A stretch of DNA of 64,000 nucleotides from positions 1 to 64,000 of IMG/VR virus record IMGVR_UViG_3300035698_012707; one strand, written 5' to 3'. How positions within the stretch are numbered: position 1 is the stretch's first letter; the number at the start of each line of letters is the position of its first letter. The notes under the pieces were generated by a model. The model was not told the DNA's origin. It made no database searches and was given only the letters and a program-made list of their open reading frames with translations. This document shows, piece by piece, positions 1 to 64,000 of the stretch. The stretch comes from a virus. The position numbers and the translations under genes were made by a program.

Positions 1-200
1 AATACTTTTATGGGGGTTTTTGTTTGGATAGACCATCTTGCCGAGTACAGTTAGATTATTGTTGCAAGAATTATAAAATTAAAGCAGAAACTTGGGCGGA
101 TGGGTCTGTTTGTGCAGACTAAAGGAGAAAAACCAATGAACAATGAAGTGAGGGTAAATATAGATATTGTTTCAGGAGTAGAAGGACTTTCAATATACAT

Positions 201-560
201 AGATGTACTAGGATTTGCAGTGCATTACAAGAGAAGGGCTTTGCTTCAACCAATATAGTATTTGGTATAGGATCATATACATATCAGTATACAACAAGAG
301 ATACTTTTGGTTTCGCCATGAAAGCTACCTATGGTGAAGTAAATGGAGAACCTAAAGATATATACAAAGATCCTAAGACAGACGATGGTCTTAAAAAGTC
401 AGCAAAAGGATTATTAAGAGTCACGGATGATCTTAAGTTAGAAGAATGTGTATCGTGGGAAGAAGAAAAAACTGGAGCTTTAGTTACTTATTTCCGCGAT
501 GGTAAAGTAGTAAGAGAAGACACTTTAGAAGAAATACGCCAGAAACTCTTAGCTCAATAA
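201..560 (+). pseudogene. 3' fragment of nicotinamide phosphoribosyltransferase (NAMPT/NadV)
   Basis: The frame of ORF 318..560 extends upstream as RCTRICSALQEKGFASTNIVFGIGSYTYQYTTRDTFGFAMKAT...KDPKTDDGLKKSAKG, typical of the NAMPT C-terminus. It is closed by TGA at 144-146, so the N-terminal majority is missing here. Confidence 0.75.
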
Positions 561-570
561 GGAGACAGTA

Positions 571-780
571 ATGTGGGATGAAGAAAACAATGATAACAAC
601 ATAATAAGACCTTGTCCATTCTGTGGAGGAGAAGCAGAAGAAGATAGGTCTTGCACTGAAGAACTAGAATACTCCTTAGAATGCAAAGATTGTGGAGCTT
701 GTCTATATAGAGATAATGACGGAAGTGAGGATTTTAAACTTCAAGTAATTAAAGCATGGAACAGGAGGACAGATGGTTAA
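571..780 (+). CDS. Lar-like (restriction alleviation) zinc-ribbon protein with N-terminal WDEENN tag
   Basis: PCPFCGGEA...CKDCGA...IKAWNRR pattern; AGGAG SD upstream. Confidence 0.7.
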   Translation: MWDEENNDNNIIRPCPFCGGEAEEDRSCTEELEYSLECKDCGACLYRDNDGSEDFKLQVIKAWNRRTDG

Positions 781-1201
781 GACAATAGCTGAAGAGATAG
801 CAAGAGAAGCACATAAAGGTCAGCATAGATGGGGCGGAGAACCATATATATCTCATCCTGAAGCCATTGTTGAACAACTAAAGTTAGAGAACTGGGACTG
901 TGTTAACAACGATGACCTTATCGCAACAGCATGGTTGCATGATGTAATGGAAGATGTTGGAATCACTGGCTTAGAGTTATTACATAAGAAGATACCATTA
1001 GATGTAATCATTGCTGTTATAGCAATGACTAAATTGCCATATGAAGACTATTTAGACTATATATTAAGAGTAAGGCTTAATGAAATAGCAAGAATAGTAA
1101 AATTAGGTGATATTACACATAATTTATCAACACTAAGAGGCGACCAAAAAGATAGAGCAGCGAAATATAAATTAGCTAAATATATATTAGTTCAACTGTA
1201 G
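773..1201 (+). CDS. HD-domain hydrolase, RelA/SpoT small-hydrolase (Mesh1-like) type
   Basis: AHKGQHR..GEPYISHP, AWLHDVMED and VKLGDITHN motifs. Confidence 0.8.
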   Translation: MVKTIAEEIAREAHKGQHRWGGEPYISHPEAIVEQLKLENWDCVNNDDLIATAWLHDVMEDVGITGLELLHKKIPLDVIIAVIAMTKLPYEDYLDYILRVRLNEIARIVKLGDITHNLSTLRGDQKDRAAKYKLAKYILVQL

Positions 1202-1210
1202 GAGAACATA

Positions 1211-3123
1211 ATGAATAAGGTTTTTTGTGGAAATTGTAAATATTATGTACCAATGACTTGTAATTACGGCGGAGATTATTGTGACAAGAAAATAGGATCA
1301 CACTATGAAGCGTACGGTGAAGAATTTGATAGAATAATAGATTATAAAGAAGCCAACGCTGAAAATAATTGCAAACATTATAAACGCATATGGTGGTTAT
1401 TTTGGAATAAGGAGGTAAAGTGAGCGAAAGAACAGAGTATTTTAAAAGATTAATGAAAAAAGCTTTAATAATATACGATAGTCTTGGTCCTAATGAATCA
1501 GAAGACGCAAAGGAATACATAGATAGTATGGACGTTAAACATGATCATAGACCATTTTATACAGACGATGCTGTTCCTTGCAAATGTGGAGAAAGATCTG
1601 ATGTAGTAGCATTTAGCGATAAGAACTATTGTTGCGATTGCTTACACTTCATAGAGAAGGAGAAAAATGTGGAAAGATAAAACGTGTGAATTGTGTATGT
1701 ACAACATAGATACAAGATGTAGAAAATTCCCAATAAGTACAACCGAATGGGAAATTGTAAGTTACTTAAGAACATATATAATAGAACACACTGTAAATGA
1801 AGGAGTTAGAATGACTTCATCAAAAGCTTGTGCAGAATATAAAGAGAGTAACTAATGAAATACATAGAACAGTTAACAAAATACGTAGAACGATTGGTTA
1901 ATACAATTTTAGTACTTATGATGCTTTGTCTAGTGTACAGTATTTTTGCAAGTTATATAATACCAGAACTTAAAGAAGGAGATGTGTCGCTAATATCCAA
2001 GGGATGGAGGAACAATAATGAACAGAGATAAATTTGAAAAATATTGCTTAGAACACGATTGGACTGTAGAGGGCCTAGAAGGACAAATAGTTGTAAGCAA
2101 AGGTAAAGAGTCATTTAAAGAACATCTTCATGTAGGAATGAGGCTAGGAGAACTAGTAGACAAAATGAAACACGCAGACTACGGGAAAGATGAAGTGCAG
2201 GGAAAGTTTCCTTTCACAAAATCCGATGAGTTACAAATGTAAGGAGGAGTTTTATGGTATCAAGAGTAAGAATAAACAGCAGAGTGCTGCCAAGGGATGA
2301 ACATGTATCAAGAGGTGTAACAGCAAGTCTTAATCCGACGCACAGACCATGGACATACAAGCTTAATTATAAGTCAGGCACATCAAGAACAAGAATTATG
2401 GATGTTATGGCCCACAATAGGCTAGAGATGTTTGCCAAGATGATAACAGACCACGCAGAAGAAGGAAGAGACTTCTTTGTATGGAATGTATCAAGAACAT
2501 TGAGATATCAGTCAAAAGTAAGAGACTATTAACAAAATAGAGAAAATAACGTTCTAGCGTTAGGTAAGATAGGTTGTGTTAATCGAAATGGACACCTGAA
2601 TAAGGAACTAGAAAGTCCATCTTAGATGGTGCAGGGTGGGGAATCCTGCTTTTCTCTGTTAAAATATTGGAGGTATGCCATGCGAATAACATTGTTAGTA
2701 TTTTTACCGTGGGTTGTGTTTGGACTATTGTCTTTAGTGCAATGGTGGAGCACATGGATAAATGTAACTATATCGTTTTTAATGCAAGTAATTTATTTTT
2801 TATCATTATATATTATAGGTTTATTTACAGATTATGATGAGGTAGAAAAAGAGACGGCTATTGAAAGAGCCAAAAAAGTAATAGGATAGGAGGAAACAAT
2901 GTTAAAACTATTTAAAATAGAATTAGAATTATGTGGTCCAGAAGAGACCAACAGTGAAGATGTATATGAATACATTAAGTCATTAACTAGAGAGAGCGAT
3001 ATCTCAGATATGAATGACATATTTGCTGTCGGCGGCATAGAAGTAGTGGAAGAAGGCGAAACAACTGTTGAGCAATGGAATGGTGATCCCGTTGACGAAA
3101 TAGATGTAGAGGATTTGACATAA
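1211..3123 (+). CDS. Run of about eight short hypothetical phage ORFs (1211-1423, 1420-1680, 1667-1855, small ORF from 1855, 2018-2242, 2254-2532, 2680-2889, 2899-3123)
   Basis: Abutting or overlapping start/stop codons with GGAG/GGAGG SD sites; several are Cys-rich. Confidence 0.65.
2536..2660 (+). ncRNA. Putative structured intergenic RNA
   Basis: Closing stem AATAGAGAAAA/TTTTCTCTGTT; inner stems TTCTAG/CTAGAA, CCATC-TTA-GATGG and GCAGG/CCTGC. Confidence 0.4.
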
Positions 3124-3521
3124 TGGATACAGAAGATCATGCAGACATAATGTCTCTTTTAAATATGCACCAAGATACTATAATACCCGTAACGCTACGC
3201 GAAGGTAGCATAGTTCCTGAAGATATGCAAAATGATTCAGATGGTCCTTATGTTCATGCAGATGAAAGAACATGTAACCATTGCGTAAGGCTAAGTTCAT
3301 GTTGGAGCGATGTAAACGTAGGTAGTATTCCGTTCAATTTTAGATATCGTTCAGGATGGGATGAAGACAGATATTTACATCATATGCGTGGTGTTACTGG
3401 GCAAATATGTGGTAACTTTCAACATAGAAATGGAGAAATTAATACACGACACGTACAGGCTGAACGCCGACGAAGAGAAGAAAATGGTGAAGGTAATGAA
3501 TGGGATGAAGAACAAAACTAA
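3123..3521 (+). CDS. Hypothetical protein, C-terminal tag WDEEQN
   Basis: ORF track; ends NEWDEEQN*. Confidence 0.75.
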   Translation: MDTEDHADIMSLLNMHQDTIIPVTLREGSIVPEDMQNDSDGPYVHADERTCNHCVRLSSCWSDVNVGSIPFNFRYRSGWDEDRYLHHMRGVTGQICGNFQHRNGEINTRHVQAERRRREENGEGNEWDEEQN

Positions 3522-3774
3522 AGTAAAAATTGGAGATAGAATAAAAATATTGGCAGCCTCCGATGGTGCAACAGGAGCAAATGATTGTATTGGTACAATT
3601 TTATCGTTGTTTCCTGATCCAGACATAAAAACACCACACGGTACCGGAAGAAATGATACTGGAATAATAGTACGAATAAAAGATTGCAAATATGGAGGCG
3701 GTATCTGGAATATCGGACCAAACCCTACATTTGAATTAATTGAAACAGAGTGGGACGAGGAGAACAATGTATAA
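3505..3774 (+). CDS. SH3/KOW-like small beta protein, C-terminal tag WDEENN(V)
   Basis: KVKIGDRIKIL start motif; start 3505 or 3484 more likely than 3361. Confidence 0.7.
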   Translation: MKNKTKVKIGDRIKILAASDGATGANDCIGTILSLFPDPDIKTPHGTGRNDTGIIVRIKDCKYGGGIWNIGPNPTFELIETEWDEENNV

Positions 3775-4015
3775 TATAGGAGACAGAGTAAAGTCTAAAT
3801 TAGATGGTGACGTATCAATGAATGAATGGTATTCTGGTAAAATAATACAAATAATAAAAGATGAACTTGAAACTACAGTATTTATAATGCGAGATGATGG
3901 CGAAAAAGGAAGTGGACCAAAGGGATCTTGGAAATGTAATATGCTGTCTAATAACAAAAACTCGATACAATTGTTAGATCAAGACTGGGATCCGGAGGAG
4001 AATAATGACAATTAG
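3767..4015 (+). CDS. SH3/KOW-like protein, C-terminal tag WDPEEN(NDN)
   Basis: MYNIGDRVKSK after GAGGAG SD. Confidence 0.75.
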   Translation: MYNIGDRVKSKLDGDVSMNEWYSGKIIQIIKDELETTVFIMRDDGEKGSGPKGSWKCNMLSNNKNSIQLLDQDWDPEENNDN

Positions 4016-4253
4016 AGTAGGAGATATAATAAAAAAAAGAACAAACTCCAGGATTCAGCCAGAAGAAACAACAATAGTTAGACATGTCGGTATACTTAAT
4101 GGGTGTGGACATCCTGATAGTATATGGTCAGAATTTGATTCAAAGTGGAATGGGGATAGGAAAGCAGCAAGCAATGGTGGTTGTCTTACTTATAGAAACT
4201 TAAGCCGTGTTGTGTTAGTTACGGATTGGGACGCGGAGGACAATAATGTTTAA
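4005..4253 (+). CDS. Small beta protein, C-terminal tag WDAEDN(NV)
   Basis: MTIRVGDIIK; GGAGGAG SD. Confidence 0.75.
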   Translation: MTIRVGDIIKKRTNSRIQPEETTIVRHVGILNGCGHPDSIWSEFDSKWNGDRKAASNGGCLTYRNLSRVVLVTDWDAEDNNV

Positions 4254-4491
4254 AGTTGGAGATACAGTAAAAATAAATATGAAAAGAATAAAAGCTTCTG
4301 ATTGGCATGGTTTTGGTAGTTGTGTACGTGACCAAATAATAAAATGGGAAGAAGAAAAAGTAAAACTTAAAGTAACTCGTGCTCAAAGAACTATAAGTAT
4401 AGTAAACGAAGACGGGAAAAGTTGTGGAGCTAGTTTTTATGAACATGAACTAACTTTAGTACAAGAAGACTGGGACAAGGAGAATAACTAA
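4246..4491 (+). CDS. SH3/KOW-like protein, C-terminal tag WDKENN
   Basis: MFKVGDTVKI...FYEHELTLV. Confidence 0.75.
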   Translation: MFKVGDTVKINMKRIKASDWHGFGSCVRDQIIKWEEEKVKLKVTRAQRTISIVNEDGKSCGASFYEHELTLVQEDWDKENN

Positions 4492-4835
4492 TGAAATTAA
4501 TTATAGCAAGAACAAGTAAATGCGTTCATCTACTATGGAGAGATACTTGGTCATTCTTGGAATACTACTATTGGGGCATACTAGCACTAACGTTTGCATT
4601 TGGTATATGTACATGTGGTATTTGTGCAGCAGGAATTAGTTCTCCAGATGGTTTTGCTTCATTAAAACCTTGGGTCAGTAAAACATTTAGTATTGCATCA
4701 TTTATGGTATTATCTTCTCTGGCAATATCCTTCATGATTTGGAGTTCATATCCACTTAGATGGATAAGAGATAGCTGGAGAAAAGCGTGTCAATTTATAC
4801 CAAAACCAGACGTCTGGGATAGAGAAGATAACTAA
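4491..4835 (+). CDS. Two-TM membrane protein, C-terminal tag WDREDN
   Basis: Two hydrophobic segments; ends DVWDREDN*. Confidence 0.7.
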   Translation: MKLIIARTSKCVHLLWRDTWSFLEYYYWGILALTFAFGICTCGICAAGISSPDGFASLKPWVSKTFSIASFMVLSSLAISFMIWSSYPLRWIRDSWRKACQFIPKPDVWDREDN

Positions 4836-5053
4836 TGACTAATTTTAAAGTAGGTCAAACGGTAAGATGTATTGTTAATGAAGATGCTCAACATGAAAGA
4901 CCTGGATCTGGATGGACAGAAGGATATAAATTTATAATAAAAAAAGTTACAAATGGATCTCCTAAAATATATTGGCCGGGAGAAAATCTTAACGGAATAT
5001 TCGAAGAACACGTAGAATTAGTAAACACAGACTGGGATAATGAGACAAACTAG
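4835..5053 (+). CDS. SH3-like protein, C-terminal tag WDNETN (paralogue of next gene)
   Basis: FKVGQTVRCI..GSGWTEG..YWP..GIFEEHVELV. Confidence 0.75.
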   Translation: MTNFKVGQTVRCIVNEDAQHERPGSGWTEGYKFIIKKVTNGSPKIYWPGENLNGIFEEHVELVNTDWDNETN

Positions 5054-5069
5054 TGGAGGTATTGTTGGT

Positions 5070-5321
5070 ATGGCTAAGTTTAGAGTAGGTCAAATAGTAA
5101 AATGTATTGATCCAATTAACCCCCGAGATAACGGAGAAAACGGTGGTGGAGGCGGATGGAAAGAAGGACGTAGATTTAAAATCGGACGTATAACTAATAC
5201 CGGAGATGATCGCGTACCAATTGTGTGGCCTTTTGACGAAAGAACTGGTATTGTAACGGCTGGTGTTTGGGAAGATTACGTAGAATTAGTAAGTACAGAA
5301 TGGGACGAAGAAACTAACTAA
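5070..5321 (+). CDS. SH3-like protein, C-terminal tag WDEETN
   Basis: FRVGQIVKCI..GGGWKEG..VWP..GVWEDYVELV; GGAGG SD. Confidence 0.75.
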   Translation: MAKFRVGQIVKCIDPINPRDNGENGGGGGWKEGRRFKIGRITNTGDDRVPIVWPFDERTGIVTAGVWEDYVELVSTEWDEETN

Positions 5322-5887
5322 GGAGGACTAATGGATATTCTTAATAGCCTGAGAGCAGAATTTGATGTGCTCAATGATAAGCTAGATTTCATTGTAATCG
5401 CAATCAAAGAAAAAGAAATCAACAAACATCAATTTGATAAGTATATCAGTATTGATGCGAAGAGAGAAGACATTGATTACAACGAAGAAGGAGAGAAATA
5501 AACATGAAGATAAAAAGAAGAATAAACAAAGGTCAAAAAGAGGTAGTAGAAACTGTAGAACTAGTAAAGAAAAGCGCAAACAGTGTTCTAGTGAAACTTA
5601 AAAATGGAGACGTGATCAAAAGAAAGCTTAAGGATATTGTGGAGCAATAATGGAATATACAATAAACTCTGTTGAGATTATGATAACAATACCAAAAAAA
5701 GAAAATTCTTACCAAGAGGCTAAAGAAAAGCTAAGGAAAGAATTAAATGATCCTGATTTTGGTGATGGCTTAGGATACGGATTAATTAAAAACTATAATC
5801 TAGACGAAATAGATTATGACGATGAAGATGAAAATAATTATCAGCTTAGAATAGTATATACCTATTAACTTTAAGGGGATATTGGTA

Positions 5888-6323
5888 ATGAAAGTATTTG
5901 AAGGTAAAGGAACCCATAGACATACATCATAACTATGCTGCTATGGAACATCACTTCGGTAAGAATGTAATGGTTCATCGCAAGGGTGCTACATCAGCAA
6001 GACTTGATGAGCTTGGAATTATTCCCGGGTCACAAGGAACCTCGTCTTATATTGTTAAAGGTAAGGGTGAAGCGGAAAGCTTTACGTCTTGTTCTCATGG
6101 AGCAGGCAGAAGAATGGGGAGAAAACAGGCGTGCCGGGAGTTGAGCTTTAAAAACGAAGTTAAGAAGCTTGAAGATCAAAATATATTGCATAGTATAAGA
6201 ACTGAAAAGCAGCTCGATGAAGCAAGCGGAGCATACAAAGACATAGACGTAGTAATGGAAGAACAAAATGACTTGGTTGACATAGTTGTTAAATTACAAC
6301 CATTGGCTTGTATTAAGGGATAA
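5888..6323 (+). pseudogene. rtcB: RtcB RNA ligase relic (C-terminal third only)
   Basis: HHNYA..EHHFG..VHRKGAT, IIPGSQGT.SY, SCSHGAGRRM and DEASGAYKDIDVVM are RtcB motifs; the N-terminal metal-binding part is absent. Confidence 0.8.
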
Positions 6324-6333
6324 TGGAGGAATA

Positions 6334-7118
6334 ATGATTAAATGTGCTTTTTGTAAAGATAGCGGTAAGTGTTGTTTAGGTTGTGATTTTAGATATACTT
6401 ATGGAAAATTCTGGAAATATACATGGTATCGCATAGCCGATAACTGGAATAGTTTTTTAGATAATAATCTTAAGCTTCACTGGTAACTTGGAGTATAAAA
6501 TGACAAAGAAAAAAATATTATGCAAATGCGGAAAAGATTACTACGGAAAAAACAAAAAAGTAAGATTAGATATGGGTGGTTCTACCATTTCTAATGGAAA
6601 GTATTATTATAACGATTTCCATGGATATGTAATAGAACAAATGTGTTCGACATGCAATCGTACTGATTATGTAAAATGGAAAAGAGATGGTGAAAAATGG
6701 AGCAATACATATCCCGAAAATAGGATGGTACAATGAGAAAAACTATGATTGCAATATGTATGTTAATATCGCTAGCAATCCTTTTAAACTCTAGCGGATG
6801 TTGTTATTTTGCCGGCGTTGGAATGGAGAATGCGAAGATAAAGAACCAAGCAAAATCGGATGCATGGCACAAAAGAGCATGTGATACAATGAGTAATTTT
6901 TAAAATTAGGAGAAAGAATCATGAATTATAAAACGGAAAAAGAATATGATGATTTTTGTGAAAATATAGTATCAAAATTTGAATACTTATACACAAGATT
7001 ACCAAAAAAAGTAATATCAGTTATAGTAACTATTTGTTTTCGCACTATGATTGTATTATTAAAAATACATACATTTTTAAATAACATTATTAAGAAGATA
7101 AACGTAAACAAAAAATGA
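6334..7118 (+). CDS. Short hypothetical ORFs
   Basis: ORF track 6286-6486, 6488-6736 and 6921-7118, with SD sites. Confidence 0.55.
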
Positions 7119-7319
7119 AGACAGTAATTCTCATTAGAGGAAATGAATTTATATGAGCAATAAAACGGAAAATGTAAAAATGTTTTTCACAGTAATATGG
7201 TTATTAGTTTTTATGTTGTTAACGTTTATAAGTTTCTTTGCATATATTATATTCGTATTTCCAATATTGATAATAATTCAATTAATAAAAAACATTAAAA
7301 ATACAATAAAGAAGGAAAA

Positions 7320-7589
7320 ATGAGCCTTAAAGAAATATCAAACAATGATGAACCAGGATTTTGTCCTAGATGTAATCGACTACTAGAGTACGGTAGCACC
7401 AGGAATATAGGTGATAGCTATTCATATGAATGTTGGTGTACGTGGAAAGGATGTGATTGGCGGGGATACGAAGTGTATGATCTGCTATTTAATTGTTTTA
7501 TGGAGAACGATAACGAGGAGGTACGAAATGAGAGAAGAACTGATAATAGGAGCAAGAGTTATCCACAATGGGATAGCAAAGGTAATTGA
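7320..7589 (+). CDS. Zinc-ribbon protein, C-terminal WDSKGN overlapping next gene
   Basis: CPRC...CWCTWKGC. Confidence 0.65.
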   Translation: MSLKEISNNDEPGFCPRCNRLLEYGSTRNIGDSYSYECWCTWKGCDWRGYEVYDLLFNCFMENDNEEVRNERRTDNRSKSYPQWDSKGN

Positions 7590-7950
7590 TGAAATACATG
7601 GTGATGTTATAATTCTTAATGATAAAAGTGTTGTTAGGTCATCAGATATTAGTATCGAGGCATCACAACCAGAAGAGACAGAACCTCAAGAACCAGCAAA
7701 TGAAGAGTTTGAAAATGCACAAGCTACAGTGAAAATTGAATTAAGACGACATATAGAAGAACTTAATGAAGATTCTCCAGCTATTGCTGTATTTGCATTG
7801 ATTCAAGAAGTTGATCCAAGCATTACTATTGCTACACTTGAAGCTATGACAGTAGCTGCTATGCAGAAAAAATTACTACACATAGCTGTAACAACTGGAA
7901 AAATAAATCGTAAAAGATGTGGTGAATGTGGTCAGACAGTTCCAGAATAA
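7528..7950 (+). CDS. Hypothetical protein with C-terminal CxxC
   Basis: GAGGAGG SD before ATG 7528. Confidence 0.7.
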   Translation: MREELIIGARVIHNGIAKVIDEIHGDVIILNDKSVVRSSDISIEASQPEETEPQEPANEEFENAQATVKIELRRHIEELNEDSPAIAVFALIQEVDPSITIATLEAMTVAAMQKKLLHIAVTTGKINRKRCGECGQTVPE

Positions 7951-8143
7951 GGAGAAATTATGTCAGCACAGGATGGAAATAAGCTTTCAAAAGCATTGGA
8001 TAGGCTAATAGACTATTTCAGCGAGAAACATGAGATAACGTATGCTGAAACTATTGGTGTATTGCAAATGAAGATTATGGACTTATGGGATATCGCTCCA
8101 AAAGAAAACGAAGAATGTGAAGAGGACAATTGTGAGGAGGACA

Positions 8144-8731
8144 ATGATGAGCGATTGGGATAAACCAGACAATCATACAAACACAATAGGATATCTAACA
8201 TTATATCAATCAAATTACGATGATGGTTTATCGGATTTTGTTTATAAATTTGATTGGGAAGACATGAAAAATGTAACACATGATCTTAATGCTTACATAG
8301 AAAGTATGTTAGAATCTCACAGTGGAGAAGATATAACTGACGAGTGTGATTTGATAGGAATAAATTCAAACAGCTTTCAGGAACACCAAAAAGCATACAA
8401 TCGAAAACATCATACGTTTTTAGAATGGGATAGTGAACACCATATTCCAGAAATGAGCGTTCTTGAACAAATGGATGGAATGATAATAGAAACAGGCGGA
8501 GGGATACACTTTATAAAAGAAAACAAATTATTATCCGGAGATTTAATAACACAAATGCGTGAATGGAAATGTTGTGATGGATTTATTGAATACTCACGCA
8601 GAAAGGGACATGCTACGTTAAGAGTATCACCAAAAGAAAATAACAACAGATTGAAGATAATAAAAAATAAAGAAGGCTTTATATACTCTGTATACAGAGA
8701 ACTTATAGAAAGCTTAAATGATTCTATATAA
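8144..8731 (+). CDS. Hypothetical protein, N-terminal tag WDKPDN
   Basis: GAGGAGG SD then MMSDWDKPDN. Confidence 0.7.
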   Translation: MMSDWDKPDNHTNTIGYLTLYQSNYDDGLSDFVYKFDWEDMKNVTHDLNAYIESMLESHSGEDITDECDLIGINSNSFQEHQKAYNRKHHTFLEWDSEHHIPEMSVLEQMDGMIIETGGGIHFIKENKLLSGDLITQMREWKCCDGFIEYSRRKGHATLRVSPKENNNRLKIIKNKEGFIYSVYRELIESLNDSI

Positions 8732-8748
8732 AAAGAGGAGATTCGCTT

Positions 8749-9453
8749 ATGTCATTGTTAGACAAGAAAGATATTAATATTCTTTTAGAAGCAGGATTCG
8801 ATGAATCCGATTTAGGATTAGTTTCCGGCGGGAAGAGAGGAATAGAATTATATGCTTCCCCTGAAGATTATTTTGCAAAAGAGCTTATAGAGAATGCGTG
8901 TGAACAAGGCGAATGTGATTTATATGATGAAGTTATTCCAAACGAGCCCACAGAACCATACGACAATAACAGAATGGGGCTATATGAGGATCAAGAGTAT
9001 CCAGGCAATGAAGATCCAACGATAGATGTTCCAATCGACTTAAGAAACCAAGTAGAGTGGTTGGGAACTATAAATATAGGTAAGATGACATTATGGAAGA
9101 CTCGTAAAAATAACTTTTTTAATGACCAAGTAAAAAGAGTTATTCTAGACATATCTCAAGAAGAAAAGAGAAAAATGAATAGAATACCATGGGCTAACAG
9201 AAAAGAAGCATGGAAAGCACACGCTAGAGATGCTTGGGGTGAATTGTGGAAGAATGCTGTTAGCACATTATATAGTAAGCATTGTGAGAGGATAGTTATC
9301 GGCGGGAAAAAGAAATACAATTTAATAATAATAGAAACTGCTGATATGAGAGATATAGGTCATAAAGTACCAGAAGAATGTAAGTGGATAACTATGCTAT
9401 ATTTTGAAAAACAAAAGATGAAACCGTTAATACGACCTAGGAGTAGTTTATGA
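8749..9453 (+). CDS. Hypothetical protein
   Basis: 234-aa ORF, GAGGAG SD. Confidence 0.75.
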   Translation: MSLLDKKDINILLEAGFDESDLGLVSGGKRGIELYASPEDYFAKELIENACEQGECDLYDEVIPNEPTEPYDNNRMGLYEDQEYPGNEDPTIDVPIDLRNQVEWLGTINIGKMTLWKTRKNNFFNDQVKRVILDISQEEKRKMNRIPWANRKEAWKAHARDAWGELWKNAVSTLYSKHCERIVIGGKKKYNLIIIETADMRDIGHKVPEECKWITMLYFEKQKMKPLIRPRSSL

Positions 9454-9665
9454 GTGATACAAAAAGAATAGCACAAAGACATGGCTATGTTGATCATAAG
9501 TCATCTTGCAACGGGGCTACGGTTTGTGTAAAATGCGGTCGTAGAGGATGCCCAGTATGTATATTCGATCGTGGAATGTGTGTAGTTTGTACTGGTAAGT
9601 GGGATGAAAGAGATATTAGTTTATTTACTGTTGGGAGTGGAGACTGGGATGACGAGACAAATTAG
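9450..9665 (+). CDS. Cys-rich protein, C-terminal tag WDDETN
   Basis: Three CxxC pairs; ends GDWDDETN*. Confidence 0.7.
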   Translation: MSDTKRIAQRHGYVDHKSSCNGATVCVKCGRRGCPVCIFDRGMCVVCTGKWDERDISLFTVGSGDWDDETN

Positions 9666-10159
9666 GAATAATTCATAATGTTAACTAAAATAGAAATGGA
9701 TCAATTAGAATGGTCTATCAAGACAATGGGTGGTACTATAATTAATGATGATAAACATATACCAATGATTAATGTAATTGGTTTATTACAAAGATATACC
9801 GAAGGCACAAAGGAGAATAAAAATGGCACTAAAATCTAAGAAAGCAATGAAAAAATTATGGAGAGATAAATTTAAAGAAGTAAATGGAGAGTACCCTGAA
9901 CCAAGATTTATGTCAAACAATGGTGTTGGTAAAATGCAAAAGTTCTCTCTTAAGAAGAATGTTTACAAAATATCAAACCAAAAAGGTGCCTTTGGAGACA
10001 GAACTAGAGACAATGATGGTATGGTTTACCAGACATTTAGTGAAACTAATCATGAAAGACATTTAAAACGAAGAAAACGAAGGGAAGAAAGCAAAATAGT
10101 CCCACAATCTGTTGTAGAAGGTGCAAAAGGATTGTTAGCTAGAACATTAGGAGCATAGA

Positions 10160-10429
10160 ATGAGCAATGGGTGGGACAACCAAGACAATAGAGGAGAAAG
10201 AATGTTCATATTAAGTGAGAATAATAAAAATAACATAATTATATGTATTGCTGGAGTTATTGCGGTTGCGTTTGTGTGTGCATGCTTTTATGGTACGACA
10301 TTACAAATTCAAGAAACAAATAGAAAATTTATTGCAGAAGGATACGAATATAAGCCAATAATAGAAAAAGAAATAGACACCGAAATAGACACTACTATGT
10401 CATGGGTTAAGACAGCTGGAGAAAAATAA
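10160..10429 (+). CDS. Single-TM protein, N-terminal tag WDNQDN
   Basis: MSNGWDNQDNRGERMFILSE; paralogue of next gene. Confidence 0.7.
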   Translation: MSNGWDNQDNRGERMFILSENNKNNIIICIAGVIAVAFVCACFYGTTLQIQETNRKFIAEGYEYKPIIEKEIDTEIDTTMSWVKTAGEK

Positions 10430-10821
10430 TGACTGACGCAGGATGGGATAACAGAGATAATAGGGAGCAAATTATGATTTTAAGTGATGAAGCAAAACAA
10501 GTTTTGATTGTTGTGTTAGGTGTAATAATATTCACAGCTACTATATTTGCTGGGATATGGACACTAACTAAATGCGGTAATGTATATAAAGAAAACTTAT
10601 ACAGTAAAGGGTATTCTAATACTTATGTTATGAGAAAAAATGGTAGCTTTCTTGGTACTACGTGGATAAAGGGAAATGGAACACCAGTTGTTGTTGGGAA
10701 TAAAATAACAAGAACAACAAAAAATACTGCAGCAATAAAAGCAGAAGAAGAATCTACTATAACTCATGATGAAGCAATAGAGTTTTTAAGAAATGAAGTA
10801 AAGGAGAATAAAAATGACTAA
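10429..10821 (+). CDS. Single-TM protein, N-terminal tag WDNRDN
   Basis: MTDAGWDNRDNREQIMILSD. Confidence 0.7.
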   Translation: MTDAGWDNRDNREQIMILSDEAKQVLIVVLGVIIFTATIFAGIWTLTKCGNVYKENLYSKGYSNTYVMRKNGSFLGTTWIKGNGTPVVVGNKITRTTKNTAAIKAEEESTITHDEAIEFLRNEVKENKND

Positions 10822-11062
10822 AGATGATCTAAGAACAGCTATACATAATAATTTTACCACAGAATATTATGGATCTAATCTATGTCAATTAGCCGATAAC
10901 GCTGATCGTGAAATGTGTCAGAACGGAAGAATAAACATAGAAGATGCTGTATGGGATTTGTTAGACGATCTAGCAGATTCAGTTATGGAGACAATGGAAG
11001 AAAACAACGTACTCAAAGCTAAAAAGCAAGAGTGCGAAATCTAAGTACAAGGGAGGTGTAAT

Positions 11063-11428
11063 ATGAATAGAACAAATCTAATAGGTAGACTTACGAAAGA
11101 CCCTGTTACTTTTGATTCCGCGAACGGTAAGGTAGCTAAGTTTAACGTTGCTACTAAGGTTGGATACGATCCGGAAAAGAAAGAGGATAGGATGGAGTTT
11201 GTGCCTGTGACAGCTTTTGGTCTTAAAGATGCTTTTCTTGAGTATCTTTATAAAGGTCGCTTGGTGTCCGTCGAAGGTAGAGTGTCAACAGACAGCTACG
11301 AGAAAGATGGCGCGACAGTATGGCAGACTACCGTAAAGTGTCACAATGGTGGCCTACAGCTTCAAGGTGCTGGCAAAAAGGATGAGGAAACGACTCCAGA
11401 AGCCGCAACAGAAGAAGTAGCAGCTTAA
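11063..11428 (+). CDS. ssb: Single-stranded DNA-binding protein
   Basis: MNRTNLIGRLTKDP, KGRLVSVEGR and YEKDG motifs; acidic tail. Confidence 0.9.
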   Translation: MNRTNLIGRLTKDPVTFDSANGKVAKFNVATKVGYDPEKKEDRMEFVPVTAFGLKDAFLEYLYKGRLVSVEGRVSTDSYEKDGATVWQTTVKCHNGGLQLQGAGKKDEETTPEAATEEVAA

Positions 11429-11441
11429 AGAAATACTAATT

Positions 11442-11503
11442 TGGTAGTAGGCTAGCGGGCATGCGGATAATACCATGGAGCCAAGCTAGTCTGCTGCCAT
11501 TTT
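11442..11503 (+). terminator. Long stem-loop / probable intrinsic terminator
   Basis: TGGTAGTAGGCTAGC...GCTAGTCTGCTGCCA followed by TTTT. Confidence 0.6.
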
Positions 11504-11508
11504 AAAAA

Positions 11509-11829
11509 ATGGAGGATATTGTGGCAATCAAGCATGGTCTTGACTTAAGTATAAAACAGGTTGGAAAGACATACAGATGCCTCTGGCATGGACATAATGA
11601 TGTGGAAATGAAAGTAACTGAAAGATTTGATGCTAAAGAATACAATCATTTACTAGACGAAGCCTTTGAGCCAGAAGAACAAGTGTGGGTATCAAGACTT
11701 GATGGTAAGCCCTTTGAGAGAACAGCAGGCAATGAAACTCGCAGGTTTAATAATACTGAAGAGTTATTAAACGAAGCGTGGTTAACACCAATACTAGGTG
11801 GATGGGATCCGGAGGAAAACGATGAGTGA
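11509..11829 (+). CDS. Hypothetical protein, C-terminal tag WDPEEN(DE)
   Basis: ORF track. Confidence 0.7.
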   Translation: MEDIVAIKHGLDLSIKQVGKTYRCLWHGHNDVEMKVTERFDAKEYNHLLDEAFEPEEQVWVSRLDGKPFERTAGNETRRFNNTEELLNEAWLTPILGGWDPEENDE

Positions 11830-12046
11830 ATGGGATGCAAAAGACAATATAGTACAACAAAAAGAAAAACATAAATATAAAATATGTGAAGACTGCGGCG
11901 TTGAAGTTCATTGTGTCTCGTCGGACGAGATGGAATTCCAAGGAAGAGAAGGGTCGCTTGTTTGTAATCATTGTTATGACCTTGTGTCTGGAAATAATGA
12001 ATGCAATCCAAGTCCGTCATGTGGTAATTGTATACATCATAGATGA
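11822..12046 (+). CDS. Cys-rich protein, N-terminal tag WDAKDN
   Basis: GGAGG SD then MSEWDAKDN; CxxC pairs. Confidence 0.7.
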   Translation: MSEWDAKDNIVQQKEKHKYKICEDCGVEVHCVSSDEMEFQGREGSLVCNHCYDLVSGNNECNPSPSCGNCIHHR

Positions 12047-12402
12047 ATGGGAGAATATAATGGATGATTTTCGTGAAAAAGATTATGAACCCACGAAAGA
12101 AGAATGGGATGAAATAGAAGAACTTATTATGCAAGAAGAAGATGAAGAACGTATGGAATACGCAGAAGAAAAAGTAGCATCGTTAGAAGAATTTAAAGAA
12201 TGGTGCAGGGAGAATGGTATATTATGGTAAATAGAAAAAAAGAAGAAAAAAAGATATTAAAAGAATCAATAAATAAACTTTCAGAGGACATTGGTGGCAT
12301 GGTAAAAGGATTTTTAGAAATATACAGTAAAATAGATGTTGGGCAAACAGCGACTATGGATATCACAAACACTGGTAGACAATATGTGGTGGTGAGAACA
12401 AA

Positions 12403-12705
12403 ATGATTGCCAGATGTTGGAAATGCGAAGGAAAGAAAAGAAAAGTTACTAAACACCATATCTATGGTAAAAAAGGACTTTGTGGATTAAGACATGACTC
12501 TGATCTTCCTCTTGTTATCTTTCTAACATGGTTAGGTCGTCCTTGGGATGACATAGATTTAATCTTTTGGAGTGAACATATTGTACCATTATGCAGAGAT
12601 TGTCACGATGAGTTTCATATATTGTTTACTAAACTTCTTAGAAAATGTGATAATATAGAATCAGAGGAACCGTTAAGAGAATTTATGGAGGTGAATAAGA
12701 AATGA
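12403..12705 (+). CDS. HNH-like endonuclease
   Basis: CWKC..TKHH..IVPLCRDCHDEFH. Confidence 0.65.
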   Translation: MIARCWKCEGKKRKVTKHHIYGKKGLCGLRHDSDLPLVIFLTWLGRPWDDIDLIFWSEHIVPLCRDCHDEFHILFTKLLRKCDNIESEEPLREFMEVNKK

Positions 12706-13226
12706 ACAATGACTGGGATTTAGAAGACAATAGCATGGCAGTTGCACAAACGGATCAACGAAGACGTAGTGCTGATTTTTATGAAAATCTTAGACGTCAA
12801 CGATTAATAGACGAAGCTGCAAGAACTGAACGTAGACGTTTACAAGGTAACTTTATTCCACACTCTCTAACTACAGATGAATTAGTTGACAATTTTGCTT
12901 CTTGTGCTCACGATAGGATAAGTGGAGCAGAAATATATGAAAATAGTCAAGGTATTTCTTATCCTTGGAATGCTAATAAGATATATATTATATGCCATGA
13001 TTGTGGAGGAATTAGCCACAAACTAACAGACGATATAAGCGAATTACAAAAATGCCCAGGATATAACTGTACAAGTAGAAATATAACAATTTTAAGAGCA
13101 GCAGAAGTATCCTTAGCAATTAGAGACAGTAGCTACGGAGTAAACATGACGGAGGTATATAATGCCAGACGCGAAAGGTTTCGAGAACAAAGAGCGCAAA
13201 GAGTTGCCGAAAGACGCAACAGCTAA
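12702..13226 (+). CDS. Hypothetical protein, N-terminal tag WDLEDN
   Basis: MNNDWDLEDN; internal CHDC/CPGYNC. Confidence 0.7.
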   Translation: MNNDWDLEDNSMAVAQTDQRRRSADFYENLRRQRLIDEAARTERRRLQGNFIPHSLTTDELVDNFASCAHDRISGAEIYENSQGISYPWNANKIYIICHDCGGISHKLTDDISELQKCPGYNCTSRNITILRAAEVSLAIRDSSYGVNMTEVYNARRERFREQRAQRVAERRNS

Positions 13227-13336
13227 AGAACGTTTAAAATATGTTAAAAATCTTGCAATATTTGGTAAATCGATGTTTGGTGACATGAGTCACAATGATA
13301 TTCAATCTATGCTAGATAAAATTATAGAGGTTAGTA

Positions 13337-13621
13337 ATGTTTAGAAAAGAAGACATAAAAAGAGGAATTGAAATAACATGCAGGATATCAGATACTGTTG
13401 TTAATTCAGCTAAAATACAAATACAAAATGATATGATATATATATGTCAAGACATGCTCGATGGTGACCAATGTATGGATAAATTTGGATATAGATATTC
13501 ATGGAGTGTAGGAATACTTGAAAATTTTAAAAATAGAACTGTTAAAGACTTCTTTTTAAATACAAACGTTAGCAACGTTAAGCTTAAGGAAGAACCAGAA
13601 TGGGATACGGAGAAAAATTAA
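13337..13621 (+). CDS. Hypothetical protein, C-terminal tag WDTEKN
   Basis: IYICQD..DG..C.DKFGYRYSW, typical of phage hypotheticals. Confidence 0.7.
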   Translation: MFRKEDIKRGIEITCRISDTVVNSAKIQIQNDMIYICQDMLDGDQCMDKFGYRYSWSVGILENFKNRTVKDFFLNTNVSNVKLKEEPEWDTEKN

Positions 13622-13995
13622 TGAAAGAGCACATACATGACATCAAAGAGATGAAAGAATGGATGGATGCTAAGCCATATGGTGGTAATCTCGATTACGC
13701 TATTGAAAGAGTTGAATATTTTAGAGATGAGTTATTTAAATATTCTAAGTTTGACATTGGAGATGAAATAGAAATAGCAAAAGATATGGAGTTAACCTTA
13801 GAAACATCTCCAGGATATATGGCCTATTTTGATAGACTACAGGTTGGGTGTTGTGGTATAGTCGTAGAAGTAGACCATTATAAAGGTGTATTTAGATACT
13901 CTGTTACAATGGATCCTCAAAAAAAGGACGAGGGTTACTTTACTATACGTGAGGAAACTCTAAAGTTAAAGGGATGGGATCAAGAAGGAAATTAA
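13621..13995 (+). CDS. SH3-like protein, C-terminal tag WDQEGN
   Basis: KFDIGDEIEI; coupled TAATG start. Confidence 0.7.
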   Translation: MKEHIHDIKEMKEWMDAKPYGGNLDYAIERVEYFRDELFKYSKFDIGDEIEIAKDMELTLETSPGYMAYFDRLQVGCCGIVVEVDHYKGVFRYSVTMDPQKKDEGYFTIREETLKLKGWDQEGN

Positions 13996-14363
13996 GGAGT
14001 TATCATGGGAAAAGACATAAGAGACATGGAAGGCATAGAAGTTATGGCAGCATTTGCTGCTGCTTGGGTTAAGTATTTAATATTGATGATATTTGTTGTG
14101 TGTTCGTCTGTAGCTCATATAGCCAAAAAGTTTAAAAGGAGCGATAAAGATGTCTAAAGATATACATTTAATGCGTATTGATAAGATTTGTTCTAAATGT
14201 AATTATAAAAATAAAGGCGAATACAAATTAGACGAACCGATGGATATAATATGTTGCGGTAATTGTGGCTCAATTCTTTCAAAGCCAGATGATATGACTA
14301 AAGATGAACAAGAAAAGGTATCTCTGTGCGTTAAGCAAGCACTAGAAGATGGGGAGGAATAGA

Positions 14364-14732
14364 ATGTTTTATTGTAATGAGTGTGGTCAATGTAGCTTTA
14401 TCAATGATGATGATTTTTATGAAAATAGAAATACATGGGGCTGGGAAAAAAATTCAATAGACTGTAACGACGGAGAATATATGGATCATATAGACTCAGA
14501 AACAACAGACTCAGAACAAACTAGCTACGAATGTCCTCATTGTTGTGGAGAAGACATAGAATCTGATTGGAGCGGTTCGGAAAACGAAGCACTTGAACAA
14601 AGAACAGCATATGAAGAATATGTAAGACTTAACGAACAAACAATCCGATTAGCTAGAGAACGACTACATAAAGAACAAAAAGCAAAAGATCCACAAAGAG
14701 AATGGGATGTGGCAAAAAATGTTAATGTTTAA
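14364..14732 (+). CDS. Zinc-ribbon protein, C-terminal tag WDVAKN(VNV)
   Basis: CNEC...CPHC. Confidence 0.7.
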   Translation: MFYCNECGQCSFINDDDFYENRNTWGWEKNSIDCNDGEYMDHIDSETTDSEQTSYECPHCCGEDIESDWSGSENEALEQRTAYEEYVRLNEQTIRLARERLHKEQKAKDPQREWDVAKNVNV

Positions 14733-14958
14733 GATAGACGATAAAATAAAATTAAAAACCTATGAAGAATGGGGAGATCATAAAATCCACAGAGGGAAAA
14801 CAGCAAGAATAATTAGAAGATCAAGTTCTTCAACGTTTGATTGGAGAATAGTGTGGAGAGACGGAAAAGAATCTCAAGCTAAAGAATACAATATGGTAAA
14901 AATAAATATGGATTGGGATGAAGAGTTTAACGAATCGGATGAAAAATGTTTAATATAG
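14725..14958 (+). CDS. SH3-like protein, tag WDEEFN near C-terminus
   Basis: MFKIDDKIKLKTYEEWGDH; paralogue of next gene. Confidence 0.7.
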   Translation: MFKIDDKIKLKTYEEWGDHKIHRGKTARIIRRSSSSTFDWRIVWRDGKESQAKEYNMVKINMDWDEEFNESDEKCLI

Positions 14959-15164
14959 GAGACGAAGTAAAACTTAATAGCTATGAAGGATTTGGTGATT
15001 ATACACGTCATAAAGATCAAATTGCAACAATAATAGATTTTATTAATGTTGATGATGATAGTATGCCCTATCAACTTAGATGGAATGACGGTTACGTTTC
15101 TTTTGCGTCGCCTAAAAATATAGTAATAGTAAACCAGGAGTGGGATGATGAAGTTAACGGATAA
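14946..15164 (+). CDS. SH3-like protein, C-terminal tag WDDEVN(G)
   Basis: MFNIGDEVKLNSYEGFGDY. Confidence 0.7.
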   Translation: MFNIGDEVKLNSYEGFGDYTRHKDQIATIIDFINVDDDSMPYQLRWNDGYVSFASPKNIVIVNQEWDDEVNG

Positions 15165-15259
15165 AATATTAAATAAAATAGCTGATGTTCTTCTTACAAA
15201 AGTTGTGAAAGAAGATTATGAATTGACTATAACAGTAAAAGCAAAAAAAGGAGCAAGAA

Positions 15260-15628
15260 ATGAAAACAGTTAAGGTAGCAAGAGTAGGCAGTAAAGTGCA
15301 AGAAGTAGCAGTACGAATAGAAGCAACAATAGAAGAATGTTTAGAAGCAGCTAATATACAGCTGGGGGCTAATGAAGATGTGTATGAAAACCATGTAAAG
15401 CGTTGCATTGGAACAAACGCTCTCATTGGGTCAACTTTAGTTGTTGAACCGCAGAAAATAGTTCCTTTATCAAGTAAAGTAATGGGAATAATAGACATAC
15501 TATCAGAAGAAGAATGTATAGATGCTGATGATTATTATGACGATTACGATAATACAGATTATAATTGGATATACAGTGAATATGGAAAAATGATAAATGA
15601 TATAATTAAAGTAGCTAGGGAGGGTTAG
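15260..15628 (+). CDS. Ubiquitin-like (beta-grasp) domain protein without diglycine, acidic C-terminal extension
   Basis: MKTVKVARVGSKVQEVAV..ATIEECLEAA aligns with the Ubl repeats at 17596. Confidence 0.75.
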   Translation: MKTVKVARVGSKVQEVAVRIEATIEECLEAANIQLGANEDVYENHVKRCIGTNALIGSTLVVEPQKIVPLSSKVMGIIDILSEEECIDADDYYDDYDNTDYNWIYSEYGKMINDIIKVAREG

Positions 15629-15629
15629 C

Positions 15630-16310
15630 ATGGACTTTGATGACCGAGACGGAGTAGTCGAGGAAAGATATTCTAGACATTGGGATATGTTAGATGTTGA
15701 AAGACTTCATACATTGCCGATTAGAATAGTTGGAGCTGGAAGCGTAGGCAGTTTTACTTGCTTAAGCTTAAGCAAAATGGGTGCTAAGAACATAAAAATA
15801 TATGATGATGATATGGTTGATGAACACAACATTTCAAATCAGTTTTATAGAACTCAAGACGTTGGTGAGTTTAAGGTTGATGCACTACAAAGTATGATAA
15901 TGGATTTTGAAGGCGTTCCTATTCAAATAGAGAACGAACGATGGTATGGTAATGATGATTGTAACGGTGTAATAATAGCAGCCGTTGATAATATGGATGC
16001 CAGGAAGAGGATATGGGAGAAAGTCAAAGGAAACAATGATGTATCTCTTTTTATTGACCCTCGGATGGGAGGAAAAACCGCAAGAATATATTATGTAAAT
16101 CCTCTTTCTGGTTCTAAAAAATACGAAGAAACATTATATGACGATGATGAAGCAGCGCAAGAAAGATGTACGGAAAGAACTATAATATATAACGTATTAG
16201 GAATAGCAAGCTTTATATCAAAAGGTATAGCAGATTGGATGGCGGATGGAGTAGAAGATTGCAAGGAATTAATATTAGACTATGCAACTTTTACTCTTAT
16301 GGTTAGATAA
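15630..16310 (+). CDS. ThiF/MoeB/E1-family activating enzyme
   Basis: IVGAGSVGS, DDDMVDEHNISNQFY, KVDAL and AAVDNMDAR motifs; candidate catalytic Cys in ERCTER. Confidence 0.9.
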   Translation: MDFDDRDGVVEERYSRHWDMLDVERLHTLPIRIVGAGSVGSFTCLSLSKMGAKNIKIYDDDMVDEHNISNQFYRTQDVGEFKVDALQSMIMDFEGVPIQIENERWYGNDDCNGVIIAAVDNMDARKRIWEKVKGNNDVSLFIDPRMGGKTARIYYVNPLSGSKKYEETLYDDDEAAQERCTERTIIYNVLGIASFISKGIADWMADGVEDCKELILDYATFTLMVR

Positions 16311-16328
16311 AATAATCGTAATAACTAG

Positions 16329-16357
16329 TTGAAAAATGTAGTATTTTGTGGTATTAT
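16329..16357 (+). promoter_or_regulatory. Sigma70-type promoter
   Basis: TTGAAA-17 bp-TATTAT with extended -10 TG. Confidence 0.65.
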
Positions 16358-16378
16358 AGGTATATAGGGAGGTGAAGA

Positions 16379-16540
16379 ATGAAGAAAAAAACTAAAGCAA
16401 TAAGAATAGCAGAGAATAGTTATGACTATCTAGTTGCAGTATCTCTCAAAGATAGAAGAGGTATGGGAGTTACCCTAGACCTAATTTTAGAGGAGCATAA
16501 AAATGCCACAAAAAAGCGAAAAAGAAAGAAAAAAGTATAA
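16379..16540 (+). CDS. Small basic protein, possible ribbon-helix-helix DNA binder (53 aa, below track cutoff)
   Basis: GGGAGGTG SD; MKKKTKAIRIAENSYDYL...GMGVTLDLILEEH. Confidence 0.55.
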   Translation: MKKKTKAIRIAENSYDYLVAVSLKDRRGMGVTLDLILEEHKNATKKRKRKKKV

Positions 16541-16970
16541 TATGCTAAGACAACGAAAACATCGTAAGTCTAATAAAGAAAAGAACTTACAATATCGAAG
16601 AGAATATTATGAAAACAATAAAGATCACATATTATTGCTAAAAAAAATATGGAGAATTAATAACAAAGAAAAAGAAAGAGAATACAAAGTTTGGTATAGA
16701 ATAAATCATCCATGGAGTGTTACTTTAGAAAACGTAAAAGCAAGGGTTAGCGGTAGGAATACAAGACATGATTACACTAGTATAAAAAATACGCTAACAT
16801 TAAAACAATTAGAATATCTATGGAAAAGAGACAAAGCTGACCATATGCTTAAATCAGCATTACATAGAAAAAACAATAATGGAGATTACACAGTGAGAAA
16901 TTGTGAGTATGTTGAGAGCGGATGGCACTCTTCATACCACAATAAACAAAGAAAAAAGGACATTAAATGA
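16503..16970 (+). CDS. HNH homing endonuclease-like protein
   Basis: Basic helical N-terminus; LHRKNNNGDYTVRNCEYVESGWH. Confidence 0.7.
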   Translation: MPQKSEKERKKYNMLRQRKHRKSNKEKNLQYRREYYENNKDHILLLKKIWRINNKEKEREYKVWYRINHPWSVTLENVKARVSGRNTRHDYTSIKNTLTLKQLEYLWKRDKADHMLKSALHRKNNNGDYTVRNCEYVESGWHSSYHNKQRKKDIK

Positions 16971-17094
16971 CAGCAGGGAAAAATAATCCAAATTATGATG
17001 AATGGAAAATAAAACATCCTTCATTATGGCTTAAGGGAGCAAAAGAACTATTTTATAAAATTGTGTCAAAAATAAACAATAAAGGCAAATTAAA

Positions 17095-17448
17095 ATGAAT
17101 AAGAAAATAATAATATTTGTATTAATGATACTATTTTTTACGCAAAATTTTAGTCATGCTGGCGGTAATCCATTCACTAAATATTATATGACTAATGGAT
17201 ATTCAAATGGTAGATATCTTATTGATTTTACTAATACATCAGCAGATACTGCAGATGTTTGTGGAACAATACATTATACTCGTGGTATAATAGATACTTT
17301 TTTTAGATATAATCCAGAAATATATAACAAACACTATAAGAATATGTCGTCAAATGAGATAAGTATTATGGTACAAAGATTCTATAAAAATAATCCAGAT
17401 AAAAGATATTTACCAATAGTAGATGTTGTTTTTGACGGATGTAAATAG
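17095..17448 (+). CDS. Secreted protein with signal peptide
   Basis: MNKKIIIFVLMILFFTQNFSHA signal-like N-terminus; very AT-rich. Confidence 0.65.
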   Translation: MNKKIIIFVLMILFFTQNFSHAGGNPFTKYYMTNGYSNGRYLIDFTNTSADTADVCGTIHYTRGIIDTFFRYNPEIYNKHYKNMSSNEISIMVQRFYKNNPDKRYLPIVDVVFDGCK

Positions 17449-17454
17449 AACAAT

Positions 17455-17568
17455 TTAGGTATAAGTTCTTTTATTTGCAAAATAATAGAAGATTATATGA
17501 AAAATGGTGTAGAAAGTAATCGAGAGCTGGTTCTTGATTACGCAACATACACCTTGTTAACAAGGTAA
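17455..17568 (+). pseudogene. Displaced original 3' end of the E1 gene
   Basis: LGISSFICKIIEDYMKNGVESNRELVLDYATYTLLTR* versus E1 LGIASFISKGIADWMADGVEDCKELILDYATFTLMVR* (23/37 identical, no gaps). Confidence 0.85.
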
Positions 17569-17595
17569 GACCCAAAAAACAAAAGGAGGTAGACA

Positions 17596-18009
17596 ATGAT
17601 TACAGTCAAAGTCGCTCGTTTGGGAAACACAGTGCAGGAAGTTGCACTCAATGAAGGTTCATCCGTTCAGGATGCTCTAACAGCTGCTGATCTCGCAGTA
17701 GACGGTGAGGATATTCGTATCAACTCATCAAACTCTAACCTTACAGATGTAGTACGTAATGGAGACATTATTACTCTTGTACCAAAGGTAAAGGGTGGAC
17801 AAAAGCTCGTTAAGGTCGCAAGACTAGGTTCAACAGTGGAAGAAGTTGCTGTTCCTAACGACGCTACAATTGAGTATGCTCTTGAAGCAGCCGATGTTGT
17901 AGTAGACAACGAAGACATCCGTTTGGATGGCCGCTCTGCAAGTTTATCAGATAGTATTGGCAACGCGTCAATGATCACTATCGTTCCAAAGGTAAAAGGT
18001 GGTAAGTAA
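17596..18009 (+). CDS. Tandem di-ubiquitin-like precursor (2 x 68 aa, each ending VPKVKGG, final extra Lys)
   Basis: Internal repeat visible directly; strong AGGAGGT SD. Confidence 0.9.
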   Translation: MITVKVARLGNTVQEVALNEGSSVQDALTAADLAVDGEDIRINSSNSNLTDVVRNGDIITLVPKVKGGQKLVKVARLGSTVEEVAVPNDATIEYALEAADVVVDNEDIRLDGRSASLSDSIGNASMITIVPKVKGGK

Positions 18010-18032
18010 TATCCCCCCACAGTAAAAAATCC

Positions 18033-18068
18033 GAGGGCGGTATGTGCAATGCATATCGTCCTCATTTT
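18033..18068 (+). terminator. Stem-loop after Ubl gene (terminator or mRNA stabiliser)
   Basis: GAGGGCGGTATGT/GCATATCGTCCTC stem followed by ATTTT. Confidence 0.55.
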
Positions 18069-18135
18069 AAAGGAGTGTGATGCAAACAAAAATACATGTT
18101 GTATTAATGTTTTCAATATTTTAAAAGGAGGAGTA

Positions 18136-19290
18136 ATGAGCGAAAAGAAAAAGTATCAAATAAAATACAGTGGAGATGGTACACCGTCAACAAAGGTGAA
18201 ATCATCATATGATAAGTTGTTGCAAGAGCTTGCTAATGACTTTGAAATAGACATAGAAGTTGTTACATGTCATGGAAAATATGACTATATACCCGCAGAA
18301 TTAGACTTTGAAAAGTTCTACATATTTGCACAGTTAGTACCAGACGTTATAGCTTATAAGGGTAAAAAGTTGTCTAAACTTATGTTGGGCGATAAGGAAG
18401 TAACTGTAACTGGTGGTCAAACAGATAGCATGAAAATAGTCGGAGCTATGCCAAAAGATGCTACAGTTATAAATGATTCAAAAGGTGAAGCCTTAGCAAT
18501 TGTATACGACGCATCCTTGTACATATTAAATGATTTTATTCATTGTCATTCAAAGGATGAATTAGACAATAGTTTAGAAATATTTAAGTATATCGTTAAC
18601 GAAGCAACTAAAACACCAGAACTATTGAAAGCACTTAAGTATGGCACGGAAGAAAAAGGACGTAAGTCTTTAGAAATAGCGTTAAAGAAACAATACAAAG
18701 AAAGACTTAAGAAAGAAAAAGTATTACTTGATAGTTCAGAGAAACTTATAGATAATTATACTCAGGAACTTACAAAAGCAAGTAGAAAAATAATATCTAC
18801 ACAAAATATTATTAAAGCAATTCACAGCAATCTAGAAGATATTCCAGAATCTCTTGAAAAGAAATGGAATTCTGCAAAAAAGCTAGAGAGTACACCAATA
18901 TTTGAATCTGTTAGTTTCCAGAGAAATTCTGTAAAAGCTGTTACGACTGAAATATTTGTAACAGAAAAGAAAGTAACATATCAAATGGGAAAATTTGAGA
19001 TTGTCCTAGAATTCAATGGTAATATAAGAATAATGTCAATGTGGCCACAAAGAGGACCTTCGCAACAGCATCCTCACGTAAGTGCTGAAGGTCGTCCATG
19101 CTGGGGAAACCTCAGTGGAGAGTTACCAAAAAGGATAGCAGAAAGTGAATTTGACGTTGCATTTGTAGAGATACATACATTTCTATGTCATTATTCACAA
19201 GAAGGCGGTCCATATGCTAATATTAATCACTGGCCACAAGCAACAGCAAAACAAATAGCTATGCTTAAAGCTGACAAAGTTAGAACGTAA
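18136..19290 (+). CDS. E2/UBC-like conjugating enzyme with N-terminal domain and coiled coil
   Basis: HPHVSAEGRPC has the same spacing as the E2 motif HPNxxxxGxxC; AGGAGG SD before ATG 18136. Confidence 0.7.
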   Translation: MSEKKKYQIKYSGDGTPSTKVKSSYDKLLQELANDFEIDIEVVTCHGKYDYIPAELDFEKFYIFAQLVPDVIAYKGKKLSKLMLGDKEVTVTGGQTDSMKIVGAMPKDATVINDSKGEALAIVYDASLYILNDFIHCHSKDELDNSLEIFKYIVNEATKTPELLKALKYGTEEKGRKSLEIALKKQYKERLKKEKVLLDSSEKLIDNYTQELTKASRKIISTQNIIKAIHSNLEDIPESLEKKWNSAKKLESTPIFESVSFQRNSVKAVTTEIFVTEKKVTYQMGKFEIVLEFNGNIRIMSMWPQRGPSQQHPHVSAEGRPCWGNLSGELPKRIAESEFDVAFVEIHTFLCHYSQEGGPYANINHWPQATAKQIAMLKADKVRT

Positions 19291-19300
19291 GGGGGAAGTA

Positions 19301-20281
19301 ATGGGAGAAATAACTACAAAAACAAAGTTCCAAGCTCTATATATTGACCCAGAATGTAAGAAAAAATTACAATACTGGGCAGATGCAGCCGTTGGAGAAG
19401 TTAGTGGTCTTGGTCTTGTAGACAATGAAGACGGAAGAATGGTGGTAAGAGAGGTCTACATCTTAGAACAGGAATGTTCAGGAGCAGACACAGAGCTTGA
19501 TCCAGAGGCTATATCTAAGCTTATGATGGAAATTTTGCAAGCTGATAAAGATCCAGCCAAGTTAAAGTTCTGGTGGCATAGTCATGTTAATATGGGTTGT
19601 TTTTGGAGTGGAACTGATGATGAATGTGCTGAAACGTTAAGCAAAGAATTTGCATTCAGTACCGTAGTCAACAAGAAAGGCGAATCTAAAACAAGGCTTG
19701 ATTTATATGAGCCGTTTAGAATAACTGTAGACAATATTCGTCTTATCGAGATAACTGCAGAAGATGAAAATCTTAAAAAACAATGCGAACAAGACGTAAA
19801 AGAAAAAGTAAAAACAAAATCATGGACAAGAAATTATAATCAACATAATAATGGAAAAGGATACTATGATCAGAAAAAGTGGGATAACTTTGGAAGGTGT
19901 GGAAGCCCATATGAGGATCCATATGATTATGCTGAAACATCCAAAGTAAAGTTAAAAGACGACATAGTTGAAGACATTAAACTTCTTAGTGATCTTATAT
20001 TTGATAACGGATTTTCAGCCATTGCGTTGAATAGCTTTATTTATGATATAACAAATCAGGCCATAGAGAAGATATATGGTGATAAAGCAGAATGTAAGGA
20101 TGGAATAGGAACATATTCCGAAAATGAAAAACTTTGTAAAAAATGCAAGATATCAAAACAGTGTGAATTGTTGACAGATAAACTAAAGGAGCCATTGGAT
20201 GAAAATGATACTTGTAGCGAACATAATAAGGAAGACATTTCCGAAGATAGTGTTGAAGTTATCGTCGATCCTGATAATTGA
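19301..20281 (+). CDS. JAB/JAMM (MPN+) metalloprotease
   Basis: GEVSGLG plus HSH-x7-S-x2-D (WWHSHVNMGCFWSGTD). Confidence 0.9.
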   Translation: MGEITTKTKFQALYIDPECKKKLQYWADAAVGEVSGLGLVDNEDGRMVVREVYILEQECSGADTELDPEAISKLMMEILQADKDPAKLKFWWHSHVNMGCFWSGTDDECAETLSKEFAFSTVVNKKGESKTRLDLYEPFRITVDNIRLIEITAEDENLKKQCEQDVKEKVKTKSWTRNYNQHNNGKGYYDQKKWDNFGRCGSPYEDPYDYAETSKVKLKDDIVEDIKLLSDLIFDNGFSAIALNSFIYDITNQAIEKIYGDKAECKDGIGTYSENEKLCKKCKISKQCELLTDKLKEPLDENDTCSEHNKEDISEDSVEVIVDPDN

Positions 20282-20622
20282 GGGTCTTTTTTTAGCAATA
20301 GATAAATATTTATTTCAACGGTTACGTAAGGAGCCAGAAATGACAAAGAAAACAGAAAAAAATGAAAACGTATATTGTCAAATATGTTACTTGCAAAGTG
20401 ACAATAGTCCAGATGTAAAGTTTCATTTATATGAAGAGGGTACATTTTCATATCCAACCGAAATGCATATATGTCAAAAATGCTTAGACTGGGTAAATTT
20501 TATGAGAAAAATGGCATCTGAACAAGCAAAGTTTCCAGAAAAGGATTCATTTGAGAATTCTAATTGGTGGTGGCAACCTAAAAAAGAGGGTCATTCTGCA
20601 GCCGAAATGTGTGTAAAATAGG

Positions 20623-20651
20623 TTGAAAAAAAAATCCGTTTATGGTATAAT
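20623..20651 (+). promoter_or_regulatory. Sigma70-type promoter
   Basis: TTGAAA-17 bp-TATAAT, extended -10 TG. Confidence 0.75.
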
Positions 20652-20865
20652 ATTAATATAACCGGAGGAGGAATTTCATGGTTAAAAGACCAAAAGAAAA
20701 GGTAGTTGGATGCGGAACATGTTTGTTTCGTGGAGGAGAACCTTATACAGATGAAACGTTAGATAAGGTTGAGAGAGTTTATTGCAAAGCTAGGAAGGTT
20801 GCAGTTGATGTCGAAATAATGAACAAGTTTTGCGACCACTTTCAGGTCAAACCGCAGGAGACGGA

Positions 20866-21540
20866 ATGATAAAAGAATGTAAAAAATGTGGAGAAAATAA
20901 ATCTCTTGACAGTTTTTACGTAGATAATTCGAAAAAAAACAATATTTCGTCTTATTGTAAACTATGTGTGTTAGAGAAGCAAAAAACATATTATCACTAT
21001 AAAAAAGGTAATATTGTGTTAAAAGAAAAAAGATGTAGTACCTGTGGTATTACAAAAAATACAACAGAGTTTCCAAAGAAAGCTAACGGAAAGTATGGAG
21101 TAGCATCAATTTGTCTTGTATGTCAGAGAAACTGGATGTCAGAATATTACAAGACTCCGGGCGCTAAGATTAAACAAAGAACAAGAGATGCCAAGAAGTT
21201 CTTAAAAAACATAGAATCATTATCAGAAAAAGAAAAAAGACGTAGATATAATAAAAATTTAAGCCTTAAACATCTTTATGGAATAACTTTATCTGAGTAT
21301 GAGGGTATGTTAATAGAACAAAAGTTTAAATGTGCTATTTGTGGCACCAAAGTATCAGAGATACCATATAATGATCACTCAACTAAGAGAAAAGACACCT
21401 TATACGTAGACCATAATCACAAAACTGGTGAAATACGAGGTCTATTATGTGGCTCATGTAACGGCGGAATTGGGCAGCTTGGAGATAGCATATCAATACT
21501 TAGAAAAGCTATAAAATATTTAAGGAGAAATACATGTTGA
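20866..21540 (+). CDS. Endonuclease VII-like (homing) nuclease with N-terminal Zn fingers
   Basis: YGITLSEY..QKFKCAICG..VDHNHKTGEIRGLLCGSCNGGIG. Confidence 0.85.
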   Translation: MIKECKKCGENKSLDSFYVDNSKKNNISSYCKLCVLEKQKTYYHYKKGNIVLKEKRCSTCGITKNTTEFPKKANGKYGVASICLVCQRNWMSEYYKTPGAKIKQRTRDAKKFLKNIESLSEKEKRRRYNKNLSLKHLYGITLSEYEGMLIEQKFKCAICGTKVSEIPYNDHSTKRKDTLYVDHNHKTGEIRGLLCGSCNGGIGQLGDSISILRKAIKYLRRNTC

Positions 21541-22097
21541 AGGACACGAACACTGTAAATGTGTCAGGTAAGATATTCTGGTCAAAGCTAGACAAAAAAG
21601 AGAAGTTTTCTATGTTACGACTTGGAGTCGACATAGGGGAAGGACGCTATAATAGGGTTTTTGTTACTATTTCTAATCCACATGAAAAATCTTACAAATT
21701 TGTTAAGAATGATAACCAGGTTATTATCTTTGGCGGATGGTTAGATGTGTGGAAAAAGAATGATGGTGAGTTAGAGCTTCAATTGAAGGCTTATGATTCT
21801 AACGCTCAGTTTTATGTGCCGGAAAAGGTAATACCACACTTAAATGAGGTTACTATATACGGTAATGTCACTAATTTTAGCGATGGTGAAGCAATAATAG
21901 ACTGTATAGGTGGTAAAAACCCAAAAACTGGTGAATATACACATAGAACAATACCCATTCAAGTCGGAGACGAACTAGGTGACATTAGTAATAAGAAAAT
22001 TATGATTAGAGGAACTCTTGGAACAGAGGAAATCGACGAAAAGAAATCAAAACTAAAGGTTTTTGTTGATTACGATAGAATTAACATATTAGGATAA
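21534..22097 (+). CDS. SSB-like protein with two OB folds
   Basis: NTVNVSGKI and NEVTIYGNV repeats resemble SSB N-terminal strands. Confidence 0.55.
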   Translation: MLKDTNTVNVSGKIFWSKLDKKEKFSMLRLGVDIGEGRYNRVFVTISNPHEKSYKFVKNDNQVIIFGGWLDVWKKNDGELELQLKAYDSNAQFYVPEKVIPHLNEVTIYGNVTNFSDGEAIIDCIGGKNPKTGEYTHRTIPIQVGDELGDISNKKIMIRGTLGTEEIDEKKSKLKVFVDYDRINILG

Positions 22098-22099
22098 TT

Positions 22100-23019
22100 A
22101 TGAGACTTGAATCAAAAACAAAAATAGGCGATGGAACGGTAGATAGAATAATCTATGATGATATTTATGGTGCTAGTGAATTTTTTGAGCCTAAGATATG
22201 GATAGACACTTGGTCTAAAGATAAATTTTGGCTAAAAACAGCAGCAGGAGAAAAAATATCAGTTTCTAAGTTAGAATTAAAGCAATTGAACTTTAAAATA
22301 ATAACTAGAAACGTAGGAACGCGGTCTAATAGGCTCTACAAGCATTTTATGACAGTAAATAGTCCAAGAAAAGCTTCAGAGAGAATACCACTACTTAGTA
22401 TCGCAAGAAAACTTAATAAAGTATGGAAAAGGAGTATTAATGTCGAAGAACAATACAGACGAAGGTATCAATATGGATTCAGATTCTGGAATCCCGAAAA
22501 GTGAGAACTTAACAACAGATCAAAAGTTAGAGAATTTAGCTAGGAATTTATTTATATTACTTAAGAAGCAAGATGATATTAGCTTGGCTTTAGACAATGT
22601 ATATATACAAGTAGCAACTCTGATAGAAATTCTCGCAGAACATGAAAACATACTTAACCCTGATTTATGGGAAAAGAAGTTAAAAGAAGTAACAAAAAAT
22701 ATAAAAGACACCATGGAGGCAATGGAGAATGAAGCAGCAAATGCTGGACAAGATAATGTCACAAATCCCGACGGGGCAGATGCGTCACAGGGAAGTGGAA
22801 AAATTATTACTCAAGATCATACAATCATTATACCAGGTCAGTAAAGAAGAAGGATATGCTTGGAGTGGTAATTTAATTGATGTCGGAGGAAGAATTGGTC
22901 TTTTAACCGAAACAGGGGAAATTGTAGAACTTGACTCTGTACTTCCAAAAGGAGAAACCGGAAGGTTTATGCTGATATGGACACAAGATGATAGTGAAAA
23001 ACTTAAAAGAGAAGTATAA
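22100..23019 (+). CDS. Three hypothetical ORFs (22100-22504, 22440-22844, third ending 23019)
   Basis: ORF track. Confidence 0.55.
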
Positions 23020-23590
23020 TACATGCAATACGTGTGATAAATGTATAAATGATTGCAAAGTATTTGGTTATGGAAATACAAACGCAGATTTAATGATAAT
23101 AGGAGAGAGCCCCGGAAAAGATGAAGCAGAAGCTGGTGTTCCATTTATTGGTCAGGCAGGTCAGCTGCTTGATAAAATATTAGCAGCAATAAACATAAAA
23201 CGTGAAGATGTTTATTTTTCGAATACCATTCTATGTAGAACAAACGAAAAGGATCGAACCCCATCTTGGGATGAGATACAAAATTGTGCTGAAAGGTTGG
23301 ACGAGGAGATAAATATCGTAAAACCTAACGTTATACTAATGGTCGGCAGCCAAAGCTTAAAGCGCTTTTTTGGCAAAGATTCCAAGGTGACTGAATGTCA
23401 TGGGCGATGGTTTCTTGACTTCAAGCCTCCTTACGCACGATACTTTTCGATAATGCATCCTTCTTGGGCTCTCCATAGTTCTACCCCTGGAGAGTTAAAG
23501 GCAAAGAAAAGAACTCTATGGGAAGATATTAAGCGTTTTTCTAACGATTTAGAAGTAGTTAACTTTGAACTAAGGAGAGAAAATGTATAG
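22988..23590 (+). CDS. Uracil-DNA glycosylase, family 4
   Basis: CxxCxxC, IGESPG.DE..G.PFIGQAGQLL, N.ILCR and MHPS motifs. Confidence 0.9.
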   Translation: MIVKNLKEKYNTCNTCDKCINDCKVFGYGNTNADLMIIGESPGKDEAEAGVPFIGQAGQLLDKILAAINIKREDVYFSNTILCRTNEKDRTPSWDEIQNCAERLDEEINIVKPNVILMVGSQSLKRFFGKDSKVTECHGRWFLDFKPPYARYFSIMHPSWALHSSTPGELKAKKRTLWEDIKRFSNDLEVVNFELRRENV

Positions 23591-24038
23591 AGCAGGAGAG
23601 ATAGTAACTTTAAATGTTGATAAGACAGAAGGAGCAGGAGAGAACTCTCTCAATGTGTCAGCAGGAATAACTGGAATGGTATTGAGCTATAGCAGAGCAA
23701 GCGGTTCATCAGATTATTCATATATAGTTGATTTTGGCCCGGAGGGTCAATGGAACTGTTATCATAATGAATTAGATGGATTAACACCTCATCAAGAATA
23801 TGAAGAAGTATATGATGAAGACGAAGAAGAAGAAGAAGAAGAAGAAGACAACGAAGAAGTTGACATGCCTTCTCCGCGTGCAGAAGCTGCTGAAATTGAC
23901 TGGGAAGCACCACCACCAGCGCCAGGATGGGACAATCCGCAACCAAAAGCAAAAAAGAAAGTATCCTTTGAAGAGGATCTTAAAAGAATGATGAAAGATG
24001 CAGAGAAAAAGGAGAAAGCAAACAATGCCCCGTTTTAA
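23583..24038 (+). CDS. Acidic hypothetical protein with poly-Glu tract
   Basis: GAA repeat tract at about 23823-23848; ends NNAPF. Confidence 0.7.
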   Translation: MYRAGEIVTLNVDKTEGAGENSLNVSAGITGMVLSYSRASGSSDYSYIVDFGPEGQWNCYHNELDGLTPHQEYEEVYDEDEEEEEEEEDNEEVDMPSPRAEAAEIDWEAPPPAPGWDNPQPKAKKKVSFEEDLKRMMKDAEKKEKANNAPF

Positions 24039-24236
24039 CAAATCAAAAATGAAACACACAGTAAATGATCTAAAAACTGACGTAGAATCAGGAGAATTAA
24101 CCTCTCCATCATGGTTATGGATATTAGCAGGAGGATGTTTAGGATTACTTGTATCTTGTATAGATTTTACAAAAAAGAACACAAAACCAATATTGGCTAA
24201 ATTTAATAGGTCAAATAAACATGTGGGAGGAAATAA

Positions 24237-24686
24237 ATGAGTATAAGAATTACTGGCATTGGTACGCTTACTAGAGATGCTGAAATGAACAAAACTGCAA
24301 AAGGTGCATGGGTCAAGTTTGGCTTAGCAACAAAAAGAAAGAATACACCAGAAGGAATGCAAGATGTTGATTTCTTTGAAGCAAACTATTTCTTGAAAAA
24401 CCCAGAATCTACTTTAATGAACTATCTTAAAAAAGGTACTAGTATATACATAGATAATGGAGAAATGCGTGCAGACCAATACGAAAAAGATGGTCAAAAA
24501 AGAACTATGAATAAAGTAATGATATTCGCGTTTGACTTGCTAAGCACTAATGCAAGCAGAAAAGCAGATAGAGAAGCAAACAAAGAAGAAAAAGCTGCTC
24601 CACTAGGTGCTCCACAGAAAAAAGAGCCACCTTTAACAGTTCAAGAAGATGCAGATGAAAACTATCCAGATGAAGTACCATTCTAA
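24237..24686 (+). CDS. ssb: Single-stranded DNA-binding protein
   Basis: GTLTRDAE, YLKKGT and YEKDGQKR motifs; C-terminal DEVPF tail. Confidence 0.9.
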   Translation: MSIRITGIGTLTRDAEMNKTAKGAWVKFGLATKRKNTPEGMQDVDFFEANYFLKNPESTLMNYLKKGTSIYIDNGEMRADQYEKDGQKRTMNKVMIFAFDLLSTNASRKADREANKEEKAAPLGAPQKKEPPLTVQEDADENYPDEVPF

Positions 24687-24713
24687 CAGTATCACAGTGT
24701 GTAAGGAGATTAA

Positions 24714-25919
24714 ATGTTTCACGCATCAGAAGAAAACAGATTGTATAATTTTACAAAAGGAACTCAAACAGACATAGACTTAAAATCAGGGAAAGATGCT
24801 GTAGATTTAAACATATTCCTAGATGATGTTAGCGAATGGATGGAGAAACACAAAGATGTTATAGTTGATAAATATCTTCCATTCTCATGTCTGGCTGTTG
24901 GGTTAGTGCCCTCTTATGCAAGTGCCTTTGTTTATGGTTGTTTTGTCGGCCGAGCTATGGAAAAGAAAAACATAATTGTCGAAGCAAAAAATGGTCCAAT
25001 AGACCAAAAAAACATGACTAAGCAAATAAAAAACGATATAGAAAATCAAATGGGATGGTTAGAGGACGTTCTTAAGCATATAGAGAAAAGAGAAAAAGAG
25101 GATGATGTAAAAGATGACTAGATTTAATAACACCGTAACGCAAAAAATAATACGAAAGATTCATGTTATGCTTGGTGATGTTAAGACTGGTGAAGAAATC
25201 ATAGATCACTTAAGGTCAACCGAACCAATATTTATGGAAGAAGTCGGAAGATTTGTTACAATAGAGTTAGATAAACTTAAAGATGATTCAGATAACGATG
25301 AGGAATTTCTTATGTATATAGGTTCTATAATTGGAGCTGCATACATAATGGGATTTCTTATTGCAAAAGAAATGGACCATCAAGTATACGATGGTCTTAT
25401 AGACTTTAAGAGTTTGTTTGATGAACCTTCGAAAGAACCAAAAAATATTGACAAAATAATTGACACAAATCTTTCAAAGGGTAAAAAGCATAAGGAAATA
25501 GGTAACTTGCTTAAGAAGTATATTTCTAAAGAAACAAGAAAAGAGAAAAAAGAAGCTAAAAAACCTAAGAAACATAAAAAAACCAAAAGAATAGATATAG
25601 ACTTTAATGAAGGAGAGTTATAATGGTTGAAAAAAGAGATACAATTAGCGAAGAACAAGCGATTGCAAAAGCAAACACGTGGTTAGATCAAAAGAGATTT
25701 AATGAAGTTAAAGAAGAGGTTTACCAACGTGGTACGTTTACGGTTTATATAATTCATGCTGCTGCTGACGGTAAAGAATATGAAGGTGTTGGATTTTCTA
25801 AAGCACGTCCAGATATAACAATTGCGCAATATAAATCAGAGGTAGGCATAGATGTCGCCAAAGGAAGATCTATATATGATTTGTTTCAAGAATATCATAA
25901 AGAAAAAGGAGCAAAGTAA
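24714..25919 (+). CDS. Three hypothetical ORFs (24714-25121, 25114-25623, 25623-25919)
   Basis: Coupled start/stop codons. Confidence 0.65.
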
Positions 25920-26215
25920 TGGCAAGCTTTAAGAAAGGCGTAGAAGTTTATTTACGAGATCAATATAATTCTCCATTTATTCCTGTTAGAAGGAGAAGGT
26001 ATAAAGTAAGATCGTGTGGTAAAAAACAAGCAGTAGTAGATTATATACCAGAAGACGGTCATCCAGCATACGGACGAGGTCAAGCATACTTCATCACACC
26101 AGTAGAAGAAGCAAGATCTAGATATGGCGACAGTGTTCCTAGGTATATTAAAACAAATTGGAACGAACATTTTGTATTGGCTGGAATGGATGGCTGGGAC
26201 GCAGAGGAAAACTAA
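25919..26215 (+). CDS. Hypothetical protein, C-terminal tag WDAEEN
   Basis: MASFKKGVEVYL; ends DGWDAEEN*. Confidence 0.7.
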   Translation: MASFKKGVEVYLRDQYNSPFIPVRRRRYKVRSCGKKQAVVDYIPEDGHPAYGRGQAYFITPVEEARSRYGDSVPRYIKTNWNEHFVLAGMDGWDAEEN

Positions 26216-27443
26216 TGAATGAATTAATAAGTACATTTAATATACACGATTACCATTTTATATGGTATATACTATGTTTTATTGTCTGTCCACGAGTAGC
26301 ATTAGCAGTATTGCTTTCAATATACTGTCCAATAGCTTTATTGTGGAAAGTAATAGCCTGGACAATCGTAGTGCTATCAGGCGTTAAAATAAACATATTA
26401 AGAGACAAATCTTAAGGAGAAATAATGGAAAATAGCATACTAGCAAATAATATATATGAAAGTGCAGTTATAGCATATGATGAAAACTCTGGTGGTTTTA
26501 ATATAGACACTGGTAGCATGAATAGTTTGGGAGACACAAATAAATGGGACAATAATCCAATGACTATAGATAATTATTATCATAATTACTGGTATCCATA
26601 TGTATACCCAACAGTTACGCTAATACCAGAAAAGAGTAAAATAGAGGTAGCTTTTCAAATTCTTAATAAACTAATGAAAAAAGGAGTAGTCACAGTAAAT
26701 AAAGTTAAAACTTTTGTTGACTTAGTTACTGAGATTGCAGACTGTATATGAGTAAATATAATAGGTCCTATTATTGCAAAAAGCTTACCTGTGCTGTAAA
26801 TCATTCTAACAAGGGCAAGAAAATGCATGGTAATGAAATTAACTTTCATGACGACCTAGACTGGGAAGTTGTGAAAGATCAGGGGGTGTGGACGGATGTC
26901 TATTTCCAGTGCGGAGGTAGCTCCGTCTTCGCTTTTACTATTAATAGTTCATTTGCTGCCCGGGGATACATGACGGGATCTGTGCCGGAAGCCATAAGAA
27001 ACAACGAGACAGGCTTATGGGACTTATATATTCACAAGAAATACATATCGCATGACGACGTTTGTAGAGCATGTAAAAAATGGATAGAATTACAGGCCCC
27101 TATTAAAGGTATAGTATGTGGCTGCAATGTTAATTTTAATGGTAAGAGATGTGGACATGTGTGGGCTCATGAACAGTATCCAAGAGAAGAGTATCTCTTT
27201 GATTTATATGATGATTATAAGGTGGCAGCCTTCTGTAATCCAGTTAAATTACATGAGGGAGGTATCTGCGGATGAAGATTATGGTAGAGATAGATATTAA
27301 AGCTGGTGATAATAAAAGCATAGCATCTGCTATGATTAGTGAGATTATAGCGGAAGGGTTAGACCATTCTGAAATAGACCCACTTATTACTAGGAATATT
27401 TCATGGATTTTTCCACATCAACAGACACAAAAAGGGGACTGCG

Positions 27444-27644
27444 ATGGCAATATATGATTATGAATGCGAACGATGCGGCAAAGTATTTCAACAAAACAGA
27501 CCTATGTCAGAATCAAGTTTTTCAAGTAAGTGCCCGGTATGTGAAGTAGAGTGTAAAAGGATATTCACAGCGGCACCAGGTTTTATATTAAAAGGGAAGG
27601 GTTGGCCCGGAAAAGCAATTAAGGAGAAGAATGGAAATAAGTAA
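27444..27644 (+). CDS. FmdB-family zinc-ribbon protein
   Basis: MAIYDYECERCG..CPVC..RIFTAAPGFILKGKGW. Confidence 0.85.
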   Translation: MAIYDYECERCGKVFQQNRPMSESSFSSKCPVCEVECKRIFTAAPGFILKGKGWPGKAIKEKNGNK

Positions 27645-27939
27645 AGTTAAACCACTAAATGGTTACATTATTGTTAAGGATAACAAAAGAAAGGAACAAA
27701 CTACTGGAGGTATTTATATCCCAAAAAAAGCCAAGGATGACCACATTGTCCATGGTACCATAGTTGAGACTAGCTCTTGGCGACTCAAGGATGGTACAAT
27801 AATGAAACAAGAAGACGTCGCACCAGACGATCAAGTACTTTATACTTTCACTGCAGGTGCAGGAAACGCGTGGGATGAGGAAGGAATTACCTACAGAGTT
27901 ATTAAAACTGTAGAAATTCTTGCAAAACTAGTTGAATAA
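27631..27939 (+). CDS. groES: GroES co-chaperonin
   Basis: VKPLNGYIIVK..EQTTGGIYIP..EILAKL. Confidence 0.85.
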   Translation: MEISKVKPLNGYIIVKDNKRKEQTTGGIYIPKKAKDDHIVHGTIVETSSWRLKDGTIMKQEDVAPDDQVLYTFTAGAGNAWDEEGITYRVIKTVEILAKLVE

Positions 27940-27960
27940 ACACGTTACACGTGTTATAAT
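27932..27960 (+). promoter_or_regulatory. Sigma70-type promoter
   Basis: TTGAAT-17 bp-TATAAT, extended -10 TG. Confidence 0.65.
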
Positions 27961-28700
27961 GTAAGAGACTAGTAAAGAAAATACTTGTCATAGGGAGGCC
28001 ACATATGACAAATGCAATAATCGCACTACTACGCAACAGGGTAGTGAGAACATTTATTACGGAGCTCTTCGTAGGGCTTGCCGTAGGCGTGGTCACTACA
28101 CTTAAATGCAAGGATAAGAATGAAAAGCGCAAACGAGTTTTACTACATATGCAAGAAGGGTCATCTGACAGTAGGTCAGACAGATCGGAAACAGAAATGC
28201 GAACACAAAATACAAGAAGTACGACTTGTGAAAAAAGGGAAAGCTGGAGTAGAGAAAGAAGTAACGAAAGAGACTACCTGTAGTGAGGAGTTAATAGAAT
28301 TCCACCCAATGCCAGAAGAACTAGATTATTTTAATATCTGGGAACCACAAGTAATTAAAGCATTTCTAACCGGGCAGGACCAGTACGCGCTAAGAGAAGG
28401 ATTTCTTATCGATATGCAGCGGGTGTTTATCGCGCTAAGGACTAAGATAGATGATCTTGAAAGACAGATCAAGGATGTTAAGGAGTTGAAGAAATGAACG
28501 ATGAAATGGTAGGAAAGATACAAGCATCGCAACACAGAAGACAAGCAACATGGTCACTAAATGAGCATACGCTACTTATGGAAGATGCCAAGAAAAACGC
28601 ATTATCTAGATTCTTTATAGTAATAAAGAAGTATGAAATGACTGAAGACGATGTAGCTGAATTGATAGAGATATCTCAGTTCTTAATATAAAGGAGAGTT

Positions 28701-29261
28701 ATGCGTAAATCAAATATTGGTATAGACTTAGACGGCGTAATATGTAATCTCTATAAAGAAGCAAGACCATTATTTAAAGAAATGTATGATATAGAAGTAA
28801 CTGAAAGTTGCTTAGACGTAGAAAAAGAATATGGTCTAACTAAGAAACAAGTATCAGATCTATTCATTGAAGCAGGAAAAAGGGGTATGTACAGAAACTC
28901 TAGCGTATACGATAAGACGAGGAGTCATCTAGTAAACATATCTAGACAGTATAACATATTCTATGTTACAGTAAGAGATTTCTATCATCAAATAAAGAAG
29001 GACACTTTTTATTGGCTGGACAAGAACAAGCTGCCATACTTCAGAGTTGTTTTCTCTCGGTCGAAGCATAAGATTGCAGAACGAGAAGATTTTCAATTCT
29101 TTGTGGACGATGATCCTTTTATTTGCAATAGAGTAGCAAAGACTAACACACCAACATATCTATTCAAACAACCATGGAACACTAAGGCACCATTAGATCC
29201 TTTGGTAAAAGTAATAGATAGCTGGCAGGAAATAGAAGATATATTAATAGTTGAAAAGTAA
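28701..29261 (+). CDS. HAD-family 5'(3')-deoxyribonucleotidase
   Basis: IGIDLDGV, YVTVR, FFVDD and QPWN motifs. Confidence 0.85.
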   Translation: MRKSNIGIDLDGVICNLYKEARPLFKEMYDIEVTESCLDVEKEYGLTKKQVSDLFIEAGKRGMYRNSSVYDKTRSHLVNISRQYNIFYVTVRDFYHQIKKDTFYWLDKNKLPYFRVVFSRSKHKIAEREDFQFFVDDDPFICNRVAKTNTPTYLFKQPWNTKAPLDPLVKVIDSWQEIEDILIVEK

Positions 29262-29279
29262 AGAGATCTATGCTATAAT
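29251..29279 (+). promoter_or_regulatory. Sigma70-type promoter
   Basis: TTGAAA-17 bp-TATAAT, extended -10 TG. Confidence 0.7.
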
Positions 29280-29291
29280 ATAAGTATAATA

Positions 29292-29465
29292 ATGATGACT
29301 AACATAATAAATTGTAATTGCGATATAGCTGAAAGATTAAAGATCTTAGGGAATCAAATGCATTCCATAAGTTATCATATTGATGATATAATGGCTATAT
29401 GCTATAAAAAGTATGACAACCCAAAAGAAAACCTTGAATGGGATCCGAAGGAGAACATTAAATGA
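29292..29465 (+). CDS. 57-aa protein (not in track), C-terminal tag WDPKEN(IK)
   Basis: Manual translation MMTNIINCNC...KENLEWDPKENIK*; ATGA overlap with next gene. Confidence 0.65.
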   Translation: MMTNIINCNCDIAERLKILGNQMHSISYHIDDIMAICYKKYDNPKENLEWDPKENIK

Positions 29466-30571
29466 AATATCGGCAATGGACTGATGAAGATAGGGATGAA
29501 TTGACGACTCTTCTTGACGAAGATTTAAATATTGATGAAATAGCAGAAAGATTAGACAGAACTTCTAGATCTGTAGAATATGAAATGGGAAGATCAAAGC
29601 TACAAGCAACCGTTCGAGCTAAGTCTATGTCAGCAAAAGCTGATACTCCTACAAAGAAAACAAAAGAACGAAAAAATGCGATAACAGAAGCATCTGTTGA
29701 GTTTATTGATCAAAAATCATGTAAAAAGAATTATGACAATATCTGGGATACTATAATTAAGTTTCAGACAGAATTACATTCGGTTGATATAGAACAAACA
29801 GATGCACATTTAGCTATAGATACACCTAAGTGGGTAGGTATTGCATTTCAAGGTGACCTTCATCTTGGTAACATAGCAACAGATTACATAACATTGTTAC
29901 AACATAAAAAAATGATACTAGATACAAAAAACTTGTATTTAGTTATAAATGGAGATTATTGTGATAATTATATATCAGGGTCTCATGCTGGTGGATCATT
30001 TGAAGCATTATTTCCTCCTGCTACGCAGAAAACCCTTGCTAAGAACTACATTGAAGACCTTGAAGACAAGGTTCTCGCATTAGTAGCAGGATGTCATGAT
30101 TTGTGGTCGTTAAAGATTGATGACTTTGATATTACTGAGTATCTTGCTAAGCACGGTAACGCAGTTTATCTTGGTTCCGGCGGAAACTTATACTTAAAGG
30201 TAGGAAAAGTAACTTATAAAATAAGAATGCGTCATAAATATAGGTTTAACTCTCAAGACAATCCATGTCATACGGTTAAGAAGATGTTTGAGAAAGATGG
30301 CGGATTTGATGTTGGTGTGGTTAGCCATAATCATATCTCTGCAATGGAAGAAAGTCAAAAAACAGGCTTAGATGGTAACCTTAAGCGTATTTTCTTACGA
30401 GCAGGTTCTTACAAAGCTAAAGACAGATATTCCAAGCAATTAGGATTTTCAGATGGTGGATTAACTGTTCCTGTTGTGTTGTTTAATCCGGAAACAAGGG
30501 ATATGAGAGGTTTTCAGGATTTAGGAGAAGGGATCGACTATCTGAATTTTCTCAATGGCGAAGTAGAATAA
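29462..30571 (+). CDS. Calcineurin-like metallophosphoesterase with N-terminal HTH
   Basis: GDLHLG, NGDYCD, GCHD and SHNH motifs; EIAERLDRT HTH. Confidence 0.8.
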   Translation: MKYRQWTDEDRDELTTLLDEDLNIDEIAERLDRTSRSVEYEMGRSKLQATVRAKSMSAKADTPTKKTKERKNAITEASVEFIDQKSCKKNYDNIWDTIIKFQTELHSVDIEQTDAHLAIDTPKWVGIAFQGDLHLGNIATDYITLLQHKKMILDTKNLYLVINGDYCDNYISGSHAGGSFEALFPPATQKTLAKNYIEDLEDKVLALVAGCHDLWSLKIDDFDITEYLAKHGNAVYLGSGGNLYLKVGKVTYKIRMRHKYRFNSQDNPCHTVKKMFEKDGGFDVGVVSHNHISAMEESQKTGLDGNLKRIFLRAGSYKAKDRYSKQLGFSDGGLTVPVVLFNPETRDMRGFQDLGEGIDYLNFLNGEVE

Positions 30572-30573
30572 TA

Positions 30574-31353
30574 ATGTCTTTAAGAAACCTATACTTTAAT
30601 AAACGCATAAGTAAGAAGAAAAAAGACGTTTGGTATTATTTAGAGCTTCTTAATATAACAAAACAAAAAGTTTATATAGAGAAGATAAGATATAGGGATA
30701 AGAAGGAAAAAGTTACAACAGTACTAACTGAGAGAAATGTAAAGAAATCAATTAATAAAGCGATACTTGCTGATACTAGGAGTATATCTGATTTTATTGA
30801 TCTTCTGCCTGCTGGAATGCCTGAAGGTGAGCTCATAAATAAGTATGTACATCAAACTTACGATGCTGATCTTAGAATTTCTTCAAGTATGGAAAGATCT
30901 GAAACAATAAGAATATTTAATAAATATAGAGTTTTAAATTCTGACAGAAAAAGATTAATAGCTTCTATACTTAACACTAGAATAGACCTAGGATAAACGA
31001 AAGAGGTGGTTATGAGCGATAAGTTTACTAAAGTTCCATACAACAATCCATCTTTACTACCTTTAGGTAGTTATAATATAGATGTAAAAGAACCAATAGA
31101 GATAGAATTAAAGAACAATGGTTCCTACGGTAGCGAAGAAGAAGGTAAATGGTCTATTATTAATAGATTTGATCTGGCCGACGGCAAAGAGATCACAATA
31201 GTAGATCTAGTTACACTTAAGAAAGTTTTAGATAAAAAAGGATTATACCCTGAATTGAAGGAAGACGAGACAGCTTCTTTATGTCAGTTATCATTGGTTG
31301 ATAATGACCTTACAATAAAGGGTGACGTAGTCAAAGTTACAAAAAGTAAGTAG
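30574..31353 (+). CDS. Two hypothetical ORFs (30574-30996, 31006-31353)
   Basis: ORF track. Confidence 0.65.
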
Positions 31354-31381
31354 TTAACACGTTTGCTGCTCATTTACAAAT

Positions 31382-31434
31382 AAGGCTGTAATAAGTATTA
31401 GTCCATAATTGGCAATATTTCTTACGGCCTTTTT
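31382..31434 (+). terminator. Intrinsic terminator-like hairpin
   Basis: AAGGCTGTAA...TTACGGCCTT followed by TTT. Confidence 0.6.
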
Positions 31435-31456
31435 GTGTCTTAAACCCAAGTAGGTA

Positions 31457-31794
31457 GGGGTTAGATGCCTCGCGGCGTTTAGCCCCGTCCGAAAATAAGC
31501 CAAAAGGGCGCGTCCATCAGCAAAGATGGACTTGAACGAGAATTACTCCTAATTCGAGTTCAAAATGTCCCGCAGTGTAGAAATTTGTGTTATATTTACT
31601 TTTCGATATTTTTGAGATAGAGCGACTTCCCAAAAAAGTAGGTTGCGACGGGAGCTGGGTAACCCCGGTTCTCGTCCCTCCGAAAAGGTTAAGTGACAGT
31701 AGGTTAGTTAACCTAAATAACAAGTGAAGCGATCTAGATCCAGCAGTGTATCCTGCTATTAGCCTTAGAGCACAAAAAGTGCTCATGGGCTAAT
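31457..31794. ncRNA. Putative ~340-nt structured non-coding RNA
   Basis: GC-enriched intergenic stretch with at least 7 consecutive hairpins containing G-U pairs. Confidence 0.5.
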
Positions 31795-31853
31795 TTGCGC
31801 AACAAATAGATTACCGTTATTTTACCAAAAATTTCGCAGGCGATTTCGAGAAA

Positions 31854-32159
31854 ATGATATTTTCAAACATATTTTCGTTTTTTAAGTCGAAAAGGAGCAC
31901 CATGGACAAGAAAGAAAAAAATGGTTCGACAGGAAATAAAAATATACTTACAAGAGAGTACCTTCATTCTATAAGCAGAATAGGAGATAGATTGAAAATG
32001 CTAAGGCGTGATATGAATAAACAAAAGAAAGAAATAGAGTATATGGAAGAAGATGTGCAACTTTTAGCTGATGCTTTTGATTCTCTTTTTCAAGATTTAG
32101 TACAAGAGCTCGAAAAAAGATTTAATAAAAACGATGACCATAAGGTGGAAAAAGTATGA
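31854..32159 (+). CDS. Coiled-coil hypothetical protein
   Basis: ORF track; real start may be MDKKEK after AGGAG. Confidence 0.6.
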   Translation: MIFSNIFSFFKSKRSTMDKKEKNGSTGNKNILTREYLHSISRIGDRLKMLRRDMNKQKKEIEYMEEDVQLLADAFDSLFQDLVQELEKRFNKNDDHKVEKV

Positions 32160-32887
32160 GTAAAAAGAAAACATGTGCCACATGTGGCAAAGAAATATCA
32201 ATTAATGCAAAAAAATGTAAATCTTGCTCAAGAAAAGGTAAATACAATCCAGCATATAAACATGGTTTAAAAATAAAAGACAAAAAAGAACGAAGATATA
32301 AATTTTGTGTTGATTGCGGAGAAAAAATAGACCATACAGCCATTAGATGTATAAGGTGTAGTAATATTTACAGAAGCGAAGAACGAAGTGCAACATGGAA
32401 AGGTGGTGTTGATGCAGAGGGATATATAAGATCTAAGTTTAATAATAAACTTAAAGAATATATTAGAAAAAGAGATGAAAATACTTGTCAAGAGTGCGGC
32501 AAAGTATATGTACATAAAGGAAAAGCTCTAGACGTTCATCATATAGATTATGATAAAATCAATAATATTCCAAGTAATCTTATTACGCTCTGCAATAAAT
32601 GTCACACAAGAACAAGCATTAAGGATAGAGAATACTGGTATGTTCATTTTATGGATAAAGTAAACACAAGCGATAAATGGCTTAAAGTTACTTGGGAAGA
32701 CGCTTGTACTTATGCTAGCGAAAGTATAGAAGATATGAGCGAAAAGAAACCAGAATTAGTAGATACTTTTGGTAAAATTGTAATATATAATAAAGAATAT
32801 TGCTTAATAATAACACATGATAGTAGAGGAATATCTAATGATTATTTAAGAATTCCAATTTCTTTAGTAAGGAAAATTGAAATATAA
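32156..32887 (+). CDS. HNH endonuclease with Zn fingers and extra C-terminal domain
   Basis: RDENTCQECG..LDVHHIDYDKINN.PSNLITLCNKCH. Confidence 0.85.
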   Translation: MSKKKTCATCGKEISINAKKCKSCSRKGKYNPAYKHGLKIKDKKERRYKFCVDCGEKIDHTAIRCIRCSNIYRSEERSATWKGGVDAEGYIRSKFNNKLKEYIRKRDENTCQECGKVYVHKGKALDVHHIDYDKINNIPSNLITLCNKCHTRTSIKDREYWYVHFMDKVNTSDKWLKVTWEDACTYASESIEDMSEKKPELVDTFGKIVIYNKEYCLIITHDSRGISNDYLRIPISLVRKIEI

Positions 32888-32903
32888 AAACTTAAAATAA
32901 AGC

Positions 32904-32932
32904 TTGACAAAATATTTTGAAAATGGTATAAT
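32904..32932 (+). promoter_or_regulatory. Consensus sigma70 promoter
   Basis: TTGACA-17 bp-TATAAT, extended -10 TG, A-rich UP region. Confidence 0.85.
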
Positions 32933-32954
32933 AAGAAATACAAAGGAGATTTAA

Positions 32955-33260
32955 ATGTCTTATACAGTTAGTCGTAATGACGGGTACATAAGGATGGAAG
33001 GGGAACCTGACTTACCATACCCAGTAATAGACACAGAGAAATTAGCAAAGGTCAGCATATCTCATGAACTATTACATCAACTTCTTGATCTACCTGATGA
33101 TGTTAGAATCACTTCTATGCATACGTCACGAGGTGAACAATACACTGGTATGTATATGATATGTGATAGGTTTGATAGAGTACCAGACGGAGCTGTAGCT
33201 CCTGAAATATCTATTGAAAATGTAAAGTCTGTTGGTTTGTGGGATTCAGAAGGAAACTAA
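32955..33260 (+). CDS. Hypothetical protein, C-terminal tag WDSEGN
   Basis: ORF track. Confidence 0.7.
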   Translation: MSYTVSRNDGYIRMEGEPDLPYPVIDTEKLAKVSISHELLHQLLDLPDDVRITSMHTSRGEQYTGMYMICDRFDRVPDGAVAPEISIENVKSVGLWDSEGN

Positions 33261-33517
33261 TGGAATCAGAAATAGGAATTATATATTGTGATCATTGTAA
33301 TTCTCCAGCACTAACATATGATCTTGATTTTATGAAAAACGCACCAGCACAACAGCTAATAGAGGCTAAACATTTTCAATATATAGGAATGGATGGTCCA
33401 TTTCCTTACGAAGAAGCGAGATGTCCAAGATGCGAAGAGAATATTATTGTATGCATAATGAAAGAGTGGGAAAAATTAAAAGAAACAAGGGAGTGGGACT
33501 TATCATACAATGAGTGA
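33260..33517 (+). CDS. Zinc-ribbon protein, C-terminal tag WDLSYN(E)
   Basis: CDHC...CPRC. Confidence 0.7.
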   Translation: MESEIGIIYCDHCNSPALTYDLDFMKNAPAQQLIEAKHFQYIGMDGPFPYEEARCPRCEENIIVCIMKEWEKLKETREWDLSYNE

Positions 33518-33863
33518 TTTTAAAAATAGTCTTGAACTATATGTTGCAGACAAGATGACAGAAGTATATAAGTATTGCAGACCAACAATAGCGTCTGGTG
33601 CAACACCAGCAGAAAAGGGAGACATTAAAAATCCCTGGTTTAATATAGAGTGCAAGCAAAAGCGCACAAGTAAAGCATTTACGATACCATATAAAGAATG
33701 GTATAAGAATTGCGGCGAGGCAGACTCACAGTACAAAGATCCGGTTTTTGTTGTTGAAAACGAACTGGGTGAGAAAATAGCTGCAATGAGATTGGATGAA
33801 TGGTTCCAGTTAATTAACGAATTAATGGACCTTAGAAAAATATTGGAGGAGAAAAATGACTGA
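33510..33863 (+). CDS. PD-(D/E)XK Holliday-junction-resolvase-like nuclease
   Basis: ASGA...KGDI.....IECK. Confidence 0.7.
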   Translation: MSDFKNSLELYVADKMTEVYKYCRPTIASGATPAEKGDIKNPWFNIECKQKRTSKAFTIPYKEWYKNCGEADSQYKDPVFVVENELGEKIAAMRLDEWFQLINELMDLRKILEEKND

Positions 33864-35040
33864 AGAAAATAATTTACCAGAAATAGAAACTAGAGACGAC
33901 ATGGACCTAGAAGGAAAGCGCAAAGAGGTTGAAGATCTATTGCCAAAAGCTACGGGTGGAGTAGAAATACCGATGATACCACTAGAAGATTTTGAAATAC
34001 CTGATTCAGAAATAAAGTCAGAGATTGGTGCAGTTAATTCATACGTAGGGTCAGTAGAGTATGGTGTTATTGGCTGTGGTCAAGCAGGTGGAAGAATAGC
34101 TAAGAGTTTCTTTGATCAAGGATATAAGAAATGTTTAGCTATCAATACAGCTAAGGCTGACTTAAATCCATTAGACATACCTGAAGAACAGAAGCTTAAG
34201 ATAGGTGACGCAGAAGGGTCCGGAAAAGATATGAATAAGGGACACGAGGCTGCTAAAGATTCCTATCAAAGAATATTGGACAGAATTAAGAGTACCTTTG
34301 GTACTGTTGAAAAGATAGTAATAACTGTTGGTTTCGGCGGCGGCACAGGAGCGGGATCACTAAACGTATTAGTGAAGATAGCACAGAGCTATCTAGAGAT
34401 GTTAGGAAACAAAAATTATCTTACCGATGTAATAGTTATAGCAGCACTTCCAACAAACGGTGAGAAAAAGAGTAAGACTATCTCTACGAATCTCCTCCTA
34501 GTTAAAGATCGTATAAAAGAGATGGTAGATCAAGGTCAAGTGGGTCCTCTATTTATAATTGACAACAGCAAGATAGAGACACTATACAGAGGAATTACGC
34601 CCGCTAAGTTCTGGAGTACAGTAAACGATACTATTACTGGACTGTTCCAGACATATAATTACCTTTCTACTCAAGAAAGTAGTTATACATCATTCGATGC
34701 AGAAGACTATAAGACAGTACTTTCTGCTCCTGGTTACGCCGTGTTAGGTGTTACAAAGGTAGACACAAAAGGATCTGATATGAGCATAGCTCTTCAAGAG
34801 AACTTTAAGAAGACTATTCTTGCTGCGGGTCTAGACTTTAAGACAGCGCGTCAAGCTGGTTGTATACTAGCTGTTAACAATGGTGATCTAGAGGTTATTA
34901 CTATGGATGATCTTAGTTATGCTTTCGATGCGTTCAATACTCTAGTTGGCGGAGCAGATGTTCATCGCGGCCTGTACGGTACAGAAGCTGCTGGAACACG
35001 TGCATACACACTAGTAACAGGATTAAAATCAAATGGGTAG
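33856..35040 (+). CDS. Tubulin/FtsZ-family GTPase
   Basis: IGCGQAGGRIA, AINTA..DL, GSGKD, GFGGGTGAG signature, IIDNSK and SFDAEDY. Confidence 0.9.
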   Translation: MTEENNLPEIETRDDMDLEGKRKEVEDLLPKATGGVEIPMIPLEDFEIPDSEIKSEIGAVNSYVGSVEYGVIGCGQAGGRIAKSFFDQGYKKCLAINTAKADLNPLDIPEEQKLKIGDAEGSGKDMNKGHEAAKDSYQRILDRIKSTFGTVEKIVITVGFGGGTGAGSLNVLVKIAQSYLEMLGNKNYLTDVIVIAALPTNGEKKSKTISTNLLLVKDRIKEMVDQGQVGPLFIIDNSKIETLYRGITPAKFWSTVNDTITGLFQTYNYLSTQESSYTSFDAEDYKTVLSAPGYAVLGVTKVDTKGSDMSIALQENFKKTILAAGLDFKTARQAGCILAVNNGDLEVITMDDLSYAFDAFNTLVGGADVHRGLYGTEAAGTRAYTLVTGLKSNG

Positions 35041-35584
35041 AGGAATAATTGGTTTGCCAATAAATGAAACTACTACCAGTGTAATAATTGATTTAGAATA
35101 TTGTGAAAACGTTACATTCAATGACTGTCAGCGCGAGATAATAAGACTTATTGTTCAAGATTCAGATAAACATTCAATTATGGCTTGTCCAAGGAGGTCT
35201 GGTAAATCTTTTATAGTAAGAACTATAGTTGCAAGGTTTAGTAACGATGTTCATGTTGTTTTTCCAAGCAGAAATATAGCACGTTATTCTATTAACGATG
35301 GGCTATGTCCCGACAATGTACATTATATGGACAGTATTTATACGTTGTCTCATGCTAGACCAGCACCAGAGATTATTATTTGTGAAGAATGTTCTGCAAC
35401 TGATAATATTTTATCTATACCTGGTGTTCATAAGGTTTTATCTCTTTACACACCACCAGAGATGGCGATGAACGAATACGAAGAGAGTGGGGTTATAAGC
35501 GGACGTGTTACTGAGGATGACTTTTGGGATAATGTATATCCATGTAATAAAAAAGAAAGGGAGTGGGATGACGAAACAAACTAA
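35033..35584 (+). CDS. Short terminase/helicase-like P-loop ATPase domain, C-terminal tag WDDETN
   Basis: CQREII..MACPRRSGKS Walker A; IIICEE Walker-B-like. Confidence 0.6.
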   Translation: MGRGIIGLPINETTTSVIIDLEYCENVTFNDCQREIIRLIVQDSDKHSIMACPRRSGKSFIVRTIVARFSNDVHVVFPSRNIARYSINDGLCPDNVHYMDSIYTLSHARPAPEIIICEECSATDNILSIPGVHKVLSLYTPPEMAMNEYEESGVISGRVTEDDFWDNVYPCNKKEREWDDETN

Positions 35585-35814
35585 AGAGATGCCTATAATT
35601 CCAATAGAAACTGGAGAGGTGTTCTTACAAGACAAAGTAATAGATGAGTCTCACTGTTACATATGTAAGAAAGAGTTTGATAAATTTACCGACAGAGATA
35701 TGTTGTTGCTTAGAATTAAGCCACATGAGATGGGTTTTTGTTGCCCGAGTCATAGAGGAATAGTTGCTGAGTTTATGAAGCAGTATAGAATATTACCGGG
35801 AGGTTGGGAAGAGC

Positions 35815-36255
35815 ATGTGGAAAAAGATGATAATGATTCTGTTGTTGATGACATTAATAGCAGCGCCAGCATCAGCTCAAAGCCGTAGCAAAAAGCTAGC
35901 TAGAGGTACTGTAAATTTTCTAACTGGATGGGTAGAAATACCTAAGAATATATATGACAAAACAATAGAAGAAGATGCATTATCCGGACTAACCCTAGGG
36001 TTAAGCGGAGGAATAGGAATGTTTTTAATCAGAACAGGTACTGGATTATACGAAATTGTTACGTTCCCAATACCTGTCCCAGAGAACTACCAGGCTATAC
36101 TAGAGCCTGAGTTTGTTTTCAACAACGAAGATAAACGTGTAACAAGGAGGAGTAATGACGGTAAACGAAGCAATAAGCCTACAGAAAGCAGTACGAGGAA
36201 GAGTTCAAGAGTTGAAAGCTTTGAGGTCGGAGGTATCAGCGTCGAAGGAGACTAA
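35815..36255 (+). CDS. Exosortase-system-associated TIGR04073-like protein
   Basis: Signal peptide then KLARGTVNFLTGWVEIPKNI..RTGTGLYEIVTFPIP. Confidence 0.7.
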   Translation: MWKKMIMILLLMTLIAAPASAQSRSKKLARGTVNFLTGWVEIPKNIYDKTIEEDALSGLTLGLSGGIGMFLIRTGTGLYEIVTFPIPVPENYQAILEPEFVFNNEDKRVTRRSNDGKRSNKPTESSTRKSSRVESFEVGGISVEGD

Positions 36256-36442
36256 TTGGTATGGAGAGAGAGACAAGACCGAAAAGATTGAGCCTCAGTT
36301 CGATGTTAAGGTAGTAGATACCAAGATCGTAGAGATAGAACTGTTCCTGTATAAGATAGACGCTGCAATAAAGCAGTCTAACGCGGCAACAACGCTAGCT
36401 TTAGATGCAAATCTAGAGTCATTGTTAGCGCCACTGCAGTAA
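36155..36442 (+). CDS. Helical hairpin protein (DIP1984-like)
   Basis: MTVNEAISL...IDAAIKQSNAAT pattern; AGGAGG SD. Confidence 0.5.
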   Translation: MTVNEAISLQKAVRGRVQELKALRSEVSASKETNWYGERDKTEKIEPQFDVKVVDTKIVEIELFLYKIDAAIKQSNAATTLALDANLESLLAPLQ

Positions 36443-36448
36443 CATAGA

Positions 36449-36703
36449 ATTGTAGATGTAGGTCTATTTATTCTGTACAACGGAGTGAATAGTTTAAGAG
36501 AATAACTTGTAGCTTACAGTGGGCTTAGGTCCGTTGATTCGCTCCTAACATGGCTGAATTTAAACCTTGTTGATACGACAAAAATAAATAACTTATTTAA
36601 TTAAGTGTTGTTGATTGTTGGTCGTGTCCGGGGCTTTGAGTTGTTGTTAATTGTAGTTAATTATTGTCAACTAGCAATTTATTTCCTACTACATCTGCAC
36701 AAT
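36449..36703 (+). ncRNA. Putative structured RNA downstream of the DIP1984-like gene
   Basis: Outer stem ATTGTAGATGTAGG/CCTACTACATCTGCACAAT; inner stem GGAGTGAAT/ATTCGCTCC; TTGTTG-rich repeats. Confidence 0.5.
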
Positions 36704-36719
36704 ACATAACGGAGGTATA

Positions 36720-37268
36720 ATGATAATACTATTAAGTATCTTGATAGTAATAGGTACGCTTGTTCTCAGTGGTAAGCTATGGAGAATGGGTGGAGATGGA
36801 CAGGGTTGGGCTAGAGCCTTCGCCTTTCCTTCTCTTTGTGCGCTTGCAAAACTAGCGTTACTTGCACTAAACCTACCATGGTCATGGTGGTTTTTACTAA
36901 CCTTTTTATATATACCCGCACTGTGGGGTCTTATGTCATTAATTAGCTACGGAGTAACAGCACCACCACATAAATTTTGGATGTGGGTGGTAGGCCATTG
37001 GACTGGTAATTATAGTGATCCTGTTTGGCGTGCGCTTGCTAACGACGGAAAGATAGCAGCAATAGAAATAGCAACACGCTGTACGTGTGGATTCTTTTGG
37101 TCACTAGCCGCAGCAATCTTTGCATACTTAACAGGTGCATGGATATTGTTTGGAGTGTATGTACTATTTCTTACAATAGCTAACGGTTTGATCTGGAAAT
37201 ATATAAAAGACGTAGAAAAAAACGAGAGGTTGGTTGGAGCATGTGTAGCTACAAGCACAATGATTTAG
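36720..37268 (+). CDS. Multi-pass membrane protein
   Basis: Several hydrophobic segments; GGAGGT SD. Confidence 0.75.
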   Translation: MIILLSILIVIGTLVLSGKLWRMGGDGQGWARAFAFPSLCALAKLALLALNLPWSWWFLLTFLYIPALWGLMSLISYGVTAPPHKFWMWVVGHWTGNYSDPVWRALANDGKIAAIEIATRCTCGFFWSLAAAIFAYLTGAWILFGVYVLFLTIANGLIWKYIKDVEKNERLVGACVATSTMI

Positions 37269-37570
37269 AACAGCAAGCAAAATACATAAGAAAACTTAGC
37301 AAGAAACTTGTTAAGCAAGGGCCTGAAGCTTGTAGAAAATTTTTAATATCAACAGGTGCTTACAATGAAGATGGAACCCTAAAGGATACATACAAATGAG
37401 TATAAATATAATAAAAGCATTAGAAAGAGCTGGATTTAAATCTGAATGTCATGAGATAATCCTGACTAAAGAGATGAGAAAAATGTCCAAAGATGTTCAC
37501 AACTTTCTTAAAGAAAAGAGAAAACTAGAAATAAAATCAAGAGATATAAATATGATGTTTGATTAATTAT

Positions 37571-37646
37571 TGCGGGATGGAGCAGTGGTCAGCTCGAGTG
37601 TCTCATAAGCACTAGGTCGTGGATTCGAATTCCGCTCCCGCAACCA
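37571..37646 (+). tRNA. tRNA-Met(CAT)
   Basis: Cloverleaf; loop CTCATAA; T-loop TTCGAAT; CCA end. Confidence 0.9.
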
Positions 37647-37716
37647 TATAATAATAACTATTTATACTCTTAACCTAGTGACTATTTGAAAGTAAAAATT
37701 TCGCAGAGAGTTATTA

Positions 37717-37803
37717 GCGGGTGTGGTGAAATTGGCAAACACGCTAGATTTAGAATCTAGTGTCAGAGATGACATGGGAGTTCAAGTCTCTCCACCCGCA
37801 CCA
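37717..37803 (+). tRNA. tRNA-Leu(TAG)
   Basis: CTAGA-TTTAGAA-TCTAG; long variable arm; CCA. Confidence 0.92.
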
Positions 37804-37817
37804 AGTTTAAATTATAT

Positions 37818-37895
37818 GGTGGTTGTAGCTTAATTAGATAAAGCACTTGACTGTGAATCAGGAAGATGGCAGTGCAACTCTGCTCGATCACCCCA
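37818..37895 (+). tRNA. tRNA-His(GTG)
   Basis: G-1; CTTGA-CTGTGAA-TCAGG; C discriminator and CCA; atypical T-loop TGCAACT. Confidence 0.85.
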
Positions 37896-38226
37896 AAAAT
37901 TATAAGTAAGAAGAATTAAACGGAGGAATAAGATGAAATATGTTTATCTTGTAGAACTTGAAAAAGAAGACGAAGAAAGATTTAAAAAACTTATTCAAAA
38001 AGATTTTAAAAATTCTATAGTAAAATTAAAAAGCTTTGGAGATATTGAATCAGTGGAAAACCAAGAAGAATATGACGCTTGGATGGCAGCTGGATAACAA
38101 AAGGAGGAATACAATGGGATTAATAGTATTAGCAGCTAATTTCTGGTATTTGTATGGTGTTGCTTGCGGCCAGGTAGTAGGCGCAGCAGCCATTCAAAAA
38201 ATGATCTTAGGTGCATAGAGTGTGAT

Positions 38227-38318
38227 GGGGTGCGGCATGCTAACATGTCCATGATACAGCGGGTGTGATAACATACCCGTGCTGTAGCAGGTGTAGGAAT
38301 TAACCTACCGCCCCTCCA
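38227..38318 (+). ncRNA. tRNA-like RNA with elongated central hairpin
   Basis: GGGGTG/CGCCCC acceptor then TCCA; GTAGG/CCTAC T-like arm; no anticodon loop. Confidence 0.5.
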
Positions 38319-38327
38319 ATTTTTTAT

Positions 38328-38357
38328 GGAGACGTGGTGTAATTGGTAACACAGCAT
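38328..38357 (+). pseudogene. 5' fragment of a tRNA
   Basis: GGAGACG-TG-GTGT-AATTGGTA-ACAC D-arm, then truncated. Confidence 0.55.
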
Positions 38358-38364
38358 ATTTTAG

Positions 38365-38441
38365 AGAGGAGTAGTTCAGTTGGTCAGAACATCAGGTTTT
38401 GATCCTGTCGGTCGCTGGTTCGAATCCGGCCTCCTCTTCCA
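38365..38441 (+). tRNA. tRNA-Gln(TTG)
   Basis: AGAGGAG/CTCCTCT acceptor; loop TTTTGAT; GGTTCGAATCC; CCA. Confidence 0.85.
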
Positions 38442-38442
38442 T

Positions 38443-38517
38443 CAGGGAGTAACTCAGTCTGGTCAGAGTCCTCGCTTTGGAAGCGAGTTGTCAGAAGTTC
38501 AAATCTTCTCTTCCTGA
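38443..38517 (+). tRNA. tRNA-Pro(TGG), CCA not encoded
   Basis: CTCGC-TTTGGAA-GCGAG; CAGGGAG/CTTCCTG acceptor. Confidence 0.88.
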
Positions 38518-38530
38518 CTCTTTTAAATTA

Positions 38531-38720
38531 TAACGAGTGGCGAAAAGAGACGCATGTCAAGCATGAGACTGTGGTTAGCAAATGCAATCAACTTAAGATG
38601 ATTACCGCTCCACATATGTAGGGTGACTATACGAGTAGAATCAACCATTTCAACGGTCTACGAAACTGTTGTAAAATTGTTGGCTAACAACCAATGTCTC
38701 GTCAAAGCCTACCTCGTTAC
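38531..38720 (+). ncRNA. ~190-nt tRNA-framed RNA with large insertions
   Basis: TAACGAG/CTCGTTA acceptor; TGGCGAAAAGAGACGC D-arm; GTAGG/CCTAC T-stem enclosing about 85 nt. Confidence 0.55.
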
Positions 38721-38727
38721 ATAATAT

Positions 38728-38803
38728 TGCCTTGTAGCTCAGTTGGCAGAGCAGTGGCTCGATAAGCCATTGGTCAATGGTTCGAACCCATTCGAGGCAA
38801 CCA
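38728..38803 (+). tRNA. tRNA-Ile(GAT)
   Basis: GTGGC-TCGATAA-GCCAT (C at position 33); CCA. Confidence 0.85.
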
Positions 38804-38877
38804 GTCCAAGTAACCGAATGGCTAGGTAGTGGATTGCAAACCCATTTATGCTGGTTCGAATCCAGTCTTGGACTCCA
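38804..38877 (+). tRNA. tRNA-Cys(GCA)
   Basis: GTCCAAG/CTTGGAC acceptor; loop TTGCAAA; U73; CCA. Confidence 0.88.
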
Positions 38878-38879
38878 GT

Positions 38880-38953
38880 GGGGGTATGGTGTAGTGGTAA
38901 CATGAGTGGCTCCAGACCACTTGACATGGGTCCGATTCCTATTGCCCCTGCCA
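38880..38953 (+). tRNA. tRNA-Trp(CCA)
   Basis: AGTGG-CTCCAGA-CCACT; G73; CCA. Confidence 0.85.
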
Positions 38954-39181
38954 AAAAATCTGACAACAATTTAAGGGCTTGGAACATGAAGGTCTATAGA
39001 CTGTACCGGATCGTTGAGAAACGTAAAGAGACTCGTTAAAACCGCGAGCGGTCAAGCCCTAACTAAAAAGGATTAATATGGTTTATTTTAAAATCATAAC
39101 TATGCTATTCATAATACTTTATGCGTTGATGAATAGTGGTTGTATGATTACTTTATACACACAAAAATTCTAGGAGAGAAC

Positions 39182-39958
39182 GTGAAGACTTACGTAATGA
39201 GTGACATACATGGTGGATACAAAGCAATGATACAGTGCTGGGAGAGGGCTAACTTTAACCCAGAAGAAGACGAACTCATTGTTCTTGGTGATACCTGTGA
39301 TGGTTGGCCGGAGACAAAGGAATGCGTAGAAGCATTGATGAAGGTTAAGAACTTAGTATACATACTAGGCAACCATGACCTATGGGCCCTTGATTGGGCT
39401 AAGGATGACGAGAGGAACGAGATGTGGGTAACGCAGGGTGGTTGGAACACCTTGTTATCATATGACTTTAAAATGCCAAAGAAACACATTAAATTCTTCG
39501 AAGATGCTCACCTATGGATGGAAGATGAAGATAAAGGAATTCTCTTTGTTCACGGTGGTATTAATCCTTCCATGTCGGTAGAGGCACACAAGATACATAC
39601 ATTGTTGTGGGACAGAGATCTATTACAATACGTCAGGAAGATACACACAAGAGAAGAACTTAGAGCTAAGGATACTGGTAAAGAGTTTATTAGACCAAAG
39701 ATAAGTCAATACAACGAGATATTTATAGGACACACTTCATCTTCGTTCTATGGTAAGTCTGAACCACTACACTATTGTAATGTGTGGCTTCTTGATACCG
39801 GCGGTGGATGGGAAGGCAAGCTAACCATAATGGACTTAGAGACAAGAGAATATTGGCAGTCAGACTATGTAGATGATTTATATAAGGACAACAAAGGAAG
39901 ACGAGAAGTAAGCAAAAACAACGAGGAAGTACATAGGTGGTTAGAAAATGAGGATTAG
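39182..39958 (+). CDS. Ser/Thr protein phosphatase-type metallophosphoesterase
   Basis: SDIHG, LGDTCD, LGNHD, FVHGG, IGHT and LDTGG motifs; GTG start after AGGAG. Confidence 0.88.
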   Translation: MKTYVMSDIHGGYKAMIQCWERANFNPEEDELIVLGDTCDGWPETKECVEALMKVKNLVYILGNHDLWALDWAKDDERNEMWVTQGGWNTLLSYDFKMPKKHIKFFEDAHLWMEDEDKGILFVHGGINPSMSVEAHKIHTLLWDRDLLQYVRKIHTREELRAKDTGKEFIRPKISQYNEIFIGHTSSSFYGKSEPLHYCNVWLLDTGGGWEGKLTIMDLETREYWQSDYVDDLYKDNKGRREVSKNNEEVHRWLENED

Positions 39959-40137
39959 AAATATAATAGCATATAAGATATGGCAAATTCGTCAAGAGAT
40001 TGGGACAGCCGGAAGTAACACTCATGACTGGTATCTTGCGGAACAATTTTTGCAAACAAATCCAGACCGATATGATGACGATGATATATACGTTTGGTTT
40101 GTGCAGCTAGAAGAAAATATGATTTCAGAAAAAAGAC

Positions 40138-40166
40138 TTGACAACTATCCGGAGATATGATATAAT
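40138..40166 (+). promoter_or_regulatory. Consensus sigma70 promoter upstream of recA
   Basis: TTGACA-17 bp-TATAAT, extended -10 TG. Confidence 0.8.
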
Positions 40167-40351
40167 GGAAAGTAGTTACAAGAGTTTTATTGAAGTAGAA
40201 AAGATGCTCAATAATATAAGAAACACAGAAGCCTGGATAGGTGACTGCTGTGTTGATTTTCTAGTTAACCTAGAAGGTGGTACAGAATTTTACGAACACG
40301 TGAAGTGTGGTATATGTGGTAGAGAACTATACTTTGCAGACAGGAGGAAGA

Positions 40352-41278
40352 ATGGTAAAGAAGACAGTCGAAGACAAACCCTTGACTCCCGAAGAGAAGA
40401 GGAAACGTCTGAAGCAAAAGATAACCATGATAAACAAAAAAGCAGGAAAAACAGTAATACAGATGGCTACGGAGAGTTCGCCCCGGGAGAGGGTCCCGTT
40501 TTCGTCTGATGAACTAAATGAAATTAGCGGAGGAGGTCCTCCAAGAGGAGCTTTTTCTGTTATGTGGGGTGGTAAGGCTGCAGGTAAAACATCTTCATGT
40601 TATAGCCTTATAGCTAACGCACAAAAAGAAGGTATACTATGTATGCTCTATGATTTTGAGCGATCTTTTGACCCTGTATGGGCTAAGACGTTTGGAGTAG
40701 ATCCAGAGTTATTGTTAATTGCTAAGTTCAAAGATGCTGAAGCAGGCCTAGATAATATAATAGATATATGTAAAGAAGATCTAGTAGGCCTCATAGTCGT
40801 AGACTCTATTCAGGGCTTGTGTCCACGCGGGGAATACGAAACAAAGAAAGGTAAAGAAAAATCAATAGCTGATGATACCATGGCATTGATACCAAGAAAG
40901 CTTAGTAAATTCTTTCCTAAAGCTGCACCTTTTGTTGACGATTCAAACTGTGCTGTTGTTCTAATAGGACAGACTCGTAAGGGTCTTGGTAGTTTTATTG
41001 TACTTGATGAGTTGACTGGCGGTAATGCTCTGCTACATTGGAGTGCTTTAACAATGCATTGTAGACGCGGCAAGAAAGACAACGCACCATCTATCAAGGT
41101 AGACAACGGTAAGAAGGATAAGAGTGGTAAAACAAAACTAGACACAGTACTCATAGGATATGAGATGGTTGTTAAGGTAAACAAGTCTAAAGTTGGCCCT
41201 GATGAGGGTAAAGAGGCTCGTTTGCCTTTTTATTTCGGCAGTGGCTTTTTAAAACTGGAGGAAGAGAAAGATGATTAA
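40352..41278 (+). CDS. recA: RecA/UvsX-like recombinase
   Basis: GGGPPRG, WGGKAAGKTS, DFERSFDP, IVVDSI, GGNALLH and VNKSKVG motifs. Confidence 0.9.
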   Translation: MVKKTVEDKPLTPEEKRKRLKQKITMINKKAGKTVIQMATESSPRERVPFSSDELNEISGGGPPRGAFSVMWGGKAAGKTSSCYSLIANAQKEGILCMLYDFERSFDPVWAKTFGVDPELLLIAKFKDAEAGLDNIIDICKEDLVGLIVVDSIQGLCPRGEYETKKGKEKSIADDTMALIPRKLSKFFPKAAPFVDDSNCAVVLIGQTRKGLGSFIVLDELTGGNALLHWSALTMHCRRGKKDNAPSIKVDNGKKDKSGKTKLDTVLIGYEMVVKVNKSKVGPDEGKEARLPFYFGSGFLKLEEEKDD

Positions 41279-41471
41279 AGATAATATACTATATGAATTC
41301 TGTAAGGATCATTACTATTGTGATCCAAAAGGCAATGGAAGAGAGCCATGGGAACCATTTGAGAACTATGAAACAGATCACATAGAAAGTATGATACAAA
41401 ACGATGTGATTGCTTTAAAGGAGTTTTTAAAACATAACCTAAATAAGGGGTGGGACGATGAAAGCAATTAA
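41271..41471 (+). CDS. Hypothetical protein, C-terminal tag WDDESN
   Basis: ORF track. Confidence 0.7.
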   Translation: MIKDNILYEFCKDHYYCDPKGNGREPWEPFENYETDHIESMIQNDVIALKEFLKHNLNKGWDDESN

Positions 41472-41663
41472 GATTACGGTAGAATATGAAGATGGATCAA
41501 AGCACATAATAGGAGGAAAAGCAGCAGCGCTTATGCAGGGTAGAATTAATTCAGCAGGCATCATGGCTGGAATAGAAGTAAAAGAAGAAGAACCAATAGA
41601 TCAACCACCAGATATCAAGGGTGAAATAAAAATAATAAAATCATCACCAGAAAAGGAATAAAA

Positions 41664-41996
41664 ATGTCAGAAGAATTTATAAAACTAGATGGCAGAGATG
41701 GTGAAGATCCTAAGTTAATGTACGATCTTGTAGATGTATTTGCTTTGGAAGACTTAGTTAAAGTACTTACAATGGGAGCAAAAAAATACAGTCCCAACAA
41801 TTGGCATAAATGTAAAGGTAGATTGAGGTACTATGCTGCTGCAATGAGACACATGGAAGCCTGGAGAAAAGGAGAAGATCTAGATCCAGAATCTGGTCTT
41901 CCTCATATTAGTCATGCAATGTGTTGTCTAAAGTTTATTCATGGTATATCAAGGCTCCATCCAATGCACGACGATAGGAGTGTTAAGGATGAATAG
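41664..41996 (+). CDS. dATP/dGTP diphosphohydrolase-domain protein (DUF5664)
   Basis: VLTMGAKKYSPNNW..RYYAAAMRH..GEDLDPESGLPHISHA. Confidence 0.85.
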   Translation: MSEEFIKLDGRDGEDPKLMYDLVDVFALEDLVKVLTMGAKKYSPNNWHKCKGRLRYYAAAMRHMEAWRKGEDLDPESGLPHISHAMCCLKFIHGISRLHPMHDDRSVKDE

Positions 41997-42600
41997 ATTT
42001 ATGTCATCAGTAACTAACTTTTTAGAAAGGCATGGAGTAATAGAAACGCAACGTCCATTCTACACGTCAGTAGTTAATACACCACCTATTGCAGAAGAAT
42101 GGGATTCTGTAAGCAATGAAGAACGTCAAGAACATACACTATATAGTCTTGAAAACGGTACGACTATAAGAATGGCAGAAAGCGTGAACAATGCAGTCGC
42201 TGGTAGCTCCATAGGTGCTAGTCCTATGAGCTGGGCTGTAGATGCTACTACTTTTCAAGGATTAACTTCTAGCATAGAGGCTGTCCCCATGAACACACAC
42301 CCAACGATAAGTCTTTCTTCTGCGCATTCTGATTACACTAATGTTTGGTTTGAATTGGGAAACAATCATACTGCAGAAATTAAAATTCTAGATAACAACG
42401 AAGGACTAGAGATAGCAATAGATACAAATATATTTGAACCAATTATTGAAGACGGAAAGATTAGGTTTATAAGAATGTATGACGAGGAGAATAATGCAAG
42501 TCAAGATACTAGAACACACGAAACATCCATTGAAAACAGTGTACACGGCAGCCCGAACATGTTACTCGGCAGACACACCGTCATCAATACACAGACGTAG
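41989..42600 (+). CDS. Hypothetical protein with internal WDSVSN and degenerate YDEENN at the thyX start
   Basis: ORF track; tail overlaps thyX. Confidence 0.6.
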   Translation: MNRFMSSVTNFLERHGVIETQRPFYTSVVNTPPIAEEWDSVSNEERQEHTLYSLENGTTIRMAESVNNAVAGSSIGASPMSWAVDATTFQGLTSSIEAVPMNTHPTISLSSAHSDYTNVWFELGNNHTAEIKILDNNEGLEIAIDTNIFEPIIEDGKIRFIRMYDEENNASQDTRTHETSIENSVHGSPNMLLGRHTVINTQT

Positions 42601-43180
42601 AGAAGTAAATGACAAGCTTGTTAAATCTGTAATAAAGATGGGCCATCACTCAGTACTAGAACATATAAATATAACGTTTGCTATAGATAATATTTCTAGG
42701 GCCTGCTCACATCAATTAGTTAGGCATAGAATAGCTAGTTATTCACAACAATCTCAAAGGTATGTTAATTTTAAGAAGGGATTTGGCTATGTTATCCCGC
42801 CGACAATAGGAGTCAACAAAGAACTAGAACAAGAGTACATAGACATGATGGATAATTTATCTGGTTTCTATAAATATATGGTTGATGTGTATGATATGCC
42901 AGCAGAAGATGCAAGATATCTTATTCCTAATGCATGCTGTACTAACATAACGATGACAGTTAACGCTAGAGAGCTTATAGAAATGTGTAAGCTTAGGCTA
43001 TGCGATACAGCACAGTGGGAGATAAGAACGATGTTTGAATCAATAAAAGCATGTGTTTCCAGTAACAGGCATCTAAGGTTCCTTTCTGAATATTTGTCTC
43101 CAAAGTGTGAATGGATTAAGTATTGTCCAGAAGGAAAAAAATCATGCGGCAAAATTGCAACATTAAAAGATGGAGAATAG
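42494..43180 (+). CDS. thyX: Flavin-dependent thymidylate synthase
   Basis: GHHSVLEH, SRACSHQLVRHRIASYSQQSQRY, EDARY and AQWEIR motifs. Confidence 0.95.
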   Translation: MQVKILEHTKHPLKTVYTAARTCYSADTPSSIHRRREVNDKLVKSVIKMGHHSVLEHINITFAIDNISRACSHQLVRHRIASYSQQSQRYVNFKKGFGYVIPPTIGVNKELEQEYIDMMDNLSGFYKYMVDVYDMPAEDARYLIPNACCTNITMTVNARELIEMCKLRLCDTAQWEIRTMFESIKACVSSNRHLRFLSEYLSPKCEWIKYCPEGKKSCGKIATLKDGE

Positions 43181-43188
43181 CATATAAT

Positions 43189-43491
43189 ATGGATGACATA
43201 GCAACGTATAAACAAGACAACGTAAACATGGTGTCAACTGAATCTACTAGATCTGGGTGGGGATTTTTCTCAGAAGAAATTAGTTGGTTCTTGTGTGATT
43301 TTTTTACAAAAAGACTTAACTATGAATTAAAGCTTATATTTTATAGCTATTATGTAACAGGTATGTCGTTAAAAGACATAGGGGAAAGGTTTGATTGCAG
43401 CCATCAAGCAATACACAAAAAACTGTTGAGTATAAACAAAATGCTTAGCCACGCTTGGCAATACTCTGATAGGTGGAGGGAAGAAGAATGA
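43189..43491 (+). CDS. Sigma region-4-like HTH protein
   Basis: YYVTGMSLKDIGERFDCSHQAIHKKL. Confidence 0.65.
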   Translation: MDDIATYKQDNVNMVSTESTRSGWGFFSEEISWFLCDFFTKRLNYELKLIFYSYYVTGMSLKDIGERFDCSHQAIHKKLLSINKMLSHAWQYSDRWREEE

Positions 43492-44030
43492 CAGCACTAG
43501 AAAGAGAACTAGAAGTTATCACGAATGAAATAGCTGTAGAGATGTTGGTTGAACCAGAGAGTTTAGCTATGGGGTCTCACGATACAGCATCACAAGCTGT
43601 TCCTGTTCTTATGGAGAGAATGGATAAGGTTTGTGGGCTTATGGATTGGCAGGCAACATTAATAGAGAAAGCAAAAGTAGAACTAGAAGAGAAAAAATAC
43701 ATTCATAAGAAAGCAGAGAAAGACTACAAGCACGAACACAACAAAGCCTATCTTGGATACAAGCAAGCAGACAGAGAGAAATACGGAGCAGACTTCAAGA
43801 AGAACGCGAGGACTGACCCGGAGTATAAAGCTATGTCTGACATGGAGGTAGATGAAGATCTTAACTTTGCTCTACAGAAGGAACGAGATTATTTGGCCGC
43901 GCAGCATGCTCTTGAAGACGCCAAACATAAATATGAAACATTAAACAATCACTTTCTAAGTTATAGAAAGAGCTGTGATCTACTTAAGATAGAATTTGAG
44001 AAGCTAGGGAAGTATGGGAGCGGTGTATAA
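43488..44030 (+). CDS. Long coiled-coil protein (possibly UvsY-like mediator)
   Basis: Helical heptads; functional call is weak. Confidence 0.45.
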   Translation: MTALERELEVITNEIAVEMLVEPESLAMGSHDTASQAVPVLMERMDKVCGLMDWQATLIEKAKVELEEKKYIHKKAEKDYKHEHNKAYLGYKQADREKYGADFKKNARTDPEYKAMSDMEVDEDLNFALQKERDYLAAQHALEDAKHKYETLNNHFLSYRKSCDLLKIEFEKLGKYGSGV

Positions 44031-44197
44031 TGGCTAACAATAATGGTTATGAACGTTACACTACTACAGCTACAGATTCAACTTGGATGCCAGGAACTAC
44101 TGGAACTGGATACTATACTTCTGAATGGATTACTACTTCTTTCGAAGTAAAAGAAGCTTACGATGGATGGGATTCACCAGACAATGAGGGGCAATAA
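44030..44197 (+). CDS. 55-aa Thr-rich protein (not in track), C-terminal tag WDSPDN(EGQ)
   Basis: Manual translation; TAATG coupling at both ends. Confidence 0.65.
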   Translation: MANNNGYERYTTTATDSTWMPGTTGTGYYTSEWITTSFEVKEAYDGWDSPDNEGQ

Positions 44198-44510
44198 TGA
44201 TTTCTTTTCATGGAGACAGAAGTTATAAATGTAAGGTATGTGGAAAAATAGAAGAAGATTCTTTTGTTGATGGCGTATGTTCTGCCTGTCTATACAAAGA
44301 GAAAGTTAGTAAAACAAACAGCCTGTGTGAAGAGTGTAAAAAGAAATGTAAGCAGAGTTCCTTAGTATCAATACAATACTGTCCAGAATATGTATACAGT
44401 AGGCCTAAAATCACACAGAAACAAGGCATAGCGACACGATCTCGTGACTTAGGTGAAAAGACCAGCAAGAAGCCTAAAGAGGCTTTAAAACGCAAGAAAA
44501 GGAAGAAATA

Positions 44511-44747
44511 ATGGAGTGGAAAGAAGATAAGATAAAACATATGATAATATCTTTATTGCTTGTAGTTATCTCGTGGTTATTTACTCAGAATATACTATAT
44601 GCAATGATTATATCGTTATCTATTGGTATTTTAAAAGAAGTATATGATGAGTTCTTTTCTGGTCCGAAAAGTCATTGGGATCCAGAAGATATCTTTGCAG
44701 ATCTAGTTGGTATATTAATAGGTGCTGGAATATGCAATTTAATCTAG
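44511..44747 (+). CDS. Small membrane protein (VanZ/DUF2279-like)
   Basis: DKIKH..IGILKEVYD..DIFADLVG. Confidence 0.6.
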   Translation: MEWKEDKIKHMIISLLLVVISWLFTQNILYAMIISLSIGILKEVYDEFFSGPKSHWDPEDIFADLVGILIGAGICNLI

Positions 44748-45259
44748 CTAATAGTTCTCTTAACCATATACCAGGTATCTTTAGAAAAATCCACTGGGAG
44801 ACCGGGCAGCTAAACTTTGATGTAGGTGGAGGACGTTTCGATAAGGCAACAGAATTTTTATTCGACAAAGGTATAATGAATGTTATCTTTGATCAATACG
44901 CTAGGACTGCTGAACATAACTTTAGATCCATAGAATATATGGAAGAACATGAAGCTGATACTGTTACGTTATCTAATGTACTCTGCGTGATAAGAGAAAA
45001 GAGCGAGAGATTAAACTTACTATCACTTGCTAAAGATTATCTTAAGCTAGGAGGTAATGTATATATTAGTATCTATGCTGGAGATGGAACAAGACGAGGT
45101 AGATCAACAAAGAGTAAGACATGGCAAAACAACAGACCACTCAAGACATACTTAAGGGAGATACAATCTATTTTCCCCGGCGCACATCTTGAGAAAGGAT
45201 ATATTGCTGCAACGAAGGGAGAAAAAGATGAAAAAAGAACTGGAAAAGAAACTCTTTGA
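44732..45259 (+). CDS. SAM-dependent methyltransferase
   Basis: NFDVGGGRFD and DTVTLSNVLCVI motifs. Confidence 0.75.
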   Translation: MQFNLANSSLNHIPGIFRKIHWETGQLNFDVGGGRFDKATEFLFDKGIMNVIFDQYARTAEHNFRSIEYMEEHEADTVTLSNVLCVIREKSERLNLLSLAKDYLKLGGNVYISIYAGDGTRRGRSTKSKTWQNNRPLKTYLREIQSIFPGAHLEKGYIAATKGEKDEKRTGKETL

Positions 45260-45623
45260 AGCATACCCTAAGATTTTCGCACAAAAAGATATGAGACCAC
45301 AAGAAACATGTCTTTGTTGGGGCATATCTACGGGAAATGGATGGTATAAAATAATAGATAAACTGTGTAGTAAGATACAAAAATACGTAGACAGCAACGA
45401 AGTAAAACAAGTACAAACAGTACAAGTTAAAGAGAAATTTGGTGGGCTTAGGTTCTATGTTGACGGAGCACCAGAGGAAGTATATAAATATATATATGAA
45501 GCAGAAGGAGAGAGCCTAGTTACTTGTGAGGAATGTGGATCTAAGGATAGAGTAAAACAAAGTGTAGCTGGATGGACATCAACTCTTTGTCATAAGTGTA
45601 TGGAGGGAAGAAATGCGAAGTAA
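45228..45623 (+). CDS. Conserved phage protein
   Basis: GNGWY..QVKEKFGGLRFY..CEECG. Confidence 0.7.
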   Translation: MKKELEKKLFEAYPKIFAQKDMRPQETCLCWGISTGNGWYKIIDKLCSKIQKYVDSNEVKQVQTVQVKEKFGGLRFYVDGAPEEVYKYIYEAEGESLVTCEECGSKDRVKQSVAGWTSTLCHKCMEGRNAK

Positions 45624-45909
45624 TGAATATTTGTGGGACAAAGTTGTAATGGATATGTATAGAGAAATGTATACTAAGTCAGATCCGTCTGCAGACATAG
45701 ATAGATTGGTTGAAAATGGAACTACAAAAAAACCTAATTGGTTTAGTGATTATTATCTTCCAAAGGAAGAGTTCGTAAAAATATTTAATAAAGTATCCAA
45801 AAAACATAGACTAACAAGAAAAGAAAAAGAAAAAGTTTCTTTCGAAGTTTATCTTGGAGCTGGACCAACAAGCGTTAGACCACCCGACTGGGACAAAGAG
45901 GAGAACTAA
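45613..45909 (+). CDS. Hypothetical protein, C-terminal tag WDKEEN
   Basis: ORF track. Confidence 0.7.
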   Translation: MRSNEYLWDKVVMDMYREMYTKSDPSADIDRLVENGTTKKPNWFSDYYLPKEEFVKIFNKVSKKHRLTRKEKEKVSFEVYLGAGPTSVRPPDWDKEEN

Positions 45910-46097
45910 TGGATATAGCTATACAAATTGATGGCAGCAACTTAAAGACCGTTAAGGTCGACGAAAATATAAAGGATCAAAAATTATGGTTGTTCACTAT
46001 ACTTTACACGGATGTGGATGTGATGGCAAGAGTGGGAAAGAAGCTGAAGGAAGTAATACATGTGCCGAACAAGCTTGTGAACCTAGTAACGAAATAG
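45909..46097 (+). CDS. Stand-alone LeuRS C-terminal-domain-like protein
   Basis: IAIQIDG...KEVIHVPNKLVNLV resembles the LeuRS CTD pattern VVQVNG...KVIYVPGKLVNIV. Confidence 0.6.
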   Translation: MDIAIQIDGSNLKTVKVDENIKDQKLWLFTILYTDVDVMARVGKKLKEVIHVPNKLVNLVTK

Positions 46098-46573
46098 ATA
46101 ACAACTGGTGGGCAGCTCAAGTAGCAAGCAACAAAGAATATGACACCAAGAGAGAGATAGTAAACATGTGTTCTCTTAAGGAAGATGATGTTCTTATCCC
46201 GCGGCGAATGGTTTATGATGTGAAGGACGATAAGGTAGACAAGAAGACAGAGGTAGTATTGCCTGGATATATATTATTACGATTAGGTAATCAAAAGATG
46301 CTGCGCGGTCTTGAGTCGATGATAAACTATATAAATATACTAGGAAAAATAAGCATGGAAGAAATGGAAATAGTAAAAGAGTTTGAGAACATACCAAAAG
46401 AAACTAACGCCAATGAAGGCGACAAAGTTATAATAACTAAGGGTCCATTTGCAGGAGTCAAAGGAGTCATCGTTGAAAAACTTGATAATACTTACTGTAA
46501 GTGTAGGTTACTTTTTCAAGGCAATGAGATAGTAACATCCATGGACCCAAGAATTGTAGAGAGGATAACATGA
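45986..46573 (+). CDS. nusG: NusG-family transcription factor (NGN plus KOW)
   Basis: WWAAQVASNKE, VLPGYILL and GDKVIITKGPFAGVKGVI motifs; start uncertain. Confidence 0.85.
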   Translation: MVVHYTLHGCGCDGKSGKEAEGSNTCAEQACEPSNEIDNNWWAAQVASNKEYDTKREIVNMCSLKEDDVLIPRRMVYDVKDDKVDKKTEVVLPGYILLRLGNQKMLRGLESMINYINILGKISMEEMEIVKEFENIPKETNANEGDKVIITKGPFAGVKGVIVEKLDNTYCKCRLLFQGNEIVTSMDPRIVERIT

Positions 46574-46821
46574 GCAATGGATGGGATAGAGAAGATAATG
46601 AACTGATTGTTGCAGAAAGAAACAACAATCCAGCAGGCGAAATACAATCAAGACCCGACATTTTAATACCAGGTGCTTTCTATAGTTGTCCTACACACGG
46701 AGAAATACGAGAAGTTATTGTATTCTCACTCGATGGAACATCATACTCATATTGTACTAGATGTTTACATGAACTACTAGGCCAACACTTTACGCCACTG
46801 GAGATGGTTACTAATGCATGA
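46570..46821 (+). CDS. Zn-binding protein, N-terminal tag WDREDN
   Basis: CPTHG...CTRCL; paralogue of next gene. Confidence 0.7.
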   Translation: MSNGWDREDNELIVAERNNNPAGEIQSRPDILIPGAFYSCPTHGEIREVIVFSLDGTSYSYCTRCLHELLGQHFTPLEMVTNA

Positions 46822-47191
46822 ATGGGATAGCATAGACAACGAACAAGAAGCAGTAGAGTATGGAGTAAGTCCTGCGTTTGAATTTATGAATGCTAGCCTT
46901 AATTACCATGTTGATACATCGTTTAATGCGGGCGGCTTGTCTTTAGCGATGAATAATGATGTCAGTCATGGCTGCGACAGACATGGACCAGTTAATAGCA
47001 TAACAATAAAAACAGACGTAGAACAAGACGCACATCCAAGAGAGGTAACGGTATGTACTCATTGCCTTATGGACATGCTTGTACGCGAGTGTGGTGCTCA
47101 TGACTCAGATACGCAAAGAAGAATAAATACAGAAAGACAACAGTTACGATACTACGAAGGTGCAGTTATGGCACGGGAGGAACGAATATGA
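46814..47191 (+). CDS. Zn-binding protein, N-terminal tag WDSIDN
   Basis: CDRHG...CTHCL. Confidence 0.7.
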   Translation: MHEWDSIDNEQEAVEYGVSPAFEFMNASLNYHVDTSFNAGGLSLAMNNDVSHGCDRHGPVNSITIKTDVEQDAHPREVTVCTHCLMDMLVRECGAHDSDTQRRINTERQQLRYYEGAVMAREERI

Positions 47192-48253
47192 TAATAACTA
47201 AGATGTGTTATGATTGTGAAGACAGCTTTGATATGCCAGAGTCAGAATTATACGATGGGCTAGTTGCTAGACCTATAGACGGAAACAAAAAGAAGTGTGT
47301 AAAGATATGGTTATGCGAAGAGTGCAGACAAGACGCTGAAGATGGTGGAGAAGTAGACGAAGAAGATGTCGACATAGTAGAAGACTTTGATGATAATTCT
47401 ACGGAGATAGATCCGTGATCAATATGTCTTTAGAATATAAAAAAAAATGTCTTTGGCACTTGGAAGGTTTCTGTTGTAAGTATGCACCAGATATAAAAGC
47501 AGCGCATAAGATATGGCAATGCTTTGAAGTCGATGATTATTGCAAAGAATATGAGGAGAGACGTCTTGGAGTATTCAAAAAAGAAAGCAAAGAGAAGACA
47601 TAAAACTATAACAATAATGAAGAAGAGGTTGAATGATGTTAAAAAAATTGATAAAGGGTATTACGAAGATATTATCAAACGCCAACGTAAGGGCCATTTT
47701 CGCAAGTCTAGCAGTTTTGATTGTGGAAATCCTAGTTGTTGGATGTGTCACTTTGATAAGCTAATAGGTAAAAGACCAATTAAAGAACAACCACACGAAG
47801 AAGAGGTAGAATATGAACAGAGCTGAAGAAATGGAACAGGTATGCTTAGACGTACTAAGTAAGAACGGAGTAAACGAAGACGATAGAGTAACGTGTTCAG
47901 AAAACATAACCACAGAACTATTAAAGAAGGGTTACGTTAGGTATGATAGCATAGGATTAGACCCACAGAAATGTGTACAACTACTTGCTACTATCCTCAA
48001 TGGTTTTAAGGCCGAGCACCCGTTTGTTGTAATAGAAACAAGCGAAGAAGAAAAAGAAGAGGTCGTTGATGAAGACAAGTAAGTCTGTTATAAGAAGGAA
48101 GTCTATACAAATGGAACTAACTGACGTACAGAAAGAACTGTCTATGTTCTTCAATGAATGCTTCTTAAAAAGTAATAGCAACCCTATTACAATGGCTAAA
48201 CAATTGACTAAAAAATTTGACGTTGCATTAAAAGCAAAGAAAAGGAGTAAAAG

Positions 48254-48718
48254 TTGAAAGAAATAACAGACAATGAAACAAGAAAGCACATATTAAAAGT
48301 AAACGCATTAATAAGTCTTATGATATGTAGCCTAATAGAACGTAGCCTAAAACATGACAGCAGTAAATTGGGAGATGTAGAGGGACCTATCTTTGATGAG
48401 TTTACTCCTAAGCTATCTGGTTCTACTTATGGTTCGGATGAGTACAAGAGCTTTCTAAAAGAAATGAGCGTAGCATTAGACCATCACTATAAGGAAAACA
48501 GACATCATCCAGAGCATTTCGATAACGGAATAAAGGGTATGTCTTTAATCGACTTAGTGGAAATGCTATGTGATTGGAAAGCCGCAACCCTAAGACATGA
48601 TAATGGTGACATAATCAAGAGCATCAATGTGAATCAGGAAAGATTTGGATACTCAGACGAACTAAAGGGAATACTTTTAAACACAATAAAAGATTTAGGA
48701 TGGGAAGAAAGAGAATGA
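48254..48718 (+). CDS. DUF5662-family HD-like protein
   Basis: HDSSKL, HHYKENRHHPEHF and EMLCDW motifs. Confidence 0.8.
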   Translation: MKEITDNETRKHILKVNALISLMICSLIERSLKHDSSKLGDVEGPIFDEFTPKLSGSTYGSDEYKSFLKEMSVALDHHYKENRHHPEHFDNGIKGMSLIDLVEMLCDWKAATLRHDNGDIIKSINVNQERFGYSDELKGILLNTIKDLGWEERE

Positions 48719-48942
48719 ACAACAAACTATATGTAGATGGTAAATTAAATCCAGAGTTTGATGTACCTATTATTTATTGGTGTCAATGTGAAACAAGAGA
48801 CAAAGGATACACTGCTGGAACATTGGTTTCTAGAGATGAATCCATGAAATCAGACGTTGTTGTATGTAATATATGCAAAGGCCTGGTAAGCCAGGAGCCG
48901 TGGATTGACCAACCTAAAGAGTGGGACGACGAGGAGAATTAG
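48715..48942 (+). CDS. Hypothetical protein, C-terminal tag WDDEEN
   Basis: ORF track. Confidence 0.7.
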   Translation: MNNKLYVDGKLNPEFDVPIIYWCQCETRDKGYTAGTLVSRDESMKSDVVVCNICKGLVSQEPWIDQPKEWDDEEN

Positions 48943-49228
48943 TTAACACAACTTATAATATAACATAGGAGGAAAATGACTAAAGAATCTACGCATCTTA
49001 GAGCTCTCGAAGTGAATAAGATAATTGATATATTACGCAAGGTAGATAAGTCTTATGCTTTTTTTTATGTTAGACCATACATACTGGCTGAACTTCTAGT
49101 AGACGGGGGAGTTAGAACGTCTAAAGGTTTTACTATGGACGCCAGCAGTGAGTATGGAGATAGCTTTATGCATCCAGATATAGTTAACCCTACGGTACTA
49201 TCTATATCACCAACAAATTACGGGAGTA

Positions 49229-49798
49229 ATGATGACTACGAAAGATAGAGTACAAGAAGCATTAAAAATATCAAAAGAAGAACCAAACTATCCAGACAGA
49301 AGTAAGATGATATCTACTGGACAGAGCTTTACTGCATTCTTATACAACTTAACTAAGTTAATGAAGCCTCAGACTATATTTGAGTGGGGTCCAGGACAAT
49401 CTACTCATGCTTTTCTTCTCGGCGACAAAGATGCATGCGTAGTATCTTATGAACATGATAGTAAGTGGGCTGTGAAGTATGAGAAAGACTTGCTGCAGTA
49501 TAAAGAACTTAGATCTAACGTACGTCTTGTGTCAAACACTTTTCCAGGGTCTACCTTAGACTACCTCAACGTACAGAAATATCCGAATGAATCTATGAAC
49601 ATTGTACTAGTTGACGGAGATAAGAGAAGGCTATGCTTTACTACAGCAGAGAGACTAGTCAAAAATGGTGGAGTTGTTCTTGTACATGACTCTAATTCCT
49701 CTGTGCTTTGGAGCAAGCCAGAAACTAACCTTACCTACATAGGAGAGCACGAAGATCCTATCCAAGGTGAAACAACATCAATATACATTAAGGAATAG
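49229..49798 (+). CDS. Class I SAM methyltransferase (paralogue of 54617-55198)
   Basis: IFEWGPGQST, VLVDG and GGVVLVHD motifs. Confidence 0.8.
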   Translation: MMTTKDRVQEALKISKEEPNYPDRSKMISTGQSFTAFLYNLTKLMKPQTIFEWGPGQSTHAFLLGDKDACVVSYEHDSKWAVKYEKDLLQYKELRSNVRLVSNTFPGSTLDYLNVQKYPNESMNIVLVDGDKRRLCFTTAERLVKNGGVVLVHDSNSSVLWSKPETNLTYIGEHEDPIQGETTSIYIKE

Positions 49799-49799
49799 A

Positions 49800-50210
49800 A
49801 TGAAAGATACAATGTGGTTTGAGTTTGTGGCGCCGCTTAAGGTGACAAAGACAAAGACTAAAGACTTTATATTAAACCTAAACAACTACAGGAACGCTCA
49901 CTATCAGGTGTTAAATAAAACCAAGGTAGAGTTCTGTAAGGTTATGGATGAGAGATACCCTGAAGAGTTTGAACCAGCCCCAGGTGAGGTAATGACAACC
50001 TATACAGTATACAGTGGTTCTAAGAGAAAGTTTGACCTACCTAATGTGTGCTCTATAGTACAGAAGTATTTCGAAGACTGGATGACACACAAGGGTATCA
50101 TACCTACAGATGACATCACTGTAATAACAGAGTGTGAGTACAAGTACGGCGGAATAGATAAAGATAATCCAAGAGTAGAAATAACAATAGCATGGGAGGA
50201 TAACAAGTGA
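49800..50210 (+). CDS. RusA-like resolvase
   Basis: KFDLPN..KYFED..GIIPTDD..DKDNPRVEITI. Confidence 0.8.
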   Translation: MKDTMWFEFVAPLKVTKTKTKDFILNLNNYRNAHYQVLNKTKVEFCKVMDERYPEEFEPAPGEVMTTYTVYSGSKRKFDLPNVCSIVQKYFEDWMTHKGIIPTDDITVITECEYKYGGIDKDNPRVEITIAWEDNK

Positions 50211-50546
50211 AGAGAAAAATAAAAGATTTTGTTCTTGTAGCTGACGCATTTGGACCATTACCAATGTGGTCTTTGCAACATCCGACAAAAGAAATTAAAG
50301 ATTGCTTTATGATATATCAGGTATTAGACACGCCAAAGAAAAAGTGGCCTAAGTGGATGAAAAAACTAGCAGAAATAGAAAAGTATTGCAATAAGTTGAC
50401 TAAAGATTTGATGGACGTAGAAGCATATGTTTCTGGGGAAGTTGTGTACAGCAACAAATACGACGGAAAAAAGAGTAGACACATACTAGATCTAAAAATA
50501 GGTTTTGTAGACATAAGAGGATGGTATCCTACGGGGGGCGATAGCA

Positions 50547-51074
50547 GTGAATGATATAATGGTAGACATAGAAACGCTTGGGACAAAAGTTGACTCAGTT
50601 ATAACACAGATAGGTGCATGTTATTTCGATAGATACTCAGGTAAGATAGGTAAAAGGTTTTTAGCTAACGTGGAGATAAATAGTTGTTTAGAGAGAGGGT
50701 TCTCTGTTACTGGTGGATCAATTAAGTTTTGGCTCGAGCGAAAAGAAAACGCTACGTTCCTTAAGAAGCCCATACCTATATCAAAAGCTTTAGCAGAGTT
50801 TGGTAACTTCATAAATAAGAAGGCTATGCTATGGTCTCACGTTACCTTTGATATGGTCTTGTTGAAATCAGCATACCAACTAGTAGGACAAGGCGCACCC
50901 TTCTCTTATAGGAACACCTTAGACATAAGAACACTAGTCAATATCTCAGGGGTAAAGCCGGAGAAAAAAGAAGGCGAGGATCCTAAGAGTCATGATGCCC
51001 TAGAGGATTGTTTATATCAAGTAGAGTATTGTACTAAGTGCTTTAATGCACTCAAGGAGAATGATGGCAAGTAA
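50547..51074 (+). CDS. DEDDh 3'-5' exonuclease/exoribonuclease
   Basis: IMVDIETLG, FDMVLL, LDIRT and HDALEDC motifs. Confidence 0.85.
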   Translation: MNDIMVDIETLGTKVDSVITQIGACYFDRYSGKIGKRFLANVEINSCLERGFSVTGGSIKFWLERKENATFLKKPIPISKALAEFGNFINKKAMLWSHVTFDMVLLKSAYQLVGQGAPFSYRNTLDIRTLVNISGVKPEKKEGEDPKSHDALEDCLYQVEYCTKCFNALKENDGK

Positions 51075-51396
51075 ATGGTGGTATATAAAACAATGGTGGA
51101 AAGAAGATATGTTGTTATGCAGTATTTGGGAATGGATTAAAGACACGTTTGCTTTCCTATTATGGTTAATTTTATTCTTCCCAACTAAATTATTAATTTA
51201 TATTTTAAATTGGTGTAACGAGACTCTATCAGGACAATCAGTAGAACTTAAATATTACTGGAAACACGGAGGGAAACGATGAAACTTATATTAATAACTT
51301 TAGCAAGCTATCTATTCTGTGACGACCCAACACCTAACCCAGAGTTTGATAACCTCACCTTCATAGGTAGGTTTAATTACTTTAAAAATCAACTAG

Positions 51397-51585
51397 ATGA
51401 GTAGGAGAAAACCAATGAACAAAGAAAGAATATACAGTATAGGTGAAGGCGTAGTAGGTTGGATAGATAGACCTCATGTGGATATATCCTATGAACCTGC
51501 TTTAGTGACGCCAGAATACAAGAACTATATAGACACAGAAAATTTCACATGTTCAGACGGATGGGATCCGGCAAAGAATAAATAA
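51397..51585 (+). CDS. Hypothetical protein, C-terminal tag WDPAKN(K)
   Basis: Last + strand ORF. Confidence 0.6.
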   Translation: MSRRKPMNKERIYSIGEGVVGWIDRPHVDISYEPALVTPEYKNYIDTENFTCSDGWDPAKNK

Positions 51586-51806
51586 TAAATTTGTACAACA
51601 TATCAGTTAAGCCTCTGATTACGCGCAACACGCCTCTCTTTAGAAGCGCTTCTCGCCTATGTTCATGCTAAAACGAACTGTTCTATGTTGGTACAGTTAC
51701 AGGTCTTGGAAGATGAGCAGTATGCAACGCGGAGTATACTACGATCACCCTTTAAATCCTGTGACACAACCCCGGAAAGATGTATTCGCGAAAGCATCTT
51801 AGGGGC

Positions 51807-51863
51807 AAAAAAGTAGGGTAGTTTATCGGAGGCGTTTAGTCCCCGACGAGCTACCCTATTTTT
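51807..51863. terminator. Bidirectional terminator at the strand convergence
   Basis: AAAAAAGTAGGGTAGTT...AGCTACCCTATTTTT. Confidence 0.75.
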
Positions 51864-51882
51864 ATTAGACTTTACAATCTAC

Positions 51883-52086
51883 TTACAGTTTAACTACATT
51901 CTGTGCTTGTGGACCCTTTTCGCCTTCCTCTATATCGAATGTCACTTCTTGGCCTTCGTCTAGTGTCTTGTATCCCTCGTCCTGTATCGCTGAGAAGTGT
52001 ACAAATACATCTGTTTCGCCGTCTTCTGGGGTAATAAATCCAAACGCTTTCTGATTGCTAAACCATTTTACTTTTCCTTTTGCCAT
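51883..52086 (-). CDS. csp: Cold-shock protein
   Basis: [27 protein letters not shown]. Confidence 0.95.
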
Positions 52087-52116
52087 GTTTCTACGTTCTC
52101 CTTTTGTTAAGCTATG

Positions 52117-52719
52117 TTATATATTAAGCACTAGCTCGTTGTTGTTGTGTATAAGTTTGTATCTCTTTGACGCGCAGAAAAGCTCGTCTCCAACATAAAA
52201 CCTACACCTATGAGTCGGTTCTCCCGACCATGCTTCTTCGTAAGGTACAACTGCATAAATAGATTTGAATGCAGCGTCCTTCATTCTAGGTATTACTTTT
52301 CCTAGTAGTTCTTCTCTAGTGAAATGCTCTAGCATATGAGACGAGAATACATATTCATACTCTCTTGGTAGAGAATTTACTAGTATATCTAACTTATAGA
52401 AGTCTATATCATAATCTTTAAGTCCTATAGATGCTTCTTCTATCCTGTCTACACAACCAATTCTTCCGAGGTTCTTACACTTCTCTCTTATCATCTTAGC
52501 TAGATCAGGGTGTCCACTACCTATTATAAGCAATGAAGAACCCTTTCTAAGACCATTAAATATTTCATCAGCGTATCTCTGGATCTTTAGGTCATCTATT
52601 TCTGGCAAAGGATTAGAGTATCTATCTATATAAATCTTATCCAGTGTGCTCTCACTCTTTGAGTCAGGCACTTCATATGTCTTTCTCTGTGTTATGTTTG
52701 GGGTCTTTATCCAGTCCAT
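52117..52719 (-). CDS. SAM-dependent methyltransferase
   Basis: LLIIGSG and VFSSHMLEH motifs. Confidence 0.7.
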   Translation of the reverse strand: MDWIKTPNITQRKTYEVPDSKSESTLDKIYIDRYSNPLPEIDDLKIQRYADEIFNGLRKGSSLLIIGSGHPDLAKMIREKCKNLGRIGCVDRIEEASIGLKDYDIDFYKLDILVNSLPREYEYVFSSHMLEHFTREELLGKVIPRMKDAAFKSIYAVVPYEEAWSGEPTHRCRFYVGDELFCASKRYKLIHNNNELVLNI

Positions 52720-52825
52720 TACTCTCCTAAATTAAACATTTGCAAACTCCTCACCACAAGTCTGACACTTCCATATCTCAGTTGAATCTTTAACCTTAAA
52801 GTAAACTATATCTCCGCTACCGCAT

Positions 52826-53650
52826 TCAGGACAAATCATGTGACCTCCCAAGCTTTGCTTTAATCTTCTTTAGTTTGTATATTATACTTCTCTCATGATA
52901 CCCTGTAGTTAAGGCCATCTCTCTGGTAGATATCTTCTTACCATTAGGATCACACTCGTACCGTAACCACAATAGATATCTCTCCATCTCTGATAGTTCT
53001 GAGAAGGGAGCAGTTGCTGTGTCTCCCCACACCCAGTCCTTTAAGTCAATCCCTATTCCCACACCTAGTGGATCGTTGTCATAATTAGGTTCATCCGCAC
53101 AAATCTCGTCCTTGAACTCGAGGCAAACCTGTCCAGTAACAACGTCTTGGCTCTTCTTAATCACCCACTTACATAGCTTATACCTGATGTTAACCTGAAC
53201 ATAATGAGCGAATGAGATTCTATGGTTTTCTTCATTCCTATTGTATGTTACTGTCTCATACTTCTCTAGTAGCTCAAGAAAAGATACTATGAGATCATGA
53301 TGTATGTCCTCTGGTTCAAATCTAAGGAGAGCTCTTCTTATCATGTGTATATATGATCCAACCTTACCTAAATAGACCTTGTTGTTCATGCGGTCTTCTT
53401 TCTTCATGAAGAGCCTGAGGAAACTTTTAGTGTCGCTGTTATTCACATCAACACCGTTCCCTCGACCCGTCATGATTGAAACATACTTTCTAAAGTAAGC
53501 ATGAAATGAATCAAGAAGCGCATCTCTATACACTATGTCCCCGGTCTGTTTGAAAGCATCCACTAAATAGTTTATATATTCAACAGAAGCATTAAGACCT
53601 GGATCATCCTTTCTTATGTATTTCTCCACTGTTATCTCTTTCTCTTGCAT
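52826..53650 (-). CDS. Sigma-factor-like protein
   Basis: EDIHHDL..FLELL, SFAHYV, LSEMERYLLWLRY and C-terminal HTH. Confidence 0.7.
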   Translation of the reverse strand: MQEKEITVEKYIRKDDPGLNASVEYINYLVDAFKQTGDIVYRDALLDSFHAYFRKYVSIMTGRGNGVDVNNSDTKSFLRLFMKKEDRMNNKVYLGKVGSYIHMIRRALLRFEPEDIHHDLIVSFLELLEKYETVTYNRNEENHRISFAHYVQVNIRYKLCKWVIKKSQDVVTGQVCLEFKDEICADEPNYDNDPLGVGIGIDLKDWVWGDTATAPFSELSEMERYLLWLRYECDPNGKKISTREMALTTGYHERSIIYKLKKIKAKLGRSHDLS

Positions 53651-54592
53651 AGCATTCCTCACATATACATCTTGAAGAAACCTGGGAATCAGTATCCTTT
53701 ATGAGAGAGGCGCATCGCTTCCCACACTCAGGACATTGAAATTGATCAGGCTTATTTTTTTCCACTGGTTCTCCGTGTTTTTCGAGTTGGTCGTTTAACT
53801 CCACGTTTCCTCCGAGTTGGTTTTTTGGTAGCTTTCTTCTTGCTTGCTACCTTTTTCTTTGGCTTCTTCAATGGGAAAGCTAGATGTTTATAGTCTTTAA
53901 CAAACTGTTGTAAAGCTACTATCAAACCTTTACTTATGTATCTTCTCCACTGAAGTTGCGTTAGGATATAGTGCTCACTTTTATAGACAAGCACAGTCCT
54001 CTCAGGAGCATACGTTATGTGATGTTCCTGGATAACAGGTTTTAAAGGCGTACCCTTTACCTTATTAGTTACTATCTTTGGTTTCTTTTTAGGCATTTCC
54101 TCTTCCTTTTCCGCGACCTTTTCCTTTGCCTTTTCCTGGTTTTGCATCGCCCTTCTTGCCTACTCGTGGTGTTCCACCACAAGAACCTTTTTTAGCTGTA
54201 GCCATGTGTCCTCCTTAAACTAGTGTGTTTACGTTTTCTCCAGCCTTATCGTCCGTAGGTGCTTCAGGCTGAGTTGGAATAGCATCTAAATCTACTGGAA
54301 CTTTTACTTTTGGTGCTGCAGGGGCTGCGGGTTGTCCTGGTTGCTGAGGTCTGTCAACCTGGTTGATTGCTCCATCCTTATCCACATAGTAGTCTTTCCC
54401 GCCGTCAAGTTTATATTCTGCAGCAATTCCATTCCACCATGTCTTAAGATTAACGTCTATCTCTTCTCTCTGTTTCTTTAGTTTGTATACCCTGTAGTCA
54501 GAAGATCCTATAGATTGTTCTATCTGCTGCGCTGTTAATACAAGATCAGTGTACAATTTCTTTTGTTCGTCTTTGATTTGAATCTGTTCCAT
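53604..54592 (-). CDS. Hypothetical ORFs (53604-53804, 53752-54147, 54215-54592)
   Basis: ORF track. Confidence 0.6.
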
Positions 54593-54616
54593 TTTTCTTA
54601 TTACTCCTTTGTTAAA

Positions 54617-55198
54617 TTAATTATCTTTCCTTACCCAGATTGACGTATCACATCTGTTTCTCGTATGTGTTCCAACGAAATCTACGATGTCTGGGTTCAA
54701 TGCTCCGTTTAAACTGTCAAAATAATTGGGGTACTGCGTATCGTGCGCAAATATAACCCCTCCTTTCTTGACTATTCTTTCTGCCTGGGGCATACAGTTT
54801 GCCCTTCCGCCTCCGTCTACTAAAACTATATCATATGTTTCATCAGGATCAGTAGGATTCATATACTCTTTTGCTAGTGCTGGGTTATGAGGCCACACGC
54901 GAGCGTCTAGTCTGTTCAACCACTGTGGATCCTTTTCTTTTATTAATTTTAAGAATTTGTCAGCCCACATCTGATGTTCCTCGTGCACTGTTACTAGTAC
55001 ATTTGGGTCAGAGAAGAGCCACACCGAAGTTGACTGTCCCATACCCCACTCAAATACTTTCTCAGGTTTCATCATCTGGACTATAGTATAAAAGAATGGA
55101 GTAAAACTCTGCTCTGAAGATATCAGTTTTTCATAGCTTGGTATGCTATTATTTTCTAGAGCTTTGCTTATCATGTTTTTTGTGTCAGTATATTTCAT
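54617..55198 (-). CDS. Class I SAM methyltransferase
   Basis: VFEWGMGQST, IVLVDG and GGVIFAHD motifs. Confidence 0.8.
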   Translation of the reverse strand: MKYTDTKNMISKALENNSIPSYEKLISSEQSFTPFFYTIVQMMKPEKVFEWGMGQSTSVWLFSDPNVLVTVHEEHQMWADKFLKLIKEKDPQWLNRLDARVWPHNPALAKEYMNPTDPDETYDIVLVDGGGRANCMPQAERIVKKGGVIFAHDTQYPNYFDSLNGALNPDIVDFVGTHTRNRCDTSIWVRKDN

Positions 55199-55206
55199 TC
55201 TTCTCC

Positions 55207-55902
55207 TTAATTTAAAAACTTACCCTCTACTATATCATTGAAGTGATTATTGTGATCACCAGCTCCTACCTTTTCTCCATATATAACCATCATATCATCT
55301 CTCTTGACGGTTGTTATGTTTTCAAATCCACTCATAGCTAACTGAGCTTTTGCTTGCCAGTCCTCAATTACGTTCACGTGGTGGGGACTTGACTGCACTG
55401 GCATATGTTTCTCTCCTATAGGAACCTCTAGCAGTATTTTACCGCCGTTCTTAAGCACTCTATTCATCTCTAGACCTAATAGTATCGGTGCCGGAGAGTG
55501 TTCATAGGTTTGGAACCCTATGACTGCATCAAAAGTACGTGTTGGAAAATCCATAAAGTGCATGTCCATATAATATAAGTCTACCTTATGCAATTCTTTG
55601 CCTCTGCTTAGATTCATCTGTCCAACAGTAACGCCAGTCACATCTTTCCATCCAGCATCCATAAGTAGCCTCGTCTCTGATCCATCCCCTGCCCCAAGCT
55701 CTAAGATCCTTATGTTCTTGTCTGGCAAGTATGTTTCTAGATGTTCTACGTATTTATGCTTATGCTGTGGTTGTACCGGACTTAATTCATCCCAGTTGTC
55801 TCCGTCTTGACTTCGCATATAAGAAGCCCATGTGTTTCCTATTCTCTTCCGGAGTGCGTCCGTGTAGTACCTATTCATATTCCCATGACCGCTTTCACTC
55901 AT
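55207..55902 (-). CDS. SAM methyltransferase
   Basis: ILELGAGDG, FDAVI and RVLKNGG motifs. Confidence 0.85.
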   Translation of the reverse strand: MSESGHGNMNRYYTDALRKRIGNTWASYMRSQDGDNWDELSPVQPQHKHKYVEHLETYLPDKNIRILELGAGDGSETRLLMDAGWKDVTGVTVGQMNLSRGKELHKVDLYYMDMHFMDFPTRTFDAVIGFQTYEHSPAPILLGLEMNRVLKNGGKILLEVPIGEKHMPVQSSPHHVNVIEDWQAKAQLAMSGFENITTVKRDDMMVIYGEKVGAGDHNNHFNDIVEGKFLN

Positions 55903-56501
55903 TACTTCTCCTTTGCGAATAGGTAGTGGTCTTCAAGTCCTATGCTATTCTTGTGCCAAAACTTAATAAGTTTAAATCCATGTCTTTGACATAGGTCTAC
56001 CCATCCCTGCTGTGTTCTACCAGTAGCAACATTCTCTTTATTAGTGCTCTCAGTTATGAACATTACTCCGCCTGGCTTTAATGCATCGTACATCTTAGGC
56101 ATTATCTTTTCCTGCTCGGCATGAAGGTTATGTTGCAACACAGCTACAGTAAATACCATGTCGTATTCTTCTTTGTAATCCATATCCCAAAGAGCAGAAT
56201 GAACCCACTCGTTGTCTGGTTTATTTTTTCTACACTGCACCAAAGCTTTCTCGCATTGGTCTACTCCGGTATACTTAAACCCATAATTTTTTAATACATC
56301 TGCCCATCTACCTACGTGGCATCCACAGTCAAGTGCTTTCCATTTTGAAGGTTCTGTATCTGTTTTAATAGATTCCTTAGAATCTTCAAACATAGAGCTG
56401 CCATCGCTTCCATAGTAAATCTCATGATCACCCTCCATTACCTGGTCAACATGTACTCCCCAACTTATATTGTCTCCAAACATTCCATCAATATCACTCA
56501 T
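55902..56501 (-). CDS. SAM methyltransferase
   Basis: ALDCGCHVG, GVD and ALKPGG motifs. Confidence 0.85.
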   Translation of the reverse strand: MSDIDGMFGDNISWGVHVDQVMEGDHEIYYGSDGSSMFEDSKESIKTDTEPSKWKALDCGCHVGRWADVLKNYGFKYTGVDQCEKALVQCRKNKPDNEWVHSALWDMDYKEEYDMVFTVAVLQHNLHAEQEKIMPKMYDALKPGGVMFITESTNKENVATGRTQQGWVDLCQRHGFKLIKFWHKNSIGLEDHYLFAKEK

Positions 56502-57016
56502 TTCTTCCTCCACCCTTGTAAGTTTGTTTTCTTTTCGTCGCACAGCTCTTTCTCTACAGACTCAAATTCATCTGTTCCAACTGCTTCTTTAATATCGTCC
56601 CATCCAAATTGGTCATTCCAATCATGACAGAATACATAATCTCCTGACTTTAAGTGAGGTGCATATAACTTAACCTCTTCAGCCTTTGACTCACCGTCGC
56701 ACATAAGAAAAACTTTTCCTGAGTGCTCTATTAAGTACATTATTTCATTAACAGTTGATGGATCAAAACAATCTTTAAGCCTAAGGTCTATGTTTGGCAT
56801 ACCCATAAGCTTTCTAGAAGTCCTATCTAATATGTCGTATGTAATAATGGGGGCAAACTCTGAAAAGAATACAGTGCACCCACCCATACCGGTACCTATC
56901 TCAATTATCTTGTCTGGCTTATGATCTTTTAGTATCTTGTCCAGCACAGCAAATGCTGGTTCAGTCTGTTGATGCTCAACTTCTTTATAAAAATGTGACC
57001 CTTCTCTGTATAGCAT
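56498..57016 (-). CDS. CmcI/Methyltransf_24-like methyltransferase
   Basis: KPDKIIEIGTGMGG and LKSGDYVFCHD motifs. Confidence 0.75.
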   Translation of the reverse strand: MLYREGSHFYKEVEHQQTEPAFAVLDKILKDHKPDKIIEIGTGMGGCTVFFSEFAPIITYDILDRTSRKLMGMPNIDLRLKDCFDPSTVNEIMYLIEHSGKVFLMCDGESKAEEVKLYAPHLKSGDYVFCHDWNDQFGWDDIKEAVGTDEFESVEKELCDEKKTNLQGWRKK

Positions 57017-57274
57017 TAATCTCCTCCCTTAAACCAAAACATTTACGTCGCCAGAAGAAAGATCATCTTCTAATAGACTATTTGTAATTTTACCCTCTGG
57101 GTTTCCCTCACCAGTCTTATAATATATTGTGGAGGGAAAAGAAGTATTCCTCTCCTCCTACAGCCTTTATCTCAACATATCTGTCTTTTACGGACACTTG
57201 GTCTTTGTTTTTTATACCTATGTTAACAACGTCTCCATCGCCCCTAGACTCTTTTAGTACTATTCTTATATACA

Positions 57275-58072
57275 TTATACATCCCACTCCTCGTCTGATA
57301 TTTCTGTTACTCTATTGTCTTGATAGTGAACTACTACGGTATCATCTGATAACTTTTTATCGTGCAGTGTATAGAAGTAATGGTACTTCTCAGGGATAAG
57401 ATCGTAGCTCAAATTGCCAGCATGAACTGCCATGCCAAGGCCTGTCTGTGTAAAGTTCTCTTTAAAAGGGCCACCCAAACCAATAATAGCAGAAGCACAC
57501 CCCTGGTACAGCTGAGGGAAGCCAATCCCTGTCTTGAACATAAATATTCCAGAACAAAAGTAAAAGTTTCCTAGCCCACCATCTATGTGACATGGTATTT
57601 TAATCTCGGGCTTAACGAGATGCAAGGTTTCGTATATCTGTTCCCAAAGTGCATCTTCATCTGGTCTTGACCACTTGTGTATTGCTTTCTGGTCGGGGGA
57701 AACAACTACGTCCTTATTAGTCTCAAGTATCTCACTCAAGTCACCCCTTACGTATAGATCTGAGTCCATCCACATAGCATACTCGGTATCAAACTGCATT
57801 CCACATGCTGTTACTTTATTATATACTGGGTGTTGGGTGAATAGGCAATGGCCTGCCTGTAGATCACACCCCATGTCAGTAAGTCTTAACATTGACTCTT
57901 TGCTAGGAGGCGCATCTTCTCCATACCACATCTTTATCTTGACATCTTTATATTTCCCACCGTTTTTTCTTATGGATCTAGCAAGTCTAATCGCATATGA
58001 TTCATAGTTCTTCGGATGAGGATAAACATTTCTTTCTGATTCGCATATTGAAAATATTGTATATTTATTCAT
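57275..58072 (-). CDS. GT-A glycosyltransferase (GT8-like)
   Basis: YNKVTA, MWMDSDLY DxD, FCSGIF and VVVHY motifs. Confidence 0.7.
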   Translation of the reverse strand: MNKYTIFSICESERNVYPHPKNYESYAIRLARSIRKNGGKYKDVKIKMWYGEDAPPSKESMLRLTDMGCDLQAGHCLFTQHPVYNKVTACGMQFDTEYAMWMDSDLYVRGDLSEILETNKDVVVSPDQKAIHKWSRPDEDALWEQIYETLHLVKPEIKIPCHIDGGLGNFYFCSGIFMFKTGIGFPQLYQGCASAIIGLGGPFKENFTQTGLGMAVHAGNLSYDLIPEKYHYFYTLHDKKLSDDTVVVHYQDNRVTEISDEEWDV

Positions 58073-58081
58073 TTGTCTCCA

Positions 58082-58735
58082 TTAGTAATCTAGATACGAG
58101 GTCTTATATCCTAGTCTTTGTTTCCAAAATTCAGTACAAGCATCATTATTTTTGTTTATTTCGTACCTTTCTATTGTTCTTTTGCTAGCACCCATCTGAT
58201 AGTTGTGATAGTCTATGCCTTCCATGGGTACCTTCCAATCCTCTTTCCCATAGTACATTTCTAGATATCTTTCTGTCTGAGCCGGAGCAAAGAATTTTCT
58301 ATCAGATAGCTTCTCTAATTTTATTTCTACAAACTCGTCAAGCATGCCAGAAGGCACACAAAATGGTAATCTTACTCCCCAACAAGTCCTAATGCCTCCG
58401 CTAGGAGCTGGAGCACTATGCCATTGTATAACGTCACAATGTAATTTTGATCCCGGAAGATCATCAATGCTAATGGTGTGGTATAATTTGGTATGACTAA
58501 TTCTCCATTGAATCCCATGTCTTAGTTCCTCAGATAGCGACACTATCTTGTCATAGTCCTCGCCGTATACGCCTATATCTATGTCGTGTTCATTCGAAAG
58601 ATCCCCGTCCCTATAGGCACATAAAAGAGTTCCAGCGTCTAACCAGTACTGTACGTTATGTTTTCTAAACACTTCGTCTATTCTTTCTAGAGCTCTTATA
58701 TAGTGTTCTTGTTCTTTTTGAATCATGGGAGACAT
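58082..58735 (-). CDS. LicD-family nucleotidyl/phosphotransferase
   Basis: YWLDAGTLLCAYRDG..HDIDIG; YLEMYYG.DWKVP. Confidence 0.85.
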   Translation of the reverse strand: MSPMIQKEQEHYIRALERIDEVFRKHNVQYWLDAGTLLCAYRDGDLSNEHDIDIGVYGEDYDKIVSLSEELRHGIQWRISHTKLYHTISIDDLPGSKLHCDVIQWHSAPAPSGGIRTCWGVRLPFCVPSGMLDEFVEIKLEKLSDRKFFAPAQTERYLEMYYGKEDWKVPMEGIDYHNYQMGASKRTIERYEINKNNDACTEFWKQRLGYKTSYLDY

Positions 58736-59752
58736 TTATTTTTTCCTCCTAGCTGTAAAGCTATAATTAGAGTTCTTAGTTAAAAATATATCATTGTCAT
58801 AGCATTCAAAGCCAAAGTCTTCAAAGAATTTTCTACTAAAATATATATGTTCAGGGAAAGGATTCATACCCAGCTTTCTTCGGTTGGCTTCGCGCTCTTG
58901 CTTCTTGCTCAGGTCTGGTATTTCCATTATTAATATGTTGTCAGACAGCTTAAGCATGTCTTCCACAACCACCCTGGCATGATCTATGCTCGGGAGGTAA
59001 TGAAGAACGCCCCAGCATATTGCTATATCAATGTTGCTGCACCTTATGTTTGGTCTATTGCTTACAAAGAATGTATGGTTAGGATTGTTTTTATAGGCTC
59101 TGTCTATCATCTCTCTGGAGACATCTATGCCTATCGATCCATCTTTAACATTAAGATTTTTTAGTATAACACCACTGCCGCATCCATAGTCAAGCACCTT
59201 GGAACTATGACATAGCCCAATCTGCCTGGCCATGTAGTCCGCCATAAGTTTAACGTCGTCCATGCTAGAGTAACCACAGATTTCATAGTCATTCTTTTCA
59301 CTATTACCAGCCACCCCATCCCAGATATTGTCCCATGATGCGTTCTTTATTGTGTCTTTTATGCTAGTAGATGACACCTCTTTGTCGTAGGGCACAAAGC
59401 GTATTGCAGCGTCCCCATAAGTATGTCTAACATAGTCATAGAGTTCTTTGAATCTTTCCCCATTCCTATGGTCCTCACACATAGCCAGAATACTAGCACC
59501 CGAACTTTTAAACTTCTCTAGATAATTAAACTGGTATAGTTCTGCTCTATCTACACACTTGAGGCTGGCAACTACATCTCTTCTTTGTTCCCCGCCTACA
59601 GAAGCTCCTATGTCTTTGCATTTTAATATAGACTCATCATCTTGCACTCCCACTACAAGAAGATCTCCAAAAGATCTGGCTTTCTCTAGGTAGTTTATGT
59701 GGCCCATATGTAATATATCCCAAGCTCCAAATGTATAAACTGTTTTAACCAT
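58736..59752 (-). CDS. Cytidylyltransferase fused to SAM methyltransferase
   Basis: GAWDILHMGH..LVVGV..VSSTSIK, then VLDYGCGSG. Confidence 0.85.
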   Translation of the reverse strand: MVKTVYTFGAWDILHMGHINYLEKARSFGDLLVVGVQDDESILKCKDIGASVGGEQRRDVVASLKCVDRAELYQFNYLEKFKSSGASILAMCEDHRNGERFKELYDYVRHTYGDAAIRFVPYDKEVSSTSIKDTIKNASWDNIWDGVAGNSEKNDYEICGYSSMDDVKLMADYMARQIGLCHSSKVLDYGCGSGVILKNLNVKDGSIGIDVSREMIDRAYKNNPNHTFFVSNRPNIRCSNIDIAICWGVLHYLPSIDHARVVVEDMLKLSDNILIMEIPDLSKKQEREANRRKLGMNPFPEHIYFSRKFFEDFGFECYDNDIFLTKNSNYSFTARRKK

Positions 59753-60293
59753 TATACCCCACAATCAGTCCAGTAGGAGTTTTATACGTTTTGTACTCCT
59801 TGAACGTGTCTTTTATTATTTGACTTATGCCCTGCCACTTGACGCTGTTAGGGCAGTCGTAGTCGTCTACGCATATGACATGCTTATCGCTCAGCATCGG
59901 TTTGATTGCTTCGTACTCAGCCATAGCATGATCTGCATCTTCAGAGCTATCTAACCACACGAAATTAACTTTAACCTTGTTAAGGATATATTTTTTGTGT
60001 GCACTAGCTAGCTTTTTTATGCTCTCTACACTGTCTCCCTCCATGCCAGTAAAGCGCCTGTCTAGGTCTCTTTCGTGCAGCTCTTCGAAGCACACTGTTA
60101 GATTGTCTCCATCGTTATCTAAACTATAGAGCTCCCCATCAGTAGGTTGCACAAGATGTTTCATAATGTTGAGGCTTGATATGTAAGGATCAAAACCTTC
60201 ACCCCACATAAACGAACACCCGGTTTCAATGGCTACAATAGGGTGATCTATCCTATCTTTCCACTCTGCAAATACTTCTTTAAGTTCTATCAT
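59745..60293 (-). CDS. Methyltransf_24-like protein
   Basis: AIETGC, GDSVE, WLDS and VICVDD motifs. Confidence 0.65.
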   Translation of the reverse strand: MIELKEVFAEWKDRIDHPIVAIETGCSFMWGEGFDPYISSLNIMKHLVQPTDGELYSLDNDGDNLTVCFEELHERDLDRRFTGMEGDSVESIKKLASAHKKYILNKVKVNFVWLDSSEDADHAMAEYEAIKPMLSDKHVICVDDYDCPNSVKWQGISQIIKDTFKEYKTYKTPTGLIVGYNG

Positions 60294-61141
60294 TCTATGT
60301 GTGTTCCTTTGAATTCTTCTGGTTCTTCTTCCGGATGGAAGATTCTAAAGTAAGTTTTGTATGCTTCCCTTACTTCGCTAGCGCCATCAAATCCTGTTAT
60401 ATCTTTAGCTTTATACATCCAATTCTTTATCTGTTGGCCTATCTCTCCGTCAAGTAGGATAGGTTCAAACTTGTGCCATGAAGGAAACTCTCCATATATG
60501 CCTGTAAGTATTGCCTTGTACTCGTTCCAATGTTCGTTCTTGTCTGCAAGATTTGGACCACCACCACCTATGTGAAAGTTTCTATAACCTCTATGCCAGC
60601 ACATGTTGTCTTGTTTTATATGATAGTAACGATAAGGGAGATTCTTGACTCTGTTCCCGCCATCTATTACAAGTGTCTCATGAGGGTTGCCAATGTAGTG
60701 TATGCCTTCGTTCCATTTGAAAAGAAGAGGCTTCCAGTATTTATCGTGAGCATGGTTAACGATCTTTTCTCCGCGCATGCTAATACTATTAGACTCAAAG
60801 GCCAACATGTTATAGGGTCCTGCATTATCTACTTCCTCTCTAATGTGTTCCAATGCTTCAGTAGAGAAGAGTTCGTCCGGATCTGACACAAGAACCCAAT
60901 CTGTACCCCCGTTATCTTCTCCAGCATGCTTAAGATAGTTGGTTCTTTGTGCTGAGAAATTATCTTTCCAAGGGTGTAGGTATAGCTCCACTCCTTCGTA
61001 ATTTCTTAATGTAAGAACAGTGTCATCTGTACTACCACCGTCTACCACGACAACCCTATCAACATAGGGCTTAACTCTTTCTATGGCCCTCATAGTATCG
61101 TATAGCCTATTCCACGTCATCATACAGTACGTTATTTTCAT
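60290..61141 (-). CDS. GT2 glycosyltransferase
   Basis: VVVDGGSTDDT, NFSAQR and WVLVSDPDE motifs. Confidence 0.88.
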   Translation of the reverse strand: MKITYCMMTWNRLYDTMRAIERVKPYVDRVVVVDGGSTDDTVLTLRNYEGVELYLHPWKDNFSAQRTNYLKHAGEDNGGTDWVLVSDPDELFSTEALEHIREEVDNAGPYNMLAFESNSISMRGEKIVNHAHDKYWKPLLFKWNEGIHYIGNPHETLVIDGGNRVKNLPYRYYHIKQDNMCWHRGYRNFHIGGGGPNLADKNEHWNEYKAILTGIYGEFPSWHKFEPILLDGEIGQQIKNWMYKAKDITGFDGASEVREAYKTYFRIFHPEEEPEEFKGTHIE

Positions 61142-61509
61142 ATCAAACTTTCCTTCTTAGTTATTGAATCAATAAATTTCTGAAAACGTATTGGATGTTC
61201 AGCGTTTTCAATGTCAGCATAATCCATAGTGAGATATCCACACCCTTTCCATACGCACTGATAGAATCCACTGCATGCGTACTCTATCCCAAACCTGTGA
61301 CACTTAGGGCATCTATCCATCGCTGGCTTCCTGTTTCTCTTCTAATTTACCTATGGCTTTTATTATTTCTTTACGATCATTAGCTTTTGTAGCTCTTGCA
61401 TTCTCCATTTCTTCAACGTGTTTTTTATAAGTAACTATTTGGGTATCATAGTATTTTATATTTTCGTCAATATTCACTATCATTTCATCTAAATAATTAG
61501 TTGCAATAC

Positions 61510-62496
61510 TCATTTCTTCTCCTCAAGGCTCTTAAAAAAATCAACATACCAATCAACAGTCTTCTTAAGTCCAGAAGATAGGTCATATTTTGGCTCCCAC
61601 CCTGTGCTCTCTTTCATGAGGGTGCTGTCTAGATACTGCTCTGGTATTTCTTTAAACGTAGATTCTCTTTCGTTTATTTCTATGTCGGGCTCCTTGCCCA
61701 TGCAAGCAAAAATGTTCTTAACAAAATCCTCAACACTTATATGCTCACGAGTTCCAACATTGTAGGCTCTTCCTTTTGTTATATCTATGTTCTCTGCAAG
61801 TTTTATATAGGCGTCTACAACATCATCTATATATATAAATTCTCTTACCATAGCTGCACTGTCATCCCATAACATAGCAGGCTTCCCATCTACTACTCTC
61901 CGTATAGTATTTGGTATAATTCTGCTGAGGTTAAGGTCTCCTGGTCCATATATATTACAACACCGAGTGACAGTAACAGGCATATCGTAGTTATAAGCAA
62001 AAGACCTAGCAACAATGTCTGCGCACGCTTTTGTAGCGTCATATGTTGCCAATCCATTTAATCTATCTCCTTCTTTATAGGGGAGCTTCTCTGGCACCCC
62101 ATAACATTTATCTGTACTAGCTACTACTACCGCTTTGACCGTCTTAGCATTTCTACAAGCCTCAAGTACATTCCACGTACCTTCGACGTTAGTTCGAAAT
62201 GCGACGATAGGATCGCGGCTACATATCCTAACTGTAGACATAGCAGCCAGATGAAAGCAAACATCCACTTCATATTTATTTACCGTCCTTCTTACGGCAT
62301 GGGCATCAGTTATATCTCCAAAGGTAACAGTCACCTTGTCTTCTATCGCCAGCTCTTTGATAGCATTAAAGGTACTTATATCCTTAAGCATTCCTATAAC
62401 ATTTGCTCCCATGCTCACTAGTTGTTTTGCTATATTGGAAGCTACAAATCCATTTATTCCTGTTATCAATACATTCTTGTCTTTCCAAAAACTCAT
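61510..62496 (-). CDS. NDP-sugar 4,6-dehydratase/epimerase (CDP-glucose 4,6-dehydratase-like)
   Basis: FWKDKNVLITGINGFVAS, ASTDKCYG, YDATK and NIYGPGD motifs. Confidence 0.9.
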   Translation of the reverse strand: MSFWKDKNVLITGINGFVASNIAKQLVSMGANVIGMLKDISTFNAIKELAIEDKVTVTFGDITDAHAVRRTVNKYEVDVCFHLAAMSTVRICSRDPIVAFRTNVEGTWNVLEACRNAKTVKAVVVASTDKCYGVPEKLPYKEGDRLNGLATYDATKACADIVARSFAYNYDMPVTVTRCCNIYGPGDLNLSRIIPNTIRRVVDGKPAMLWDDSAAMVREFIYIDDVVDAYIKLAENIDITKGRAYNVGTREHISVEDFVKNIFACMGKEPDIEINERESTFKEIPEQYLDSTLMKESTGWEPKYDLSSGLKKTVDWYVDFFKSLEEKK

Positions 62497-63083
62497 ATCT
62501 TCTCCCTTATTTCGTGTCGGCTAGAACCAACCCATTTTAATATGTACTTTGTGTCTTTCTCTGTCAGTAAATCCTTGTCCCACACAGTTGTAAAAATATG
62601 ATCTACATCTGAAGATTTTAAGTACTCAACACTCTTCTTAACGCTATCCAAGTCTATATCGTCACCCGCTATTTTCTTATATTTATTAGGGGGTGCCTTA
62701 ACGTCCATGTCAACATAGTCGACTAGATTATTATCTATAAGATACTTTAGCCTGTAGAAGTAGCTTCCATTAGTGTTCAGCTTTACAAGAAGCCCCCTGT
62801 TCTTTATCTTTTTCATAAATACAGCGAGGTCATTCCATGTTAGCGGTTCCCCTCCTGAAATAGTTACGCCAGTAATTTTATCCTTTAGCTTTGAAATCTT
62901 ATCCAACACATCCTCTTCTTGCAGTAGCTCTCTGTATTCTTTGTCTGTGTTCGTGAGGAATTTTTGTAGCTCTGGATTGTGACAATATGGACACCTAAAG
63001 TTACATCCCTGCGTAAAAACAATAGCTGATATCTGTCCAGGGTATTCATTTAATGAAATAGATTGGAAGCCAGCTATATGCAT
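62493..63083 (-). CDS. nrdG: Anaerobic RNR activating radical-SAM enzyme
   Basis: GCNFRCPYCHN and SGGEP motifs; real start MHIAGFQ at 63083. Confidence 0.9.
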   Translation of the reverse strand: MHIAGFQSISLNEYPGQISAIVFTQGCNFRCPYCHNPELQKFLTNTDKEYRELLQEEDVLDKISKLKDKITGVTISGGEPLTWNDLAVFMKKIKNRGLLVKLNTNGSYFYRLKYLIDNNLVDYVDMDVKAPPNKYKKIAGDDIDLDSVKKSVEYLKSSDVDHIFTTVWDKDLLTEKDTKYILKWVGSSRHEIREKI

Positions 63084-63084
63084 A

Positions 63085-63255
63085 TTACTTTTCCTTTTCT
63101 GAGTTAAATTTAAACGTTTTTCTGTTGTTAAACTCTTCAGTCTTGCCTTTGTTCCAGCTCTTAACAGCCCTGAGGTATCCACATACTCTTGAAAATACTT
63201 CACAGCTTTGTCTCTTTATACCGCCCCATGTTTCTGCGTTTTGATCTCTTGTCAT
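63085..63255 (-). CDS. nrdD: Stand-alone glycyl-radical domain of class III RNR (56 aa, not in track)
   Basis: Manual translation MTRDQNAETWGGIKRQSCEVFSRVCGYLRAVKSWNKGKTEEFNNRKTF...; GGAGG SD; ATGA overlap with the large NrdD stop. Confidence 0.85.
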   Translation of the reverse strand: MTRDQNAETWGGIKRQSCEVFSRVCGYLRAVKSWNKGKTEEFNNRKTFKFNSEKEK

Positions 63256-64000
63256 TTTGCCTCCTTAGTTGTCTCCAGTTCTTTGATTATTCCTTCATCA
63301 CACTTAGGACAAAACTTATGTTCACCAAACAAGTATCCATGCTTAGGACATATGCTAAACGTTGGAGTTATTGTAAAGTACGGCAAGTGATATTTTTCAC
63401 ATATGAGTCTTACAAGTTTCTTAAGTGCCGTAGTATCCTCTATCTTTTCACCTATAAATAGATGTATTACCGTACCACCTGTGTATTTAACCTGCAAACT
63501 ATCCTGTGAGTCCAGCACTTCGAATAGATCATCCGTGTGCCCCACTGGGAGCTGCGTAGAGTTAGTATAGAAGGGTTCTGCACCCTCCTTGTAAGCCTCT
63601 TCGTTCGCACAGATTATACTTTTGTCTGTCTTCTTATCTTTAATTGCTAATCTATATGCAGTTCCTTCTGCAGGAGTAGCTTCAAGATTATAGTTATTAC
63701 CTGTTTCTTTCTGGTATTTTACAAGCCTATCTCTCATATAGTCTAGTACCTTTGATGCAAACTTGTGTCCCCTCTTTGTAGAGATATCTTCTCCTAAGAG
63801 ATTAATACAAGCCTCATTCATACCTACGAGACCTATGGTTGAGAAGTGGTTAAACCAATATTTATGAAATCTTTTCTTTACGCTCCTTAGATAGAACTTA
63901 GCGTACGGATATAGGTCATTGTCAGCAAACTCTTCTAGCACTTTTCTTTTTATCTCCAGGCTTTCTTTTGCCTGGTCCATGAGCTTACCAAGGTTCTTCA
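63252..64000 (-). CDS. nrdD: Class III ribonucleotide reductase large chain, 3' part (runs off window)
   Basis: HFSTIGLVGMNE, NLEATPAEG, YTNST, YTGGT and TPTFSICPKHG..CPKC motifs. Confidence 0.92.
   Translation of the reverse strand, partial: KNLGKLMDQAKESLEIKRKVLEEFADNDLYPYAKFYLRSVKKRFHKYWFNHFSTIGLVGMNEACINLLGEDISTKRGHKFASKVLDYMRDRLVKYQKETGNNYNLEATPAEGTAYRLAIKDKKTDKSIICANEEAYKEGAEPFYTNSTQLPVGHTDDLFEVLDSQDSLQVKYTGGTVIHLFIGEKIEDTTALKKLVRLICEKYHLPYFTITPTFSICPKHGYLFGEHKFCPKCDEGIIKELETTKEAK

What the first reader, a model, noticed from the sequence alone, without database searches (positions are those of the whole stretch)
15260..20281. Phage-encoded ubiquitin-like conjugation locus: Ubl-fold protein, E1, di-Ubl, E2-like, JAB
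SEEN: co-oriented genes with ThiF/E1 motifs (GAGSVGS, DxDxVxxxNxxxQ), a Ubl ending in GG, an E2-type HPHVxxxGxxC motif with canonical spacing, and a JAMM HSH-x7-S-x2-D protease. No thiamine, molybdopterin or sulfur-transfer genes are nearby. ESTABLISHED: bacterial E1-E2-JAB(-Ubl) modules conjugate proteins in antiphage defence (CBASS Cap2/Cap3; Bil-type systems). INFERENCE: here the virus owns the whole cascade, so it may modify host or phage proteins, counter host Ubl defences, or exclude competing phages. The ~270-aa N-terminal and coiled-coil part of the E2 could provide E3-like substrate selection.
Basis: partly seen in the sequence, partly recalled or inferred. Interest (0 to 1): 0.88.

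Follow-up and report, generated by a model that had tools for sequence, protein, structure and literature searches.

The report
Phage-encoded ubiquitin-like tagging kit
A virus of salt-lake microbes carries its own ubiquitin-style set of genes (tag precursor, activating enzyme, transfer enzyme, trimming protease), and the transfer enzyme belongs to a large family, found in phages and bacteria, that the protein family libraries searched here do not hold.

Summary
In detail: all five genes and every quoted motif are at the stated coordinates. Tools support each assignment:
- ThiF-type E1, with Cys180 kept in 47 of 47 relatives.
- A two-unit SAMP2-like Ubl precursor, each unit ending PKVKGG, with a one-residue cap.
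- A JAMM protease related to Rpn11.
- A 384-aa E2-like protein whose C-terminal domain has a UBC fold. Its HPH-x7-Cys aligns on the HPN...Cys of UBE2L3.
- A GG-less Ubl paralogue upstream of E1.

The block keeps its order in 19 related metagenome loci.

New here:
- The E2 domain matches no Pfam, NCBIfam or PADLOC model, yet has 1,630 cluster representatives.
- It sits beside E1 and/or JAB in 7 of 8 viral loci and 47 of 53 bacterial or MAG loci.
- Unlike Bil or CBASS E2s, it keeps the classical histidine upstream of the cysteine.
- Its N-terminal half is a GATase1-like domain plus a long helix.

Conjugation, targets and biological role remain untested.

I rate it a new variant of a known kind (prokaryotic E1-E2-JAB-Ubl systems). 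Earlier notes of this scan report phage Ubl cassettes on other DNA. I found no paper describing phage-encoded cascades.

The parts
15260..15628 (+). Ubl122: N-terminal beta-grasp paralogue of the Ubl units without a GG, plus an acidic/aromatic C-terminal helix region. Its stop lies 1 nt before the E1 start.
   Evidence: BLASTP to the di-Ubl units: 60% identity over 40 aa, E 4e-10. In all 6 aligned sequences (window plus 5 relatives) E-x-x-K stands where the Ubl has PKVKGG. A homologue is present upstream of E1 in 5 of 6 related loci that reach that far and is absent in L013.
15630..16310 (+). E1: small single-domain ThiF/MoeB-type adenylating enzyme. GAGSVGS at 15732-15752; candidate catalytic Cys180 at 16167-16169.
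   Evidence: Pfam ThiF 2.4e-17, 63.3 bits against a cut-off of 28.1. phmmer hits PaaA, UBA5, UBA1 and NAE1 in the PDB. Cys180 is kept in 47 of 47 E1s of the narrow and broad families; the Arg finger, GxGxxGS, DxD, K and D..M..R are conserved.
16379..17448 (+). Insert of three small ORFs (53, 155 and 117 aa; the last begins with a hydrophobic stretch that reads like a signal peptide, my reading of its sequence). Not part of the conserved module.
   Evidence: No reliable Pfam or PHROG family. Relatives L002, L003, L004, L009, L013, L014, L015 and L016 have the di-Ubl directly after E1. L011 has a different insert at the same site.
17596..18009 (+). di-Ubl precursor: unit 1 at 17596-17799, unit 2 at 17800-18003, each ending VPKVKGG; Lys cap at 18004-18006; stop at 18007-18009.
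   Evidence: Pfam ThiS 22.8 bits against a cut-off of 22.5. The profile hits P. furiosus SAMP2 (5lda_B) at 3.3e-6, aligned to its terminal GG. PKVKGG+Q and PKVKGG+K are invariant in 9 of 9 sequences.
18136..18645 (+). E2L N-terminal domain (residues 1-170), class I glutamine-amidotransferase-like alpha/beta fold. His46 and His136 are the best-kept residues.
   Evidence: AF2 model of the domain alone: pLDDT 88.7, pTM 0.86. Foldseek best hit is the GATase subunit 2a9v, E 1.6e-3, prob 0.99. VIA Z is at most 6.5 (IFT52-N, GATase1, ThuA-like). These are weak, fold-level matches only. The domain HMM recurs weakly in about 17 broad-family proteins. Cys45 and Cys137 are not kept there.
18646..18891 (+). 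E2L long helix (residues 171-252), coiled-coil-like. Its last turns serve as helix alpha-1 of the UBC fold.
   Evidence: The DSSP helix spans 171-252 in the model. VIA alignments to E2s begin at model residues 233-237, matching E2 residues 2-9.
18892..19290 (+). E2L C-terminal UBC-fold domain. HPH at 19069-19077; candidate catalytic Cys322 at 19099-19101.
   Evidence: VIA-wide: top 16 rows are E2s, Z 7.0-7.8, 114-130 aligned. pdb_via: top 14 rows are E2s. Foldseek: E2s at E 0.05, prob 0.93-0.94. Profile A8 against the PDB: the top 9 sequences are UBE2L3 or an unnamed variant that aligns identically, E 0.016-0.046, with HPH on HPN and Cys on the catalytic Cys. H, P, C and G are invariant in 142 diverse relatives.
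19301..20281 (+). JAB/JAMM (MPN+) metalloprotease with a roughly 150-aa Cys-containing C-terminal extension. The H93-x-H95-x7-S103-x2-D106 motif is at 19577-19618.
   Evidence: The profile hits PSMD14/Rpn11 at 1.7e-7 and CSN5 at about 1e-3. E33, H93, H95, S103 and D106 are invariant in 9 of 9 sequences. Pfam Prok-JAB reaches only E 0.009. The gene lies directly after E2L in all 15 related loci that have downstream sequence.

Best explanation
This is a virus-run ubiquitin-like protein conjugation cascade.

Shown by homology: the phage encodes a two-unit Ubl precursor, a ThiF-type E1, a UBC-fold E2-like protein and a JAMM protease. The genes are kept together across a phage clade.

Inferred mechanism:
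- The JAMM protease cuts after each PKVKGG, removing the Lys cap and probably separating the two units, which exposes Gly-Gly.
- E1 adenylates the C-terminal Gly and takes the Ubl onto Cys180.
- The Ubl passes to Cys322 of the E2-like protein, next to the HPH flap.
- The E2-like protein, probably dimerised through its long helix, places the Ubl on lysines of targets bound by its GATase1-like N-terminal domain. It would thus act as a combined E2/E3.
- JAMM may also reverse the mark.
- The GG-less Ubl122 is probably a non-conjugatable accessory of E1.

Inferred role: the block is syntenic and sits among early and replication genes of a phage with lytic-type features. I therefore favour a pro-viral role, modifying host or phage proteins during infection and possibly countering defence, over a defence cassette.
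For: - Component identities.
- Catalytic residues are invariant. E1 Cys180 is kept in 47 of 47. E2 H-P...C-x-G is kept in 142 of 142. The JAMM E/HxH/S/D residues are kept in 9 of 9. PKVKGG is kept twice in 9 of 9.
- Synteny in 19 related metagenome loci at 43-81% E2L identity. The di-Ubl lies upstream of E2L in 13 loci, JAB downstream in 15, and E1 upstream of the di-Ubl in 9. In each case these are all the loci that reach that far.
- In the wider family, an E2-like gene lies next to E1 in 7 and next to JAB in 6 of 8 viral loci.
- Of 53 genome loci, 47 have E1 or JAB beside the E2-like gene: E1 in 38, JAB in 28, Ubl in 26.
- JAB presence tracks capped Ubls. With JAB, 9 are capped and 3 end in GG; without JAB, 3 are capped and 11 end in GG. 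Fisher p = 0.016.
- No sulfur-relay partners occur in the record.
- Neighbours are endonuclease VII and a ~200-aa ORF (22988-23590) that I read as a UDG-like gene from its sequence; its PHROG matches name only an unknown family and a DNA-polymerase family. The same pairing of JAB and E1 lies in the replication clusters of FpV4 and a crAss-like phage.
Against: - There are no biochemical data, and no RNA run holds the locus.
- Structural scores for the E2 domain are middling (Z below 8), and the sequence link to E2s is borderline: E 0.016, and 1 of 106 relatives hits UQ_con at 2.9e-5.
- E1 has no ubiquitin-fold domain and no separate Cys domain. SAMP-type Ubls can be conjugated without any E2.
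- The N-terminal domain's fold match is weak, and its Cys residues are not conserved.
- The same module in bacterial chromosomes lies beside integrases, transposases and methylases, as defence cassettes do. A defence or exclusion role is therefore a live alternative.
- The host is unknown and the record is 58% complete.
- The JAB-versus-cap correlation rests on many related NC10 genomes, which are not independent.
Confidence: 0.45

Rival explanations
1. The biochemical cascade is the same, but the role is a Bil-like weapon carried by the phage. It would tag structural proteins of competing phages (superinfection exclusion), or it is simply a mobile defence cassette riding in the genome.
For: The characterised bacterial E1-E2-JAB-Ubl systems are anti-phage (PMC11601596, introduction read; abstract of 10.1101/2023.09.04.556158). 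In 12 chromosomal loci of the wider family, the flanks hold a phage integrase, resolvase/recombinase, a DDE transposase, a DNA methylase and VapE beside housekeeping genes. The N-terminal regions of the E2-like proteins vary greatly, with protein lengths of 150-743 aa, as expected of conflict systems.
Against: In this clade the block is not an accessory. It keeps its place and order among replication genes at down to 43% identity. No PADLOC model matches the E2, JAB or Ubl. I saw no integrase or lysogeny gene in the ORFs that I scanned.
Confidence: 0.25
2. The Ubl is a sulfur carrier. E1 makes a Ubl thiocarboxylate for a thiolation reaction on tRNA, DNA or a cofactor. JAB only matures the precursor, and the E2-like protein relays persulfide or is a scaffold.
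For: The E1 and Ubl are nearest to ThiF/ThiS, MoaD and SAMP-type proteins. Cultured-phage homologues of the E1 are annotated as 'thiamine biosynthesis protein ThiF'. The genome carries eight tRNAs.
Against: The 81-kb record has no PP-loop ATPase, rhodanese or cysteine desulfurase. A UBC-fold protein with an invariant HPH...Cys is kept beside E1 in 7 of 8 viral loci and 38 of 53 genome loci. Known sulfur-carrier operons need no such protein. A head-to-tail capped precursor with a JAMM protease is the layout of conjugated modifiers.
Confidence: 0.08
3. Conjugation is E2-independent, as in archaeal sampylation. The E2-like protein is a non-catalytic Ubl-binding adaptor or regulator.
For: The Ubl profile's best solved relative is SAMP2. 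The E1 is a minimal MoeB-like enzyme. From recalled knowledge, not from a call, archaeal SAMP conjugation needs only UbaA.
Against: The Cys and the HP of the E2 motif are invariant in 142 of 142 diverse family members, and they align on the catalytic Cys of UBE2L3. Non-catalytic UEV/RWD-type E2 folds have typically lost that Cys (recalled).
Confidence: 0.1

Closest known systems
Bil (BilABCD) anti-phage systems, Types I and II (operon types 6d and 6c of Iyer et al. 2006)
   Same: The parts list is the same four: Ubl, E2, JAB deubiquitinase and E1. The wider family's usual gene order is E2-JAB-E1 with the Ubl at one end, and Bil operons run Ubl-E2-DUB-E1 (PMC10557695 passages). Ubls with several beta-grasp units, and residues after the conserved Gly that the DUB must remove, are also described there.
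   Different: Bil E2s have the conserved His downstream of the Cys and lack the classical upstream His (PMC10557695; Iyer 2006 table). Here the motif is HPH-x7-C, as in classical E2s. Bil E1 has inactive and active adenylation domains, a Cys domain and a 4-Cys zinc site; this E1 is 226 aa with one conserved Cys. The E2 here carries a GATase1-like domain and a long helix. The window's gene order is Ubl122-E1-diUbl-E2-JAB. The owner is a phage.
Eukaryotic classical E2s (Ubc13, UbcH10, UBE2K, UbcH7/UBE2L3)
   Same: They are the best structural matches. The H-P-x tripeptide lies 10 residues before the Cys, the same spacing as in the UBE2L3 alignment.
   Different: The motif is HPH rather than HPN. 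Identity is only 8-17%. The window protein gives no Pfam UQ_con hit. The domain is fused behind a coiled coil and an extra domain.
Archaeal SAMP2 / UbaA / JAMM1 sampylation
   Same: The Ubl units are SAMP2-like beta-grasps ending in GG. The system has a small MoeB-like E1 and a JAMM protease.
   Different: This system has a conserved E2-like enzyme. The E1 scores 31 bits against the 450-bit cut-off of the UbaA model. The precursor is a capped tandem.
Eukaryotic polyubiquitin precursor genes
   Same: Units lie head to tail, each ends in GG, and extra C-terminal residue(s) must be removed. This comparison is recalled knowledge and was also made in first-reader note e1-6115792.
   Different: There are two units only, they are SAMP/ThiS-like rather than ubiquitin, and the protease at hand is a JAMM enzyme.
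Type II CBASS Cap2/Cap3 and the Bub (6E) pathways
   Same: They use E1/E2-type chemistry with a dedicated protease in prokaryotic conflict systems (PMC11601596, abstract and introduction).
   Different: There is no E2-E1 fusion, and no CD-NTase in the record. Cys is conserved, unlike the Ser/Tyr oxyester chemistry of Bub, and there is no DUF6527 protease.
'Thiamine biosynthesis protein ThiF' genes of Flavobacterium phages (FpV4 group) and crAss-like phages
   Same: The E1 is homologous (28-30% identity, E 1e-16 to 1e-18, 81 phage records). A JAB gene lies directly upstream (my HMM, 3.4e-6 and 8e-8). The pair sits inside the replication gene cluster.
   Different: The roughly 420-aa gene upstream of JAB there gives no hit to the E2-domain HMM, and no Ubl was detected.

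Membership tests
UBC/E2 fold superfamily | alpha/beta UBC fold (N-terminal helix, antiparallel sheet, C-terminal helices) | tested here: met
   The top 16 rows of a search of 48,161 chains are E2s (Z 7.0-7.8, rmsd 3.2-6.2, 114-130 aligned, model residues 208-373). The top 14 rows of the second look are E2s. Foldseek gives prob 0.93-0.94 at E 0.05. Z below 8 is middling by the tool's own note.
UBC/E2 fold superfamily | Catalytic Cys preceded by the HPN-type tripeptide | tested here: met
   HPH312-314 and Cys322. The profile alignment to UBE2L3 puts HPH on HPN and Cys on the active-site Cys. H, P, C and G are invariant in 142 relatives. The third residue is His, not Asn.
UBC/E2 fold superfamily | Recognised by a curated E2 model (Pfam UQ_con or Prok-E2_A to E) | tested here: not met
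   No such hit for the window protein or for any of the 25 narrow-family members at E up to 1. Of 106 broad-family proteins scanned (106 of the 142 aligned), 1 hits UQ_con at 2.9e-5 and none hits Prok-E2.
UBC/E2 fold superfamily | Forms a Ubl~Cys thioester | not testable with these tools
   Needs biochemistry.
Bil (BilABCD) | Operon holding Ubl, E2, JAB DUB and E1 | tested here: met
   All four kinds are present. The order in the window differs.
Bil (BilABCD) | BilB-type E2: conserved His downstream of the Cys, no classical upstream His | tested here: not met
   HPH lies upstream of the Cys. The feature is taken from PMC10557695 passages and the Iyer 2006 table.
Bil (BilABCD) | BilD-type E1: inactive plus active adenylation domains, Cys domain, 4-Cys zinc site | tested here: not met
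   The E1 is 226 aa with one ThiF domain, and only Cys180 is conserved.
Bil (BilABCD) | Matches defence-system HMMs | tested here: inconclusive
   PADLOC gives no hit for the E2, JAB or Ubl of the window or of L073 and L043; the E1 hits only Cap2 E1 regions. I do not know whether PADLOC 2.0.0 holds Bil models.
Type II CBASS Cap2/Cap3 | E2 and E1 fused in one protein, with a CD-NTase in the operon | tested here: not met
   The genes are separate. There is no SMODS match in the 81-kb record; the record is 58% complete.
Archaeal SAMP/UbaA/JAMM | SAMP-type beta-grasp ending GG | tested here: met
   SAMP2 5lda_B at 3.3e-6, aligned to its terminal GG.
Archaeal SAMP/UbaA/JAMM | UbaA-type E1 and no E2 | tested here: not met
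   NCBIfam SAMPActivE1UbaA scores 31.3 bits against a cut-off of 450. An E2-like gene is conserved in the block.
Bub (6E/DUF6527) | E1 and E2 without catalytic Cys (oxyester chemistry); DUF6527 serine protease | tested here: not met
   The Cys is conserved in both enzymes. There is no DUF6527 in the record. Features are taken from the PMC11601596 abstract and introduction.
ThiS-ThiF / MoaD-MoeB sulfur-carrier pathways | ThiF-type adenylating enzyme with a GG-ended beta-grasp partner | tested here: met
   All NCBIfam ThiF and MoeB equivalog scores are far below their cut-offs.
ThiS-ThiF / MoaD-MoeB sulfur-carrier pathways | Sulfur donor or acceptor genes alongside (rhodanese, cysteine desulfurase, PP-loop ATPase) | tested here: not met
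   None in the 81-kb record. The record is incomplete.

The most novel reading that the evidence does not exclude
Phages of this clade run their own ubiquitylation. The E2-like protein would be a self-contained E2/E3 whose GATase1-like N-terminal domain picks the targets. Candidate clients or adaptors are the clade's own family of small proteins that end in a W-D-x-E-x-N tail: 26 of 149 + strand ORFs in the window carry it. More widely, the HPH...Cys domain would define an undescribed, very large phage and bacterial E2 family that is the nearest prokaryotic-world relative of classical eukaryotic E2s.
Probability: 0.15. Interest if true: 0.9.

Novelty: new variant of a known kind. Interest (0 to 1): 0.72.

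Why it matters
- Every characterised prokaryotic E1-E2-JAB-Ubl system that I could find in print belongs to bacteria and acts against phages. Here the virus owns the full set, keeps it in a fixed place among its replication genes, and shares it with a whole clade.
- The E2 domain is absent from Pfam, NCBIfam and PADLOC, yet has 1,630 cluster representatives. It is almost always beside E1 and/or JAB, so a large, coherent system has gone unannotated.
- Phage E1 homologues in public records are labelled 'thiamine biosynthesis protein', which is probably misleading.
- The E2 keeps the classical H-P-x...Cys arrangement that other bacterial E2-like families have lost. This bears on where eukaryotic E2s came from.
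- The Ubl ends K-G-G, so trypsin should leave the same diGly remnant as ubiquitin. Targets could then be found with standard reagents.

Tried and rejected
- Cultured-phage records: blastn of the locus and tblastn of E2L found nothing. tblastn of the broad-family member P0057 also found nothing.
- The search for related loci with A1 in viral contigs found no relative.
- The profile of full-length E2L (A1) and the profile of 106 long relatives (A7) gave only coiled-coil noise against the PDB. I replaced them with a profile of short family members.
- The Atlas feature search on homologue P0005 returned only unnamed, mostly viral clusters (best 0.91) and no named family.
- Catalytic Cys-His hypothesis for the N-terminal domain: rejected as a general feature, because Cys45 and Cys137 are not kept in distant members.
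- Note e1-6115796 says an HNH cassette replaced the E1 C-terminus. I reject this. The E1 aligns to its last residue with relatives that lack the insert (81-82% identity). The 155-aa ORF has no HNH or other family hit.
- Promoter and terminator scans were at chance level: 23 found against 27.2 expected, and 2 against 2.2.
- Sequencing runs: no RNA holder is listed. Three salt-lake DNA runs hold half or more of the sampled words.
- The WD-tail link to the Ubl system is only a co-occurrence within one clade: 14 of 321 ORFs in clade loci, 0 of 317 in other viral loci, and 6 of 3,167 in genome loci. It is not independent evidence.
- Bacterial Cap2 and BilB structures did not appear in the listed rows. 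This is no evidence that the folds differ.
- Literature: eight searches and passages of PMC10557695, PMC1779556, 10.1101/2023.09.04.556158, 10.1101/2024.10.26.620412 and 10.1101/2021.07.29.454249 showed no description of a phage-encoded E1-E2-JAB-Ubl cascade or of this E2 family. The last paper reports only E1-like genes in Asgard viruses. Supplementary tables, such as the lists of Bil operons, were closed and may hold phage-borne examples.

Full report
**What is there.** The window is the first 64 kb of an 81-kb IMG/VR virus record that CheckV rates 58% complete. It has phage hallmarks:
- endonuclease VII; an ORF at 22988-23590 that I read as UDG-like from its sequence has only unknown-function and DNA-polymerase PHROG matches;
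- a repair exonuclease, a UvsX-like recombinase and an HNH endonuclease;
- eight tRNAs;
- in the remaining 17 kb, a primase-helicase, an NrdD-like reductase, glycosyltransferases and a virion structural protein.

Near-identical DNA is held by salt-lake metagenome runs, three of them with half or more of the sampled words.

All five genes of the finding are on the + strand at the stated coordinates. I re-read every quoted motif by translation.

**E1 (15630-16310).**
- Pfam ThiF at 2.4e-17, above the cut-off.
- The nearest solved sequences are PaaA, UBA5 and other E1s.
- NCBIfam ThiF, MoeB, UbaA and PRTRC models all score far below their cut-offs. It is therefore a ThiF-fold enzyme of no named subfamily.
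- I aligned 47 E1s from this clade and from the wider family. Cys180 (QERCTER) is kept in all 47. The Arg finger, GxGxxGS, DxD, Lys and D..M..R motifs are also kept.
- No other Cys is conserved, so the zinc site of many E1s is absent.

**Ubl (17596-18009).**
- The 137 aa comprise two 68-aa units plus one Lys.
- Both units end PKVKGG, followed by Q and by K respectively, in 9 of 9 sequences.
- The profile hits Pyrococcus SAMP2 at 3.3e-6, with the alignment running to SAMP2's terminal GG.
- Pfam ThiS just passes its cut-off.

**JAB (19301-20281).**
- Pfam Prok-JAB reaches only E 0.009.
- A nine-sequence profile hits PSMD14/Rpn11 at 1.7e-7 and CSN5 at about 1e-3.
- Glu33, His93, His95, Ser103 and Asp106 are invariant.

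**Ubl122 (15260-15628).** This is a paralogue of the Ubl units (E 4e-10). It has no GG in any of the 6 aligned sequences, the window plus 5 relatives, and it ends in an acidic helix region. It is found upstream of E1 in 5 of 6 relatives that reach that far.

**The E2-like protein (18136-19290).** The start at 18136 follows AAGGAGG and matches the homologues.
- No Pfam, PADLOC, NCBIfam or informative PHROG family matched the protein. None matched any of 25 aligned relatives either. Of the 27 hits, I left out two partial proteins, P0024 and P0025.
- The AlphaFold model (pLDDT 84.9) has three parts: an alpha/beta domain (residues 1-170), an 80-residue helix (171-252) and an alpha/beta domain (253-384).
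- For the C-terminal part, an all-against-representatives structural search put E2 enzymes in the first 16 rows (Z 7.0-7.8, 114-130 residues). A second look put E2s in the first 14 rows. Foldseek gave E2s at E 0.05, prob 0.93-0.94. These scores are middling by the tool's own standard, but the rows are uniform and cover the whole domain.

*Sequence link to E2s.*
- A profile of the C-terminal domain found 1,630 cluster representatives at E up to 1e-3, of which 285 were at 1e-10 or better.
- In those proteins, 150-743 aa long, the domain is at the C-terminal end behind helical and variable regions.
- H, P, C and G of HPH...C-x-G are invariant in 142 of them.
- Of 106 scanned, 1 hits Pfam UQ_con at 2.9e-5 and none hits any Prok-E2 family.
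- A profile of short members gave UBE2L3 (or an unnamed variant that aligns identically) as the nine best PDB sequences (E 0.016-0.046). HPH aligned on HPN and the Cys on the catalytic Cys.

*N-terminal domain.*
- Folded alone, it gives pLDDT 88.7.
- It resembles class I glutamine-amidotransferase-like folds only weakly: Foldseek E 1.6e-3, VIA Z at most 6.5.
- Its HMM recurs weakly in about 17 broad-family proteins. There His46 and His136 are mostly kept but Cys45 and Cys137 are not.
- I therefore do not propose a thiol active site. A binding or metal site is possible but untested.

**Conservation of the block.**
- Nineteen metagenome loci encode close relatives of E2L at 43-81% identity.
- Wherever the contig reaches, the order is Ubl122, E1, di-Ubl, E2L, JAB, then a small Cys-rich protein and replication genes.
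- The three ORFs between E1 and the di-Ubl in the window (16379-17448) are an insertion. Eight of nine relatives lack it, and one has a different insert.

**The wider family.**
- A degenerate pattern for the E2 motif found 8 viral loci. Seven hold a clear E2-like gene, with E1 next to it in 7 and JAB in 6, in the order E2-JAB-E1.
- The same pattern found 76 loci in species-representative genomes, mostly MAGs of Methylomirabilota, Chloroflexota, Bacteroidota, Ignavibacteriota and others.
- Of these, 53 hold the E2-like gene. E1 is present in 38, JAB in 28 and Ubl in 26. At least one of E1 or JAB is present in 47. All four parts are present in 11. None is present in 6, mostly at contig edges. 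The other 23 pattern hits had no family match.
- Ubls there end in GG or in GG plus a few residues. Capped Ubls go with JAB: 9 capped and 3 uncapped with JAB, against 3 and 11 without (p = 0.016). Many of these genomes are related, so the test is lenient.
- Flanks of 12 loci on long contigs mix housekeeping genes with an integrase, recombinases, a transposase and a methylase. In bacteria the module therefore looks like a mobile cassette.
- These HMMs were built by me from this clade, and the hit thresholds refer to small databases.

**Cultured phages.** E1 homologues occur in 81 phage records, chiefly Flavobacterium phages of the FpV4 group and crAss-like Bacteroides phages. They are annotated as thiamine biosynthesis proteins. 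In FpV4 and in cr111_1 a JAB gene lies directly upstream of E1 inside the replication cluster. The roughly 420-aa gene before it does not match the E2 HMM.

**Mechanism.** I commit to a conjugation cascade, as set out under Best explanation. The steps from precursor trimming to transfer are inferred from homology and conserved residues. None is shown. The sulfur-carrier rival is weakened by two observations: the record holds no sulfur-relay genes, and an E2 with an invariant Cys is constantly present. The biological role is open. I favour a pro-viral role because of the fixed place of the block among early and replication genes. The defence-like context in bacteria keeps inter-phage exclusion alive as a rival.

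**Comparison with known systems.** The parts list equals Bil. However, the E2 (classical upstream His), the E1 (minimal, one Cys), the added E2 domains and the viral owner all differ. It is not CBASS: there is no fusion and no CD-NTase. It is not Bub: the Cys is kept and there is no DUF6527. It is not plain sampylation, because an E2 is present.

**Novelty.** Eight literature searches and the passages I read gave no description of a phage-encoded cascade or of this E2 family. Supplements were closed. Earlier notes of this scan report phage Ubl/E1/E2/JAB cassettes on other genomes. I did not test whether they are the same family. I class the finding as a new variant of a known kind.

Noticed in passing
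window 3123-51585, e.g. 3123-5321, 13337-15164: 26 of 149 + strand ORFs (50 aa or longer, first 52 kb) have W-D in their last 14 residues, mostly as W-D-x-E-x-N at the very end. None of 91 opposite-strand ORFs does. Relatives keep W-D-acidic ends (L013, L011). The tails are confined to this clade: 14 of 321 ORFs, against 0 of 317 and 6 of 3,167 elsewhere. This could be a docking tail; a link to the Ubl system is untested.
   Followed up: partly
window 16379-17448: Three small ORFs are inserted between E1 and the di-Ubl; the third begins with a hydrophobic stretch that reads like a signal peptide (my reading of its sequence). Eight of nine relatives lack the insert. L011 carries a different insert at the same site, two small ORFs that likewise begin with hydrophobic stretches. 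This looks like a hot spot for small cargo genes.
   Followed up: partly
window 20199-20621 and 20678-20869: Two small Cys-rich (zinc-ribbon-like) proteins directly follow JAB and are kept there in relatives: g140 in L003, L010, L012, L013 and L017-L019; g63 in L010, L012, L013 and L017-L019. The conserved part of the first starts after the JAB stop. They might belong to the module, but this was not tested.
   Followed up: no
L105 (Flavobacterium phage FpV4) 2048-5118; L106 (crAss-like cr111_1) 1972-5202: A JAB-E1 pair lies inside the replication cluster of cultured Bacteroidota phages. The E1 is annotated 'thiamine biosynthesis protein'. It is preceded by a roughly 420-aa protein of unknown family with no E2 HMM hit.
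   Followed up: partly
L033-L104, Methylomirabilota (NC10) loci such as L044, L056, L088: Many NC10 genomes carry E2-like, E1 and Ubl genes without a JAB gene, and their Ubls end exactly at GG.
   Followed up: partly
L067 4222-6965: Two E2-like paralogues lie in tandem ahead of one JAB and one E1.
   Followed up: no
window 37571-38953: A cluster of eight tRNA genes: Met, Leu, His, Gln, Pro, Ile, Cys, Trp.
   Followed up: no
window 52117-63998 (- strand) and L107 2-6334: The gene strand switches near 52 kb. The minus-strand arm holds sugar-modifying genes: a nucleotide-sugar epimerase, glycosyltransferases and a heptose-phosphate adenylyltransferase-like protein.
   Followed up: no

What the first reader, a model, noticed from the sequence alone, without database searches (positions are those of the whole stretch)
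17596..18009. Polyubiquitin-style precursor: two 68-aa Ubl units head-to-tail, capped by one extra residue
SEEN: 137 aa = 68 + 68 + 1. Both units end VPKVKGG (first GG ends at 17799) and the protein ends GG-K. It has a strong SD and a downstream hairpin, suggesting higher expression than E2/JAB. ESTABLISHED: eukaryotic polyubiquitin genes have this layout and need a protease to release monomers and remove the cap. INFERENCE: the JAB protease matures two non-identical modifiers from one gene; the lysines in VKVAR and PKVKGG could support chains.
Basis: partly seen in the sequence, partly recalled or inferred. Interest (0 to 1): 0.7.

Follow-up and report, generated by a model that had tools for sequence, protein, structure and literature searches.

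The report
Phage tandem ubiquitin-like modifier precursor
An uncultured phage carries its own ubiquitin-style tagging kit, and the tag gene encodes two tag units joined head to tail, each with a complete Gly-Gly end, so it looks like a small polyubiquitin that a neighbouring protease probably cuts apart.

Summary
ORF 17596..18009 (+) encodes 137 aa = 68 + 68 + 1. The two units are 54% identical, both end VPKVKGG, and the protein ends GG-K.

The gene lies in a viral record, in the order E1 (ThiF), di-Ubl, E2-like fusion, Rpn11-like JAB. That order recurs in related metagenome loci.

- Among 118 complete homologs the internal tail, the Gln after it and the one-residue cap are almost invariant.
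- Both units evolve at the same rate and conserve mirrored positions.
- A single-unit profile finds relatives with 1, 2, 3 or 4 units. In 62 of 75 multi-unit proteins every unit keeps its tail.
- A complex model places unit 1 on the JAB with the G68|Q69 junction over the catalytic residues (score 0.74, best control 0.09).

I read it as a capped Ubl precursor. The JAB removes K137 (likely) and also cuts between the units (about 55%). The main rival is an ISG15/BilA-like two-domain modifier used intact (about 30%).

Cleavage, conjugation and targets are not shown. I rate it a new variant of a known kind.

The parts
15260..15628 (+). UblX: a 122-aa protein with an N-terminal beta-grasp-like unit (starts MKTVKVARVG). 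It has no Gly-Gly tail and carries an acidic C-terminal extension. It lies directly upstream of the E1.
   Evidence: The di-Ubl query matches it in the window's own record (E 6e-8). Nine orthologs align, none has a GG tail. It is found upstream of the E1 in 11 loci and is absent from 6 more distant loci that have at least 2 kb upstream. No Pfam hit.
15630..16310 (+). E1-like adenylating enzyme (ThiF family), 226 aa, with a conserved Cys180.
   Evidence: Pfam ThiF 63.3 bits against a cut-off of 28.1. PDB sequence matches to PaaA, UBA5 and UBA1 over residues ~20-100. G35/G37/G40 and C180 are invariant in 11 of 11 aligned orthologs. It lies upstream of the Ubl gene in 27 of 34 loci.
17584..17589 (+). 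Shine-Dalgarno AGGAGG, 6 nt before the ATG of the di-Ubl gene.
   Evidence: Read directly from the sequence.
17596..18009 (+). Di-Ubl gene: 137 aa = unit 1 + unit 2 + Lys cap, stop included.
   Evidence: 145 homologs with E <= 0.01, of which the best 120 are listed.
17596..17799 (+). Unit 1 (aa 1-68), a beta-grasp ending VPKVKGG.
   Evidence: The internal tail is VPKVKGG in 117 of 118 complete homologs and VPKIKGG in 1. It is docked on the JAB in the complex model.
17800..18003 (+). Unit 2 (aa 69-136), a beta-grasp that starts with an invariant Gln and ends VPKVKGG.
   Evidence: Gln follows the internal GG in 118 of 118 homologs. The terminal tail is VPKVKGG in 117 and LPKVKGG in 1.
18004..18006 (+). 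Cap codon (Lys137) after the last Gly-Gly.
   Evidence: The cap is K in 116, E in 1 and N in 1 of 118 homologs. In 23 locus ORFs it is K in 22 and N in 1.
18033..18063 (+). Hairpin with a 13-bp stem and 5-nt loop, followed by AUUUUAAA, in the spacer before the E2-like gene.
   Evidence: Fold of 18005-18140: -33.2 kcal/mol, z -3.1. A hairpin of different sequence occupies the same position in 14 of 15 related loci. The terminator scan did not call it.
18136..19290 (+). E2-like fusion protein, 384 aa: an N-terminal alpha/beta domain (~1-160), a long helix (~170-234) and a C-terminal UBC-like domain carrying HPH-x7-C (H312, P313, H314, C322).
   Evidence: H312, P313, H314, C322, W323, G324 and N325 are invariant in 19 of 19 orthologs. 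AF2 mean pLDDT 84.2. In VIA-align, residues 235-369 match E2 enzymes (Pex4p 2y9m_A Z 7.5, rmsd 3.0, 112 aligned; UbcH10 5a31_Q Z 7.5; Ubc13 4ip3_B Z 7.3), which is a middling Z. Foldseek gives nothing at E <= 0.001. No Pfam family above its cut-off. It lies directly downstream of the Ubl gene in 26 of 34 loci; the other 8 end inside the Ubl gene or within 160 nt after it.
19301..20281 (+). JAB/JAMM metalloprotease, 326 aa: catalytic domain ~1-171 and a Cys-rich C-terminal half.
   Evidence: PDB sequence matches to PSMD14/Rpn11 (E 1.3e-5) and to the Caldiarchaeum Rpn11-like protein 6fjv_A (E 9.4e-4). Pfam Prok-JAB is below its cut-off (16.3 against 25). H93, S94, H95, S103 and D106 are invariant; E33 is present in all 6 rows that cover it. 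It lies downstream of the E2-like gene in 17 loci.

Best explanation
The ORF is the modifier gene of a phage-borne ubiquitin-like conjugation cassette: E1, di-Ubl, E2-like protein, JAB. It is translated as a capped head-to-tail pair of ThiS/SAMP-like beta-grasp units.

Proposed steps, all inferred and none observed:
1. The Rpn11-like JAB removes Lys137 to expose Gly136.
2. The JAB most likely also cuts the G68|Q69 peptide bond. This releases two different 68-aa modifiers, each with a free ...PKVKGG end.
3. The ThiF-type E1 adenylates the C-terminal glycine, possibly passing it to Cys180.
4. The modifier moves to Cys322 of the UBC-like domain and from there to lysines of host or phage proteins that are not yet known.
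5. The same JAB can reverse the marks.
6. The conserved hairpin after the Ubl gene would let the modifier be made in excess over the enzymes.

My odds: about 0.85 that it is the conjugated modifier of this cassette and the cap is removed, and about 0.55 that the internal junction is also cut.
For: 1. Context.
- The window is a virus record.
- The E1 is a ThiF-family protein.
- The JAB has an intact JAMM motif and resembles Rpn11.
- The E2-like protein has an invariant HPH-x7-C and a UBC-like C-terminal fold.
- The gene order recurs in related loci: E1 upstream in 27 of 34, the E2-like gene downstream in 26 of 34, the JAB after it in 17.

2. Tail conservation.
- In 118 complete homologs, down to about 58% identity, the internal tail is VPKVKGG in 117 and VPKIKGG in 1.
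- It is followed by Gln in 118 of 118, with no linker.
- The cap is one residue: K 116, E 1, N 1.

3. Both units look equally functional.
- Mean pairwise identity is 0.711 for unit 1 and 0.711 for unit 2 across 95 orthologs.
- Units 1 and 2 have 33 and 34 positions conserved at 90% or more. Of these, 27 coincide and 23 carry the same residue.

4. The family shows a unit-number series.
- Among the best 150 of 1217 profile hits, 75 have 1 unit, 49 have 2, 20 have 3 and 6 have 4.
- 62 of 75 multi-unit proteins keep a G[GNA] tail on every unit.
- 21 of 75 contain a pair of units that is at least 70% identical.

5. Complex model of JAB 1-172 + Zn + di-Ubl.
- The tool's verdict is that the model supports binding but does not show it.
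- Score 0.74, best of 3 controls 0.09. That mark was reached by 58 of 80 solved complexes and 2 of 110 mismatched pairs.
- The three runs agree in at least 95% of contacts, and the partner's pLDDT is at least 88.
- The contacts are di-Ubl residues 5, 7-13, 39-46, 58-71 and 84-88 against JAB residues 33, 35-37, 93, 95 and 101-109. So unit 1 is bound and the G68-Q69 junction lies over the catalytic residues.

6. The di-Ubl model has high pLDDT (89.6) but pTM 0.60, as expected if the two domains are not fixed to each other.

7. Precedents, read as passages or sections.
- BilC cuts BilA one residue before its end.
- The JAB of BubCD cuts the Ubl-E2 fusion BubAB after G229.
- CsRpn11 cuts the CsUb precursor after GG, and also CsUb-GFP.
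Against: - No experiment or read-level data show cleavage, activation or conjugation.
- In this lineage the copy number is fixed. All of the best 120 hits have two units or are fragments, although proteins up to 240 aa were searched.
- There is no concerted evolution: unit 1 to unit 2 identity is 0.528 within a protein and 0.532 between proteins. A plain dosage-type polyubiquitin would not look like this, and a stable two-domain modifier would.
- Type I Bil uses a double Ubl as one modifier.
- Part of the tail (..LVPKV) is the last beta strand, so some of its conservation is structural.
- JAMM-Ubl complexes are solved, so the complex score may come from memory. The calibration of that tool also held no riding ligand and did not use my own alignments.
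- 13 of 75 multi-unit relatives have units without a tail, so both architectures exist in the family.
- The E2 assignment rests on a motif and a middling structural Z of 7.5. Foldseek gave no match at E <= 0.001.
Confidence: 0.55

Rival explanations
1. An ISG15/BilA-like two-domain modifier. Only the Lys cap is removed, the 136-aa di-Ubl is activated at Gly136 and conjugated whole, and the internal Gly-Gly is never cut.
For: - Type I Bil systems use a Ubl of two fused beta-grasp domains as one modifier, and Bil/Bub Ubls have 1-3 beta-grasp domains.
- In this lineage there are always exactly two units.
- The duplication is old and there is no concerted evolution.
- Each unit has its own conserved residues.
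- ISG15 and FAT10 are among the structural matches.
Against: - The internal seven-residue tail, the Gln after it and the absence of any linker are invariant over 118 homologs. An N-terminal domain that is never activated has no evident need for this.
- Both units conserve the same positions at the same rate.
- Relatives range from 1 to 4 units with a tail on each.
- The complex model puts the internal junction, not the C-terminus, in the JAB site.
- I could not check whether the internal domains of BilA or Ubl3 keep a glycine tail. The tables that may show it are supplements, which were closed.
Confidence: 0.3
2. A sulfur-carrier pair of ThiS/MoaD/TtuB type. The E1 adenylates the GG end, a thiocarboxylate is formed and sulfur is passed to a small molecule or nucleic-acid base. 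The JAB only uncaps the carrier.
For: - The only Pfam family at threshold is ThiS (22.8 against 22.5 bits).
- Sources name homologs 'sulfur carrier protein ThiS' or 'molybdopterin converting factor small subunit'.
- The closest solved sequences are SAMP2 and PF1061.
- The E1 is a minimal ThiF-type enzyme.
- ThiS/MoaD-type gene clusters with a JAB are described in prokaryotes.
Against: - A conserved E2-like protein with an invariant Cys lies in the cassette.
- No rhodanese, cysteine desulfurase or sulfur-acceptor enzyme was seen among the neighbours scanned.
- The JAB resembles Rpn11.
- As far as I recall, tandem units with a tail on each are not a feature of sulfur carriers; I did not test this.
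Confidence: 0.07
3. Not a conjugated modifier at all. It would be a decoy or inhibitor, for example a linear di-Ubl mimic that occupies host Ubl enzymes or receptors, or an assembly chaperone like the Ubl of lambdoid tail assembly protein I.
For: - Host Bil systems attack phage tails by Ubl conjugation, so a counter-measure is conceivable.
- Phage Ubl-plus-JAB pairs without an E1 or E2 exist in tail assembly modules.
- A third Ubl paralog without a GG tail (UblX) is encoded nearby.
Against: - The gene is always flanked by its own E1, E2-like protein and JAB.
- The activating tail and the cap are conserved.
- The cassette lies among replication and repair genes (SSB, endonuclease VII, a 200-aa ORF I labelled UDG, a RecA/UvsX-like recombinase), not among tail genes. 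The SSB and UDG labels are my own reading of the translations and were not confirmed by a family scan.
Confidence: 0.05

Closest known systems
Eukaryotic polyubiquitin precursors (UBB/UBC/UBI4 type)
   Same: - Units are joined head to tail without a spacer.
- Every unit ends in the Gly-Gly tail that is activated.
- There are extra residue(s) after the last GG.
- A protease is needed to free the monomers.
- Linear di-ubiquitin and a polyubiquitin are the top structural matches.
- The wider family has 1-4 units.
   Different: - The units are ThiS/SAMP-like, not ubiquitin (Pfam ThiS only; 9-13% identity to the di-ubiquitin and polyubiquitin chains among the matches listed).
- The two units are only 54% identical and are kept distinct, with no concerted evolution and a fixed copy number in this lineage.
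- The presumed processing enzyme is a JAMM metalloprotease. In eukaryotes the job is done by cysteine DUBs (recalled).
- The gene is carried by a phage.
Bacterial Bil (BilABCD) anti-phage systems, Type I and II
   Same: - The four parts are the same: Ubl, E1, E2 and a JAB DUB.
- The JAB pre-processes a capped Ubl, with a one-residue cap in E. aridi.
- Type I uses a Ubl with two beta-grasp domains.
   Different: - The Bil double Ubl is treated as one modifier.
- No PADLOC model matched the di-Ubl or the E2-like protein here, and the JAB matched only a Cas10 model at E 0.074.
- The E1 here is a minimal 226-aa ThiF with no separate Cys domain evident.
- The E2 is fused to an N-terminal domain and a long helix.
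- The system is phage-borne, not a host defence island.
Bub operons and the 'polyUbl' of Iyer et al. 2006 (Ubl2/Ubl3 proteins)
   Same: [quoted passage not shown]
- The JAB domain of BubCD cuts a Ubl out of a larger pre-protein after a conserved glycine.
   Different: - Ubl3 proteins act as folded three-domain units that dimerise and form Ca2+-dependent filaments (abstract).
- Bub enzymes work through oxyesters, and the E1 is fused to the JAB or to the E2.
- The passages I read do not say that every repeat keeps an activatable tail.
Archaeal SAMP/JAMM and Caldiarchaeum Ub/Rpn11 systems
   Same: - The closest solved sequences for the Ubl are SAMP2 (5lda_B) and PF1061.
- For the JAB they are Rpn11 and CsRpn11-like proteins.
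- CsRpn11 matures a capped Ub precursor precisely after Gly-Gly and also cuts linear fusions.
   Different: - Those modifiers are single units.
- SAMP systems have no E2 (recalled).
- The E-values here are weak (1.8e-3 for the Ubl, 1.3e-5 for the JAB).
ISG15 and FAT10
   Same: Two beta-grasp domains in one chain, with a C-terminal Gly-Gly used for conjugation. Both are among the structural matches.
   Different: As I recall, their N-terminal domains have lost the Gly-Gly tail and are joined to the second domain by a hinge; I did not test this. Here the first unit keeps the complete tail and abuts the second unit directly.

Membership tests
Polyubiquitin-type precursor (architecture) | Units joined head to tail with no spacer | tested here: met
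   G68 is followed directly by Q69, which aligns with M1 of unit 1. The model shows strand 58-63, coil 64-68 and strand 69-76.
Polyubiquitin-type precursor (architecture) | Every unit ends in the tail that is activated (Gly-Gly) | tested here: met
   VPKVKGG ends both units. The internal tail is kept in 118 of 118 complete homologs.
Polyubiquitin-type precursor (architecture) | Extra residue(s) after the last Gly-Gly | tested here: met
   K137 in the window. The cap is K 116, E 1, N 1 of 118.
Polyubiquitin-type precursor (architecture) | Near-identical units kept alike, with variable copy number | tested here: not met
   In this lineage the units are 54% identical, unit-to-unit identity within a protein equals that between proteins (0.528 against 0.532), and there are always two units. 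In the wider family the feature is present: 1-4 units, and 21 of 75 multi-unit proteins with a unit pair at least 70% identical.
Polyubiquitin-type precursor (architecture) | Monomers are released by a protease | not testable with these tools
   Only a complex model is available. It places the G68-Q69 junction over the JAB catalytic residues (score 0.74, best control 0.09).
ThiS family (Pfam PF02597) | Score above Pfam's gathering cut-off | tested here: met
   22.8 bits against a cut-off of 22.5, over residues 14-68. This is borderline.
Bil (BilABCD) system | Operon with a Ubl, an E1, an E2 and a JAB DUB | tested here: met
   All four kinds of gene are present and syntenic.
Bil (BilABCD) system | Sequence membership of the proteins in known defence-system models | tested here: inconclusive
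   In PADLOC-DB v2 the di-Ubl and the E2-like protein matched no model at E <= 0.1. The JAB matched only a Cas10 model (E 0.074). The E1 matched only CBASS-type 'E1-E2' models over its nucleotide-binding part. I did not verify which Bil models that library holds.
Bil (BilABCD) system | Host-encoded anti-phage defence | tested here: not met
   The cassette lies in a virus record among phage replication genes. Function was not tested.
JAMM/MPN+ metalloprotease | Catalytic motif: Glu ... H-x-H-x7-S-x2-D | tested here: met
   E33, H93, H95, S103 and D106 are present and conserved. PDB sequence matches to Rpn11/PSMD14, E 1.3e-5. The consensus form of the motif is recalled.
E2 / UBC fold | HPN-like triad followed by the catalytic Cys eight residues after its third residue | tested here: met
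   H312-P313-H314 ... C322, invariant in 19 of 19 orthologs. The spacing in canonical E2s is recalled, not tested.
E2 / UBC fold | UBC fold | tested here: inconclusive
   VIA-align Z 7.3-7.5 over 110-124 residues against many E2s, which is a middling Z. Foldseek gave no match at E <= 0.001, and the best E2 rows were E 0.026-0.1.
E1 / ThiF adenylating enzyme | ThiF domain above the cut-off, with a Gly-rich nucleotide loop | tested here: met
   63.3 bits against 28.1. G35, G37 and G40 are invariant.
ISG15-like two-domain modifier | Two beta-grasp domains in one chain, of which only the last carries the conjugated tail | tested here: not met
   Two beta-grasps are present, but the first also keeps the full tail.

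The most novel reading that the evidence does not exclude
A lineage of uncultured phages has its own ubiquitin-like tagging system built on the polyubiquitin principle. One gene gives two different modifiers, released and uncapped by an Rpn11-like JAB. A phage E1 and an E2 fusion then attach them to host or phage proteins during infection. The wider family, with 1-4 units each keeping its own tail, would show that polyprotein-encoded modifiers arose outside eukaryotes and are widespread in viruses of prokaryotes.
Probability: 0.45. Interest if true: 0.8.

Novelty: new variant of a known kind. Interest (0 to 1): 0.65.

Why it matters
Prokaryotic Ubl-E1-E2-JAB cassettes are so far known as host defences against phages (Bil, Bub, CBASS Cap2/3). 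Here the full set is carried by the phage, so Ubl tagging may also be an offensive or takeover tool.

The modifier gene would be the first prokaryote-virus case I could find in which every tandem unit keeps an activatable tail. That is the defining logic of polyubiquitin genes. It would make the origin of polyprotein-encoded modifiers, and JAMM-type precursor processing, directly testable with four small proteins.

There is also a practical point. The tail ...K-G-G means that trypsin would leave a Gly-Gly remnant on modified lysines (inferred from the sequence). Standard di-Gly proteomics could therefore find the targets.

Tried and rejected
- **GenBank phage collection.** No match for the 5.1-kb cassette by megablast, for the di-Ubl by tblastn, or for two other family members, P0138 and P0124. 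The tool warns that near relatives of the window may be left out.
- **Viral-contig scans.** Scans with the di-Ubl, alignment A1, P0122 and P0138 gave pattern matches but no confirmed relative.
- **Genome contigs.** The single-unit alignment found no relative.
- **Protein Atlas.** The N-terminal domain of the E2-like protein gave no usable hit.
- **Sequencing runs.** No RNA holder was listed, only DNA runs. I did not lay reads, so nothing can be said about expression.
- **Terminator scan.** It did not call the hairpin after the Ubl gene.
- **Foldseek on the E2-like model.** Nothing at E <= 0.001.
- **Literature.** Five full-text searches. Among the listed titles and abstract openings I saw no description of a phage-encoded Ubl-E1-E2-JAB cassette, nor of a prokaryotic or viral poly-Ubl in which each unit keeps its tail. 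The nearest is an Asgard-virus preprint reporting viral E1-like genes only. This is a limited search, not proof of absence.
- **Supplements.** They were closed. Table S1 of PMC11601603 (Ubl architectures) and Table S6 of bioRxiv 10.1101/2023.09.04.556158 may show whether the internal domains of BilA or Ubl3 keep a glycine.
- **Idea rejected.** That the SD shows higher expression than the E2, because the E2-like gene has an equally good SD.
Full report
**1. The observation**

ORF 17596..18009 (+) encodes 137 aa.
- Residues 1-68 and 69-136 align without gaps: 35 of 65 identical, E 5e-24.
- Both units end VPKVKGG. The first Gly-Gly is coded by 17794-17799, and the protein ends GG-K before TAA.
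- AlphaFold2, run with a 35-row alignment, gives two beta-grasp domains. Strand 58-63 of unit 1, the coil KVKGG and strand 69-76 of unit 2 follow each other directly. Mean pLDDT is 89.6 and pTM is 0.60.
- Foldseek against the PDB gives 96 matches at E <= 0.001. They are led by linear di-ubiquitin complexes (8t48_A, E 9e-8) and a polyubiquitin (5vix), then FAT10 and ISG15.
- In the viral structure library the best match is an uncharacterised 311-aa protein of an uncultured Caudovirales phage (E 2.9e-8, 24% identity).

**2. Surroundings**

The window is the first 64 kb of an 81,342-base virus record that CheckV rates 58% complete. It carries:
- an ORF I read as an SSB (my own label from the translation; it was not scanned against any family library);
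- endonuclease VII (Pfam);
- a 200-aa ORF at 22988-23590 that I labelled UDG (also my own label, not scanned);
- a RecA/UvsX-like recombinase and HNH endonucleases;
- eight tRNA genes.

The recombinase is at most about 30% identical to anything in the GenBank phage collection.

Around the Ubl gene lie four further genes.
- **UblX (15260-15628).** A 122-aa protein whose N-terminus is a third copy of the unit, without a Gly-Gly tail.
- **E1 (15630-16310).** A ThiF-family protein, 63.3 bits, with an invariant Cys180.
- **E2-like protein (18136-19290).** A 384-aa protein. Its C-terminal domain carries the invariant motif HPH-x7-C-W-G-N in 19 of 19 orthologs. Residues 235-369 align structurally with many E2 enzymes at Z 7.3-7.5, which is a middling value.
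- **JAB (19301-20281).** Its JAMM motif is intact (E33, H93-S-H95, S103, D106). Its best solved relatives are Rpn11/PSMD14 (E 1.3e-5) and the Caldiarchaeum Rpn11-like protein.

PADLOC matched no model to the di-Ubl or the E2-like protein, and only a Cas10 model at E 0.074 to the JAB.

**3. Relatives of the cassette**

One metagenome scan gave 236 pattern matches and 34 confirmed loci. Mapping the window's proteins onto them showed:
- **E1 upstream in 27 of 34.** Six of the other seven start inside the Ubl gene or within 181 nt before it. The seventh, L036, holds a single-unit relative with 951 nt upstream and no E1 match.
- **E2-like gene directly downstream in 26 of 34.** The other eight end inside the Ubl gene or within 160 nt after it.
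- **JAB after the E2-like gene in 17.**
- **UblX in 11 closer loci.** It is absent from six more distant loci that have enough upstream sequence.
- **The 1.3-kb stretch between E1 and Ubl in the window (16311-17595) is variable.** In most loci the E1 abuts the Ubl gene.

**4. Conservation of the two-unit layout**

The word-indexed search found 145 proteins at E <= 0.01 among 213 candidates of 75-240 aa. The best 120 were listed.
- Of these 120, 118 parse as complete two-unit proteins. One of the other two is cut at its C-terminus and the other has an aberrant N-terminus.
- In the 118 the internal tail is VPKVKGG (117) or VPKIKGG (1), and the next residue is Gln in all 118.
- The terminal tail is VPKVKGG (117) or LPKVKGG (1). 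The cap is K (116), E (1) or N (1).
- The 23 ORFs read from loci agree: cap K in 22 and N in 1.
- No three-unit form appeared, although its length was within the range searched.

For the 95 proteins in which both units have the standard length:
- mean pairwise identity among orthologs is 0.711 for unit 1 and 0.711 for unit 2;
- unit 1 to unit 2 identity is 0.528 within a protein and 0.532 between proteins;
- units 1 and 2 have 33 and 34 positions conserved at 90% or more. Of these, 27 coincide and 23 carry the same residue.

So the duplication is old and there is no concerted evolution. Both units are under equal constraint on the same positions.

**5. The wider family**

I searched a 68-position profile of single units (alignment A3, 16 rows) against 1.84 billion representatives. 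It gave 1217 proteins at E <= 0.001, 218 at <= 1e-10 and 9 at <= 1e-30, and the best 150 were listed. I re-scanned these 150 locally.
- 75 have one unit, 49 have two, 20 have three and 6 have four.
- In 62 of the 75 multi-unit proteins every unit ends in G followed by G, N or A: 17 are all-GG, 39 all-GN, 4 all-GA and 2 mixed. The other 13 have at least one unit without such a tail.
- In 21 of 75 the most similar pair of units is at least 70% identical, and in 5 it is at least 90%.
- Of the 75 single-unit proteins, 66 have the tail, and 61 of those are GG. Their caps are 0 (10), 1 (29), 2 (17) or 3 (6) residues, or longer (4).
- One four-unit member is on record as a hypothetical protein of a 'bacterium' MAG, on a 300,646-base contig.

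I obtained no gene context for any of these other subfamilies.

**6. Does the JAB see the internal junction?**

I ran one complex job: JAB residues 1-172 (7-row alignment), Zn and the di-Ubl (35-row alignment).
- The tool's verdict is that the model supports binding but does not show it.
- The score was 0.74 and the best of 3 controls 0.09. That mark was reached by 58 of 80 solved complexes and 2 of 110 mismatched pairs.
- The three runs agree in at least 95% of their contacts, and the partner's pLDDT is at least 88.
- The tool says the counts hold only roughly here, because my own alignments and a riding ligand were used.
- The listed contacts are di-Ubl residues 5, 7-13, 39, 41, 43-44, 46, 58, 60, 62-71, 84-85 and 87-88, against JAB residues 33, 35-37, 62-76, 84-99 and 101-118.

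So unit 1 is the bound Ubl. Its tail and the G68-Q69-K70-L71 junction run over the catalytic Glu, the two His and the Ser/Asp, and unit 2 touches the far side. This fits an endoproteolytic cut between the units.

Solved JAMM-Ubl complexes exist, for example 5lda, which is among the sequence matches. The pose may therefore be remembered, and it is not evidence of catalysis.

**7. Expression signals**

The SD AGGAGG (17584-17589) is good, but so is that of the E2-like gene. The JAB gene has GGGGGA.

The spacer after the Ubl gene folds into a 13-bp hairpin at 18033-18063 (z -3.1). Strong hairpins of unrelated sequence occupy the same position in 14 of 15 related loci. This argues for a conserved RNA element, either an attenuator-terminator or a 3' stabiliser, that could raise the Ubl-to-enzyme ratio. 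The consensus terminator scan did not call it.

**8. Mechanism proposed**

Shown by sequence and comparison: a capped, two-unit, tail-bearing Ubl gene embedded in a conserved E1 / E2-like / JAB cassette of a phage lineage.

Inferred: removal of the cap by the JAB (odds about 0.85 together with conjugation), and a cut at G68|Q69 giving two distinct modifiers (about 0.55). E1 adenylation and transfer through C180 and C322 to lysines are also inferred.

Unknown: the targets and the benefit to the phage. The position among replication and repair genes suggests action during early or middle infection, but that is a guess.

**9. Comparison with what is known**

- Bil systems have the same four parts. 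Their JAB trims a one-residue cap, and Type I uses a double Ubl as one modifier.
- The JAB of Bub excises a Ubl from a Ubl-E2 fusion. Bub 'polyUbl' proteins with two to three repeats were already called reminiscent of polyubiquitin in 2006, but they act as folded multi-domain units that form filaments.
- CsRpn11 matures a capped archaeal ubiquitin.

Three things differ here:
- the cassette is phage-borne;
- every unit keeps the whole activatable tail with no linker, within a family that runs from one to four units;
- the E2 is part of a larger fusion protein.

I file it as a new variant of a known kind.

**10. Limits**

- There is no biochemical or read-level evidence.
- The E2 assignment is moderate.
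- The unit counts rest on the best 150 of 1217 hits.
- The other subfamilies have no gene context.
- Papers were read as passages or single sections, and their supplements could not be seen.

Noticed in passing
window, + strand throughout (e.g. 3501, 3751, 3986, 4227, 4471, 4815, 5033, 5301, 9645, 11803, 13601, 13975, 15141, 26195, 33240, 35564, 41451, 45889, 48922; N-terminal cases at 10172, 10444, 12714, 46582): The peptide pattern W-D-x-[EDQR]-x-N occurs 26 times, always in + strand frames; 20 base shuffles gave a mean of 0.75 and a maximum of 3. Of the 26, 20 lie 0-2 residues before a stop codon, so they are the C-termini of many different small ORFs. Several others lie within the first dozen residues of ORFs. 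The same pattern occurs 24 times, all on the coding strand, in 134,635 bases of related loci, 12 of them within 2 residues of a stop. It could be a terminal peptide tag shared by many small early proteins, or a by-product of a purine-rich junction element in the DNA. This is unresolved, and any link to the Ubl system is speculation.
   Followed up: partly
window 15260-15628 (+): UblX is a third copy of the Ubl unit (starts MKTVKVARVG). A Glu-Pro-x-Lys stretch stands in place of the Gly-Gly tail, and an acidic helical extension of about 55 residues follows. It ends 2 nt before the E1 start. It is present in 11 closer loci and absent from 6 distant ones. It might be a non-conjugatable regulator or E1 partner.
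   Followed up: partly
window 18136-18630 (+), residues ~1-165 of the E2-like protein: This conserved N-terminal alpha/beta domain has invariant C45-H46, D133, F134 and H136. It gave only weak Foldseek matches to class-I glutamine amidotransferase-like folds (2a9v_C, E 8.6e-3) and no Atlas hit. It may be a second catalytic or substrate-binding module fused to the E2 through a helix of about 65 residues.
   Followed up: partly
family members P0123, P0126, P0127, P0134, P0138 and others (no window coordinates): Most multi-unit relatives (39 of the 62 that keep a tail on every unit) end each unit in K-G-N rather than K-G-G. Single-unit relatives are mostly GG (61 of 75). The chemistry at a C-terminal Asn, or a cut after the single Gly, may differ from the GG type. 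I recall, without testing, that some E1-like enzymes such as MccB act on a C-terminal Asn.
   Followed up: no
window 16311-17595 (+): [quoted passage not shown] Only the 155-aa ORF has matches elsewhere, in L011 and L017. In most related loci the E1 abuts the Ubl gene.
   Followed up: partly
window 37571-38953 (+): A cluster of eight tRNA genes: Met, Leu, His, Gln, Pro, Ile, Cys and Trp.
   Followed up: no
window 15200-20300: Three public DNA runs labelled salt lake metagenome hold at least half of the sampled words of the cassette, and two more hold about a quarter. No RNA run was listed and none was laid. The best holder may be the source of the window itself.
   Followed up: no
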